Assembly: GCA_040954595.2 (NCBI GenBank)
Contig: CM082580.2
Coordinates: 1,912,783 to 1,976,782, forward strand
Length of the DNA stretch: 64,000 bases
From: Balanoglossus misakiensis
Taxonomy: Eukaryota; Animalia; Hemichordata
Direction of reading: 5' to 3'
Shown: positions 1 to 64,000 of the stretch, in pieces
Numbering within the stretch: position 1 is the stretch's first letter
How the letters are laid out: each line of letters begins with the position of its first letter
Notes under the pieces: generated by a model
Told to the model about the DNA's origin: nothing
The model's database searches: none
The model's input: only the letters and a program-made list of their open reading frames with translations
Position numbers and translations under genes: made by a program

Positions 1-756
1 ACTTCAATCTGCCAGTTGGCACACGGATCAGTGTTATCCATCCTGCAAACCAGCATCTAGTCTCTGCATGGTACTATTGGTAGTCGGACTTCAATCTGCC
101 AGTTGGCACACGGATCAGTGTTCTCCATCCTGCAAACCAGCATCTAGTCTCTGCATGGTACTATTGGTAGTCGGACTTCAATCTGCCAGTTGGCACACAG
201 ATCAGTGTTCTCCATCCTGCAAACCAGCATCTAGTCTCTGCATGGTACTATTGGTAGTCGGACTTCAATCTGCCAGTTGGCACACAGATCAGTGTTCTCC
301 ATCCTGCAAACCAGCATCTAGTCTCTGCATGGTACTATTGGTAGTCGGACTTCAATCTGCCAGTTGGCACACAGATCAGTGTTCTCCATCCTGCAAACCA
401 GCATCTAGTCTCTGCATGGTACTATTGGTAGTCGGACTTCAATCTGCCAGTTGGCACACAGATCAGTGTTCTCCATCCTGCAAACCAGCATCTAGTCTCT
501 GCATGGTACTATTGGTAGTCGGACTTCAATCTGCCAGTTGGCACACAGATCAGTGTTCTCCATCCTGCAAACCAGCATCTAGTCTCTGCATGGTACTATT
601 GGTAGTCGGACTTCAATCTGCCAGTTGGCACACAGATCAGTGTTCTCCATCCTGCAAACCAGCATCTAGTCTCTGCATGGTACTATTGGTAGTCGGACTT
701 CAATCTGCCAGTTGGCACACAGATCAGTGTTCTCCATCCTGCAAACCAGCCTCTAG
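1..756. repeat. 87-bp minisatellite, about 8.7 near-identical copies, running off the window start
   Basis: Unit ACTTCAATCTGCCAGTTGGCACAC...GGTAGTCGG recurs every 87 nt; ORF 68..790 is only the 29-aa periodic translation. Confidence 0.97.
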
Positions 757-1364
757 TTTCCCGTGTCTGAAAAAAAGCAAACAGATGTAGTTCAGGAAAA
801 TGAGGAGTAATTCAACTGCATGTGACACAAAAGACAGCTTCCCGCGATACAAACACCCTCTATAACTCCAGGCTTTGTCTTTGCAGTACACAGGCCATGT
901 AATGCAAATTGTGTAAGAATCCATCAAGTTTTACTTTATGCAGGCTACATGACAATGATTCATGCTCAGTTTTTATGGACTTGTTATTTTGTGCCATTCT
1001 AAATGACTTCTGGGTGTTTGTAAAACTTGTAACGAGCAGTAATGAGCAGAAATTTGCAGTAATGACCAATAACATCCTAGAAATTGACAGAATGGGTAAT
1101 CACAAATACTGTGGAAATGACGATCGTTTCCAATTTCATAATAGTCATCTGAAGTTATGCAATCAGTGTCAATTATCATGACCATTTTCATGGAACTAAA
1201 CAGTTGTTTAATTTCATATCATTGCTGGAAAAAAGTCATCGTCAATGACTTCGTTCACGCTGGTTTGATCTTCTTGGTATTTGTGCTCAAGTGTTGGTTA
1301 GTTTTTGCATAACTTGAAATGTTGTGCGTTGACTTAGATGTTTTCATCTATGTTAACTGACATA

Positions 1365-2307
1365 CCGTATATTCTCGCAATTAAGCGCCACCCATGATTA
1401 GGCGCCAGTGATACCTGACTTTGCTACTTTTTACTTAAAATTAAGCGCCAGGATTTTTTTTTTTTTGAGGTGTGTGGACGTACGTGAATCATGGCAAGTA
1501 CTACCAGGGTTTAGGGATCTTGTCAAAATCAATGGGGGCTTGCTGCGTGAATAATAATTGACCTGAGCAGACAATGCATGCTTTGGGCTGATGTGCTATT
1601 TATTTACAAATTACAAGATGAAATCGGGCACATGTCAACCTCCTAATTTATGTAAATTATTATTCACTGCAAAAGACACAGGTGCCGGGCGTCTAGACAC
1701 TTGTCTTTTTCCTGTCGATCGATCGGCACCCGCTTACGTTACCGGCACTACCACCCAAGTTTGACCATATGGCCAGGGCTTTGAAATAATAGGACTAGTT
1801 TCAAGTTGTGAATGTTTGCGGTATTAATTTTCTCATGAATATTCACACAAAGTGAGTATTCACGCAACCTTGCTTGACCTTACATGTGTGAGAGCATGTG
1901 ATTACAAAGACGCATTTGGACTAAACCACTATACGTCAGTAGATTTTGTTGATGGTTCAGCCAGCATACTGTAATGCTGCTCGTAGTATTCACTTCGTTG
2001 ACAACTTTTTATTTCTGGAATATTTATTAGACAATACATTGAACTGACTGTATTTGAAAAGAAAATGTTAAAACTTTACATATGAATTTGAAACAGCCAT
2101 TCATTCACTGCGGACACCCCCTTAGGAGAACACTCATTGGAACGTCCCAAATCATTTGCATATGAATTAACAGGGTGCAGTATATATATACAGGGCGACC
2201 CATGAATAAGCGCCACCGGTTCTTGAAAGACTCATTTCTGCCTTTGTTTAGGCGCCACCAAAATTTGAAATGGTTAAAAAGTGGCGCTTATTTGTGAGAA
2301 TATACGG
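1365..2307 (+). mobile_element. Non-autonomous Tc1/mariner (pogo/Tigger-like) MITE, copy 1
   Basis: TIRs CCGTATATTCTCGCAATTAAGCGCCAC ... GTGGCGCTTATTTGTGAGAATATACGG; TA on both flanks (1363-64, 2308-09); near-identical second copy at 5209-6147. Confidence 0.9.
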
Positions 2308-2394
2308 TACTCTGAATGTTTGAAGAAACTTTACAAACCCCATAAAAATTCCCATCTACATAAAATGGAGCAGCAAACAGTTATATGGATGTTA

Positions 2395-3719
2395 GGCCAG
2401 AGAAAAAAAATCTTGTTCATTGGATTTTTTGGCCCTAGTTCCAGGAGCGGCGAGCGAAAAAAAAATTATATTTTTTTTAGGCTGACGGTAATCCGTGGTT
2501 CTCTGGCATATTTGCACAGATGCAGACATTGCGAGATAATTGTTTCCATTTTAACCAGAAATATCTCTGATACATGTACTGTACTTGTCACTGAATTCAA
2601 TACTATATTTCCCAACAATAACATATAGGCAATTACATTTACAGTTGGTGTTTGCACAACAAATTCCAAGTATTTCAACAGGCTCTCAGAATAAAATGAA
2701 ATGCACAGCAAATCACTGAAATCCAACAATTTAGTATTGACCTTTAATATTGTCCTGGTGGGACCTTGCATTTGAATGTTTTTCATGTTACTTTGGCCCC
2801 ATCTCTTGGTCTCTTTACAACTGTCTCTACATTTTTTACACAATGGTCTAACAACACTGTACAGACTATCTCTCACTGCACACACACTGTTCTGGTCGCG
2901 GTAGCCATGTCTAATTTGTTCCAGTCTGCACCAAGTTCATCAAACAGCTGAATAATATCATTGTAATAGTTTGTGGAAACCATCTATTTTGTCAGGCAGA
3001 CTGACTTCAGTAACAATGGACATCATGATTAAAATCGCATTTTGAATGTGGCTGCCAGTATGAGATGGTGCTGTACAGGCGGAAGTAGATGGAATGGCTT
3101 TGTGTGCAAATTGATTGCCAGAAGTAAACACATTGGAAACTACAAACTTCATGTTGAACTCGCTGCAGATTTGATACCTCAGATCCTGCTATAACATCAA
3201 CACAACCATGTGTTTTGTCACTGTCATATATTTTTAAACTTTTGATGCAATTTTCATTCAATCAAATGCACCATCAATCTGCTGTGACGATCTTGTTAAA
3301 CAAATTACAGAACGAAACATCAGGACAAACACTGAATAGCGTCTTTCGAACAAATCTGTTTGTCGTCACATCGAATGTATGTGATCAACTTAATACTCAT
3401 GATGTGACATGTACCAACATGTACTAATATAGAACGAGGACATTTCTGCCCAAAGCTACCTACTTTGCGTTGTCATTCGCCCAATTTCAGACATCAGAAC
3501 AATGTGTTTGCGGTCAACTCAGTCCAAACATGTCGGAAGTCTAATTCAAAATCCTGTGCTCGTGAAAACCTGAAAAAGTGTAGGGCGCCACCAAAGGCAG
3601 TACTAAGAATATTTGTAATGCAGAAGTAAGAATTTGCCACGATCCAAAAAAATAAAAATTCCAAAACAGCCAAAGTAGAAGCAGCAATTCCATGAACAAT
3701 TTATTTTTTCTTCCTGGCC
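2395..3719 (-). mobile_element. Degraded TIR DNA transposon with TWA target duplication (Zator- or PIF/Harbinger-like)
   Basis: Imperfect ~33-bp TIRs GGCCAGAGAAAAAAAATCTTGTTCATTGGATT / AATTCCATGAACAATTTATTTTTTCTTCCTGGCC; TTA on both flanks; broken Cys-containing minus-strand ORF remnants inside (YSVVRPLCKKCRDSCKE). Confidence 0.7.
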
Positions 3720-5036
3720 TTAAGTCTTATTATTTTTTTGTCTTTTTCCACATTATCAGTAAAAAATCTTCATTTCTGAAGTGATAGGCTGACTTTCTTG
3801 AAATTTAGTATGAAGCTTCTTACAGGTTGTCTGATATACCATATTTTTTTGTTTAAATTGTTGAATAACTGCATGTCAGAGTGCTTTGAAGTTTGAAATT
3901 TGTTAGGCGTGTTCCTAGAGGTAACCCCAAAAAGATGCTGTAAAACAATTTGTGATATTTGCATAATTGCAAGATTGGTAAAAAATGTGCAATTTTTGTC
4001 AAAAATTGTTTTCTCTGAAACCGCTTGTCACATTGCTATAAACTATGGCAGACATGTTCCTTGAGGTGATTGAAGATATTGTACAATTATGGAGATATTT
4101 GCACATTTGTGTTTTTTTGCCACTTTTGAACATTCAAATATTGTTTTCTGTGAAACTGATTGTTGGATTGCTTTTCATAAATTTCTTTTTGGTTTATATC
4201 AAAACTTCTCCAAAACCAATTGTCCAGTTGCTTTGAAAGTTACTCTTTACAAGGAGTTGGTACCCCCAACTTAGACATGTTTACATAACTTTAATAGGCC
4301 AGCTGTTACAGAGACCACCATCTATTAAATATTTTAAGAGTGAATGGCACGTCAGTGAGCGTCTCTGTCTGTCTGTGTGTCTGCCTGTCTGTTACAGGGC
4401 TGACTGAAAGAAGTTGGTCATTATATGTGTTTGTACAGACAATTTTTGCTCAAAAACAATTTCGCCAATATTTTTCCGGAGTCCACAGCTAGTTCAGAAA
4501 ATAAAAACTTAATAATGTGTAGTGGAGATGTCAAAGTTTATTCAAGGCAAACTGATAATGTGGGGCATGCTCCAAAATCTGAACAGACACCGAGCAACTC
4601 AGGTTGTGTGTCAAGCTAACTCGTGTAACGCGACTTATATGCTGCTTATATTCATCATTGGAAACCACAGGCGTCAGAAAAAATGCTTTGTTAGTATTCC
4701 GTACTGTAAAGTAGCTAAAATTGAAAAATCAACAGCTCAGATAATCTCCCCGTTTCACGTCATACGAGCGCTTACGCTATGTTCAGTCCTTGCCATATAC
4801 CCTACTAACACATAAAGAGATCTCTTTATGTGATAGTGGGGTAATTTCTTGACAGGTCATATTAGTGGCTCGTTATTTATTCATGCTATGTATCTCTTGC
4901 TTTTTATTGCTCATCGCTGTTCGTTTTTGCTAATTACTTTCAAATTTGTATCTATCAATTTGTCATAGATGGCATGAGTCCGGTGATGGGTGGGAACTGC
5001 ATGTGGTTATTTTTGGTCGTTATTGCTCCATTTTAA

Positions 5037-6545
5037 AGGTACATGAGCTGCAAAAAAAATTCCACAATAAGATGGGGTCATAGCTTAAAGGTACAATTTT
5101 ATGAGCTGCAACTGGATAAAAAAATTAAAGTTTTAAATAATCTCATATATACTTTTAATTATGTCTATTAAATGATATTTCATGATGATATATCAAGCTC
5201 AACACTTACCGTATATTCTCACAAATAAGCGCCACTTTTTAACCATTTCAAATTTTGGTGGCACCTAAACAAAGGCAGAAATGAGTCTTTCAAGAACCGG
5301 TGGCGCTTTTTCATGGGTCGCCCTGTATATATATACTGTACCCTGTTAATTCATATGCAAATGATTTGGGACGTTCCAATGAGTGTTCTCCTAAGGGGGT
5401 GTCCGCAGTGAATGAATGGCTGTTTCGAAGTCATATGTAAAGTTTTAACATTTGCTATTCAAATACAGTCAGTTCAATGTATTGTCTAATAAATATTCCA
5501 GAAATAAAAAGTTGTCAACGAAGTGAATACTACGAGCAGCATTACAGTATGCTGGCTGAACCATCAACAAAATCTACTGACGTATAGTGGTTTAGTCCAA
5601 GTGCGTCTTTGTAATCACATGCTCTCACACATGTAAGGTCAAGCAAGGTTGCGTGAATACTCACTTTGCGTGAATATTCATGAGAAAATTAATACCGCAA
5701 ACATTCACAACTTGAAACTAGTCCTATTATTTCAAAGCCCTGGCCATATGGTCAAACTTGGGTGGTAGTGCCGGTAACGTAAGCGGGTGCCGATCGATCG
5801 ACAGGAAAAAGACAAGTGTCTAGACGCCCGGCACCTGTGTCTTTTGCAGTGAATAATAATTTACATAAATTAGGAGGTTGACATGTGCCCAATTTCATCT
5901 TGTAAATAAATAGCACATCAGCCCAAAGCATGCATTGTCTGCTCAGGGCAATTATTATTCACGCAGCAGGCCCCCGTTGATTTTGACAAAATCCCTAAAC
6001 CCTGGTAGTACTTGCCATGATTCACGTACGTCCACACACCTCAAAAAAAAAAAAAAATTCCTGGCACTTAATTTTCAGTAAAAAGTAGCAAAGTCAGGTA
6101 TCACTGGCGCCTAATCATGGGTGGCGCTTAATTGCGAGAATATACGGTATTTATGACAAAATGGCCAAAAAGTAAAGAAAAACGAAAATTCCTGCAATTG
6201 TTAAAACAGTGCAATATTACAATGAAAAAGGAAAATATAATGTCACAGCAGTGTACATATACTTCCATGAGCTCAAGTGGATGAGATCATGTTTTGTTTA
6301 TGAAGTTTCACAACCGGAAATGCAACATTTTCATTGTTACTTGCTTTTTCCCAGGGTGACGGCCATATTTGCTTGCGGCAAAGCTTTATCATTTATCTGG
6401 TTAAAACTTGCATATGCACTCATATTTAGGGTTTATAATGCTTGTGTAACAGTATAGTTCACTGCCTTCATCTGCATGGACTAATGGTAGTGCAGTTTGA
6501 AACAAAAATTATGATAATTATCCCAAAAGTTGCAGCTTATGTGCT
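5037..6545. mobile_element. Kolobok-like non-autonomous element hosting MITE copy 2
   Basis: TTAA|AGGTACATGAGCTGCAA ... TTGCAGCTTATGTGCT|TTAA: imperfect TIR, AG..CT termini, TTAA flanks. Confidence 0.5.
5209..6147 (-). mobile_element. pogo/Tigger-like MITE, copy 2, inverted relative to 1365-2307
   Basis: Reverse complement of 1365-2307 along its whole length with few differences; TA flanks at 5207-08 and 6148-49. Confidence 0.9.
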
Positions 6546-6831
6546 TTAATCATTCTATTTATTTCAAGTTCATTATTGGTCATTACTGTAGGTTCTGCTC
6601 ATTACAAGTTTTAGAAACACCTGTGTTTTGTTGGCACATGATTCAACATTACACACAACATGCGTCCCTTTTGTGTAGTAGACAATATTATTGTTTTGGG
6701 ATGATTTACAACTATATGCACAGATTCAGTGTGTAAGGTTGGCTGATCCAGAGTTTAAACTCAAAATGGTTCAATTATACCAACAAAAAACCAGGATGTA
6801 AAGGTCACACAGGGGTCAAGATTCACCATAC

Positions 6832-6950
6832 CTTTCCACCACGTTTTCAACACTCTGGCTTTTCGGCTGAAAGCGGCCAGTGCCTCATCCATTTGTTCGA
6901 ATTGTTGGTGGTAGTCGTTCTTGTTTTTTTCATGCTGCAGATTATCCCAG
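6832..6950 (-). CDS. Putative coding exon of an unidentified minus-strand gene ((S)WDNLQHEKNKNDYHQQFEQMDEALAAFSRKARVLKTWWK)
   Basis: Acceptor tatctttcag and donor G|gtatgg; open frame; phase matches the exon ending at 8540. Confidence 0.55.
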
Positions 6951-6986
6951 CTGAAAGATACCCAAGACATTACAACATTAGAGATA

Positions 6987-7543
6987 CTGTAAAACATGTT
7001 ATTTTCGTGAGTTGAAATTTTTCGTGACATCGAAAGAGGCCACTGTTACGCGAGAGTTAATTTTCGCGCTCTCATGCAAATTGTTCTTTCACAATTATAT
7101 TTCGCGTATTTTTTGCTCTCCCGTATTTTGCTTAAATTTATTACTCGCGAAAATAACCTGTTCTCACACTCCTGGCACGCTGGGTGTGTAAGAACAAAGT
7201 GTGAGAACAATTTGTTCTCACACTCTCACTGAATTGAAAGCTGTATATGACGCGAGGGCTGATTGGTTGACAAAGCGTTATTTTGCTAGGCGCGCTAAAA
7301 GTTATCCAATGGCACGATGTGTATGACAGGAACAGAGACTACAACGTGCCCCCAGACGACAGTTCCAGCGTCATTTATTCAATGTTTTTAACGAATTTGG
7401 CTAATTTGTGACCGTGTGAGAAAAATAATCTCACACACCAAGGACCTGGGATCATATTTCTCACACTCGTCGGGAAAATCCCCAACTCGTGTGAGAAATA
7501 CGATCCCAGGTCCTTGGGAGTGTGAGATTCTATTGTTCCACAG
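6987..7543. mobile_element. Small TcMar-like MITE whose right TIR is interrupted by a second element
   Basis: TA|CTGTAAAACATGTTATTTTCGTGAGT; removing the insert restores the right TIR ACTCGCGAAAATAACCTGTTCCACAG|TA. Confidence 0.65.
7159..7538. mobile_element. Hairpin-rich non-autonomous element bounded by TGTTC direct repeats; related copy at about 46060-46600
   Basis: TGTTC at 7159-63 and 7534-38; long internal inverted repeat near the 3' end (TCTCACAC..CCAAGGACCTGGGATC / GATCCCAGGTCCTTGG..GTGTGAGA). Confidence 0.6.
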
Positions 7544-8539
7544 TAGTTGATAGTATGCACAAGACTCATGGGCCCAAACTGACTCATATTTCAGCAATTT
7601 ACGGGTTATTTTCAGTGATTTCCAAAATTGTTAGACACGTATGTGCACCCTCTTCAAGAAACTGCCACATTCTTGGTATATACACACAAAAATGAAAGCT
7701 AAGACATTATTGAAAAAGACGCAATTTAAAAGATGGTGGTTTGATCCAAATATGTTTTTTTCAAAAGTCTGGCCAATATACAAACAAACGGGTGGCCCCT
7801 GATGAGAAAATGCAATGGACCATATTGGCCCCTACATGCCAACAACAATTCAAATTCTGGGTCAGCACTACTGTAATATTTGCAGACACCTTTTCAATTT
7901 TGGTGGACCCAATTTTCATTTGTATGGACCCAATATATACAAAATTTGGCTGAGGCGTTTTGCAGCCAGACCACGTTATTTTTTTTTTCATTTGGGTGCA
8001 ATTTGACGACCTCATCCGTATTTTCCTGGGTGATGCAACAACTCTGTCCACAACTCAGAGCATTTTCACTGCTTTAATTCCTTTTTTTTACAATTAGTGA
8101 CTGTTGACAAAATTACTACCACATAATTAGACCGTTTGATTTTGGTTGGCAGAAAAAGTCTAAGACCATGTTCCTTTTGGGTGTACATTATTTTTGAACT
8201 GCTTGAGGCTGGGCCGACCAGTCATGCAGTACATGATGACTACAATACTGTCATGAGATACCACATGTACAATGTGCAAATCTTATGAGTGTGCTCTGAT
8301 TGAAATGAAAATTGTGTCCTGCAAAATATAATGGGCCATCGGAAGCAGAAAGAGGTCTGCAATACTTATGACCATAAGACCCTTCTCTGCTTGGGATGGC
8401 CCAAATGTGACTGCAATATTAGAGTACATACCACATAATCAGACCGCTGAATTTTTGTTGGCAGAAAGGTGCCACTGTAGTATATCATGTACCGGTATAT
8501 TCAACTTTACAAATATATCCAAGTGTACGCCACACCTAC

Positions 8540-8734
8540 CTTGTCTCCTGCTGGAGTGTTTCAAACGTTTGCGCCAATTTCGTGAAATCCATCAACATGG
8601 CCTCATTCTGTTCAATCTAATTGGATTTTTAATCGTGCTTGTTGCTTAAGAAGAAGCATTTTACGGCTACAGAAGATCTCTGTTACTTCTTCTATCGTGA
8701 AATTATCTTTGGCGTGTTGACTCTTGTGCAGAAC
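8540..8734 (-). pseudogene. Putative exon of the minus-strand gene with an apparent frameshift (VLHKSQHAKDNFTIEEV... then IEQNEAMLMDFTKLAQTFETLQQET)
   Basis: Strong acceptor ttttttttttcctcag, donor AG|gtagg; the 3' part joins exon 6832-6950 in frame, but every frame read from the strong acceptor hits a stop. Confidence 0.4.
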
Positions 8735-8932
8735 CTGAGGAAAAAAAAAATAGTGTAAAATATTGCCTGTAGAAGAGGTGTTTCCAGTAGTCTCGTTCCT
8801 GGCTGTGTCAGCTAAAAGGCAAGGGTCAGGTATGGGCTGCCGTCTTGCACAAATTTCTGTCCAGCCATGCCCAAGATGACTGCTTCCAACGTTTGCACAC
8901 AGGTACTGTCAAAGTCAGGTGCACCACACAAA

Positions 8933-9074
8933 ATCCATCCATCCATCCTATCCATCCATCCATACATACATACATACATACATACATACATACATACATA
9001 CATACATACACGCAGTATGCACGCACGCACACGCACATGCACGCACGCACATACAAACATACATACATACATAC
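8933..9074. repeat. (CCAT)n/(CATA)n/(CACG)n microsatellite, left part
   Basis: Direct inspection; it generates the HTYI/MYVC pseudo-ORFs. Confidence 0.95.
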
Positions 9075-10997
9075 CAGGGCTTGCGTTTGATATTTAATTT
9101 TTTACATACAGTGCACGCAAAGAGCCAAAAAAATTTGCGTGAAATTGTATTTGAATTACGTGCAACAAAATAGCGATAGACAAAGCAGGCTTTCAGATAA
9201 TGAGTTTTCCCTTCATGTCTAGACGGTCCAACACAAAAAAAATCTTTAAGGAAAATGACCGGGAAGCCCTACTTACTTTTTATATCTAATGGTTTCTGCG
9301 TGCATAAATTATAGGGCCGACACGTGCCAAGTTTGTGGCCTGGGTTACCGCACGTACATCACTGTGCGTCCTGCTACAGCATACAAGCGCGCGTACGCGT
9401 ATATGTGTACAGGGCGCCCAACCGACCAACCTTGAAAAGGCACCCCGTATAGCCCATCCCTTACGAAAAAATAAGGCTTCTGGCGAACAGTTGTGGTAAA
9501 CTTGCCGCAACTTTGCGGCACATATACCGCAACTGTTTGCGGCGCACGCGCGGCTAATGCATATTTTCGCATGCAAATGAGCTGTTGCGGCGCATAGTTG
9601 CGGTAAACATACCGCAACTTTGTGGCACATATGCGGCACGTATGCCAAAACGGGTTTGCGGCGTACATGCCGCAAAATCTGACCTCTTGCAACTTTGCGG
9701 CGCATATACCGCAACTGTTTGCGGCGCACGCGCGGCCAATGCATATTTTCGCATGCAAATGAGCTGTTGCGGCGCACAGTTGCGGTAAACATACCGCAAC
9801 TTTGCGGCACATATGCCGCAAATTATGACCTCTTGTTAATACATGTAATTAATCCCTACTGTGGCCCCTTCCTAGCTACCAGCCACCCGTGAAAAGAATT
9901 GCCAATCTATCCATTCTATTCTGAAGTATCTTGGTTCAGCAAATCTTAATTCTCATGTGAATTTGGTGTGTCATATTCATACATGTACTTCCCATAAGGA
10001 GAGTTATCCCAAGTATATTCAACAGGCTTAGACAAAACATCCTTTCTTTGTGAAATTGTGACCCTCATTGTTTATTTCAACAGCAGGCATTATTTTATAG
10101 TTATCTCAAGTGATTCAACTACCACAGAAACCAACAAAATTTAGAAAACTCACCCAGCTGTATACATGTCATTGCAATGCTCTTGTCTCAAGTGTCCTCT
10201 TACTGGTATATGTCTTGGATCAACACCAGAGTTTTTCTTTTGCAGATACTTTTCCATTTAGTCTGACTTTAAGTACAAGATTATGACAATCATCCTCAGG
10301 AAATTGTTCAAACTACTGACCTCTGGTAATGCACAAATATCGCTACCACAGTATTCAAGTGAAGCAGCTTCCAGCTGTATGGATTGGTGACATCAAATTC
10401 ATGGTTTTTGATGGGCATAGAGATCCCAGTGTAACCTTACACAATCAAAATGTCCGCCTAAATGAAATCAGCCTCATTCTCGTTTCTGCACATGTCACCA
10501 AAAAGTAATTATTAACTAGCTGAGCATTCAAATTATGTTAATTGAACTTTCTGGCATATATACCACAACCGTGCCGCAACAGACTCCACTGATCACGAGA
10601 TAATATCAAACTCCCTGTTTACTTTACTTTTGCGGTATATGCGCCGCAAAAGGCTCCACTGATCACCAGTAGTACAAGACACTCTGTGTTTACTTAAATG
10701 TTGCGGCATACGTGCCGCAAAAGTCTTGACTGATCGCCAGAAGTGTGCCGGTACTGGCGATCATCGGCGATTAGTCGCCACAAAGTTGCGGTCAGAAATT
10801 AGCGTGCCGCACATGTGCCGCAACTTCGCCGCATGTTTGCCGCAAGAAAACAACTTCGTAAGGGATTAGCCTCGCTAGATGTTATCTTTCAATGGATTTT
10901 TTTTGCGTACATGTCACGCAACTGTGACAAAATATTTGCGCACACACATTGTAGTTTTGCGTGAAAACGCAAGAAATAGACGTGAACGCGAGCCCTG
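9075..10997. mobile_element. hAT-like MITE inserted in the (CATA)n tract
   Basis: TIRs CAGGGCTTGCGTT ... AACGCGAGCCCTG; the target duplication is obscured by the microsatellite. Confidence 0.65.
9458..10864. mobile_element. CACTA/EnSpm-like non-autonomous element nested in the hAT-like MITE
   Basis: AT|CCCTTACGAA ... TTCGTAAGGG|AT (2-bp duplication, CCC termini) with dense subterminal GCGGCA/TGCCGC repeats at both ends. Confidence 0.75.
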
Positions 10998-11161
10998 CAT
11001 ACATACATACATACATACATATGCATGCAGAATGCATGCATGCATACATACATACATACATACATACATACATACATACATACATACATACATACATACA
11101 TACATACAAACATACATATGCATGCAGCATGCATGCATGCATACATACATACATACATACA

Positions 11162-11192
<31 letters not shown>

Positions 11193-11302
11193 GCATGCAG
11201 CATGCATGCATGCATACATACATACATACATACATACATACATACATACTTACATATGCATGCAGCATGCATGCATACATACATACATACATACATACAT
11301 AC
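10998..11302. repeat. (CATA)n/(GCAT)n compound microsatellite, right part
   Basis: Direct inspection. Confidence 0.95.
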
Positions 11303-12240
11303 TCACTCCATCAGTTCAACTCCTTCATTAATTCAACCACCCACTATTCTTTGGAAAATTAATTATTATAACCTTCAATTGTTTGACCACTGATTAAATG
11401 CATGATATTGATATTGTATATTTTTCAAGAAGATATCTGCAACTTCTACCTTCCAAGGTATTAAGAACTCACTGATTTTATTCTGTGTGACTTTTAACAG
11501 TTCAATTCTATCATAAATATCACCAAAACTACATGCTTATAATGCATGCAATTCATGTCATGCAAACATGCCCCCTGAAAAATTATTCAAGCACTTTGAG
11601 CGGCCATTTTTGTTTTATGTTATTTTTATTCTATTAGTTTGCCTTTTCACTAATCATATATATTTTTTTCTGGTCGAACTGATGGAGTGATTACGGTAAA
11701 TTCATACATACACACACATACATAGTACATACACACACAAATACATACATATATACATACATAAATTGCCATAACAGTTTAATGTGCTCATACTTACGAA
11801 AACACAACACACCACTGCTAAAACAGCAACTGTGATCAGAAGCCATTGCCAGTTAACCTCATAGAGCTTGAAAGAGAAAATATAACTGATAAGTGATAAT
11901 GCACCTCTATACCAAATACAGATCTTACACATATTGAAATTTTGCATAATATTGTAGCACTTTAAAGTGAAGGGGTCAGCGCGCTGCGTTTGTTTGTTGA
12001 TAGACATTAGAATTCACCTTCAAATCCCTGAAATTAAATAATTCATAGAATGAACGAAGCAGCCAACCGTAGCATAGACTGGGCATGGCAGCAACTGAAG
12101 ATCCTGGTTGTGGTGACTACAGTGAGGTTTGTGCTGGTATATGAAGGGATATATTCTCATCAAGGGGGACACCCACCCGATGACCGCTTCCCTTTAAACA
12201 TTGTATGAAAGCACACGTCAGAACAACCAAAGCTACTTAC

Positions 12241-12279
12241 ATTGGGCTTTTCTGGGGGTTCATCTGGAGGATCTCTTGC
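12241..12279 (-). CDS. Putative exon (ARDPPDEPPEKPN)
   Basis: Acceptor ...tttgaactag, donor gtaagt, 39 nt, phase 0 matching exon 12975-13040. Confidence 0.5.
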
Positions 12280-12974
12280 CTAGTTCAAATTATACAAAAA
12301 AATAGAATTAGCAAATCCTTGAAACTGAAATGTTTAAAAACTTGGACAGAAAACATCACTAAGACAACAAATGATTTGTTACATTAAGTCTGTACAATAT
12401 GGCTACAGTTACATTCATGATTGCCATGGCATAAAGGTTAGAACTATCATGATCAGTGGTTCCGTTAATGCAAAATCCTGCGCATTTCAAAATGTCTGAC
12501 CATAATTACACAAAGATAATGAAGGATGCATACACCGCAAGTGCAAATTTGCAAATTGTATTCAGCGAGGCTTACAAGTTACGAATAATGCAGAAATGCA
12601 CAGAAATGTTACAATTTTCACTCAGGCAACATGACATTCATAGATCAAACTTTGTAATAATGTACCGGTACGGTGGTGTTCTATTCAGGCTTTCAAATGC
12701 CTACCCACTTGAGGCAAGATTGTTATATTTATGCAAAGTAAATTCTGAATGCATATTTAAGTATGCAAAGGAAAAATAATCGAACAGAACCTCTGTATCA
12801 TGTGATTGAACTTGTATGAACATGCAGGATGACACTCGCTTATTCATATAGTAGCTTTAAAAGCACATAGTTCTTGCGCCATGTGTGAACAAAATGTGTT
12901 TGGCTATTTCTGGGTTACAGATATGAAAAGAGAATTCAGTTTCAGGTTTTCTACAATTGTTGTAAATTACTTAC

Positions 12975-13040
12975 CATGAATCGCAACAAGTCCAATCTTC
13001 CCTCTCTAGCTCCTAACTGGCGCTGCCTACACCTAACTCT
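12975..13040 (-). CDS. Putative exon (RVRCRQRQLGAREGRLDLLRFM)
   Basis: Acceptor cccatttcattcacag, donor G|gtaagt, 66 nt, phase 0 at both ends. Confidence 0.55.
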
Positions 13041-13753
13041 CTGTGAATGAAATGGGAAGAATTATTCATTATGGATTATAAAAGACACTTTCAGGAATTG
13101 CAGCATGGTGGCAAGTATCAAAGTCCTAAATGCTTAAAGTTTATATTTTGAAACAATGACATGGAGGAACAGGGTGGTGCACAGTACAAAATCATTATGT
13201 TATATATCCCTAACAGTGCCAAGTCAGTATGAACTGGTTTGATTTCCAGGGTTCCTAGAATCCAGGCTCCCAGGTCTGTTAGACTGCCAGGTGTGTGTTT
13301 ATCAGTACGACCTATACAAGACCCTCAGACCAATACAGTGCAAACCAGTGCGATTTGGTACATTTTATAGGGGGCTCAGACTGCCAAGTGTGTCTAAGTA
13401 CGTATGAGAGCCATGTCAAGACAGTCAAAATATGTTATATACTAGGTCACATGATATTATGGCCATTAAAAGAATCAGTTTTTTAGCCCATTTTACTTGA
13501 GAAAACTGCTGGCTGATTGTTGGTTGCCATGTGTGTATCAATTGAGAAGACTTTGCAGTATTGTTCAAGAGAGTGTTGGCAGTCTATGGTGTGACAATCC
13601 ATGACAAAATTATAACTCCGCATTTTGCTATTCTTATTTCTATTCAACATTCCATTTCTTAGTTCAAAATTTGATTTCACAATTCAACATTCCATTTTTC
13701 AGTACAACAATTCGATTTCACAACTTTGACTTACAGATAGTCAGATTGAATCT

Positions 13754-13896
13754 GGCGTCTGTGTATTCACGCATGTAGAATTTCTTCATTCAGAATTGGA
13801 ATTTTACATTGTCAGCATAATTGGGATTTTGCATAGTCAGCAACATTCAGAAATCTGTTCCAACAGAAATTCTACATGCGTGAATACGCAGACTCC
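13754..13896. repeat. Short inverted-repeat element (about 32-bp arms), MITE-like
   Basis: GGCGTCTGTGTATTCACGCATGTAGAATTTCT ... AGAAATTCTACATGCGTGAATACGCAGACTCC. Confidence 0.65.
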
Positions 13897-13997
13897 TTGA
13901 TAAAATTGTCATCAACTTCTCGGTTATCGGTAATATTAAACCCCAAACTAAATATATTTGTTTGAAAATTCTAAATTGTATTTCAAAATTAACATAC

Positions 13998-14065
13998 CTT
14001 AAAGCTTTCTTCTGTTCGCTGGAGCCGGATTGTTCTGAACTTTGCGGAATGGTATTCCCACATAT
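13998..14065 (-). CDS. Putative exon (MWEYHSAKFRTIRLQRTEESFK)
   Basis: T-rich acceptor ending ...ttttag, donor AAG|gtatgt, 68 nt, ends in phase 0 matching the next exon. Confidence 0.55.
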
Positions 14066-15704
14066 CTAAAAAAATAAATAATGAAATGACATCAAGGATG
14101 ATAAATAACAAATTTCATTATTTCAAATAAAGTGGAATCATACCACAGGTCTGTTTCCTCGTTTTCATGTAAGCTTACTTGCAAATTAAATATTGATAGC
14201 GGTGTCAATTGTCCAGGTCTGAGACAGTAAATTGTACTAGTTTACTGGTTATAATGAAGAATTACAGGCCCACCATTATAATCACAACTTGAAGCTGTCT
14301 AAGAGAGCGAACATTATTTATTTAGGGCCTGAAGAGGTGTTGGAGGAATTTCACCAGGCATATATGCATGCCAAACCAGGCCTGTTGCTGGATTATAACC
14401 AAAGGTGTAAACATACAGTTACTGCAGCCCCATCGCGACCATCGCGAAGCGATCGTGCCGTGTGCCTTTGCTCACAAGGTTAAACCTCGAGCTACGATAC
14501 GGTTCTGCAGTTGCGTTTGGGTTTAGTCGTGTATCACATCATATCGTGGCTGAAAACTGTATTTTACCTGTCTCATCATTGCTTGGACCATGACTCCTTG
14601 ATTCATCTCGATATGACTCGAGTGGAATCCACAATAAATCAATATAATATTACTTCTGGTCGATGCACCGACACTCGAGTGTCATGGCGCTCGAGTGTTT
14701 TTTTGACAGGCCAAAGGTCAACCCTGTTGAGGGCGTGCTCCGGTTATAATATTATAATACTGTACTATAAAAATAACTTTCAAGGTGAAAATGAACTGCG
14801 GACGGGAACGTGGGCCTGCACTGGTCGATACCATATTATTTATGGGATTGTCAATGCCGACAACCTAGTTTAACATGTGTGTCTGCAAAATAGTCCGAGT
14901 AAGGCTACAAAGTGAAACGAACTGCACCACACAGTCATTGCAGCTTGTTCAACGCCAGAAAATTAAAATACAAACAGCTGGCAGAAAACTTGGTGTGTTT
15001 TCGTTTGGATATTCTAAGAATGGAAAACATATCGCTCGAGGGCACTAGCTGAGCTCCGTCATCATTCAGTGTATGTGAAAAATAGCCCCAAAGTATAGAC
15101 AGTGACACTATAAAAATAATGGCGGCTGCACAGCGAAAGCCACTAATAAATATTTCCAAAGGTGGTTAGCAGAAAAGTGGAGTTCGCTCATTTGTCAATT
15201 GTGGCAAATGCTGTAGACACGGAGCAAGTAGGCGAGAATACTAATGCGAGAATATTGGTAAAATTAAGAGTCTTGTCACTTCTCTTTAGAAGTTGCTGGT
15301 TGTTTATTCTCCTTACTAAGCATTTTTTCGATCGCTAATAAATTGCATGGGGTTAAAACGTGTTTGATTTTGAAATTCAAGGCCGTGAGTTTAGTCGATC
15401 ATAATGAAAATAAAAACTACCGAGGCAACAATTTTCCGTTTTCCCCATGGGTGAAAATATCTCGAAATTGAGCGCGTTGGCTATTCAATTGTTGTCTACC
15501 ATTCAATTTTAATTCATTTGACTGAGTTATGTGTAGACTACGGCAACCGAGAAGGCTCATGAAACAAGAATACTATTTGTGACTTTTTTTTTAAATTCTT
15601 GTTCGTTTTTGTGTTTATACTTAACATCTTAGCTTGAATTTTCTTTAACTTTGATTTTAACTTTTAATTTCTGTTTAATTTTAACTTTAATTTTAACTTT
15701 AACT

Positions 15705-16275
15705 TTGATTTCGATTTCGATTTTGATTTACGAAATAAAAAACGATCTAGATTTTGATTTTGATTTCCATTTCGATTTTGATTTCGATTTTGATTTACGA
15801 AATGAAAAACGATCTCGATTTTGATTTTGATTTCGATTTTGATTTCGATTTCGATTTTGATTTACGAAATGAAAAACGATCTGAATTTTGATTTCGATTT
15901 CGATTTCGATTTTGATTTCGCTTTTGATTTCGATTTTGATTTACGAAATAAAAAACGATCTGAATTTTGATTTCGATTTCGATTTTGATTTCGATTTCGA
16001 TTTTGATTTTGATTTCGATTTCGATTTTGATTTCGATTTTGATTTTGATTTCGATTTCGATTTTGATTTCGATTTTGATTTACGAAATAAAAAACGATCT
16101 GAATTTTGATTTCGATTTCGATTTTGATTTCGATTTTGATTTTGATTTTGATTTCGATTTTGATTTCGATTTTGATTTTGATTTCGATTTTGATTTCGAT
16201 TTTGATTTTGATTTCGATTTTGATTTCGATTTTGATTTTGATTTCGATTTTGATTTCGATTTTGATTTTGATTTC
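15705..16275. repeat. (GATTTY)n hexamer array inside the left TIR
   Basis: Direct inspection; mirrored at 20045-20680, with a short third copy at about 19083-19186. Confidence 0.95.
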
Positions 16276-18520
16276 TTTTTTTCAACCTTTGAACTCTGAC
16301 CGTTGTAGCTATCAGTTGTTCGTCGTCAGAGGGCGCTATTTCACCCCTTTGAAAGTTTTGGTGACGAATCATTGGTGTCATAAGACCCCTCATCGCGACG
16401 TAAAGCTGCCTTTCAACAAAACATAACAAAACCAACAACACATACGGTCAATTTCATGTTCAACACATCCTACATGACAGAAGAGACTTTTCCACACCTG
16501 GTTCAGACTTCAATATATTTATTTGCCATAAAAAAGGATGTTGTTAAAAATATAACAATATCTGAGATAGTCTGAGCAGTTGCATGATTCTGAAGAAAAG
16601 GTTAAAATTCGGAATAGGAATAGGTTACAGAATACAAATTTTTAAAGATAAAACCGAATTAAGGACCCACAAAGTAAAGCAAACAGGGTAAAATCAATTT
16701 GCTTGCAATTTTATGCAAAATGAAAAAGTTAACGTCTATGCAAGTCTGTACAAAAAAAATCAAAAGTCTCTAAAGCCCGCCAAACCCTTTCACCCTAATT
16801 TTCTGTCCATAGGTCCCACCATACCACTGACAACAATGGGGCCATACCAAATATTGGAGGGTGAAGGGGGGTAACAATCAAGTACACAACAGATAGCTAC
16901 AATATTGCACATATTGTCTGATTCAAATATACATATAGCTAAGCTAAGTCTCAACTCGCACCACCAAATTACTTTGTATTTGAAGCTGATAGGCACTCTT
17001 ATTTACGGAATTGATCAGAGTGAGAGACGCTCTGAATGAGTGTGCATGGGTATACACGTGTGTGTGTGTGTGTGTGCACGCATGTGTTTGTATACACATC
17101 ATGTGTGCAAAAGCTGATCTTGGTGGCGATTGTATAAGAAACCGACTGAATTGTGAAGGAAATACACCATGTCTTGCTCTCCGCTATTCCACTGCAATAC
17201 TACAGGAATAAATAAAAAAACAGTTTTGAGAAGCATTTGTCTTGGGAAAGCCTTACAAAGTGCTACAGATTCATCTCTGTAACAGTTTGACCAAGATGCT
17301 GCGCTTGGAGCACTGCTTTTCTAAACTGTTCACACCATCATCGTTACATCTTCTGAACAATTAAATAACCCTACATCTCTAACTATCTAACACAGCCTAC
17401 ATCTCTGTCCACAAAGTGCTTTGAGTTTTAAAGCTTGCAATTAAATTGCAGGTGACATACGAGTCAACAATAAAATTAAAAATACAAAAAACAGCTACAT
17501 GTACACAAACTCATTAATATTAATAAGCCAATGTCTTAAAAATGTAAGAAAATGGTCGTCCAGCAGCCATATTGGTTTGTATGACACAAATCAACATGCA
17601 TACATGTGTGTGTACAGTATGTCATGTCTTGTGGACCCAAAAGACATTTTCAAAGTTAAAAGCAATGAGTGGCCATTTTAGTGCTCTTTATGATATTTAG
17701 GTAATACCCTGGTACTACAATTGGCAGATATATACATTACCTCCAGGAAATGCCATGATCTTTCTGTAGATATTTAAGGATAGTTTTGTTATCCTTTCCT
17801 CGTATAACCAAATGTTCTAGGTACTCCGAAATATTCATACTATCTTAACACCTGCACAGGATATAAAAAGAATATTAAAAATGATTCTTTCCATAATTAT
17901 TTTTAGACCCAGGTAAACAGCAATGACAAATGTAAATGCATGGCAGAGCTACTCAAGGTTTTGCCTGGTTTGCCACATGTCATAGGGACTGCTCTATGGC
18001 GGTCACATTCACAATCGCGCCAAAACAAAACACTCTTACATAAAACTTAAATTGTAACTGAAACTTGGATAGGGCGATACTTCTAACCAACTGGTCCGCA
18101 GGTGATAATCAAGCTCTACAACGTACGTCAGAATAGGTCGTATAGCTAATAATTACTGGCCATACTCGTAGCGACACCCTGACTCAGCTAAAGACAAGTC
18201 ACTCAAGCTGATGTCGATGTCACTCAGTGGTCATTGAGGACACTGCAAATGACTTCTAGTTTGGGCATTTTGCATGAATTACGAGGCAGTTAATATGTTA
18301 CAAGCTTTAGAGTATTGTTTGGTTTGTTCAACCGACCCGCATTTCTGTCAACATTCTTTGAACGTGCATGTTTTGATGCGGAGTTGTGAGGCGCTAGCGG
18401 CGCAGCCATTGCTGGACAATCTCGAAATGTACTCGTAGGGTAGCTGCAGTACCGTAGCTCGAGGTTTTGCCTGGGCGTCGGACGACAAAACCGTCTACAG
18501 TACTGCAGTTACTCGTTGGG

Positions 18521-18551
<31 letters not shown>

Positions 18552-20044
18552 GTACCAGGACTCACTAAGCAAGTTCGTGACTTAGCCTAGTAGTACTGGT
18601 ATAGTATGGCAAGTAACCGGCTATGGCTGCGCTGCTAGCGCTTCACAACTCCGCACCAAAACAGGTGGAGGCGGCGCGGCCATTTCATAGCCGGACACTC
18701 GCCAAGTATGGCTAGTTCTTTACTAATCATCTCATGCATGTGCCTAGCTGCAGAACCGTAGCTCGAGGTTTTGGCTGGGCTTGTGGGTTGGACGCCAACC
18801 CACCCACATGCACAAACCCAGCCAAAACCTCGCGCTACGGTTATGCAGGTAGCAAGTGCCGGGCCCGTGATCATGCCGTCGGGACAAGATCGTTTGCTAT
18901 GGTCACCGTACCGACCTCCCTATATTCACGTGATTTACCCCGGCCATGCGAAATCAGAGAAGTTTAAACACTAAAAACTTACGTGATACGATATTTCTGA
19001 GCGAAGACTATCCAAAACTCGATGAAACGCGTCGCATCACGTCAACAACACCAACGCTTAAAGTTAAAAGGTTCAAAGGTTAAAGTTCAAAGGTTAAAGT
19101 TCAAAGGTTGAAAAAACGAAATCGAAATCAAAATCAAAATCGAAATCGAAATCGAAATCAAAAACGAAATCAAAATCGAAATCGATTTGCACATTTTATT
19201 TCATGTGAAAGAGTAACTAAATGTGCAATGATTGAACACAAAATATTAAAGACATTTAGACAAATTTATGCCAAAAACAGCTTTTTAATCGTATTTGACC
19301 TTTGACCTCTGATTTTCAGCTATCCTGATCGAGGATGGGGTCAACTTGTAGAGACAGGGACAATGGGACGGTATAACACTTGAAGCTACAAACAGCTTAT
19401 ACGTGCCTTAGAGCCGTACAGTTACATTTAACATTTTAATGCAAATGTTTGAGTAAATCCATGAATTTTATGTTAATATCATAGACTAGTTTAAAGGCTC
19501 TGACCATTTTTTAATTATTTTAGTTTGAAACTAAATAATATTTCATGTTATGGTTTTTACCAAATTATGTGGTAAATGGCCCATCATTCTATTGGTATGG
19601 TCAGAGAATCACCTGTAAGTCGCAACATAAAACTGTCATTATGATCCTCCTTAAGACTATACATGTGTATTGTTTTGCTGATAAAGGACAGTGGCCTCAC
19701 ACTTTACACAATGTTTAACCAGGAAGTAACGCACGGTCGCGAAGGGAGTATATTTTTCGTCGGCGATTTCCATCCGTGGCGTGATTTTTCCAGCTAAATA
19801 TAGGATATTTTAATTTCGATTAGTTTAATTGAGGTAATATTTAAGTCTACTGTCCAAAATTGAAGTTTTAAAGTGGATTACGTATTTTGTCTGCTACGTT
19901 CCACGCCAGAGTTTTGTCTGCTGGGATTTGTCTTCCCACTTCCGAGCCGATTCAACAATACTGGATATTTGCATAAAGCCTTTTTTATTGGTCCACAGGT
20001 ATCATGTGACAATCACGAAGGTCAAAGTTCAAAGGTTGGAAAAA

Positions 20045-20680
20045 CGAAATCAAAATTGAAATCAAAATCAAAAACGAAATCAAAATCAAAATCAAAATCA
20101 AAATCAAAATCGAAATCAAAATCGAAATCGAAATCAAAATCAAAATCAAAATCGAAATCAAAATTCAGATCGTTTTTTATTTCGTAAATCAAAATCGAAA
20201 TCAAAATCAAAATCAAAATCGAAATCAAAATCGAAATCGAAATCAAAATCAAAATCAAAATCGAAATCAAAATCGAAATCAAAATTCAGATCGTTTTTTA
20301 TTTCGTAAATCAAAATCGAAATCAAAATCGAAATCGAAATCAAAATCAAAATCGAAATCACAATCGAAATCAAAATCAAAATCAAAATCAAAATCGAAAT
20401 CAAAATCGAAATCGAAATCGAAATCAAAATTCAGATCGTTTTTTATTTCGTAAATCAAAATCGAAATCAAAATCGAAATCGAAATCAAAATTCAGATCGT
20501 TTTTCATTTCGTAAATCAAAATCGAAATCGAAATTGAAATCAAAATCGAAATCGAAATCAAAATCTAGATCGTTCTTCATTTCGTAAATCAAAATCGAAA
20601 TCGAAATCAAAATGGAAATGGAAATCAAAATCAAAATCTAGATAGTTTTTTATTTCGTAAATCAAAATCGAAATCGAAAT
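20045..20680. repeat. (RAAATC)n hexamer array inside the right TIR
   Basis: Reverse complement of the 15705-16275 array, with a different copy number. Confidence 0.95.
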
Positions 20681-21296
20681 AAAAGTTAAAGTTAAAATTA
20701 CAGTTAAAATTAAACAGAAATTAAAAGTTAAAAACAAAGTTAAAGAAAATTCAAGCTAAGATGTTAAGTATAAACACAAAAACGAACAAGAATTAAAAAA
20801 AAAGTCGCAAATAGTATTCTTATTTCATGAGCCTTCTCGGTTGCCGTAGTAGACCTAAACGTTCATGAAAATGACAATAGCAGACGCGGGTTTTCCAGCA
20901 ATCCTATGGGAAAAGACAAATTGAAAGCGCTTGTACAGATTGTAATTTATACTCGGTTGGCTGTAGCTCTGCGTACAGGTCTGTTATGTGTGTTCCCGGC
21001 GTTACACGGAGCTAGGTTGGCTGCTGTCTTCCACGTGGATCTATTCATGGTGTAAGGTGTGCCTCAATACTTTCTATTTCATTCGACGCTAATGTTTAGA
21101 CCATGTAATTAGTTCTACTGTATGGAGATAGTCAATTATAGAGGCCCTGGTCTGCCTTTAGGGTTCATGTAAATCATGACATTCTTATGATAGCAATTGG
21201 TCCGACTTGCTACTTTGAACCATGTATTGTTTTGGCATTGCTGCACTCAATGTCGAATACGCCCGGCTGCGATTATTCCAACACGTAGGCCTAACT

Positions 21297-21610
21297 CATA
21301 TTCCGTTGTGATGCGTAGAACACACTGGCCTGAGCGAATAAGAAAGTTTTCCGGTAGACTCTGTAGATCGACGGTTTGTTCTAAAATATCCATGGTTGCT
21401 TCCAAACTCCGTCTCGTTATTTGCATATTCCGTTGTGATGCGAATACACACAGGCCGGAGCGAATAAGAAAGTTTTTCGGTAGACTCTGTAGATCGACTG
21501 TTTGTTCTAAAATATCCATGGTTGCTTCCAAACACAGACTCGTTATTTGCATATTCCGTTGTGATGCGAGAACACACAAGCCTGAGCGAATAAGTAAGTT
21601 TTCTGGCAGA
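21297..21610. repeat. 126-bp satellite array, left part (about 2.5 units)
   Basis: Unit CTCTGTAGATCGACTGTTTGTTCTAAAATATCCATGG...; continues in register after the LTR element. Confidence 0.92.
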
Positions 21611-21898
21611 TGTTGTGGAACGAGGTTATTGCGTCATAGCGCCGATCATATCCCTCGACTCCCGAAGCATTCCGAAGTGTTACGAGGATGACGTTACATC
21701 CGGGATCCCTCGCTCTTCCGTCGGCTGCTTCACTTGCTATCCGAACCCCCAAACCGACCAGACGTGCGTATACGTGCTCATCCGGCCGATCCACCTAACT
21801 ACCACTAGTACCAGTCCAAGTGACTTCATAGCTACTTAGAGCTAGGTAGGTGTATCCTTACACTTAGCAACAGTATTAGTGTCAGTGTAAACACTACA
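21611..21898 (+). repeat. 5' LTR
   Basis: TGTTGTGGAACG...ACACTACA; I found only one difference from the 3' LTR by eye (GTGCGTATA versus GTGCATATA). Confidence 0.97.
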
Positions 21899-21899
21899 T

Positions 21900-21912
21900 T
21901 GGCGCTGCGAGT
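21900..21912 (+). promoter_or_regulatory. Primer-binding site, probably tRNA-Ser
   Basis: TGGCGCTGCGAG one base after the LTR; complementary to a ...CTCGCAGCGCCA tRNA 3' end typical of Ser tRNAs. Confidence 0.75.
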
Positions 21913-22923
21913 AAATTTTTCGAGCCTTTGCCGAGATTTACTCAGGTTTGCGTTGTGTTCCGTGCTCTTTTCACGATCACGCGCACCAACAATTTTTTTT
22001 CAAATAATTTTTTACTAATTCCGTGAATGATACCGATATAAAAATTAGTAGCACTAGATAGTTTTTATTGTTCTTCACTGAATTATTGTACTTTTTGTGG
22101 AATTTCCTCCCAGGAAATTTTTTTTTTTTCAAGAAAAAGAAAAAACCCGACCCAGTGCTGTGCACATCACGCGCGAAGTATAGAAAACGGTAAAATAGAC
22201 AAATTTTCAAGAGGCCGTAAAACTTTTTTGATTTTTGCAAAATAAAAAAATTTGGACCAGTTTTGAACATTTATAGTTAAAGAACTTTGTCCTGAAATTT
22301 CACTTTCTAAAAACGTTTTTTAAGAATTTTACGGCCCTTTCAATTTTTTTTTTTATCTCGACAACTGTGACAAGCTCGCGTATATAACGAGCAACAGGTA
22401 ACCGTAACTAATCACCGCAAAATATTCACGGTGACTCACAGAAAACTGGAATCATCATCTCCAGTTGTGTCTATTATTTAAAAAAAAAAAAAAATAACTG
22501 TGTTGTTGTTTGAAAAAATTCATTTTTAGAAGTTGTTTTACAAATTCTTTTTTCTCGTACGGAAAAATTCGCGCGCTTAGGGTCACGCGCACAGGCTGTG
22601 GTCGTTCGTTGCTTCTCTGACGTCACCGTTGTTCTCGGTATCATAAGAAAGCAACGAATTTTTGAAAACTAGTGCTACAAAATAATTTTTTATATATCAG
22701 GATCATTTCTATTCATATTCGATATATAATTAAGGCCAAACTAACATTTTATTTTTTAAATCAATATAGAATATTTATTGTTTTATTAGCTAGGGATTCT
22801 TTAAATAAATAAAGGGTACTAAGCCCGAACATTTTTTCCACTTTTAGAATAATAAGGGATTTAAATAGTATTTATTAATTCCCCGTTACACCCCAATACG
22901 CATAATTTGTGCTTATTTAAAAG

Positions 22924-24795
22924 ATGTCAGAAATAAACATCAACGAGTGCTCGTATGAGGAGTTATTAAAACTCCCAGGGATTGGCAAGCACATAGCCAA
23001 AAAGATCACACACCTCAGAAAAAAATTCGGCAGGGTAACCGAGGAAATGCTGCGCAAGCATATAGCGCGATTTCGTCCGCCGCAAAGATTTTATGACATA
23101 GTCATATTCGAGGACCAAACCGCTACCAACGAACACCAAAGCGCGAGCGAAAATGAAACTGAAGAAGACCGTACATACGCTTCTGATAAAGTAAAGGGAG
23201 ATACGGAAAAAGAGGATAATGGTGATGATAGAGCTGACATAAAACAGGACAAAGTCGTAAGGATGGAAAGAGAAAAACAAATTCATGAAAACGTAGCTAA
23301 AATCGTCAATCTAAAGAACGAACAAAGCGGAGACGATTTCGCTACCAACACCCGTCGAAATTCGGGAGTGAATAGACAAACCAATTTGACTTGGGATGAA
23401 AATTCCCGTGAATATAAAAACGAAGTCTCCATGAGAGACAGAGATCCGTATTCGCTTCGCGAGGATGACCGTGATCGTAGATACGAAAACCGCGGACCAC
23501 TCAGTAGAGTGAATAGGGAAAGTAGGGAGAGAACACCACGTCAACAATATTATTCAATAGATCTGACTCAGTCACCAGAATATGAACGAAGACGCCACAG
23601 CAGATCACCGACTCCCTATCTACAACCTGTATTTAGTGATAGCAGGTCTTCCCCTCGCGAACCCGACCATCATCATACGCCAATGTCATCTCGAAATATC
23701 CGGGAATTTGATCCCCAGGTCTCCGAAATATATCCATCCGGACATACCTATAGACGAGGATCCGGGAATGTTAATGGCGGCAACGGATTTGAAGAGCGAA
23801 CAACAAACTCTTTTCCGAAGCCGTCAAGCATTCCCAAAACATTAATTTATAATGGAACCTCAAACTGGAGAACCTTCAAGACGAAATTTCTCAAATATGC
23901 TAATGCTAGTCAGTGGTCAGCTGACGTGCGTAAGGATTACTTGTGTTGGTTTCTTGAAGGGAAAGCGAACGACTATTACACATTACTGGTCGAACGAGAT
24001 ACCAGTATCAGTTTTGACCATGTAATGCGGAAATTAGAACGCCGATTTGGTTTCCGTGAATTACCGGAGACCGCGCAAGTTGAATTTCAACAAGCACGGC
24101 AACAGCCCGACGAAGTTCTCGAGGACTGGGCTGATAGAGTACTATCGCTCGCGGTGAGGGCCTATAGTGATGTATCTGATGAACACATGTACAAACAAGC
24201 AGTAATGCGATTTTGTCAGGGCTCGACGGACAAGGAAGCTGGCCAATATATAGCCAATCAGCGTCCAAAAACCATCGAGGATGCGATCGACTGTATGCGT
24301 TGGTACCAGCACAACCATAAGGCTATCTATGGGAAACAGCGCAAAGAGGTGAGATATATCACCCCAGAAAGAGACCAAGAGGATGAATTGGTCTCAGTGC
24401 AGGCCGTGACGCGTCATTCGTCCATGTCAAATCAACATGATACACGAAATCACCAAGACATGGGTAATCGTCGACCAGCAAGGGACCATAATATTACTGA
24501 TGTAGTCAAAACCATGGAAAGACATATGGCCCAAGTTGAAGCCCAAATGACAAAAATGACCACTATGTGGGAGTCAGTCGACACGCAGATGAAACGTGTC
24601 GTCGGTAAATTAACAGAGAGGAGTCGATATACTAGCCGATCTCCTTCTCCAAACAGCAGGGGTTGCTTCCACTGTGGCAACATGGGACATTACAAAAGAA
24701 ATTGCCCTCAAATGTCTCCAGCAAAAAATGAGTCAGCAAGAAAACAAGTACAATTTGTCGAGGAAAACGACAACGGGTCGGCGGACGAGGCCTAA
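22924..24795 (+). CDS. gag: Gag with N-terminal helix-hairpin-helix motif, capsid-like region and CCHC zinc knuckle
   Basis: 623-aa intact ORF; ININECSYEELLKLPGIGKHIAKKI (HhH), YNGTSNWRTF..F and QQPDEVLEDW (retrotransposon Gag), CFHCGNMGHYKRNC. Confidence 0.93.
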   Translation: MSEININECSYEELLKLPGIGKHIAKKITHLRKKFGRVTEEMLRKHIARFRPPQRFYDIVIFEDQTATNEHQSASENETEEDRTYASDKVKGDTEKEDNGDDRADIKQDKVVRMEREKQIHENVAKIVNLKNEQSGDDFATNTRRNSGVNRQTNLTWDENSREYKNEVSMRDRDPYSLREDDRDRRYENRGPLSRVNRESRERTPRQQYYSIDLTQSPEYERRRHSRSPTPYLQPVFSDSRSSPREPDHHHTPMSSRNIREFDPQVSEIYPSGHTYRRGSGNVNGGNGFEERTTNSFPKPSSIPKTLIYNGTSNWRTFKTKFLKYANASQWSADVRKDYLCWFLEGKANDYYTLLVERDTSISFDHVMRKLERRFGFRELPETAQVEFQQARQQPDEVLEDWADRVLSLAVRAYSDVSDEHMYKQAVMRFCQGSTDKEAGQYIANQRPKTIEDAIDCMRWYQHNHKAIYGKQRKEVRYITPERDQEDELVSVQAVTRHSSMSNQHDTRNHQDMGNRRPARDHNITDVVKTMERHMAQVEAQMTKMTTMWESVDTQMKRVVGKLTERSRYTSRSPSPNSRGCFHCGNMGHYKRNCPQMSPAKNESARKQVQFVEENDNGSADEA

Positions 24796-24825
24796 GCTTG
24801 ACCCGCTCGATCATTAGGGGGCCTC
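24762..24825 (+). promoter_or_regulatory. Predicted -1 ribosomal frameshift signal (slippery heptamer plus H-type pseudoknot)
   Basis: G GAA AAC in gag frame at 24762-68, 6-nt spacer, stem 1 GGGTCGGC/GCTTGACCC, stem 2 GAGGCC/GGCCTC; the pol frame is -1 and open from 24732. Confidence 0.7.
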
Positions 24826-26477
24826 AGAAACAATGTAAATCATCTTTACTATCACCTGTAGAGACAGGTAATAGGCAAGATGATTACGATAGTGATGAAT
24901 CTGATTTCCGTCGACACGGGAATAAGACTCTGCATATTCCGAGTTCTGCATCCGTAGAAACGGATTCGGAAAACAGTAAAATGGGAGGGAAAAACACATC
25001 AGAAACAGAAAGCACAAAGGCGAACCAGGAGAAAATCGTGATATGTCACATCAGCTCTGGTTCGATGTATACTGTACCAATACAGTTGAATGGGTGTCTA
25101 ACTCACGCTATAGTCGACACAGCGGCTGAAGTGACTATAATATCGGATAGATTATACAACAGCTTCAATATTAAACCACGCATCATAAAGAAAGTATCCA
25201 TGCATACCGCAGGAAGACAATTGCAAATGCAAGCGTTTGTTGCTGGTCCAATAGAAATAAAATTGGGCAGCCAGTGTTTCCAAGAAAACCTATACGTTGC
25301 TCCCATTGGGAACGATATGTTGCTTATCCTAAAACCAAGTGGAGCCCAAGTTCTTTTTGACAAAGAGCAGCTTAGGATAGGCAAAAACGTAGTGAAAATG
25401 TCATACAAGGGGAATTCAAAGCAACCTTTGGTAGCCAAAATAACTGTCCCTGAGTCGATCGAAATTCCACCTTTCCATGTGGCCAGAATTTCTTGCAACA
25501 TGGATAAAAGGTTACCAGAGTATATCATTGAACCGGAACATGATCAAAGGGTAGTAATCCCAAGGATTTATCAGGAGGGTGCGGAACATCCAGTAGTTTG
25601 TCTGGTAAACCCATCACCTGGTAAAGTTACAATCGGTTCTGGGAAGATAATAGCCAGGGCAGTTTCGGCCACTTTGGTGTCTCCTGAAGTTCCTGATGAC
25701 ATCACACATGTGGGGCAAGTGACAGCCAATGTAAAAACGGGAGAAATGAATGTATTGCCCCAATATTTACAAAGCCTATTTCTGCGCTCCAGCACACATC
25801 TAAATGATCATGAAGCGGAGGAACTGCAGAAGTTATTATATGAATACCAAGATGTGTTTGCTGAAAACGATTACGACTTAGGCAATTTCACTGCTATTAA
25901 ACATAAGATCAGTACAGGAAATGAAAAGCCCATTAAGCAACGTTTGAGACGAACGCCGATACGTTTTGATCAAGAGGAGGAAACACATTTAAAGAAAATG
26001 CAAGAGGCTGGTGTTATTAAACCGTCGATATCGGACTGGGCATCAGCTCCTGTTTTAGTCAGAAAAAGGGATGGATCAGTACGATGGTGTGTGGATTATC
26101 GTGCTTTAAATAATATCACAGTTAAAGATGTATTTCCTCTCCCTTTGGTAGAAGAATGTATGGACACACTCGCTGAAACCACGCAAATGCGAACTCTTTC
26201 AGCGTAAAGTAGGGTTCTTGGGTAGAATTGTTCAACAAGGGGGGGATACAATTAGAAGATTCGTCTGTTGAAGCCGTAGAAAAATGGCCAATTCCACGAA
26301 GTACTAAAGACGTGGAGAAATTCTTAGGTTTAGCAAATTACCATCGTTCATTTATCAAAGGGTTTGCAGATATAGCAACACCATTATATCAAGTGAAATG
26401 AACAAAGGCGTTATTGCACTACGCGTAAAGAACTGCTGGCTATAGTACGTTTCACACGCCAATTTAGACATTACCTG
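24798..26477 (+). pseudogene. pol: pol 5' part: aspartic protease plus RT and RNase H remnants with internal deletions
   Basis: AIVDTAAEVTIIS (protease); SDWASAPVLVRKRDGSVRWCVDYRALN..FPLP (RT start) jumps out of frame to LKPRKCELFQRKVGFLG..FLGLANYHR (thumb), then to RRYCTTRKELLAIV; no YxDD and no RNase H DAS motif. Confidence 0.9.
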
Positions 26478-28595
26478 TTGGGTAATCACTTCACAGTGAG
26501 GACGGACCATAGCAGTTTACTATGGTTACTACGTTTCAAAGACCCACAGGGACAACTTGCTAGGTGGCTGGAAGAATTGAGTCAATACAATATGACCGTA
26601 GAACATCGCCCAGGGAAAAAACATTGTAACGCCGATGCGTTATCAAGGATACCCGTTGATATCGGGTGTCAGGAGTACAAACACAATATAGAACCAGGCG
26701 ACCTGCCCTGTGGAGGTTGCAAATACTGTAAGCGCGTCCACCGAAATTGGGCAAGATTTATCGATGACGTCGATGACGTTGTACCATTGGCGCAAGGCAC
26801 TGGCATTCAAAAAGAAATACAATGTGTTCATCCTACATCACCTGGTAATGGTGATCCAGGTGGAGACATTGATTACAGTTATGGTCTAGACTGGTTGTGG
26901 GATCCTGTGGTAAGGGAACATATACCAGCGGAAACTCATGAGAGAGAACAAGAAAGTGAAACTCACCATACAAATTTAGAGATTGTATCAAAGCCATGCC
27001 TTGAACAAAACTCCCACATGTATCCCAAAGTATATGTTATGACTCGAGCCGATTCCATAAGAGCGGAAGTCTCTAGTTATGGTAGCAATAACCTTATGGA
27101 GGCTCAATCAGACGACCGAGATCTTGATATTTTGTTATCTTGGTTACGCTCAAAGGAAACACCTTCCGAAGGGAAACTGTTTTTGGCTAGTCCAGCAGCA
27201 AAAAATTACTGGATTAACAGGGAACTATACCTCTTGGAAAATGGTGTTCTTTGGAGAGTGGGAGAGGATGACCAAAGAAAGCTGTTGGTAATCCCTAGAT
27301 CATTACAAGCTGAAATACTTGAAATGAAACATAATTTGCCATCGTCAGGTCATCAGGGTATAACGCGCACTAGAATACGGGTGATGAATAAGTATTATTG
27401 GTACGGAGTGTCACAGGATGTACGTCGATTCGTTACCTCTTGTGATATTTGTAGTCAAAATAAGAAACCCACCCGACACGCAAAGTGTACATTAACTAAC
27501 TACCATGCAAGCAGTCCCATGGAACGAGTGCACCTGGATTTCTTGGGGCCTCTGCCAAAGACAGACAAGGGAAACGAATACATCTTAGTCATGGTAGATC
27601 AGTTTACAAAGTGGGTAGAATGTGTACCGCTTCCATCACAAACTGCAGAAGTCACTGCGCAAGCGGCAGTGAACGAATTCTTTTCTCGTTCTGGCTACCC
27701 GTTTCAGATATTTACTGATCAGGGTAGAAACTTTGAGAGTAAATTGTTTACTGCTATTTGTGAGGTACTCAAAATACACAAAGCCAGGACTACACCGTAT
27801 CGACCCTCTGCTAATGGCCAAGTAGAACGTTACAATCGAACCCTAATGGATGCCGTTAGGTGTTTTATTGGCAATTCGCAAAATAAATGGGACAAATATC
27901 TGCACCAAATAGCAGGCGCATTGAGATCATCCGTAAATCGTCAAACTGGGTTCACACCCAATAGGTTGATGCTCGGACGGGAAGTAAATCATCCTGCAGA
28001 TCTAATGTTTGGCAATTTATCTAACAACAGATGTCAATCAGAGGACACTTACGTAGTAGAATTAGAAAATGCCATTAAATTTGCTCACGAAGTCGCTCGC
28101 GAAACTCTAAAAACGAGCCAGAAACGAATGAAACGTGACTACGATATTAAAGCGAATATTCATACATATCACGTGGGAGACTGTGTATATATATTGGATA
28201 CCGCTACAAAACCTGGAAAATGTAGGAAACTTTCAAAACCATGGAAGGGTCCAGGTGTAATAATAGAACAAAGAACACCATTCATATTCAGAGTTAAATT
28301 ACCCAGGATGATTATTACTGTGAACCATGATAGACTAACCTTGTGCAAACAAGAGAAACTACCATCATGGATAGTAAAGTACAAGTCTAATCTAGAGAAA
28401 AACAAAAACAGGACTAACTCATCTGATGGACAAACATCTGACAAATTGTATTGCATTTGTAGAAAGCCAGATGATGGCAAACTCATGATACAATGCAATT
28501 CTTGCTATGAGTGGTACCATGGTGTGTGCGTAGGGTTAACATCACAAAACGTCGCAGATATCGACAAATATACTTGCCCTATGTGTGCACTATAA
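26478..28595 (+). CDS. pol: pol 3' part: RNase H end, intact integrase (HHCC, DDE core, GPY/F-like motif) and C-terminal PHD finger
   Basis: VRTDHSSLLWL; H..SSGHQG...CDIC; VHLDFLGP, FTDQGRNFES, NGQVERYNRTL; WKGPG; LYCICRKPDDGKLMIQCNSCYEWYHGVCV...YTCPMC. Confidence 0.93.
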   Translation: MGNHFTVRTDHSSLLWLLRFKDPQGQLARWLEELSQYNMTVEHRPGKKHCNADALSRIPVDIGCQEYKHNIEPGDLPCGGCKYCKRVHRNWARFIDDVDDVVPLAQGTGIQKEIQCVHPTSPGNGDPGGDIDYSYGLDWLWDPVVREHIPAETHEREQESETHHTNLEIVSKPCLEQNSHMYPKVYVMTRADSIRAEVSSYGSNNLMEAQSDDRDLDILLSWLRSKETPSEGKLFLASPAAKNYWINRELYLLENGVLWRVGEDDQRKLLVIPRSLQAEILEMKHNLPSSGHQGITRTRIRVMNKYYWYGVSQDVRRFVTSCDICSQNKKPTRHAKCTLTNYHASSPMERVHLDFLGPLPKTDKGNEYILVMVDQFTKWVECVPLPSQTAEVTAQAAVNEFFSRSGYPFQIFTDQGRNFESKLFTAICEVLKIHKARTTPYRPSANGQVERYNRTLMDAVRCFIGNSQNKWDKYLHQIAGALRSSVNRQTGFTPNRLMLGREVNHPADLMFGNLSNNRCQSEDTYVVELENAIKFAHEVARETLKTSQKRMKRDYDIKANIHTYHVGDCVYILDTATKPGKCRKLSKPWKGPGVIIEQRTPFIFRVKLPRMIITVNHDRLTLCKQEKLPSWIVKYKSNLEKNKNRTNSSDGQTSDKLYCICRKPDDGKLMIQCNSCYEWYHGVCVGLTSQNVADIDKYTCPMCAL

Positions 28596-28803
28596 TCATG
28601 GAAAATATATGACAACATGCAATAACTCTGAATAATGTTATGCATGTGAATTAACAAAATATTTTCCATGTTTAATCTTTCAGACATCCTACCAACCCGT
28701 GGCCAACGGATCGGGCAGGACTTATCCCGAGGTATACGGGAACTGAAGAGAATAATTATTATTTTTACGTTATTATAAAGTTTTTTATTTACATTTAATT
28801 TAA

Positions 28804-31125
28804 ATGGCTGAAGAACGCCAGAAGAAAACCTCTAGTCTGCGTGATCCGGAACGGTGGCGACGTGTGGTGAACACCATCGAAGAAAAGATCGCCAGAAGAT
28901 ACCTGATTCCGGCCCGGGAATTAATGTCAGAGCTTGGTTTCTGCATGGGCCTGGAGTCAGGTATAATTCAAGATCTGGTCACCAGGCAGGACAAGATCGC
29001 CGTTCAAAGAGGAGACTGGGGGTGGGTAACGGAAGCTCACAAGTGTGAGTTTTGCTGCTCATTGGCCTGGATGCAGGAGAACATCCCTCACAAAAATCCA
29101 AGGATGAACCAACCAAAGGTGAAGCCAGTCTACCACCATGAGTTCAACGAACGAGGGATGGTCAGGGACTGCAGACTGAGCTACCGGACAGACCTAGTGA
29201 CAACTAGACAAAATGCGGCAACTGGAGAGGACGTTTTAATATCCGCATCCACTCCAGCGGACCAGGCCGAGATCCCGGTAGACAGTGACCGTCCTGACCA
29301 GGCACCGACAGTTGAGTCTAATGGGAATGGCGTTCACTCGGAACAATCTCGTGGACACGAGGAGACGAATGAACGCCCACCAGCTACAGCGACAACCTCA
29401 GCTTCATCCACCGACCAGGCCAGCCAGCGGTCAGTCCCACCTCCCGCCCCAACCAGGGGGAAACGTCGATTTCAGTCGACGGCAGACAAGAAGGGGAAGA
29501 AACGGGAAAACTTTAAAGTTATTTCTACCTTCTCCGTGGTATCCGGAGGGGAGTACGAAATCTCCAGAAAGGTTTCCCGAACAAACCAATCAACGGTGAA
29601 AGGGGGACAACCATCAATCCCGTCTATTCCAACCGACCCTGGCAGCAGAGCAGCCAACTCTGGTAAGAACCCGGACAGAAAGAAGAATCGCCAAAAGCTA
29701 TGCAAGTGCCCCGAACAGGACTGCTCCCTGACAACGTCAAAGCTAAAACACCACGTCCTGTACACTCACATCTCGCCCGCATTATGGGAGATGAAGTACC
29801 GCAATGAAGAACCGGACACAGAGAAAATGGGCATGGCTCTAGACCAGCTAGCTAAGTGGATCCTTGGCGCTGGAGCGACAAAGGAGATGCTATGGAGGTC
29901 CTTCGTGGACGACCATAGCGAAGTGGAGAGGATACCAGCCACCTCTGAGCTGTCCGACGAGTATCAAAGGCTGATGAGACACCTGTGCCTTTCAAATAGT
30001 TGGGAGATTCCGGAGAAGTTTTTGCTGAAGCCACCGAACTCTCCAGCGGTAATCATCCATTGGAGGATTATCTCCATTATGATCAGCAAAATATCACCGG
30101 AGCAACGGAAACAGTTCCGTGAGCTGTTTGATTCGTTCCGGGATGAACCGTCGACAGCGGTGAAGCCTGGGGGAGAATCAGCAGATAACGGAAATCCAGA
30201 ACGACCCGACGGGGAAGGCACTAGCAGACCACCAGAGAGCCATCAATCTACCACAACCCCAGTTTCTGCGGATGAGATGGAGACACAAGAAACCGAAGTG
30301 TTTCCCGAAGCTTGGGACTCACATTTCCACCTGGACCGTACAAGTCGATGCTTGTTTGGGAAAGGGTGGAAAGTGACTTCAGACGAGCTCCTAAGGGCAC
30401 CTGATCTACCAATGCCTAAACATCCGGTACACTCCATACATGGAATCGAAGTCTACAGTGAGCCCGATCAGTACCCATCCGACTTCGATAGGAACGAAAA
30501 CTGGAAAATCGCACTGGGGGTGCATCCAAAAGCCATCCACCGACAGACCGACGAGAAGTTCCAGAAACTTGGAGAGCTGATTTTGTCGCCCCGAGTGATC
30601 GCCCTCGGTGAAGTCGGTCTCGACAGGATGACCCCGTCGGTAAACTGGAAAAAACAAGAGGAGACCCTGGTGCGACTTCTGGGGTTGGGGATGCCAAGGA
30701 AGCCGATCATCTTACACATACGTGGTACCCACGCGGATAGATACTCCATCGATGTCAGTGGCTGCGCCATGAGAATCTTGCGGCAATGTTGTGCGCCCAC
30801 ACAACGGGTGCACCTCCATTGTTTCTCAGGCAACCGTTGGCTGGCACATCGTTGGATGAGGGAGTTCCCTAACATCTACTTCGGCTTCACTGGTCTGGTG
30901 GCAAAATTCGATAAGGAGCAGAGGCGGGCCCTACAGGAGATTCCGGGGAACAAAATACTTATTGAAACTGACTCTCCGTACTTCCCGCTGACCCAAGAAG
31001 TGGACGTCAACACTCCACGATACATCGGAGACGTGGCATCCGCAGTAGCAGAAGTGAGGGGAGTGTCCACCCGCGAACTTCTGGAGACTACCGTGGCCAA
31101 CACCAAGAATGTGTACCAGGTGTAA
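28804..31125 (+). CDS. tatD: Third ORF of the Gypsy element: low-complexity N-terminus, C2H2-like finger, helical region and C-terminal TatD-family metallo-nuclease
   Basis: 773 aa intact; TatD motifs in canonical order from about 30301: WDSHFHLD, LGVHPK, IALGEVGLD, PIILHIR, VHLHCFSG, FGFTG, ILIETDSPYF, NTP..I..VA..VAEVRGVS; also CPEQDC..x..HVLYTH. Confidence 0.92.
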   Translation: MAEERQKKTSSLRDPERWRRVVNTIEEKIARRYLIPARELMSELGFCMGLESGIIQDLVTRQDKIAVQRGDWGWVTEAHKCEFCCSLAWMQENIPHKNPRMNQPKVKPVYHHEFNERGMVRDCRLSYRTDLVTTRQNAATGEDVLISASTPADQAEIPVDSDRPDQAPTVESNGNGVHSEQSRGHEETNERPPATATTSASSTDQASQRSVPPPAPTRGKRRFQSTADKKGKKRENFKVISTFSVVSGGEYEISRKVSRTNQSTVKGGQPSIPSIPTDPGSRAANSGKNPDRKKNRQKLCKCPEQDCSLTTSKLKHHVLYTHISPALWEMKYRNEEPDTEKMGMALDQLAKWILGAGATKEMLWRSFVDDHSEVERIPATSELSDEYQRLMRHLCLSNSWEIPEKFLLKPPNSPAVIIHWRIISIMISKISPEQRKQFRELFDSFRDEPSTAVKPGGESADNGNPERPDGEGTSRPPESHQSTTTPVSADEMETQETEVFPEAWDSHFHLDRTSRCLFGKGWKVTSDELLRAPDLPMPKHPVHSIHGIEVYSEPDQYPSDFDRNENWKIALGVHPKAIHRQTDEKFQKLGELILSPRVIALGEVGLDRMTPSVNWKKQEETLVRLLGLGMPRKPIILHIRGTHADRYSIDVSGCAMRILRQCCAPTQRVHLHCFSGNRWLAHRWMREFPNIYFGFTGLVAKFDKEQRRALQEIPGNKILIETDSPYFPLTQEVDVNTPRYIGDVASAVAEVRGVSTRELLETTVANTKNVYQV

Positions 31126-31447
31126 AGCCCTGCTCCGTCCTAACCGTAGATACGGTGAAAACATTTCAGTTACTGAACAGTTTACTTTAAACAATTTATT
31201 TTCGAGGAATGTCTAATTCCGTCTACCCGGAGACAGACTTTCCTCACGGTGCAGTTTACTTTAAACAGTTTACTTTTAAGGAATGTCTAATTCCGTCTAC
31301 CCGGAGACAGACTTTCCTCGCTTATTTCACAGTGAACTATTATATCTCGTTACATCCCGTCGCTACGGGAAAGACTGGAGGACAGTATCCGACATTTGAC
31401 GCCCGATTACATATTATTTATTGGTGCCCTGGAAACAAGCCAAAAAC

Positions 31448-31461
31448 AGAACGGAGGAGAG
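31448..31461 (+). promoter_or_regulatory. Polypurine tract
   Basis: AGAACGGAGGAGAG immediately before the 3' LTR. Confidence 0.85.
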
Positions 31462-31749
31462 TGTTGTGGAACGAGGTTATTGCGTCATAGCGCCGATCAT
31501 ATCCCTCGACTCCCGAAGCATTCCGAAGTGTTACGAGGATGACGTTACATCCGGGATCCCTCGCTCTTCCGTCGGCTGCTTCACTTGCTATCCGAACCCC
31601 CAAACCGACCAGACGTGCATATACGTGCTCATCCGGCCGATCCACCTAACTACCACTAGTACCAGTCCAAGTGACTTCATAGCTACTTAGAGCTAGGTAG
31701 GTGTATCCTTACACTTAGCAACAGTATTAGTGTCAGTGTAAACACTACA
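31462..31749 (+). repeat. 3' LTR
   Basis: 288-bp match to 21611-21898, followed by the TSD CAGA. Confidence 0.97.
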
Positions 31750-32521
31750 CAGACTCTGTAGATCGACTGTTTGTTCTAAAATATCCATGGTTGCTTCCAA
31801 ACGCCGTCTCGTTATTTGCATATTCCGTTGTGATGCGAGAACACACAGGCCTGAGCGAATAAGTAAGTTTTCTGGCAGACTCTGTAGATCGACTGTTTGT
31901 TCTAAAATATCCATGGATGCTTCCAAACGCCGTCTCGTTATTTGCATATTCCGTTGTGATGCGAGAACACACAGGCCTGAGCGAATAAGAAAGTTTTTGG
32001 GTAGACTCTGTAGATCGACTGTTTGTTCTAAAATATCCATGGTTGCTTCCAAACTCCGTCTCGTTATTTGCATATTCCGTTGTGATGCGAATACACACAG
32101 GCCGGAGCGAATAAAAAAGTTTTTCGGTAGACTCTGTAGATCGACTGTTTGTTCTAAAATATCCATGGTTGCTTCCAAACTCGGTCTCGTTATTTGCATA
32201 TTCCGTTGTGATGCGTAGAACACACAGGCCTGAGTGCATAAGAAAGTTTTCCGGTAGACTCTGTAGATCGACTGTTTGTTCTAAAATATCCATGGTTGCT
32301 TCCAAACACTGTCTCGTTATTTGCATATTCCGTTGTGATGCGTAGAACACACAGGCCTGAGTGCATAAGAAAGTTTTCCGGTAGACTCTGTAGATCGACT
32401 GTTTGTTCTAAAATATCCATGGTTGCTTCCAAACTCTGTCTCGTTATTTGCATATTCGTTGTGATGCGTAGAACACACTGGCCCGAGTGATTAAGAAAGT
32501 TTTCCGGTAGACTCTGTAGAT
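31750..32521. repeat. 126-bp satellite array, right part (about 6 units)
   Basis: Period of 126-127 nt; same unit as 21297-21610. Confidence 0.93.
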
Positions 32522-33588
32522 TCGCTGAACACTGCGTCTCACGTGACTCAGTATCACACAGTCTTGGAGCAAGTCAGACTAGTCTAACGTCAACGCGAAC
32601 GTGGGTTCTACGCGTTCACGTAAAACGTGTATACTATAGCCGAACCTGTCTATTGTCACTGTAAAGTATAAAGTAATACCGTTACTCCACCAGGGCAATG
32701 GGGTGACTAATACCGTTACACGGCCAGACAAATGGGGTGATTAATACCGTTACTCAAGAAAGGCAATGGGGTGAGGCTCCTCACACCTCAATAATAAATT
32801 TCTTAAAGAAATTTATAATTTCTTAAAGAAATTCATAATTAAAGTGTATACATTTGTTATATTGTTGCAATAAAGGATTCTATGACTAAATTAAAATGAC
32901 AAGTCAGTACAATAGTTGGTAGGATTGGTAAAACAAGAAAAGTGTAGGGGGTGGGTGTGGGAGGGGGTGTCCCCTCCCTCATAAGAAAATCTTGTAAAAT
33001 ACAGTACTATACCCAAAGTTGCATTTTTAGCAAATTAAGTCAATGTTGGGGAGGACAAACTTTACTTTTGCCACTCCACTCAAAGTAAGCATCGGTGGGG
33101 TGGGGTGGCAAGTACTCTGCCCTGGTACACTAGACAAACCAGCCAATAAATTAAATGTGGCAAAGAATGGAGGGGGTGGGTGTCCCCCTCCCACATTGGA
33201 AAATTTTGTAAAATAAAGGGCGAGAAACTGCAATTTTGTGGACTCGGTGGCAAAAGTATATGACCCCCCTAAACGTTTAAAAAAAGGTGCCCTCCCCCCT
33301 TTTTGGAATTCAAAATTAAAGTGACCCCCTTGGATTTTGCCAACCACCCCCCAGTCGTAAAAAAATGAACGGTCCCTAATACCGTTACTCAAGCAAGGGA
33401 ATGGGGTGCATGATTAATACCGTTACACAGCCAGGGCATTATCTGCCATAACTCTAAGGGAGCCGTCATTATTTATGGCCGGGGGGGGGGGGGTCGGAAG
33501 AATCAAGGGGGGGAGGTTTTCTCAAAAATTGGAAGGCTGCAGGGGGGGGGTTCTCAAAAATTGTAGATGAAGAGGGGGGGGTCACTCA

Positions 33589-36500
33589 TTTTTAGGGTTT
33601 CGAGACCCTCTGGTCTCGAAACCCTCTTGAAATCGTGTTGTTTTTTATTAGGGCCCAAGCGCATGCAAGCGCTTGGGCCCTATTGGTTTCGTTGGAATTT
33701 TTTACGGGCCCAAGCCAAGCCAGGCTTGGGCCCGTATTGGTTTCGTTGGAATTTTACTTTCTTTCTTTATTCTTGTGTCAATTCTTTGACCCACGAGATC
33801 TCAGACACCGCTGCAGGTACACTTCTGAAACTTGCTACAGTGGTCAAAGTCAATGAGTAGTCGTGCATTGAACCCTTGAATTTTTAATTAGTCACGTGAC
33901 CTGGCGGCCATATTGGATTTTCTGAAAATCTTTAAATGGCTTCTTCTCAAAAACCACAGGGCCAATCAAGTTCAAAGTTGGTGTATGGTACACATGTCCT
34001 TTGCCCTTCAAAGTTTGACAATAAAATCCTGAGCGGTCACGTGACTTTGGCCGCCATATTGGATTTTCGAAAAAGTACAGTAAAATCTTCAAAAATCTTC
34101 TTCTCCAGAACCGGCTATAACCGAGTCATGGGATTTAGGGTATGACATCACCTAACTGATGTTTATCAAGTTTGCGAAGAGCGTTGTGATTGGTCGAAGA
34201 TTATGGCGGCCATATTGGATTTTGTAAAAACCAGCGAAAATTAATAAATCATTTTTCTAGTCTAAAAATAGATAGCATACAAATTCTTTTTATGGATATG
34301 AGTCGTCATATGACTAGAATATGTTGCAAATATTTTGGCAATTTTCACATGACCTTTGACCTACTTTTTTAAGAACCTGCATATATGCATATATAGCTCA
34401 TACTACGTGTTCTAAATGTACCAGAGTTTTGATTTTTGTGCACATTGGTATCACCCCTGCCAGGACCTACCCCAAATATTTTGGTAATTTTGGCAATGAC
34501 CTTTGACCTACTTTTGACACATAGTTTTTTTTTCTGCATATCTAATTCCAGGCTAACCTATAGGGCTATCATTTTGGTTTTTGATGTATGTGGATTTGTA
34601 TGTGATCAAAAAATTTTGCTACTTTTCATGACCCCTTTGACCTCTGCTGACCTCATTAAATATGTGCATACTTAATTACAGATGAACCAATAGACCTAGA
34701 GGTTTGGTTTTTGTTGGACATGAACCAGTATTGGGTCAATTTTTTTTGCCCAAATGTTGGGTGACCTTTGACCTACTTTTGCATATCTCGACATCCACAG
34801 CAGATACAGCCTTGGCGTTTGGAGGTATGGGGCCATAATGAAAAGCCAAAGTTTTGGGTCACCTGTGACACCTGCTTAACTCATTATTTATGTACATACC
34901 TAATTCCGGGCTAACCAAAAGGGCTAGAGGTCTGGTTTTTGTTGGACATGGACCACTATGCGTCAAAATTTTCTGCCCAAATTGTGGGTGACCTCTGACC
35001 TACTTAACACTATATCAACACCAAACATAGATATAACCTTGATATTTCATGGGATAAAACACAGCATTATGTTTCTACTCATTAATTATGTGCATATCTA
35101 ATAATCAGATCAGATAATAGAGCTTGGGCCCGGACAATGCTGCTGGCAGCTTTAATTAGGGCCCAAGCGCATACCAGCGCTTGGGCCCTATTGGTTTCGT
35201 TGGGGTTTTTTAGGGCCCAAGCGCAAGCCAGCGCTTGGGCCCTATTGGTTTCGTTGGGGTTTTTACGGGCCCAAGCCAAGCCAGGCTTGGGCCCGTATTG
35301 GTTTCGTTGGAATTTTACTTTCTTTCTTAGGGCCCAAGCCAAGCCAGGCTTGGGCCCTATTGGTTTCGTTGGTATTTTTCAGTCTTTCTTTCTTTCTTTC
35401 TTTCTTTATTCTTATGTCAATTCTTTGTCGCTCTAGATCTCAGACACCACTGCAGGTACAGTTTTCAAACTTGCTACAGTGGTCAAGGTCAATGAGTAGT
35501 CATGCATTGAACCCATGAATTTTTAATTAGTCACGTGACCTGGCGGCCATATTGGATTTTCTGAAAAAATGCAAATCTCAGATCTCAGAAACTACAAGTC
35601 AGATCGACTTCAAATTTGGCGTGCAGGTAGACTACCTTCTGTCAATCATTTTTGTAATTGGAAATTATGCTGACAAAGTTGCAGTTTTTTTGCTACAATT
35701 TTTTTTCTGAAATCTGGCTTAAATTTCAAAAATCTTCTTCTCCAGAACCAGTGATAACCGAGACACAGGGTTTTGGGTATGTGGTCACCTAACTGATGTC
35801 TATCAAGTTTGCGAAGATCATTGTGATTGGTCGAAGATTACGGCGGCCATATTGGATTTTCGAAAAACCCTAGTAAAATTTCAAAAATCTTCTTCTCAAG
35901 AACCGGCTATAACCGAGTCACAAGATTTGGTGTGTGTGGTCATTAAACAGATGTCTAACAAGTTTGCGAAGGGGAATGTGATTGGTCGAAGATTATGGCG
36001 GCCATATTGGATTTTGTGAAAAACGATTAAAAAGAAAAAATTCCCTTTCTAGCCTAAAAATTGATAGCACAGAAATTCTTTTTATGGATATTAATCATCA
36101 TATGCCAAGAATGAGCTATAAATATTTTGGTAATTTTGGCAATGACCTTTGACCTACTTTTGACGCATCATTTTTCTGCATATCTAATTCCAGGCTAACC
36201 AATAGGGCTATAAGTTTGGTTTTTGATGTTTGTGGATAAGTGTGTGATCAAAATATTTTGCTACTTTTCATGACCCCTTTGACCCCTGCTGACCTCATTA
36301 ATTATGTGCATAGCTAATTACAGGCAAACCAATAGACCTAGAGGTTTTGTTTTTGTTGGACAGGACAAGTATGGGGTCAAATTTTTTTACCCAAATGTTG
36401 GGTGACCTCTGGTGACCTTTGACCTACTTTCGCAAATCTCAGCATCCACAGCAGATACAGCCTTGGCGTTTGGAGGTATGGGGCCATAATGAAAAGCCAA

Positions 36501-39500
36501 AGTTTTTGGTCACCTGTGACACCTGCTTAACTCATTATTTATGTGCATACCTAATTCCGGGCTAACCAAAAGGGGTAGAGGTCTGTTTTTTGTTGGACAT
36601 GAACCAGTATGGGTCAAAATGTTCTGCCAAAATTATGGGTGACCCCTGGGTGACCTTTGACCTACTTAACACTATATCAGCACCAAACAGATATAACCTT
36701 GATATTTCATGGGATAAAACACAGCATTATGTTTCTACTCATTAATTATGTGCATATCTTATAATCAGATCAGATAATAAAGCTTGGGCCCGGACAATGC
36801 TGCTTGCAGCTTTAATTTCTTTCTTTCTTTATTCTTGTGTCAATTCTTTGACCCACGAGATCTCAGACACCGCTGCAATTACACTTCTGAAACTTGCTAC
36901 AGTGGTCAAGGTCAATGAGTAGTCGTGCATTGAACCCTTGAATTTTTAATTAGTCACGTGACCTGGCAGCCATCTTGGATTTTCTAAAAAAATGCAAATC
37001 TCAGATCTCAGAAACTACAAGTCAGATCGACTTCAAATTTGGCATGCTGGTAGACTACCTTCTGCCCATCATTTTTGTAATTGGAAATTATGCTGACAAA
37101 GTTGCAGTTTTTTGCTACAATTTTTTTTCTGAAATCTGGCTTAAATTTCAAAAATCTTCTTCTCCAGAACCGGCAATAACCGAGACACAGGGTTTGGTGT
37201 ATGTGGTCACCTACCTGATGTCTATCAAGTTTGCGAAGATCATTGTGATTGGTCGAAGATTTTGGCGGCCATATTGGATTTTCGAAAAACCCTAGTAAAA
37301 TTTCAAAAATCTTCTTCTCAAGAACCGGCAATAACTGAGTCACAAGATTTGGTGTGTGTGGTCATTAAACAGATGTCTATCAAGTTTGCTAAGAGGAATG
37401 TGATTGGTCGAAGATTATGGCGGCCATATTGGATGTTGTGAAAAACGATTAAAAAGTAAAAATTCCCTTTCTTGCCTAAAAATTGATAGCACATAAATTC
37501 TTTTCAAGGATATGAATCATCATATGACAAGAATAAGCTGTAAATATTTTGGTAATTTTGACAATGACCTTTGACCTACTTTTGACGCATCATTTTTCTG
37601 CATATCTAATTCCAGGCTAACCAATAGGGCTATAAGTTTGGTTTTTGATGTATGTGGATTTGTATGTGATCAAAAAAATTTGATACTTTTCATGACCCCT
37701 TTGACCTCTGCTGACCTCATTAAATATGCACATACCTAATTACAGATGAACCAATAGACATAGAGATTTTGTTTTTGTTATACATGGACCAATATGGGGT
37801 CAAAATATTTTGCCCAAATGTTGGGTGACCTCGGGTGACCTTTGACCTACTTTTGCATATCTTGACATCGACAGCAGATACAGCCTTGGCGTTTGGAGGT
37901 ATGGGGCCATAATGAAAAGCCAAAGTTTTTGGTCACCTGTGACACCTGCTTAACTCATTATTTATGTGCATACCTAATTCCGGGCTAACCAAAAGGGCTA
38001 GAGATCTGGTTTTTGTTGGACTTGGACCACTATGGGTCAAAATTTTCTGCCCAAATTGTGGGTTACCTCTGGGTGACATTTGACCTACTTAACACTATAT
38101 CAACACCAAACATAGATATAAACTTGATATTTCATGGGATAAAACACAGCATTATGTTTCTACTCATTAATTATGTGCATATCTAATAATCAGATCAGAT
38201 AATAGAGCTTGGGCCCGGACAATGCTGCTTGCAGCTTTAATTCTGTCTTTCCTTCTTTCTTTCTTTCTTCTTTCTTTATTCTTCTGTCAATTCTTTGTCG
38301 CTCTAGATCTCAGACACCACTGCAGGTACAGTTCTCAAACTTGCTACAGTGGTCAAGGTCAATGAGTAGTCGTGCATTGAACCCATGAATTTTTAATTAG
38401 TCACATGACCTGGCGGCCATCTTGGATTTTCTGAAAAAATGCAAATCTCAGATCTCAGAAACTACAAGTCAGATCAACTTCAAATTTGGCGTGCAGGTAG
38501 ACTACTTTCTGTCAATCATTTTTGTAATTGGAAATTATGCTGACAAAGTTGCAGTTTTTTTGCTACAATTTTTTTTCTGAAATCTGGCTTAAATTTCAAA
38601 AATCTTCTTCTCCAGAACCGGTGATAACCGAGACACGGGGTTTGGGGTATGTGGTCACCTAACTGATGTCTATCAAGTTTGCGAAGATCATTGTGATTAG
38701 TCGAAGATTATGGCGGCCATATTGGATTTTCGAAAAACCATAGTTAAACTCCAAAAATCTTCTTCTCCAGAACGGGCGATAACTGAGTTGCAAGATTCGG
38801 GGAGTATGGTCACTACACTGATGTCTATCAAGTTTGCAAAGAGCATTGTGATTGGTCGAAGATTATGGCGGCCATATTGGATTTTGTAAAAAGCAGTGAA
38901 AAATTGAAATTCCTTTTTCTAGTCTAAAAATTGATAGCATACAAATTCTTTTTATGGATATCAATCGTCATGTGACTAAAATATGTTACAATTTTTTGTC
39001 GATTTTTTACATGACCTTTGACCTACTTATCACGCGTTATTATTTCTGCATATCTAATTCCAGGCTAACCTATAGGGCTAGACGTTTGGTTTTTGATGAA
39101 TGTGGATTAGTGTGTGATCAAAATATTTTGCTACTTTTCATGACCCCTTTGACCTCAGCTGACCTCATTAATTATGTACATAGCTAATTACAGGCGAACC
39201 AATAGAGCTAGAGGTTTGGTTTATCTTGGACATGGAACAGTATGGGATCAAAATGGTTTGCCCAAATATTGGGTGACCTCTGGTGACCTTTGACCTACTT
39301 TCGCATATCTCAGCATCCAGAGCAGATACAGCCTTGGCATTTGGAAGGATGGTACCAAAATATAAAGCCACATTTTTGGGTCACCTGTGACACCTGTTGA
39401 CCTCATTAAATATGCACATACCTAATTACAGGCGAACCAATAGAGCTAGAGTTTTGGTTTTTGTTGGACATGGACCAGTATGGGTCAAAAAATTTTGCCC

Positions 39501-42500
39501 AAATGTTGGGTGACCTCAGGTGACCTTTGACCTACTTTCGGAGATCTCGGCATCCAAAGCAGATACAGCCTTGGCATTTGGCAGGATGGTACCAAAATAT
39601 AAAGCCACATTTTTGGGTCACCTGTGACACCTGTTGACCTCATTAATTATGCACATACCTAATTACAGGCGAACCAATAGAGCTAGAGTTTTGGTTTTTG
39701 TTGGACATGGACCAGTATGGGTCAAAAAATTTTGCCCAAATGTTGGGTGACCTCAGGTGACCTTTGACCTACTTTCGGAGATCTCGGCATCCAAAGCAGA
39801 TACAGCCTTGGCGTTTGGCAGGATGGGAACAAAATGTACAGCCAAATTTTGGGGTCACCTGTGACACCTGCTGACCTCATTAAATATGCGCAAACCTAAT
39901 TACATGCTAACCAATAGACCTAGAGTTTTGGTCTTTGTTAGACATGGACCAGTATGGGGTCAAAATTTTTTGCCCGAATGTCTGGTGACCTTTGGTGACC
40001 TTTGACCTACTTTCGCATATCTCAACATCCAGAGCAGATACAGCCTTGGCATTTGGCAGGATGGGATCTAAATGTATAACCAAATTTTTCGGTCACCTGT
40101 GACACCTGCTGACCTCATTAAATATGCACATACCTAATAACAGGCGAACCAATAGAGCTAGAGTTTTGGTTTTTGTTGGACATAGACCAATATGGGTCAA
40201 AAAATTTTGCCCAAATGTTGGGTGACCTCAGGTGACCTTTGACCTACTTTACCCTATTTCAGCAGCAAAAATACACACGTCCTTGTTATGTCATGAGATA
40301 ATACAGCCGATAGAAAATTCTGTTTCTTCTTATTCATACTGTGCATATATAAATCAAGATCAGCGCTTGGGCCCGACAATGCTGCTCGCAGCTTTAATCT
40401 TTCTTTCTTTATTCTTCTGTCATTTCTTTGTCGCTCTAGATCTCAGACACCACTGCAGGTACAGTTCTCAAACTTGCTACAGTGGTCAAGGTCAATGAGT
40501 AGTCGTGCATTGAACCCATGAATTTTTAATTAGTCACATGACCTGGCGGCCATCTTGGATTTTCTGAAAAAATGCAAATCTCAGATCTCAGAAACTACAA
40601 GTCAGATCGACTTCAAATTTGGCGTGCAGGTAGACTACCTTCTGTCAAACATTTTTGTAATTGGAAATTATGCTGTCAATGTTGCAGTTTTTTTGCTACA
40701 ATTTTTTTTCTGAAATCTGGCTTAAATTTCAAAAATCTTCTTCTCCAGAACCGGTGATAACCGAGACACGGGGTGTGGGGTAGGTGGTCACCTAACTGAT
40801 GTCTATCAAGTTTGCGAAGATCATTGTGATTGGTCGAAGATTATGGCGGCCATATTGGATTTTCGAAAAACCCTAGTAAAATTTCAAAAATCTTCTTCTC
40901 GAGAACCGGCGATAACCGAATCACAAGATTTTGTGTGTGTGGTCATTCAACATATGTCTATCAAGTTTGCGAAGAGGAATGTGATTGGTCGAAGATTATG
41001 GCGGCCATATTGGATTTTGTGAAAAACGATTAAAAAGTAAAAATTCCCTTTCTAGCCCAAAAATTGATAGCACAGAAATTCTTTTTATGGATATGAATCA
41101 TCATATGACTACAATGTGCTATAAATATTTTGGTAATTTTGGCAATGACCTTTGACCTACTTTTGACGCTTCATTTTTCTGCATATCTTATTCCAGGCTA
41201 ACCAATAGGGCTATAAGTTTGGTTTTTGATGTATGTGGATTTGTATGTGATCAAAAAAATTTGATACTTTTCATGACCCCTTTGACCTCTGCTGACCTCA
41301 TTAAATATGCACATACCTAATTACAGATGAACCAATAGACATAGAGATTTTGTTTTTGTTGGGCAGGACCAGTATGGGGTCAAATGTTTTTACCCAAATG
41401 TTGGGTGACCTCTGGTGACCTTTGACCTACTTTCGCAAATCTCAGCATCCACAGCAGATACAGCCTTGGCGTTTGGAGGTATTGGGCCATAATGAAAAGC
41501 CAAAGTTTTGGGTCACCTGTGACACCTGCTTAACTCATTATTTATGTGCATACCTAATTCCGGGCTAACCAAAAAAGCTAGAGGTCTGGTTTTTGTTGGA
41601 CATGGACCACTATGGGTCAAAATTTTCTGCCCAAATTGTGGGTGACCTCTGGGTGACCTTTGACCTACTTAACACTATATCAGCACTAAACATAGATATA
41701 ATCTTGATATTTCATGGGATAAAACACAACATTATGTTTCTACTCATTAATTATGTGCATATCTAATAATCAGATCAGATAATAGAGCTTGGGCCCGGAC
41801 AATGCTGCTTGCAGCTTTAATCTTTCTTTCTTTCTTTCTTTATTCTTGTGTCAATTCTTTGGGCAACGAGATCTCAGACACCGCTGCAGGTACACTTCTC
41901 AAACTTGCTACAGTGGTCAAGGTCAATGAGTAGATGTGCAGTGACTTGTGAATACTTAATTAGTCACGTGACCTGGCGGCCATATTGGATTTTCTGAAAA
42001 AAATCAAATCTCAGATCTCAGAAACTACAAGTCAGATCGACTTCAAATTTAGCATGCAGGTAGACTACCTTCTACCCATCATTTGTGTAATTGGAAATTT
42101 TGCTGTCAATGTTTGTTGTTTTTCTCAAACTGGCTTAAATTTCAAAAATCTTCTTCTCCAGAACCAGTGATAACCGAGACACGGGGTTTGGGGTATGTGG
42201 TCACCTAACTGATGTCTATCAAGTTTGCGAAGATCATTGTGATTGGTTGAAGATTATGGCGGCCATATTGGATTTTCGAAAAACCATAGTAAAACTGCAA
42301 AAATCTTCTTCTCCAGAACGACCGATGACTGAGTCGCAAGATTCGGGGAGTATGGTCACTACACTGATGTCTATCAAGTTTGCAAAGAGCATTGTGATTG
42401 GTCGAAGATTATGGCGGCCATATTGGATTTTGTAAAAAGCAGTGACAAATTGAAATTCCTTTTTCTAGTCTAAAAATTGATAGCATACAAATTCTTTTTA

Positions 42501-44877
42501 TGGATATCAGTCGTCATGTGACTAAAATATGCTACAATTTTTTGGTGATTTTTCACATGACCTTTGACCTACTTATCATGCGTTATTATTTCTGCATATC
42601 TAATTCCAGGCTAACCTATAGGGCTAGAGGTTTGGTTTTTGATGAATGTGGATTAGTGTGTGATCAAAATATTTTGCTACTTTTCATGACCCCTTTGACC
42701 TCTGCTGACCTCATTAATTATGTGCATAGCTAATTTCAGGCGAACCAATAGAGCTAGAGGTTTGATTTTTGTTGGACATGGACCAGTATGGGATCAAAAT
42801 TTTTGCCCAAATTTTGGGTGACCTCTGGTGACCTTTGACCTACTTTCGCATATCTCAGCATCCAGAGCAGATACAGCCATGGCATTTGGCAGGATGGGAC
42901 CAAAATGTAAAGCACATTTTTTGGTCACCTGTTACACCTGCTGACCTCATTAAATATGCACATACCTAATTACAGGCGAACCAATAGAGCTAGAGTTTTG
43001 GTTTTTGTTGGACATGGACCAGTATGGGTAAAAAAAAAATTGCCCAAATGTTGGGTGACCTCAGGTGACCTTTGACCTACTTCACCCTATTTCAGCAGCA
43101 AAAATACATACGTCCTTGTTATGTCATGAGATAATACACCCGATAGAAAATTATATTTCTTCTCATTCATACTGTGCATATATAATTCGAGATCAGCGCT
43201 TGGGCCCGACAATGCTGCTTGCAGCTTTAATTATTATTATTATTATTATTATTCTTCCCACTCTTAAAAACAGCCGCTATTCGAAGACCGTTGCACCCAA
43301 TGACTTGAAATTTGGCTCATAGGTAAATCTCAAAGCAAGTAATTTTCTGATCATGTAACTATGGCAACAGGTCACATGACCTGGCAGCCATCTTGGATTG
43401 AAAGTTTAAAATTGATCTCATTTGCATAAAAAATGACGAATCAAAATTCTTTGAACAAACTTTGTGGACCATATGGCCAGGGTCCTATATGCAAAATTTC
43501 AATGTTCAAATCTTTGCCGATTTTGAGGAGATGATTTTTAAAGCATTATTTTTCATATTTTTCAAGACCATTGGACCCAGCCTTAGGCCTATACTTTCCA
43601 TAGTTAAGCTATGGCCACCTAGGATCTTAGATTTATGCCCAATATCTCAACATCCGCTGGGCTGATGTGCTTCAAATTTATTGTGCAGCTAGCCTACCTT
43701 CCAACAATCAGTTCCAACTGGAAAAAATAATATGAAAAATCGACCGATTTTTTTATATTAATTTTTTTATGAAATCTATACCTATACGTATTCCACTATA
43801 GTTAAGCTATGGCCAAGTCGTTTTGTAGAATTCTGATTGGTGCAATAGTCCTATCGGCCAGTGTGCAGCATAGGACCACAAAAAGAAGCCAAATTAATTC
43901 AAGGGTCACCTGTGACACCTGCCTAACTCATTAATTATGTGCATACCTAATTCGAGGCAAACCAATAGGGCTACAGGTCTGATTTTTGTTAGACATGGAC
44001 CAGTATGGGGTCAAATTATCCCCCAAAATTTGGGGTGACCTTGAGTGACCTTTGACCTTCTTCCGCATATCTCGGCATCCAGAGCAGGTACAGCTTAGGT
44101 GTTTGGGTGGATGGTACCAAAATAAGAAGCCAAATTCAAGGGTCACCTGTGACACCTGCCTAACTCATTAATTATGTGCATACCTAATTCCAGGCAAACC
44201 AATAGGGCTACAGGTCTGATTTTTGTTGGACATGAACCAGTATGGGGTCAAATTATCCCCCAAAATTTGGGGTGACCTTGGGTGACCTTTGACCTACTTC
44301 CTCATATCTTGGCATTTACAGCAGGTACAGCTTAGGTGTTTGGGTGGATGGTACCAAAATAAGAAGCCAAAATTTAAGGTCACCTGTGATTCCTGCCTAA
44401 CTCATTAATTATGTGCATACCTAATTCTAGGCGAACCAAGGGGGCTACAGGTCTGGTGTTTGTTGGATATGTACCACTATGGGGTCAAATGTTTTTGCCC
44501 ACATTTTGGGTGACCTTGGGTGACCTTTGACCTACTTCAGCATATCTCGGCATCCACAGCAGGTACAGCTTAGGTGTTTGGGAGGATGGTACCAAAATAA
44601 GTAGCCAAAATTTAGGACCACCTGTGACACCTGCCTAACTATGTGCATAACTAAGTACACACGAACCAATAGGGCTAGATGTGTGGTTTTTATTGGACAT
44701 GGACCAATATAGTGTCAAAATTTTCTGCTCATATTTAGGGTGACCTCACATGACGTTTGACCAATTTTCCCACATCCTCCACCCTGACTAATTAAATATG
44801 CAAATATCTATCTCCAGGCGAACCAATAGGGCTAGCAGTGTCTCGAAACCCGCTTATTGCTGTTCACAGCTATATTT
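33589..44877 (+). mobile_element. Outer Helentron-type non-autonomous element (HINE/DINE-like) containing six nested relatives
   Basis: 5' palindrome AGGGTTTCGAGACC-CTCT-GGTCTCGAAACCCT; 3' subterminal repeat GTCTCGAAACCC plus hairpin GCTGTTCACAGC-TATATTT; T-rich insertion site; its body resumes at about 43232 and has tandem subrepeats. Confidence 0.72.
33648..43231 (+). mobile_element. Six nested HINE-like elements (about 1.4-2.2 kb bodies), all in the same orientation
   Basis: Six heads GGGCCCAAGC..GCTTGGGCCC-TATTGGTTTCGTTGG (about 33648, 33703, 35157, 35211, 35264, 35327) and six tails GCTTGGGCCCG(G)ACAATGCTGC..GCAGCTTTAAT (about 35156, 36816, 38242, 40398, 41821, 43231). Confidence 0.85.
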
Positions 44878-46059
44878 GGGAAATGTATCAAAGTTTTTCA
44901 ACTGAAAGATTTAGTTGTGTGCTGTTTAAGTGCTGCAGCGCTCCGCGACCTCTGGTCACGGAACACCAGAGTGTCCACACTGCACTATCAAACTATTTTT
45001 TCCCAAAATTTGCTGATAAAGGATTGGCATGCTTGCCTGATCATGCATAAAAAACATTACTTCATATTATTTTTTAAGAAATAAATATTATTATTATTTA
45101 TCAAAATACTGAAAAATGCATACTACATGTATATTCAAGCAAATGTAAGTTTTTGTTTTCTTTGTCTTTTTTTCTCTGACCTCTTTGTCACACGTTTGGT
45201 AATCTCTTGAGTCTATGGATAAACACAATATTGCAGAAACAATGTTTTGATAACATAAATAAAATAAAAAATATCAAAAAATGCATTCTAAGCACATAAA
45301 TGATTCTTTGATATAGAATGTTTCATAAAGGTTAAATATAAAACATATAAATAATTCAACAGAATAAACGTTAACTATAAAACATGAAAAAGGTTAAATA
45401 TAAAACATATAAATACTTTAACAGTATATAAATACTTTAACTTGTACAGTCATTTCCAACAGTTGTTACAAGAGGGAGAAGGACAGCCGGATCATGGCGG
45501 AATGCTCCCAGCAGATACCTATATTAGCACATACACATGTAGAACTGAACTACCTGAACTGTTGTTAATTCACAGAAATATATTTTCACCAACAAAGTTT
45601 GATAATCATTTTGACTTTTAACGATGCCTGTCCAAATTACACAATGCTACTTGGTGGTTACTGGTTATGGGTGAGCTTTTACGGTAATCATTATTTAGTT
45701 GTGACTTTGAGATTGTTTTGTTGTTTCACCCTTTTCAATCCATCAACTGATGATCACCTACAATGTAGCAGGGTGAACCTGGAGTTGAAAGGTCTTCTAC
45801 TACACTACTGTATTGATATGTAGTTGTTCCGGTTTTAGGGGGGGGGCAGTCGAAATTTCTGTGTTGGAAGGGGGGGGGGGTTTCTCAAAATCTGCATGCT
45901 TGGCAGGGGGGGTTTCTCAAAATTTTGGAGTTTCTAGTGTAATTCCTCCGACCCCCCCCCCCCCCCCCCAAGGCCGTAAATAATGACGGCTCCCTAACAG
46001 CGGCCTTTGGAAAACTTACACAATTTCATTTTCCAACCTAATTTTCCACCGTCTTTGTT

Positions 46060-46600
46060 TCTCATACTTCTGGCCGCTGGGAGTGTGGGATAGAGAGTGT
46101 GGGATCAAATTGATCCCACACCCTGTGTTAATGCGCACACACACAGCTGTTATCTGACACGAGCTCTGATTGGATAATGATATTCATACCCCTCAGAACG
46201 AGCAATTATTATCCAATTGTGTGTATTTTCTAGATATCACGTGAATTAATGCCACTGGAAACAATCTCCATATTTTAATGTGTTAAGCACATTTTTATAG
46301 CATGCGTGTACTGTAAACTCGTGATGAAATGGGGACTATGTTTTGCGGGGCGGATCAATATATGACTGGTCATGCAGTTCTCAGTTGGTATTTTATAAAT
46401 TTAGTTCTTTTATTGTAAATAAACGCTAATATCGCAAATTTCTGGTCGTGTGAGAAAAAGAATCTCACAGACCAAGGACCTGGGATCATATTTCTCACAT
46501 CGTCGGGGATATTTTGTCCTGCGGCTCATGTGGAACAGAAAATCCCCAACTCGTGTGAGAAATACGATCCCGGGTCCTTGGGAGTGTGAGATTCTATTAT
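46060..46600. mobile_element. Diverged relative of the hairpin element at 7159-7538
   Basis: Shares CCAAGGACCTGGGATCATATTTCTCACA ... AAAATCCCCAACTCGTGTGAGAAATACGATCCC.GGTCCTTGGGAGTGTGAGATTCTATT. Confidence 0.7.
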
Positions 46601-46944
46601 CCCTCCGTTGTGGCTATTTTTTCAGTATTTTTTCCTGTATAGTATAATTTACCTGGGACAAAATAGAGTATATAATAATCCGTCACGTTTAAAGAAACAA
46701 GTCCACTTTATGCGTGTTTAAGTCGCTTTATTGATAAGTTATATAAAATCACATTTACGATTATTTAACAGGAGAGCTATTTTTTGTGTTTACTTCTTCG
46801 CTATGTACGGAGCGCCAAGTGTTTCAAAATTATTTATCATTATTTTATAGAAAATTGATTTCTTTTAACAAAAAATACGTAAAAAACACAAAAAACTGAT
46901 TGGTGGTTTAAAAAACAACGAGTGTAAAAAGTAATCCATCGTGG

Positions 46945-46981
<37 letters not shown>

Positions 46982-47499
46982 AACACACACAGAAGAAAAT
47001 CTCACCTGTTGTCAAAAAAAACCCACCAAGCCTACCAAAAAAAAACGTCCACAAGGCAGTTGCAAAAAAAAATCACTTATTTGTCACAAAAAAACCACGC
47101 GCACATTTTTCACGAAAAACGCACACTTCATCCCCACAAAAAATACACACAAAGTATTAAAAAGAACGCTCTTTGAAAAAAAGAGAGACTACAACTTGAA
47201 AAAAATGCACACCCCCAGAACAAACAACACAGGCAAACATAGAAAAAACACGAACATGTTAGCCATAAAAAACGGAGATATTTGTCACCGAAAAAAACCC
47301 GCACTCATGTCACCCCAAAACTAACGGGCCGCTTTAAAAAACGCAGATGCACTGAGGTTGCAAAAATAAGCACATTTTTAATCCCCCGAAAAAAAAACAC
47401 AGCCAATTTGAAAAAAAAAAACGCAAGTAGTAATGTGGGTTCATTGGCGCCACATTACCATAAATTAGCACAAATTAGCATAATTAACATAATTACCAT

Positions 47500-47692
47500 G
47501 TTTACATATTCATGACAATTTTATAAACCACATTAACATATATCTGCATATTTACATATTCATGAGAATTTTATAAACCACATTAACATACATCTGCATA
47601 TTTACATATTCATGAGAATTTTATAAACCACATTAACATACATCTGCATATTTTTACATATTCATGAGGATTTTATAAACCACATTAACATA
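47500..47692. repeat. 50-bp AT-rich tandem repeat, about 4 copies, in the putative Polinton TIR
   Basis: TTATAAACCACATTAACATA at 47521, 47571, 47621 and 47673. Confidence 0.9.
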
Positions 47693-48037
47693 CTCCGGTA
47701 TTTAATTGAAACATGCGAGAATAGTTTACAGCGCAACCAATAATTTTATCCGGTAATCATTCCAGACACTGTTTAACAACCAGTCGTGTTTATTATCTAG
47801 CGCCGGTTGTAACATGTCAACTTACGTTTGTAAAAAGGATTTAATCATTGCGGGTCGGCAAGAGGGTTACAAAGAAGCGGTAAACAAGCTTAGGCTACAC
47901 CTTACCGTTTTATTACACCACACATTGTCATGTACGCATTTCTGTTTGTGAAACGGATACAATCATTCTGCGTGTTGACACCTTATACAGTGTTTATTAC
48001 ACATCCCCACTGATATGTACTAATCCCTGTTTGTGAA

Positions 48038-48256
48038 ATGGATTCCGTGATTGTGGTTGATGAATTAGAAAGAGCCGATCGCCATGCTTTCTTGAAAATA
48101 CTGTTTTTATACTGCAAACACATGGCATCCGGTCAAACAGAGCAAGAATTGTTGACAACTTTTTGGAGGAGCGCATTTAACTTCTTAAGACCACCCCCAT
48201 CCACCGAGGAAATGAATGATATTGTGGGAGACAATTCACCGTCAGTCAATAATTAA
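48038..48256 (+). CDS. Small hypothetical ORF (72 aa) in the Polinton-like region
   Basis: ATG-initiated, protein-like composition, no recognised motif. Confidence 0.35.
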   Translation: MDSVIVVDELERADRHAFLKILFLYCKHMASGQTEQELLTTFWRSAFNFLRPPPSTEEMNDIVGDNSPSVNN

Positions 48257-48370
48257 CCTACCGAGCGACACGCGTATAAATTCACGATCATTTCTAAGAC
48301 CCGTCATTAACAATCAGGTATATCATTTTGCCTTCGCAAAACCGAACTACCCACAACTTTACCAAACACC

Positions 48371-48580
48371 ATGGAGTCCGCAACCGTCAGAAATTTTTTG
48401 GCTGAATTCATAGCCTTGGCCAAAGACGCTGAAGGAGGCACCCGCTCGGCGGACCCCTCTACCGAGACATCGTCAGAAGTCCTCCAGCCAATAGACCTGT
48501 CAACGCGACGAAGGGGTGATGAAGCCCCGGGGGATGCTACACCGAGCGCCGTAGTCACAACACCTGAAGAAAGTGTTTGA
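48371..48580 (+). CDS. 69-aa acidic protein with a PIDLS (PxDLS) motif, copy 1
   Basis: Good initiation context (CACCATGG); MESATVRNFLAEFIALAKDAEGG...QPIDLSTRRR. Confidence 0.5.
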   Translation: MESATVRNFLAEFIALAKDAEGGTRSADPSTETSSEVLQPIDLSTRRRGDEAPGDATPSAVVTTPEESV

Positions 48581-48895
48581 CGCTTGGGACGCGTCCAATG
48601 CGTTCTATCTGAACGCATTCGACGCGTTACATGTGTTCAGTTATTTGAACTCATGTGTTCAGAAATAACATTGATGTGTTCAACTTTTTGGAGGAGCGCA
48701 TTTAACTTCTTAAGACCACCCCCATCCACCGAGGAAATGAATGATATTGTGGGAGACAATTCACCGTCAGTCAATAATTAACCTACCGAGCGACACGCGT
48801 ATAAATTCACGATCATTTCTAAGACCCGTCATTAACAATCAGGTATATCATTTTGCCTTCGCAAAACCGAACTACCCACAACTTTACCAAACACC

Positions 48896-49105
48896 ATGGA
48901 GTCCGCAACCGTCAGAAATTTTTTGGCTGAATTCATAGCCTTGGCCAAAGACGCTGAAGGAGGCACCCGCTCGGCGGACCCCTCTACCGAGACATCGTCA
49001 GAAGTCCTCCAGCCAATAGACCTGTCAACGCGACGAAGGGGTGATGAAGCCCCGGGGGATGCTACACCGAGCGCCGTAGTCACAACACCTGAAGAAAGTG
49101 TTTGA
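48896..49105 (+). CDS. 69-aa PxDLS protein, copy 2
   Basis: Identical to 48371-48580. Confidence 0.5.
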   Translation: MESATVRNFLAEFIALAKDAEGGTRSADPSTETSSEVLQPIDLSTRRRGDEAPGDATPSAVVTTPEESV

Positions 49106-50474
49106 CGCTTGGGACGCGTCCAATGCGTTCTATCTGAACGCATTCGACGCGTTACATGTGTTCAGTTATTTGAACTCATGTGTTCAGAAATAACATTGAT
49201 GTGTTCAACCGTTTACCGCTACCATTCTACCACAAATTTTATGTCTGTTTTTATTCAGACAACATTAATTTGTATGTCAAACATGTCAATATTTCTTTTA
49301 ACATGTTTTTATCTCCAACAGTCCCCTTCTTAAACCAACCACACAGAAAAACATATTTTGTTTGACCCATATAATATACGTATGTGTATGAGTGAACACA
49401 ATAATGCAATCAAATGTATGTTTTGGCCTTTCGGAATGTTTTCATGCACATTGCTTCTGAGAAAAATGCCGTAAATGTTTTGATCTTTTTACTTTAACAT
49501 AAAAAGTCAGGATAAAACACTTATCGAACAGTGGCGTTCAATTTGTGAATGCTAGTGTTCTAACACGACACAAAACAGAACACTAGCGTTGCCCATTCCA
49601 AAGGGTTTATTGGTAATCCAGATGGCGGGCATGCGCACATCAGATGCAAGTTGGGCGCCTTTGCTGTCAGACGATATTTCGGTGCTGCGGTTTCCGGATC
49701 ACTGGACTGTCGCATTTGTAGAGTTTTGTTCCACTTTTGACATAAAACTGCCCACACGCCTGTGGACTGCTGCTGTAAGTATTGTCGAGGCAGAATTTCA
49801 TTGAATATTGGCACCGTGGAGGTCCACGAGTGGTACGTTTCATCCTTCAAAATGCAATTGTACTTTTTCTCATAGAAACGATCATTTTTTCTGTAGCTTT
49901 CAATTTCATTTGTCCTCAAGAAAATTGTATTTGTCATTAAGTTGATTAAAATGTTAACATTCATTCATGTAAATGTGTGTATGTGTCTAATTTTGTATTA
50001 TTACATATGTATTACAGATTACCTATCTGACAGCAGCGAAATAAAGTTGGTATTCTCACAGATGTTAAATACTAATGAAATAAAATAGTCCCCATTTTAT
50101 TTTGCATTTTCTTTAAAACATCATGTCAGATGTGAGACCATTCCAAGCAAATCGATCTGGATTCAGCTGTTCTAACTGTATGTCAAACATTTCACTATTT
50201 TTTACAACCATATACGTGTTTTATGGTGTTTTTAGAATGAAGATATATTTCAAAACATGTCACGTGAAGGTCACGTGCCATGAAATAATGTTTACATAGA
50301 AAACCATTGTTAAGAAATTATTTCACGCAAAATTATGCAAATAAGTCCGGTACTATTTTCTGTTTGTAAATATTGTCGTCTGCTGGTGATTAGTAACAGC
50401 TCGAACTTGATACGGTGTATTTTATGGAGGAAAACAACTATTACGATTAGCGGAACTGTATTTATTTTGAACAT

Positions 50475-51734
50475 TTGGATTCTGAATTTTATTATCCGAG
50501 TGAAAGCGATGTTTCGGCACCGGTAGAGCGAGAAATAGCGACTGCGATGGAAGCGATGCCGGCGAGCTCTACGCCCGTAGAACCGTCTACTTCTCGGCCA
50601 GCGTCCGGGAGATATCGATTTGCTGCGGTCTCGACCGAAGACGTCAGCGCTCTAATCGGGTTGCAAAAAAACAAGAAAACCGCCATGAAAACGCGTCGGG
50701 AAGTTGGTATTTTTGAACACTGGCAACAGACGATGACAACAGAAACTCGTAAGCTGGAGCTTATTCCACCTGCCGAACTTGACCCCTTGCTCGCCAGATT
50801 TTTCCTGAGCGTGAGAAAACAGAACGAGCCCGATTCCGTATCAAGTTACCAGAAGTCAATCGACCGGTACTTGCGTGATGCCAACTACGGCGTGAGTATA
50901 ATTCGCGATGACCAATTTCAAAGAAGCCGTGAAGCCCTGGCTGCCAAAAGAAAGCAATTGAAAGCTGGAGGGAAGGGTAATCTGCCCAAAAAATCAAATG
51001 CCATCACGGAAGACCATGAAGCGACGCTGATTAAAGCCGGACAGCTCGGCACCCATACACCCAACGCGATCCTTAACACGATCTGGCTTAATAACACCAA
51101 GTTGTTCGGCCTTAGAGGAAGCAAAGAACATAGACAAATGAAATGGGGAGATGTAACAACAGCGACAGACGAAAATGGGGAATATCTCATCTACAATGAG
51201 CGTCTAACAAAACCCAGACGTGGGGAACCCGGCAACACACGAAAATTCTCCCCAAAGGCCTATGCAACTCCGTCGAAAGAATCGACCTGTCCGGTGCGTG
51301 TTTACAAGGCCTACGCTGAACGGAGGCCGGAAGACATGAAAACCAACGATGCTCCATTCTACCTGGGAATAGAGTATGTGTCGGCCACTCTCAGTAAGGG
51401 CATATGGTTTCGCAGGCAGCCTATGGGTGTAAATAAATTAAACACCATAATGAAATCGATGGCAACAGCCGCTGGTATCTCCGACAAGCTCAGCAATCAC
51501 AGTGCTCGGAAAGCATGTGTTCAACGTTTGTTAGATGCCGGTGTACCACCTAATACAGCAGCCCAGCTCAGCGGCCATAAAAATCCAGCCAGCTTGAATA
51601 GATATGCCGTCGCAAACGAAGATCAACAACGAAAAATGAGTAACATCCTGAGTGGAATTGACAACACATTCGATGTCATAATGTCTAATGTTGTCTGGTT
51701 TATAGAACACATGCATTCTATTAGCTTGGTTTGA
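50475..51734 (+). CDS. Crypton-type tyrosine recombinase (DUF3504 / ZMYM-KCTD1-QRICH1-related)
   Basis: ELDPLLARFFLSVRK, FGLRGSKEH, ERLTK, CPVRVYKAY..RRP, PFYL, WF..QPMGVNKL, SNHSARK, LSGHKN..SLNRY: R-K-HxxR-H-Y catalytic residues all present. First in-frame ATG is at 50547. Confidence 0.9.
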   Translation: MDSEFYYPSESDVSAPVEREIATAMEAMPASSTPVEPSTSRPASGRYRFAAVSTEDVSALIGLQKNKKTAMKTRREVGIFEHWQQTMTTETRKLELIPPAELDPLLARFFLSVRKQNEPDSVSSYQKSIDRYLRDANYGVSIIRDDQFQRSREALAAKRKQLKAGGKGNLPKKSNAITEDHEATLIKAGQLGTHTPNAILNTIWLNNTKLFGLRGSKEHRQMKWGDVTTATDENGEYLIYNERLTKPRRGEPGNTRKFSPKAYATPSKESTCPVRVYKAYAERRPEDMKTNDAPFYLGIEYVSATLSKGIWFRRQPMGVNKLNTIMKSMATAAGISDKLSNHSARKACVQRLLDAGVPPNTAAQLSGHKNPASLNRYAVANEDQQRKMSNILSGIDNTFDVIMSNVVWFIEHMHSISLV

Positions 51735-51952
51735 ACACTTAGGTTGTGTTCAAAAAGTGTTACATTGGCTTGACGCGTAACTAGTGTTCTATTTCATGAA
51801 AGTTTAGAACATATATAATGCGTTCAAAACTGAAGACACTATCTGAACACATGCGTTCTAGTTTTCGCACTGAACACTTGTACTGCGTTCAAAAAGTGTT
51901 ACAATTATGTGTTCTAATATGTGTTCAATCGCTGAACACATCACTTTAGAGT

Positions 51953-52175
51953 GTGACCGATACCTCATCGACCCCCAACACCCCACCCTCTGAAGACACC
52001 ATGACATGCGACGATACGGACGATGCTGATGAAGCCATCCCCGGGACCAACACCGCCGAAGGCGTATGGAGGGAGCAGGAGCTTTTGCACGGGTTAAGGA
52101 GTGCCCTGTACTACGTAATAAAGTTGACGGCGGTATTAATCACGCAAGAAAGGTGTGGAGGTTGCGAAGTGGATG
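51953..52175 (+). pseudogene. 5' half of a small Polinton-type Cys/His ORF split by the Academ insertion
   Basis: Ends ...QERCGGCEVD at the ATG target duplication and rejoins in frame at 61933. Confidence 0.7.
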
Positions 52176-53895
52176 TACCCTAGGAGATAGGTGCCGTTAA
52201 TCAGAATTTTTGGTAAGGAAGGTTTGAGTAGTCCATTCTATGTAAAAATGGTGCTGATTCCAAAAAAGCCAGTCTTATTGACCCCACTCAAGACAAAATT
52301 GCCATTTTGGCCATTTTAACCCAAAAAAGGTCATTTTTAGAAAACACTAAAAACACACTGTTTTCGTCACATTCTGAGATCTGATGACATATGATATGCT
52401 TATTCTATGTTAAATTTGGTGAATATTACGGAAAAAGCAGTCCGATTCACACAAAACAACACAAAATTGCCTTTTTGACCATTTTTTGCCCAAAAAACGT
52501 CATTTTTAGGAAAAATTTAAAACACACGGTTTTCTTCATATTGATTGTTCTGATGATCTATGGAAAGTCAATTCTATGTTAAAAGTGGTGACTTTAAAAA
52601 ATAAAGCAGTCTTTTTGACCCCAATTAATACAAAAATGCCATTTTTGGCCTCTTTTTGAGGTCAAAAAAGGTCATTTTTTTTACAAAAAAATACTAAAAA
52701 CAAACTTTTCATATTCAGAAATAATTTGATATATGGAAAGTTCATTCTATGTAAAAAAATGATGGTGATTCCAGAAATTGCAGTCTTATTGACCCTACTC
52801 AAGAAAAAATTGCCATTTTTACCACTTTTTGCCCCAAAAATCGTTGTTTTAGAAAACACTCAAAACTTGTATATTTTCTTAACTTTCGGAGATTATATGT
52901 CCTACCTATGTAAAATTTGGTGACTATTCCAAAAAAGCACCTTTATTGACCCCACTAAATGCAAAAATGCCTTTTTGGCAAGTTTTTGCCCAAAAAGGCC
53001 ATTTTTAGAAAAAGTTCAAAGCAAACTTTTCGTCATAAATTTCGGAGATCATGTGATATATGAAAAGTTTATTCTATGTAAAAATTGGTGCTGATTCCAG
53101 AAATGGCAGTCTTAGTGACCCCAACAAAGACAAAATCGCCTTTTTGGCTACTTTTGCCCCAAAAATGGTCAATTTTAGAAAATCCTTTTCTCCGAGAAGA
53201 AAACAAAGAATTCTCTTCACATTCGGTTATCTGATGTTATATTAAGTTTTATTGACCGAACCGAAGTGAAAGGGACAAAACTGTCTTTTTTATAGCTTTT
53301 TTCATGAATTTTGTGTGATATGAATATCAGTTCATGTTGTTTGACTATTTGAAACATGCTGAAGTACTGTTGTACTCACTCATTGAACAATTCAGTGAAA
53401 CGATTTATGGTCTCTACCGAATTATTATCTGTTGAGTCAAAATTTGTCCATGTACTTGACTGCATATAGCCAGTACAGTGTTGGAGCTTGCATACTGTTA
53501 AGACCACATGGGACGTTTAGTGAGAAATGAAAATCAGTTTCTGTTGTTTGACTTCTTGAACACGCTGAAATACTGGTGAACTGTAATCAATCTCTACTAT
53601 GCTTGACTCAGACAAGATTGAACATTCAGTGAAACAAAATTTATGCTCTCTACAGAGTTATTCACTGTTCAGTCAAAATGTGTCCATGTAACTTGACTGA
53701 ATAGCCAGCGTTGGAACTTGCTACATACTGTTTAGACCCCATGGGACTTGTATCAGATCTCAGAGTGTCAAGTTGTTTCATGTAATCTGTAGTGTATACT
53801 GCTGTGTTTTAAAAGGAAACAGACTTTGACATAGGCAGTTTATTTCATGTGGATATCAAAAACAAACAGAGACTTGTCCTCCCTTTAACTAATGG

Positions 53896-56043
53896 ATGAA
53901 TGCTTTCCTTGATGAGCTTAAATCTGAGGGATGGGAGGAAGTGCTAAACTGTCAGGAAGTTCAATTATCATATTCAAAATTTGTTAGTACTTTTCTTACA
54001 GTTTGCAACAAACATGCTCCTTTAGTACGTAAAAAAATCAGCATGAGAAAAAAACAGGACAAACCCTGGATCACAAGTGCAATTAAAAAGTCTATAAGGA
54101 AAAAACATAAGCTTTTTGGAAATTTGCAAAAATTCTCTTTTAATGAAACAGCTTTAAGCTATTATAAGAGATATAGGAATATCCTGACAGGTGTTTTGAA
54201 AAAGGCTAAAAAACAGTACTATACACATTTATTCTCCGAAAATAATGGAAAAATGAAAGAAACTTGGGAAGTTATTAATGGTTTAATTGGCAAAGCTAAA
54301 CATAGAAAAATGACACTTCCAGATCATTTGGAAGTGGATTGTATGGGTACTAAAGAGGTTCATTCAGACATCAATGACATTGTAGAAGATCTCAACACTT
54401 ACTTTGTTAACATAGGTGAAAATCTAGCCAATCAAATTTCTCCTCAAAGCAATGTTACTTTTAATACTTTTTTGCAAAACAGTACTTGTAGTTCCTTTTT
54501 TCTTCAGCCAGTAACTTTAAAGGAAATTGAGAATTTAATTTTTAGCCTGGACATTCGCAAGGCAACCGGTTGGGACAATATTCCGTGTCGACTTGTAAAA
54601 GCAGCCAATACATACATCTGCATTCCACTTTGTCATATTTTTAACCTTTCTTTCACCACTGGTCAATTTCCTAACCCCATGAAGGTTGCACGTGTACTGC
54701 CTTTATACAAAAAGGGAAATGTTAATGATATTGGTAATTACAGACCAATTTCCATATTGCCAGTACTGAGTAAAATTTTAGAAAAAATTGTAAATTCACG
54801 TATTGTAAATTTTCTAGATAATTTTAACATTTTGTATGAGCACCAATATGGATTTAGGAAGAAACACAGTTGTAAAATTTCCTTACTAAGTCTCACTCAA
54901 TGTTTGCTTGATGACATTGATAATGGTAACTCATCTCTTGGCTTATTCATAGATTTTTCTAAAGCTTTTGATACGGTTAACCATGCCATTTTGTTTTCTA
55001 AATTGGAATACTATGGTGTTAGGGGGTTGCCTTTGTTATGGTTTAAAAGCTATTTGAACTCAAGAAGCCAGTATGTCACAATTGACAACAATGAATCACA
55101 GAAACAGGAGATTAAGTGCGGTGTGCCGCAGGGCTCAATACTTGGCCCCACGTTATTTTTAATATACATAAATGACTTACCAAGTTGTACTGATTTTTTT
55201 AATTTTAGACTGTATGCAGATGACTCTAACCTGTTTCACTCCATTCACAAGAATTTAAATACGTTTTCTCTTAACGAAGTTAATTTAGAATTCCAGAAGG
55301 TGACAAATTGGTGTGACTGTAACAAACTAACTATAAATGCTGCTAAAACAGTCTATATGATAATAGGTAGCAAACGAAGGTCTTGTGAAATTGAAGGTTT
55401 ACTTTATTTAAAAGACACTGTATTAAAAGAAGTAGATTGTACATCATTTGTTGGAATCAAAATGGACAACCAGTTGCATTGGAAACAACATATCATGGAA
55501 TTGAAAAATAAGATTTGTAAACTAACTGGAATTTTTTATAAACTGAGGTGTATGGTTTCTCAAACAGTACTTTTAATGTTGTACAATGCTTTTGTTTTAC
55601 CTCACATCTCTTATGGTTTAGAGGTTTGGGGATCTACTTACAAGTCATATTTATCAGATATTTTTGTCATTCAAAAAAGAATTGTGCGCATCATATCGGG
55701 CAGCAGCTATTACGCCCATACTTCCCCTTTATTTAAGAAACTAAGAGTTCTAGATGTTTACAAACAATATAAGCTTCAGGTTGCCATCTTTGTTTACGAT
55801 GTTCTACATGATAAACTTCCCATGAATTTCAAAACATATTTTTCGCAAATTGATCATACCTACAGTACTCGGTCCAAATAAAAAAATATTCTTCACCCCC
55901 CTAAATTCCGAAGCAATTTGGGCCAAACTTCTATCAAATTTGTTGGTTCTGAGGTATGGAACAGTATTCCAGAGGATCTCAAACAAATCACTTCCAGAAA
56001 TCGTTTCAAACGAGAGCTTAAAAATTATTTATTGGAGATGTAG
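53896..56043 (+). pseudogene. LINE ORF2 reverse transcriptase, with a premature in-frame TAA at 55879-81
   Basis: KPWIT, NYRPISILPVLSKILEK, QYGFR, FIDFSKAFDTVNH, GVPQGSILGPTLFLIYINDL, YADD; the same frame continues ...GSEVWNSIPEDLK..FKRELKNYLLEM to TAG at 56041-43. Confidence 0.92.
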
Positions 56044-56313
56044 TTTTGTTGTCTCTTAATGTATTTTCTTTTTCTTTCCTTATGCCTTGTGCCTGGTATT
56101 GTAACCTTTGAAATTTCTGTCGGAATAGTCGCCATTTTTTACAAACTGTAAAACCTCATCACTTGAATTGGGACTGAACTTGATTAGTGCCTATGGCAAC
56201 TATTTTTCAGTCCTTTTCTCATTGTAAACAAAACAGTTATTTATTTTCAGTTATTTTCACTTGCATTATGTTTGTTTGATTTGATTATGAGAATAAACCA
56301 TTATTATTATTAT
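53896..56313 (+). mobile_element. 5'-truncated non-LTR retrotransposon (CR1/L2 group) inserted in Academ
   Basis: RT ORF lacking the endonuclease domain; 3' UTR ends AATAAACC(ATT)n. Confidence 0.88.
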
Positions 56314-56504
56314 GCGTAGATATGAATTTGCAGTGTGTGCTGCATGTCAGTGGTGGGGGAGAAAATGTAAGAAATGAGGTACCGACTCCCTTTACTAAAA
56401 AGACATAGGAGACTGCAGGCGAAATAGCCAAAGCAAGAAAAGAAAATCAGAAGACATCGAAGTACCTCGTTATATGTGATTCCATTAACTTTGAAGTTGA
56501 ACCA

Positions 56505-59500
56505 TTGCCGCATTATGGTTTCCATAGTAGTTGTTACAGTAAATTTACGGCATATCAGGTACAATCAAAAGAAAGGAAATGTTGTTCTGTTGGTGTTGAA
56601 ACTAGGTCAAAGGTGCAGAAGTCAACAGTGGCGACTACTTCAACTACTGGAGTGCTTGAAAACAAGTGTATTTTCTGCAATGGTCCTGATCGCAAGCATT
56701 TTCCCGGTGGTTTTGAAACACTATCTGCATGTGTGACTAGACCCACACAAGACAGTATTTTAAATGCAGCAAGGCAATTGAAAGACGAAAATTTCCTCCG
56801 TGAATTTGGACATATTGATTTCATAGCTAAGGAAGTCAAATACCACAATACATGCAGAACAAGGTATATTTCTAAAGGAATCAAGGCGCAAGAGAACGAG
56901 ATAGGCACAAAAGATATAGATATACGAGAAAATGCCTTTCTAAGATTGCTGTCATACATAAACTGTGAAGTGTTTTTGAAAGACTCCCCAAAGAAATTAG
57001 TTGATATCAATAAAACCTACATTGAATTTCTCAAACAAGAAGGCTTGGAAGAGCCTAACCCAGAGCCATACTTCCTTTTGTCCAAAATTAAAGAAGTCTA
57101 TGGAAGCAAGCTTCGGCTTGACCAAGAAAGTAAGAAGCAGGGTACTTATCTTTCTATTGCAAAGGATGCTATGGAAAATGAAATACAAAATGTTGCTTTG
57201 TTCCTCAGAGAAAAGATCCGGAAACTCTGTGAGAATGAACTCCCAAATCCTATTACAGTTGAAGCAATCCGCAATGGTCAGTGTACAAATATACCTGCTG
57301 AACTCTTACAGTTTTACAGGATTCTGTACACTGGCTCAAAAGAGGAAGCCAGTCAGAGAGTTGAGCGGTATGTTGAATCATCAGCCGAGGATGATATTTA
57401 CAAACTTAATCACTGGTCACTGTATAGGATATCATACTGCAGAAGAATATGAGACTCAGATTGCTGAGAAAATTATTGAGAAAAATCGTATCCTTCCTGA
57501 TGGCTTAGAAGCCAGAAAAGGACTAAGTACAATAACAGCATGGGACAATTACGATCAATCAACATATCATGACACACAGGGGATCTGTATCCAAAATGAA
57601 TTCCCGGTTGTATTGCCACCACCTACTACAGCAACGACAACCTCTATCACAAACTCACAATCATCATCAAGTCATTCGTCAACAACTACAACAACCCCAG
57701 TGGATACACTTCCTACTTCTTTGAGCAAAAAAAGTAAAAGAAGCCTTGACATTCCAAATACCTTTCTTGAACCAGTGAGAAAAAAAATTGTGATATCTCA
57801 CTTTAATTTTGGCATACTAACAGTGGACAAGCCTGTAAACTACCATTTATGTGTTTCTAGAGATGTTGCATGGACATTATCTTGCAAAACGAACAAACAA
57901 GTACCCATGTGGTCTGGCTGGAACTCTACAGTAACCAAAGATGACCTACTAGCTCAAAAAATAGGCTATTTGGCAAATATCGGAGCCCCGCCTACAAGGC
58001 ATGACGTTGTGAATGAAACTATGCAAAGAAATGTATCCCTTGCTGAAGAGTGTCAGGAAGATTACATTGCAACAACCTATGACTTAGCCATAGCAAAACC
58101 AGCTTCACAATTGCAGGACAGTATGAAACCAAAGTATGACAATGTTTTTGTCTCTTTTGGAGCATTCCATATTATGTTCCGCTATCTTTCAGCAGTGGGG
58201 TACCTGGTTGATGGGTCAGGTGCGGCCCACATTTTAATTGAAAGTGGTGCCCTCACAAAGGGTTCTCTCAATGCATTTCAATCAGGAAAGCACTATAATC
58301 AGACAAGAAGAATGCATGTACTCCTTGCAACAGCTATGAAGAGCAAACATCTAGATTTGTTCTTACAACTGGAAGAAGCAAATGATAGTTATGGGCAGTT
58401 GGTTGAAGGTCTAAAAATTATCCAATCGGCACCATCTCCTGAGAAAATGAAAGATTTGGAGGAAACAGATGAGTACATATCATTCATGAGGAGATATGAG
58501 AGATTCTGTGATGCTACTAGAGCTGGTACACATGGAGTAAATGCTCAATTTTGGATAAATTATATTCATATGGTTGATATCTATATGTTGTTCAGTAGAG
58601 CTGTACGAACAAATGATGTAGATCTTTTCAGCTTTATGCTTGGGGAAATGATTGATGTTTTCTTTGCTGCAAGTCGTCATAATTATGCACGTTATATGTG
58701 TTTGTACTATCTAAGGCTCTTGAACATGGATACCACTCATCCTGGCATTAGACAACAACTTGAAAAGGGTGGTTTATCTGTGAGGTTGTCATCCAATTCA
58801 TTTGCCAGACAACCAGTGGATCAAGCGCTAGAGAGCACGATAAACGCAGATGCAGCATCACGACAAACTGGAATATCTGCTTTCCATCAAAGTCAAGGAG
58901 CAACCAGACGCTGGACAGTTACTAAATCAGCTAGAAGCATGATAGTAAGATATCTTTTTGAAAAGGCTGCCATAAAGAATGATGCCAATCCCTCTCATGA
59001 AACGCGGAAGTCAGAAGTGAGTAAATTCCACAGAGATTTGGAAGGTATCTCAAAAATGATTGAGACAACTATGAATCCTTTTGAAGGGTCCCTGATTGCA
59101 GAAACCGATCTATATTGTTTGGCAGATGGCAAGAAAATGCCAGATAATGTAAAGAGAGACATGTTAAATCTCTTTGTGTTGGGGAAAAACTGGAAAGACG
59201 ATTTTCTCCAAGGGTGCTTAAACGATCCTTCCAGGTTTGAGAGACCACTGCGAAGACGGAAAGTGAGAAACTTCGCTAGTGCGGCTGCCAAGAGCAATGT
59301 ACGGGGTAAAGATGAAAAGGTTGTCGAACTGAAGACAACACGGGACTTGCTGGGCAGATTGGTTTATCTTGCTTGTACAAGTAAGATTGAGCTTGAAAAG
59401 GTATTTCCTTTTCCACTTACCCCGGTGCCTCTCTCTTTGGCCAGCATTTATGGCACAATGAAGAAGACACCAAAGTATAAACTCTCCAAATATCTTGAAG

Positions 59501-60733
59501 GTATGGTTAGACACACGCTGCCGACAAAAGTTGATACGGTTCTCTATGATGCCATGTTTATAATCCAGTCACTACCTTCTGATCTACCTTTGAACTTTGG
59601 AAAAGTGGCCGAGCTGGTCCTGAGGATCATATGCAGTGTTCATGCAAGTGAAGTTCACTTTGTTTGTGACAGTTATGTGAAAAGTATAAAGAATGCTGAG
59701 CAACAGGCGAGAGGTGCAAATGATGCATCGTTTCACATCACTGGTGCAGATCAGTTACGTCCCAAAGATTTCCGATATGCATTGAGATCAGCTAATTTTA
59801 AAACTGCTCTTCTCAAATTCTTAATGGAATAATGGAAGAATAACAAATATGCAGCTATCATAAAGCAACAAAGAGTTGTTGTTGGACACGAGGGACAGTG
59901 CCTCCAGTATACAGCTACTTTGACAGATATTGTTGAACAAAATGAGGCACCTGAATATATATGTTCACATGTGGAGGCCGATACTCGTCTAGTGTACCAT
60001 CTTGCAACATTGTCAAGAGCAAGGCCACGACAAAATGTTGTTGTACGGGCAACAGACACTGATATTATGATCAACTTGCTGTTCCATGCCAGGCAGCTCA
60101 ATGCCAAGGTGTGGATGGATCTTGGACATTCGAGTGATAACACACGAAGGTATGTCGATATCACTGCACTTGCAAACCACATTGGCCCAGTTCTTTGCAA
60201 AGCATTACCAGGTTACCATGCTCTGACAGGATGTGACTACACATCACCCTTCTTTAGGCAGGGAAAGGTGAATCCATGGAAGAAAGCTACAAAGAACCCT
60301 CTCCATCTTGAAGGACTTGGCATTCTTGGAACGAATATCATCTTTGCTGACGACGATCACCTAATAGAGCGATATGTTTGTTCACTCTATGGTCAGGGAA
60401 CATTATCGTCTGTGAATGAGGCAAGGTTGAAAATCTTCCTACAGAAATATAAACCAACCAATCCAGAAAGTCCACTGGAGAAAATAAAGGGAATTGATGC
60501 TAGTATGCTTCCGCCATGCAAAGATGTTCTGGAGCAGAAATTGAAACGATGCAATTATGTGGCATATCTATGGAAGCATGCACATCAACGAGACCCTCTT
60601 GAAAACATTGAACCTACAGATCATGGCTGGAAAGAGGTTGGTGGAGTTTTTCTACCTGTCTGGTTCACTGGTAATCAAATGCCAACTATTCTGTCTCAGA
60701 TCATTGAACCAGATATCACAAATGAAGATGACC

Positions 60734-60775
<42 letters not shown>

Positions 60776-60804
60776 CCGAAAGTGATGATGATGTAACTGG
60801 ATAG
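56505..60804 (+). pseudogene. Academ transposase with C-terminal XPG/FEN1-like nuclease; one frameshift near 57400 and one in-frame stop at 59830-32
   Basis: CIFC, IAKEVKYHNTCR; GHCIGY, AWDNYD, TYHDTQGI, TYDLAI, FGAFH, HNYARY, DQALESTIN; then HVEADTRLVYH, ATDTDI, HALTGCDYTSPF..GK, LPPC, PTDHGW; acidic (GAT)n tail. Confidence 0.87.
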
Positions 60805-61929
60805 AGGAAATTCTAAGTCCGGTAACAAAATAACAATTTTGTGATTTATGTTGACTTTGCTTTTTCTTCCAAATATGGAGAAGACTGTCTGTTTTCAGTT
60901 TGTTCTTAAAGTAGCCATTTTTGGGCTAAAATGGCCAAAACGGCAATTTTGTCTTGCGTGGGGTAAGTAAGACTGCTTTTTCTGGAATCACCACCATTGT
61001 TTACGTAGAATAGAATTAACTTACTCCATGAGATCTCAAAATATGGAGAAAATAGTTTGTTGTGCCTTTTCTCTAAAAATAGCCATTTTTGGGCTAAAAT
61101 GGCCAAAATGGCAATTTTGTCTTGAGTGGGGTAAGTAAGACTGTTTTTTTTTGGAATCAGCACCATTTTAATTCATAAAATGGACTTTTCATACTCCATC
61201 AGATCTCCAAATATGAAGATAACGGTCTGTTTTCAGTGTCGTTTTTTCTTAAAATCGCCATTTTTGGGTGAAAAATGGCCATTTTGGCAATTTTTTCTTG
61301 TCTGGGGTCAATCAGACTGCTTTTTCTGGAATCACCACCATTGTTTACGTAGAATAGAATTAACATACTCCATCAGATATTCAAATATGGAGAAAACTGT
61401 TTGTTTTTAGTTTTTATCTAAAAATGACCTTTTTTGGGTTAAAAATGGCCAAAATGGCAATTTTGTCTTGAGTGGGGTCAATAAGACTGACTTTTTTGGA
61501 ATCAGCACCATTTTTATTCATAAAATGGACTTTTCATACTCAGTCAGATCTCCAAATATGAAGAAAACAGTCTGTTTTCAGTGTCGTTTTTTCTTAAAAT
61601 CGCCATTTTTGGGTGAAAAATGGCCATTTTGGCAATTTTTTCTTGTCTGGGGTCAATCAGACTGCTTTTTCTGGAATCACCACCATTGTTTACGTAGAAT
61701 AGAATTAACATACTCCATCAGATATCCAAATATGGAGAAAACAGTGTGTTTTTAGTTTTTATCTAAAAATGACCTTTTTTGGGTTAAAAATGGCCAAAAT
61801 GGCAATTTTGTCTTGAGTGGGGTCAATAAGACTGACTTTTTTGGAATCAGCACCATTTTTTACATAGAATGGACTTCTCAAACCTTCCTTACCAAAAATT
61901 CTGATTAACGGCACCTATCTCCTAGGGTA

Positions 61930-62184
61930 ATGACCCGTCACAGAAAAACCATGCATGTATTATGATGGATATTAGTGAATGCATCTCTGAGTATTTCGAA
62001 GAGGCTGTTGGAACTCATAAAAGTTATAGAGACATGGCGTAAAAACACTGAAGCTATCCACCCCCCAATGAACACGCAAGAAGAGATACGTCTGCTCTCG
62101 ACTTTAAGTTGGATATACCAGGAGTTTGAAACCCAGCAAGATACACAATTAGATTTAATTTTACAGCATTTTGCTGATGAGTAG
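61930..62184 (+). pseudogene. 3' half of the split Polinton-type ORF (DPSQKNHACIMMDISECISEYFEEAV...)
   Basis: In frame with 51953-52175 after removing Academ and one TSD copy; stops at about 62040, or frameshifts into ORF 61975..62184. Confidence 0.65.
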
Positions 62185-62434
62185 ACCATTTTGACAGTCC
62201 TTGTTACGCAACTTTTCAAGTTCAGATTTACTTGTTAATATGTAACTTTTTATGAGCATTTGATAAGTAATAATAAAAATATCTTTAAGCTTAAATAAGA
62301 TTGTGCGTGTAGCCTTAGCTGTTACTTGAGTGTAAGAACGCTTGCGTGTGTGTAAGCGTGAAAGTCACGACTACCTCCCCACGATCAAATCTAGTTTTTC
62401 ACCCGGTACTTTACACTTCAATCACCGAAGAAGT

Positions 62435-64000
62435 ATGGCCGAATCAAGAGAAGCTACCATTGCTGATGTTGTCATGACCGCAACAACCCTTGACGAGTTA
62501 GAGGCTGTGTTAGAAATTCACCGGGATGCGTTGACACCCTTTATAGAACTGGCGGCAATTACTCGGCGATGCGAACTGGTAGCTGAACACCCTACCCCCG
62601 AGGACCAGGATTCGGTGAGTGACACAACCTTGTCTAACTCTACTAGCACGGGTACTGATTTAGAACATAATTTGGTAGAACAGGAAAATGTGTATCAAGC
62701 GGGTGGTAACACTATACCGATAACCACCCCTACGCCCCCGACTTCCCGGGTTCAAATCACCCCCTACCAACGACAACCATACCGCCCCGTACAACCGGGG
62801 CCCACGACCCCGATACCGACAACCACCCCTAATCCCTCGACCTATTCACACCCCGTACAACCGGGGTCCACGACCTCGATACCACCACCCAGCCCTATTC
62901 CCTCGACCTCAACATACCCCGTACAACCGGGGCCCTCGACCTCGATACCACCACCCAGCCCTATTCCCTCGACCTCAACATACCCCGTACAACCGGGGCC
63001 CTCGACCTCTATACCACCACCCAGCCCTATTCCCTCGACCTCAACATTCCCCGTACAACCGGGGCCCTCGACCTCGATACCACCACCCAGCCCTATTCCC
63101 TCGACGTCAACATGCCCCGTACAACCGAGGCCCTCGACCTCGATACCGCCAGCCAGCCCTATTCCCTCGACCTCATCACGACCCGTACAACCGAGGCCCT
63201 CGACCTTAACAAGCCCCCCTACACACGCTCCTCGAGCGTCAACTTTGATGCAGCATCGTGTTCAACCCCCACTCCCCCAGAAAAGAGGTGGTAAACGTAC
63301 TGAGAAAAGTGTCAAGAGACAGCGGTGTAACGTCGAGGATTTACCCTGTGATCGGATATACGATATGCGTAAAATAGACAGTCGGTACATCACGAAGTAT
63401 AAAACCACTCAAACCGACTATGTCATTAATTTTCGAGAAATCGAAACGGATGGTCTGCATGAAGTGTTCCGCATAATCTACCGAGCGTTTCAAGACATTT
63501 TCAGCTGTATTATCGATGGTATGAACCCCACGGATCGCATCCGTTTCGTTTTTAGAACCCCCCAGCTACAACGTGCCATCAACCTCCCCTTTTCGTACGT
63601 TAGGGATGCAGATGTTGATTTGCTGTTTGGTGAAATCGAGAGGGTTTTGCAGTCCTACGAGAATTTTGAAATCGACGAAGGGGTTCTCTTAAATGTTATC
63701 CACGTTGCGATGCCTATTGGTAATGGACGGCGTAGGAGGGCCATGAAATACGTGGGTTTCGATAAATTCCTAAATGATAAGCGCTCGATTATCCAAATAA
63801 CCAACAAAGACAAGCTCTGCTGTGGGAGGGCATTAGTAGCAGCCTGTGCTGCTGCCGAAGAACACCCCGACCGCCAGAACATTACACGTGACCGTAAGCA
63901 ACAGAGAGAAATGGCATTGGCGTTATATAGAAAGGCCGGGGTTGCATATGGCACATGTGGTATCCCCGAATTAAGGAGATTTCAGGCCGTGTTACCAAAG
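62435..64000 (+). CDS. N-terminal part of a Polinton-type protein-primed family-B DNA polymerase (incomplete at the window end; absent from the ORF track)
   Basis: Manual translation gives 522 codons without a stop from ATG 62435; motifs IERVLQSYENF, HVAMPIGNG, KRSIIQITNKDKLCCGRALV, Q..MALALYRKAGV..GTCGIPEL..FQ are typical of the Polinton pPolB N-terminal region. The catalytic motifs lie outside the window. Confidence 0.82.
   Translation, partial: MAESREATIADVVMTATTLDELEAVLEIHRDALTPFIELAAITRRCELVAEHPTPEDQDSVSDTTLSNSTSTGTDLEHNLVEQENVYQAGGNTIPITTPTPPTSRVQITPYQRQPYRPVQPGPTTPIPTTTPNPSTYSHPVQPGSTTSIPPPSPIPSTSTYPVQPGPSTSIPPPSPIPSTSTYPVQPGPSTSIPPPSPIPSTSTFPVQPGPSTSIPPPSPIPSTSTCPVQPRPSTSIPPASPIPSTSSRPVQPRPSTLTSPPTHAPRASTLMQHRVQPPLPQKRGGKRTEKSVKRQRCNVEDLPCDRIYDMRKIDSRYITKYKTTQTDYVINFREIETDGLHEVFRIIYRAFQDIFSCIIDGMNPTDRIRFVFRTPQLQRAINLPFSYVRDADVDLLFGEIERVLQSYENFEIDEGVLLNVIHVAMPIGNGRRRRAMKYVGFDKFLNDKRSIIQITNKDKLCCGRALVAACAAAEEHPDRQNITRDRKQQREMALALYRKAGVAYGTCGIPELRRFQAVLPK
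62786..63210 (+). repeat. 66-bp coding tandem repeat (PVQPGPSTSIPPPSPIPSTSTY), 6-7 copies
   Basis: CCCGTACAACCG recurs with a 66-nt period and keeps the reading frame. Confidence 0.93.

Follow-up and report, generated by a model that had tools for sequence, protein, structure and literature searches.

A TatD-domain protein encoded in the env position of a Ty3/Gypsy retrotransposon from the hemichordate Balanoglossus misakiensis

Results

The element and its insertion site

The window analysed is a 64,000-nucleotide stretch of Balanoglossus misakiensis contig CM082580.2, to which all coordinates refer. It contains a recently inserted, partly deleted Ty3/Gypsy element of 10.1 kb, lodged in a satellite array (Table 1). 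The hallmarks of Ty3/Gypsy elements are present: direct TG...CA long terminal repeats (LTRs), a short target duplication, a primer-binding site and a polypurine tract. We take the tRNA that corresponds to the primer-binding-site-like sequence to be possibly tRNA-Ser. The first-pass annotation of this DNA had described near-identical LTRs flanked by a CAGA duplication, and this is borne out, with a single mismatch between the repeats and CAGA on both sides.

Table 1. Features of the element and its flanks, in window positions.
Feature	Position	Strand	Remark
126-bp satellite array, left part, 2.5 units	21297..21610	+	host of insertion
Target-site duplication CAGA, left	21607..21610	+	
5' LTR, 288 nt, TG...CA	21611..21898	+	one mismatch vs 3' LTR
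Primer-binding-site-like sequence, TGG start	21900..21911	+	1 nt past 5' LTR
gag, 623 aa	22924..24795	+	N-terminal HhH, PNMA/retrotransposon-Gag core, CCHC knuckle
pol, first part: aspartic protease and start of RT	24732..26207	+	other frame, overlaps gag end
Broken RT/RNase H region	26173..26400	+	vs four intact relatives
pol, last part: RNase H C-terminus, integrase (H2C2, rve), C-terminal PHD finger	26397..28595	+	
Splice-acceptor-like pyrimidine tract ending CAG	28671..28683	+	120 nt before ORF3 ATG; pattern scan
ORF3, 773 aa, intronless, stop-free	28804..31125	+	ATG start
ORF3 N-terminal helical domain, about aa 2-110	28807..29133	+	
ORF3 C2H2-like zinc site and helical HWR domain, about aa 300-447	29701..30144	+	family-specific
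ORF3 TatD domain, about aa 501-773	30304..31122	+	group II HxH type
74-bp tandem duplication	31178..31319	+	3' untranslated region
Polypurine tract	31446..31461	+	
3' LTR, 288 nt, TG...CA	31462..31749	+	
Target-site duplication CAGA, right	31750..31753	+	
126-bp satellite array, right part, 6.1 units	31751..32521	+	

The pol order PR-RT-RNase H-IN is that of intact relatives, and the integrase frame ends at a stop at 28595. Pfam models recover both the HhH domain of Gag (E 1.8e-8) and the PHD finger on the integrase (E 5e-9), as first read from the sequence. Comparison with four intact relatives reveals a deletion in RT near 26175-26205 (about 90-100 residues, including the FLDD motif), a frame change near 26235-26245, and a deletion in RNase H near 26395-26400 (about 45-75 residues, including the first catalytic motif). 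The catalytic motifs of RT and RNase H that we sought in this copy both fall within the deleted stretches; the copy is therefore non-autonomous and in its present state could not move by its own RT. The earlier picture of a young Gypsy insertion thus holds as to age, with LTRs one base apart, but had missed this loss of autonomy. Intact relatives may have supplied the machinery for its movement in trans, or the damage may have followed shortly after it inserted.

A third reading frame that is not env

The 773-residue, stop-free frame reported in the env position is present, beginning with ATG. A one-base insertion inside it, at 29823, is listed in contigs of both sequencing runs compared with the window; unless compensated elsewhere, it speaks against our reading of ORF3. 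The acceptor-like tract upstream may be used for splicing of an ORF3 message. In env-bearing errantiviruses such as Drosophila gypsy, the third ORF likewise lies between the integrase and the 3' LTR and is probably expressed from a spliced message. Unlike errantivirus env, however, ORF3 has an enzyme fold, and neither a signal peptide nor a transmembrane segment was found in it (maximum Kyte-Doolittle 19-mer 1.16); with no transmembrane helix and a TatD domain instead, it does not qualify as an env-type membrane glycoprotein. Residues 220-234 form a basic, NLS-like cluster.

Two conserved domains precede the TatD domain. The N-terminal helical domain is present in 139 of 188 long family members and is predicted with pLDDT mostly above 85. 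The second contains the C2H2-like finger already noticed ahead of TatD, which consists of C302, C307, H317 and H322 and is nearly invariant among homologues. With a model of both domains as query, Foldseek found no PDB match at E<=0.001, VIA gave generic helical repeats as its best match (Z 6.6), the viral library gave no match and the ESM Atlas no usable one; because the query held two domains, these blanks do not establish a new fold for either.

The TatD domain

All five metal-ligand motifs claimed for ORF3 were found: DSHFH at 505, GEVGLD at 602, LHIR at 637, HCFSG at 672 and ETDSP at 721. They supply the ligands H507, H509, E603, H638, H672 and D723, together with E721, and the combination of an N-terminal HxH with Glu, His, His and Asp defines the domain as group II. 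The Pfam model TatD_DNase, the search suggested at first pass, matches with E 2.2e-39 (135.8 bits against a curated cut-off of 27), whereas NCBIfam model TIGR00010 scores 120.7 bits, below its cut-off of 206. YcfH is the best PDB match both by sequence and by predicted fold (Z 30.3, rmsd 2.5, 248 residues aligned). The predicted model is a TIM-barrel amidohydrolase fold that lies closest to TatD structures: fourteen TatD-type chains score Z 26-30 against it, those of group II Z 27-30, and the next chains Z 18.9 or less.

Among 205 matches the ligands are retained in 174-194 of the 184-203 rows that cover them, a figure that is partly circular because the matches were retrieved with this ORF3 as query. 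At the [FY]C[DE]P motif this copy has Ser, while 37 of 54 family members have Cys. The same set of ligands (HxH, Glu, two His, Asp) is given for E. coli YcfH and YjjV and human TATDN2 and TATDN3 in PMC10085689, where group II HxH TatDs are described as 3'-5' exonucleases and AP endonucleases; unlike these proteins, ORF3 is retrotransposon-encoded and fused to the helical and C2H2-like/helical domains. By analogy, ORF3 is probably an active metal-dependent 3'-5' exonuclease.

Homologues, copy number and constraint

Searches with ORF3 gave 72 matches, of which those with a named source belong to bivalves or sea urchins, and 230 family representatives at E<=1e-30. Some carry the public labels TATDN2 or TatD, among them a Pecten homologue annotated TATDN2. 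Near-identical copies are dispersed over chromosomes: Mya has 13 members on 11 contigs and Pinctada seven on six, contigs being distinguished by size, and Dreissena has clusters of 47 and 20 members. Pairwise identity within the family is only about 36% in the TatD domain, yet the two extra domains are shared. As a proxy for selection, we compared divergence along the protein; in six of six copy sets the TatD part has diverged less than either the first 130 residues or the first linker.

In a quick tree, 30 prokaryotic TatDs separate from the family, which stands on a branch of its own. When loci were searched with the ORF3 alignment, the matches listed were prokaryotic TatDs (10 viral-contig, 80 genome and 80 metagenome loci), none of which matched the zinc/helical domain. 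That domain was also sought in two symbiont-related genomes and found in neither, and the integrase query found no relative among viral contigs.

Ancestry was compared using P0072, P0073 and prokaryotic TatDs as outgroups, with no named TATDN2 sequence among them. P0072, the sole eukaryote-like outgroup, is 27.4% identical to the family against 27.1% for the best prokaryotic TatD, and its profile score is 146.5 against 147.6, so that neither measure tells the two apart. Two motifs found in 46 and 41 of 54 family rows also occur in P0072 and P0073 and are absent from 30 of 30 prokaryotic TatDs. The TatD part of ORF3 is possibly derived from TATDN2.

Linkage of ORF3 to a PHD-integrase pol

One link is P0503, a single ORF in which PR-RT-RH-IN is continued by the zinc/helical domain of ORF3 and the beginning of TatD. 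Among proteins longer than 1354 aa, a search for fusions with ORF3 had returned none, P0503 surfacing later through a cluster look-up; since that search missed it, the blank reflects a limit of sensitivity. Three of 16 short TatD-bearing contigs match a pol-bearing contig in exact size and source, against a null mean of 0.064, and at least three such matches arose in 7 of 200,000 shuffles. The pol list used for pairing was the best 120 of 364 matches of at least 1282 aa, so the 13 unmatched contigs say little. Pairs of megabase-scale contigs also agree in size (1427658 and 3324222), and these weigh little. The 90% cluster of P0055 is mixed, with seven ORF3-type and eight pol-type proteins among the 15 members listed. 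An oyster gene model, P0030, appears to join a pol linker, ORF3 and a YqaJ-like part, and was given little weight as the matches overlap.

Integrases linked to ORF3 are 49-65% identical to that of this element and spread across the pol tree. Integrase and TatD identities are not significantly correlated (Mantel rho 0.6, p 0.12; -0.26 without one outlier). The combination of an HhH-Gag and a PHD-integrase, singled out at first pass as an unusual toolkit, is common to relatives: HhH occurs in P0362 and P0514, and a PHD-like tail in 100 of the best 120 of the 364 pol matches.

The fusion, the three contig pairs, the mixed cluster and the dispersed copies together support the initial proposal that this Gypsy lineage has a TatD ORF dedicated to it. 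Examined indirectly, other family members do carry the ORF, and it does not behave as a one-off, neutrally evolving copy of a host TATDN gene. On this sequence evidence, the same ORF3 is very probably a regular companion of PHD-integrase Gypsy elements in both bivalves and sea urchins, and is kept under selection.

Discussion

We found no description of TatD in Gypsy elements among the openly searchable papers, judged by title and the opening of the abstract; in the transposon-related texts opened, the only TatD mentioned was host TATDN2. A precedent for an enzymatic ORF3 exists in bdelloid rotifers. Juno and Vesta, LTR elements that are likewise Gypsy-like, encode after pol an enzyme in place of env, either a DEDDy 3'-5' exonuclease with intact catalytic residues or a GDSL esterase, the function of this ORF3 being putative; the DEDDy/RNase D fold is unrelated to the TatD TIM barrel, and that paper makes no mention of TatD (PMC5408684). 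The rotifer ORF3s are described there as family-specific, with no clear departure from neutrality within genomes (PMC5408684), whereas the TatD ORF3 appears clade-wide across phyla and has two extra conserved domains. The mollusc Gypsy clades MolGy1-16, C-clade and others come from the same hosts and superfamily; they were classified by RT/RNase H, and the main text makes no mention of TatD, PHD, ORF or nuclease (PMC6238403). The TatD-bearing clade probably falls among them.

Our preferred reading, to which we assign a probability of about 0.6, is that ORF3 is an ancient accessory group II TatD of a marine-invertebrate Gypsy clade and would act as a 3'-end trimmer of RNA or single-stranded DNA, its likeliest target being the RNA strand of R-loop-like structures that the element forms. 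The closest functional model is human TATDN2, which degrades R-loop RNA and requires for this E593, E705 and its long N-terminus (PMC10711561). At 761 aa, it resembles the 773-aa ORF3 in having a long, partly disordered N-terminus and a C-terminal group II TatD domain, although it is a host gene whose N-terminus is described as disordered (PMC10711561; PMC12709183), where ORF3 has two folded domains. By motif, E603, E721 and D723 of ORF3 would correspond to E593, E705 and D707 of TATDN2. In a tentative chain of events, ORF3 would be translated from a separate, probably spliced, mRNA and imported into the nucleus. Guided by its zinc/helical domains, it would then remove the RNA of the element's R-loops or hybrid intermediates, much as TATDN2 does on host R-loops. 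Two points count against this R-loop or hybrid substrate: the action of TATDN2 on plain RNA:DNA duplexes is reported as minimal (PMC10711561), and intact relatives carry an RNase H of their own.

Rather unlikely, in our judgement, is that an active TatD works on DNA, cleaning 3' ends or abasic sites of the cDNA or integration gap and so aiding reverse transcription or integration. The nearest solved relatives, YcfH/TatD, are indeed single-stranded DNA 3'-exonucleases and AP endonucleases according to PMC10085689. The HhH DNA-binding motif in Gag also suits such a role, but ORF3 is separate from the pol polyprotein and has its own NLS-like cluster, which gives no reason to expect it inside particles. 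Host cells, moreover, already supply repair enzymes for 3' ends and abasic sites.

Less probable again is a counter-defence factor directed at silencing RNAs of the host or at scaffolds of nascent transcripts, which it would degrade or bind, its nuclease activity perhaps partly dispensable. The two non-catalytic domains are conserved among copies as much as the TatD part, and a silencing role for DEDDy ORF3s is entertained in the rotifer work (PMC5408684), but the near invariance of the catalytic ligands in the family argues against it. That ORF3 is a passive, recent host TATDN retrocopy, or that its homologues are ordinary host genes with a one-off linkage, is very improbable: the TATDN2 and TatD annotations, a third-position GC of 0.59 against 0.37-0.43 in gag and pol, and a genomic context inferred from protein records rather than flanking DNA would suit it, but the extra domains kept at such low TatD identity, the dispersed near-identical copies with domain-wise constraint and, above all, the P0503 fusion and shared contigs largely refute it.

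The reading of ORF3 as an accessory RNA- or single-strand-trimming TatD could be extended, more speculatively still, to an ancient clade spanning phyla, with HhH-Gag and PHD-integrase, that captured a TATDN2-type R-loop nuclease, gained two new folded domains for targeting, and in germ cells rids its own loci or intermediates of RNA to escape RNA-guided silencing by the host. If this were true, hundreds of annotated bivalve and sea-urchin "TatD/TATDN2-like" genes would be retrotransposon accessory genes.

Few third ORFs other than env in LTR retrotransposons have an explained role, and a small soluble enzyme conserved across a clade makes the role of enzymatic ORF3s testable. With the structurally unrelated DEDDy of rotifers as the first, TatD is the second 3'-5' exonuclease fold to occupy the ORF3 position, which points to a convergent need. 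The two N-terminal domains add confidently predicted folds with no match among the libraries searched. In bivalve and sea-urchin annotation, many of the genes that bear the names TatD, TATDN2-like or YcfH-like are probably parts of this retrotransposon, as are probably some of the "TatD hydrolases" in symbiont genome bins.

Structure and insertion of the element

The Gypsy element is bounded by two LTRs of 288 nt, each beginning with TG and ending with CA and differing from one another at a single base, and a CAGA target duplication flanks it on either side, as the first-pass annotation had read it. Downstream of the 5' LTR is a primer-binding-site-like sequence, a polypurine tract lies just before the 3' LTR, and the surrounding DNA is a 126-bp satellite with 2.5 units to the left and 6.1 to the right. 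These features therefore identify a genuine and recent insertion. Four long ORFs occupy the plus strand. Pfam models recognize HhH, PNMA/Gag and CCHC domains in Gag and the RNase H C-terminus, integrase and a PHD finger in the final pol ORF, bearing out the earlier claim that one element combines an HhH-Gag with a PHD-integrase. Third-position GC is 0.59 in ORF3 (28804-31122) versus 0.37-0.43 in gag and pol, an offset that might stem from separate expression or from an exchange of modules.

Set against four intact relatives, pol of the window copy is missing about 90-100 RT residues near 26175-26205, shifts frame near 26235-26245, and has a further gap of about 45-75 residues near 26395-26400. 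In all four relatives the RT FLDD motif maps inside these gaps, as does the first RNase H motif in three of four, those where the pattern detected it; no FLDD-type RT motif remains in any frame of the window copy. Because the RT and RNase H catalytic motifs fall in the gaps, this copy is non-autonomous. The first-pass description of a young element with an intact TatD gene thus holds for the recent insertion and the whole TatD ORF, but it had passed over the defective pol.

Contigs from two runs of one sample cover 30/30 bins of 24700-31749, ORF3 included. Variant records in run X1 number 37 at 99% likeness or more, 44 at 95-99%, 21 at 90-95% and 5 under 90%, and some run contigs show loose ends adjoining the RNase H gap, which fits a multi-copy family whose other copies differ there. 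Among the rows listed, contigs of both runs carry a one-base insertion within ORF3 at 29823.

Features of the window, in window coordinates unless marked aa
Feature	Position	Strand	Description
Element-like stretch	1454-6055		699-nt inverted arms 1611-2309 and 5207-5905, 99% complementary
Foldback-like structure	15585-20803		A 6/12-nt repeat in arrays of opposite orientation on either side of ~4 kb
Gypsy element	21611-31749	+	LTRs, target duplication, ORFs
ORF3	28804-31125	+	773 aa, TatD_DNase match E 2.2e-39
ORF3 middle domain	about aa 300-447		C2H2-like site and HWR motif
Tandem array	33750-44800		~1.4-kb units with 237-bp sub-repeat
427-aa ORF	50451-51734		DUF3504 and tyrosine-recombinase domains; presumably Crypton-like
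662-aa ORF	53893-55881		Reverse transcriptase domain; probably a non-LTR element
Three long ORFs (347, 943, 323 aa)	56409-60804		Sole match a sub-threshold DUF6589, on the 943-aa ORF

Domains of ORF3

ORF3 comprises three folded parts separated by disordered linkers. The TatD identity first read from its motifs is upheld by the HMM match in the table and by a complete ligand set. The C-terminal domain has a high-confidence predicted structure that aligns best to YcfH (Z 30.3, rmsd 2.5, 248 residues); 14 TatD-type chains score Z 26-30, and the next matches drop to 18.9. It carries the HxH motif, the defining mark of group II TatDs (PMC10085689). Across 205 matches (P0072 and P0073, two database proteins, left out; denominators count rows covering the site), ligands are kept at H507 (181/184), H509 (174/184), E603 (193/203), H638 (194/203), H672 (191/201) and D723 (190/197), as is residue E721 (192/198), figures that are partly circular because the matches came from ORF3 itself as query. 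The C2H2-like site is likewise kept (C302 123/125, C307 126/127, H317 129/131, H322 136/137). The N-terminal helical domain, which 139 of the 188 long members of the family show, and the middle domain both fold confidently in predicted models. The 773 residues contain a single basic NLS-like cluster and no transmembrane segment.

TatD ORF3 as a probable trait of a Gypsy lineage

Searches for loci with the ORF3 alignment, over genome, metagenome and viral contigs, returned prokaryotic TatDs alone, so we infer the genomic context of the homologues. There are 72 ORF3 homologues, the named ones from oysters, pearl oyster, scallops, clams, mussels and two sea urchins, and at E<=1e-30 the representatives number 230. 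Near-identical copies lie scattered: 13 Mya proteins occupy 11 contigs of distinct size and 7 Pinctada proteins 6, and Dreissena clusters hold 47 and 20 members.

Through residue 1511 the database protein P0503 (2038 aa) shares 99% identity with the pol of its own cluster; it lacks the PHD finger and continues into an ORF3 zinc/helical domain and then the beginning of TatD, this part being 27% identical to the window ORF3. The simplest reading of the sequence would be a deletion fusing integrase to a same-strand ORF3 downstream. Of 231 pol-list proteins, the ORF3 profile matches P0503 alone. Among TatD-bearing contigs of 5.5-20 kb, 3 of 16 equal in size and source one of 84 pol-bearing contigs, these drawn from the best of a longer list; under the null the mean is 0.064, and a value of 3 is attained in 7 of 200,000 jittered sets. 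The three pols concerned are complete with PHD, and ORF3 and pol together fit each contig. Of the 182 members in the 90% cluster of the database protein P0055, 15 are listed, 7 of them ORF3-type and 8 pol-type; because the two types do not overlap, we infer a bridging member. The trait is apparently clade-wide, and the proposal of a Gypsy lineage with a TatD ORF, as opposed to a one-off capture, is sustained by the homologues, dispersed copies, fusion and shared contigs.

ORF3-linked integrases are 49-65% identical to that of the window and fall at at least five separate places in a 123-row tree whose unlabelled rows are not scored as ORF3-negative. A PHD-like tail occurs in 100 of the best 120 of 364 pol matches, and HhH-Gag in two database proteins, P0362 and P0514. 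Over six pairs, integrase and TatD identities give rho 0.6 (Mantel p 0.12), which turns to -0.26 without one outlier, so co-evolution is not supported. When full-length near-identical copies are compared, the TatD part diverges less than both the first 130 residues and the first linker in 6/6 sets, and less than the second linker in 5/6, a protein-level proxy for selection. Selection on ORF3 across the clade is very probable.

A same-clade pol, P0356, bears a Tpt1/KptA RNA 2'-phosphotransferase domain (Pfam E 4e-43) that separates integrase from PHD, by its sequence a further nucleic-acid-end enzyme captured by clade elements. Separately, ORF3-family proteins and one clade pol (among P0007, P0021, P0023, P0027, P0033, P0052 and P0346) carry annotations that place them in Sedimenticola or Ca. 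Thiodiazotropha genome bins; they are likely host retrotransposon DNA inside symbiont bins.

Origin of the TatD domain

A quick tree used 56 of 143 extracted match domains and 30 of 80 prokaryotic TatDs, with no named TATDN1/2/3. The 54 ORF3-type rows cluster together (SH-aLRT 92) and apart from prokaryotic TatDs (SH-aLRT 99), with P0072/P0073 in between. The motifs [FY][CS][DE]P (46/54 family rows) and W...FP after HCF (41/54) occur in P0072 and P0073 and in 0/30 prokaryotic rows; we take both to be present in TATDN2 as well. Judged from spacing, they would match two TATDN2 cysteines named in PMC10711561. P0072 is not favoured over prokaryotic TatDs as a relative of the ORF3 family, by identity or by profile score. 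The donor may plausibly have been of TATDN2 type. P0072/P0073 (995 aa) combine a group II TatD domain with a Schlafen AlbA_2 domain at the C-terminus and may be host TATDN2-like proteins.

Proposed function and relation to known elements

Group II TatDs act on single strands as metal-dependent 3'-5' exonucleases and also have AP-endonuclease activity (PMC10085689); human TATDN2, similar to ORF3 in size and layout, degrades the R-loop RNA strand, depends on a long N-terminus to bind and shows little activity toward plain hybrids (PMC10711561), and TATDN2 protects fish germ cells (PMC12709183). By analogy, ORF3 is predicted to be a nuclease, with a probability of roughly three in four; R-loop RNA as its substrate is a tentative suggestion. 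ORF3 would be made separately, from its own ATG at 28804 with an acceptor-like site ending at 28683, and would enter the nucleus, where its extra domains would locate element-related RNA/DNA structures and the enzyme would trim RNA 3' ends. The main rivals to such RNA trimming are that ORF3 processes DNA ends and that it counters silencing.

Among described systems, the DEDDy exonuclease ORF3 of the rotifer Juno and Vesta elements (PMC5408684) comes closest; a review also cites it (PMC5718144). TatD is not mentioned in the portion seen of the rotifer paper, nor TatD or PHD in those of a mollusc LTR survey (PMC6238403) and an annelid survey (PMC8220671). The literature found holds no description of TatD in retrotransposons; an annotation may already exist in Repbase, GyDB, subscription journals or supplements. 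The feature is real, a Gypsy element whose ORF3 is a predicted enzyme in place of env, its TatD fold unreported in that slot in the papers found, and an exonuclease ORF3 as such already has precedent in the rotifer elements.
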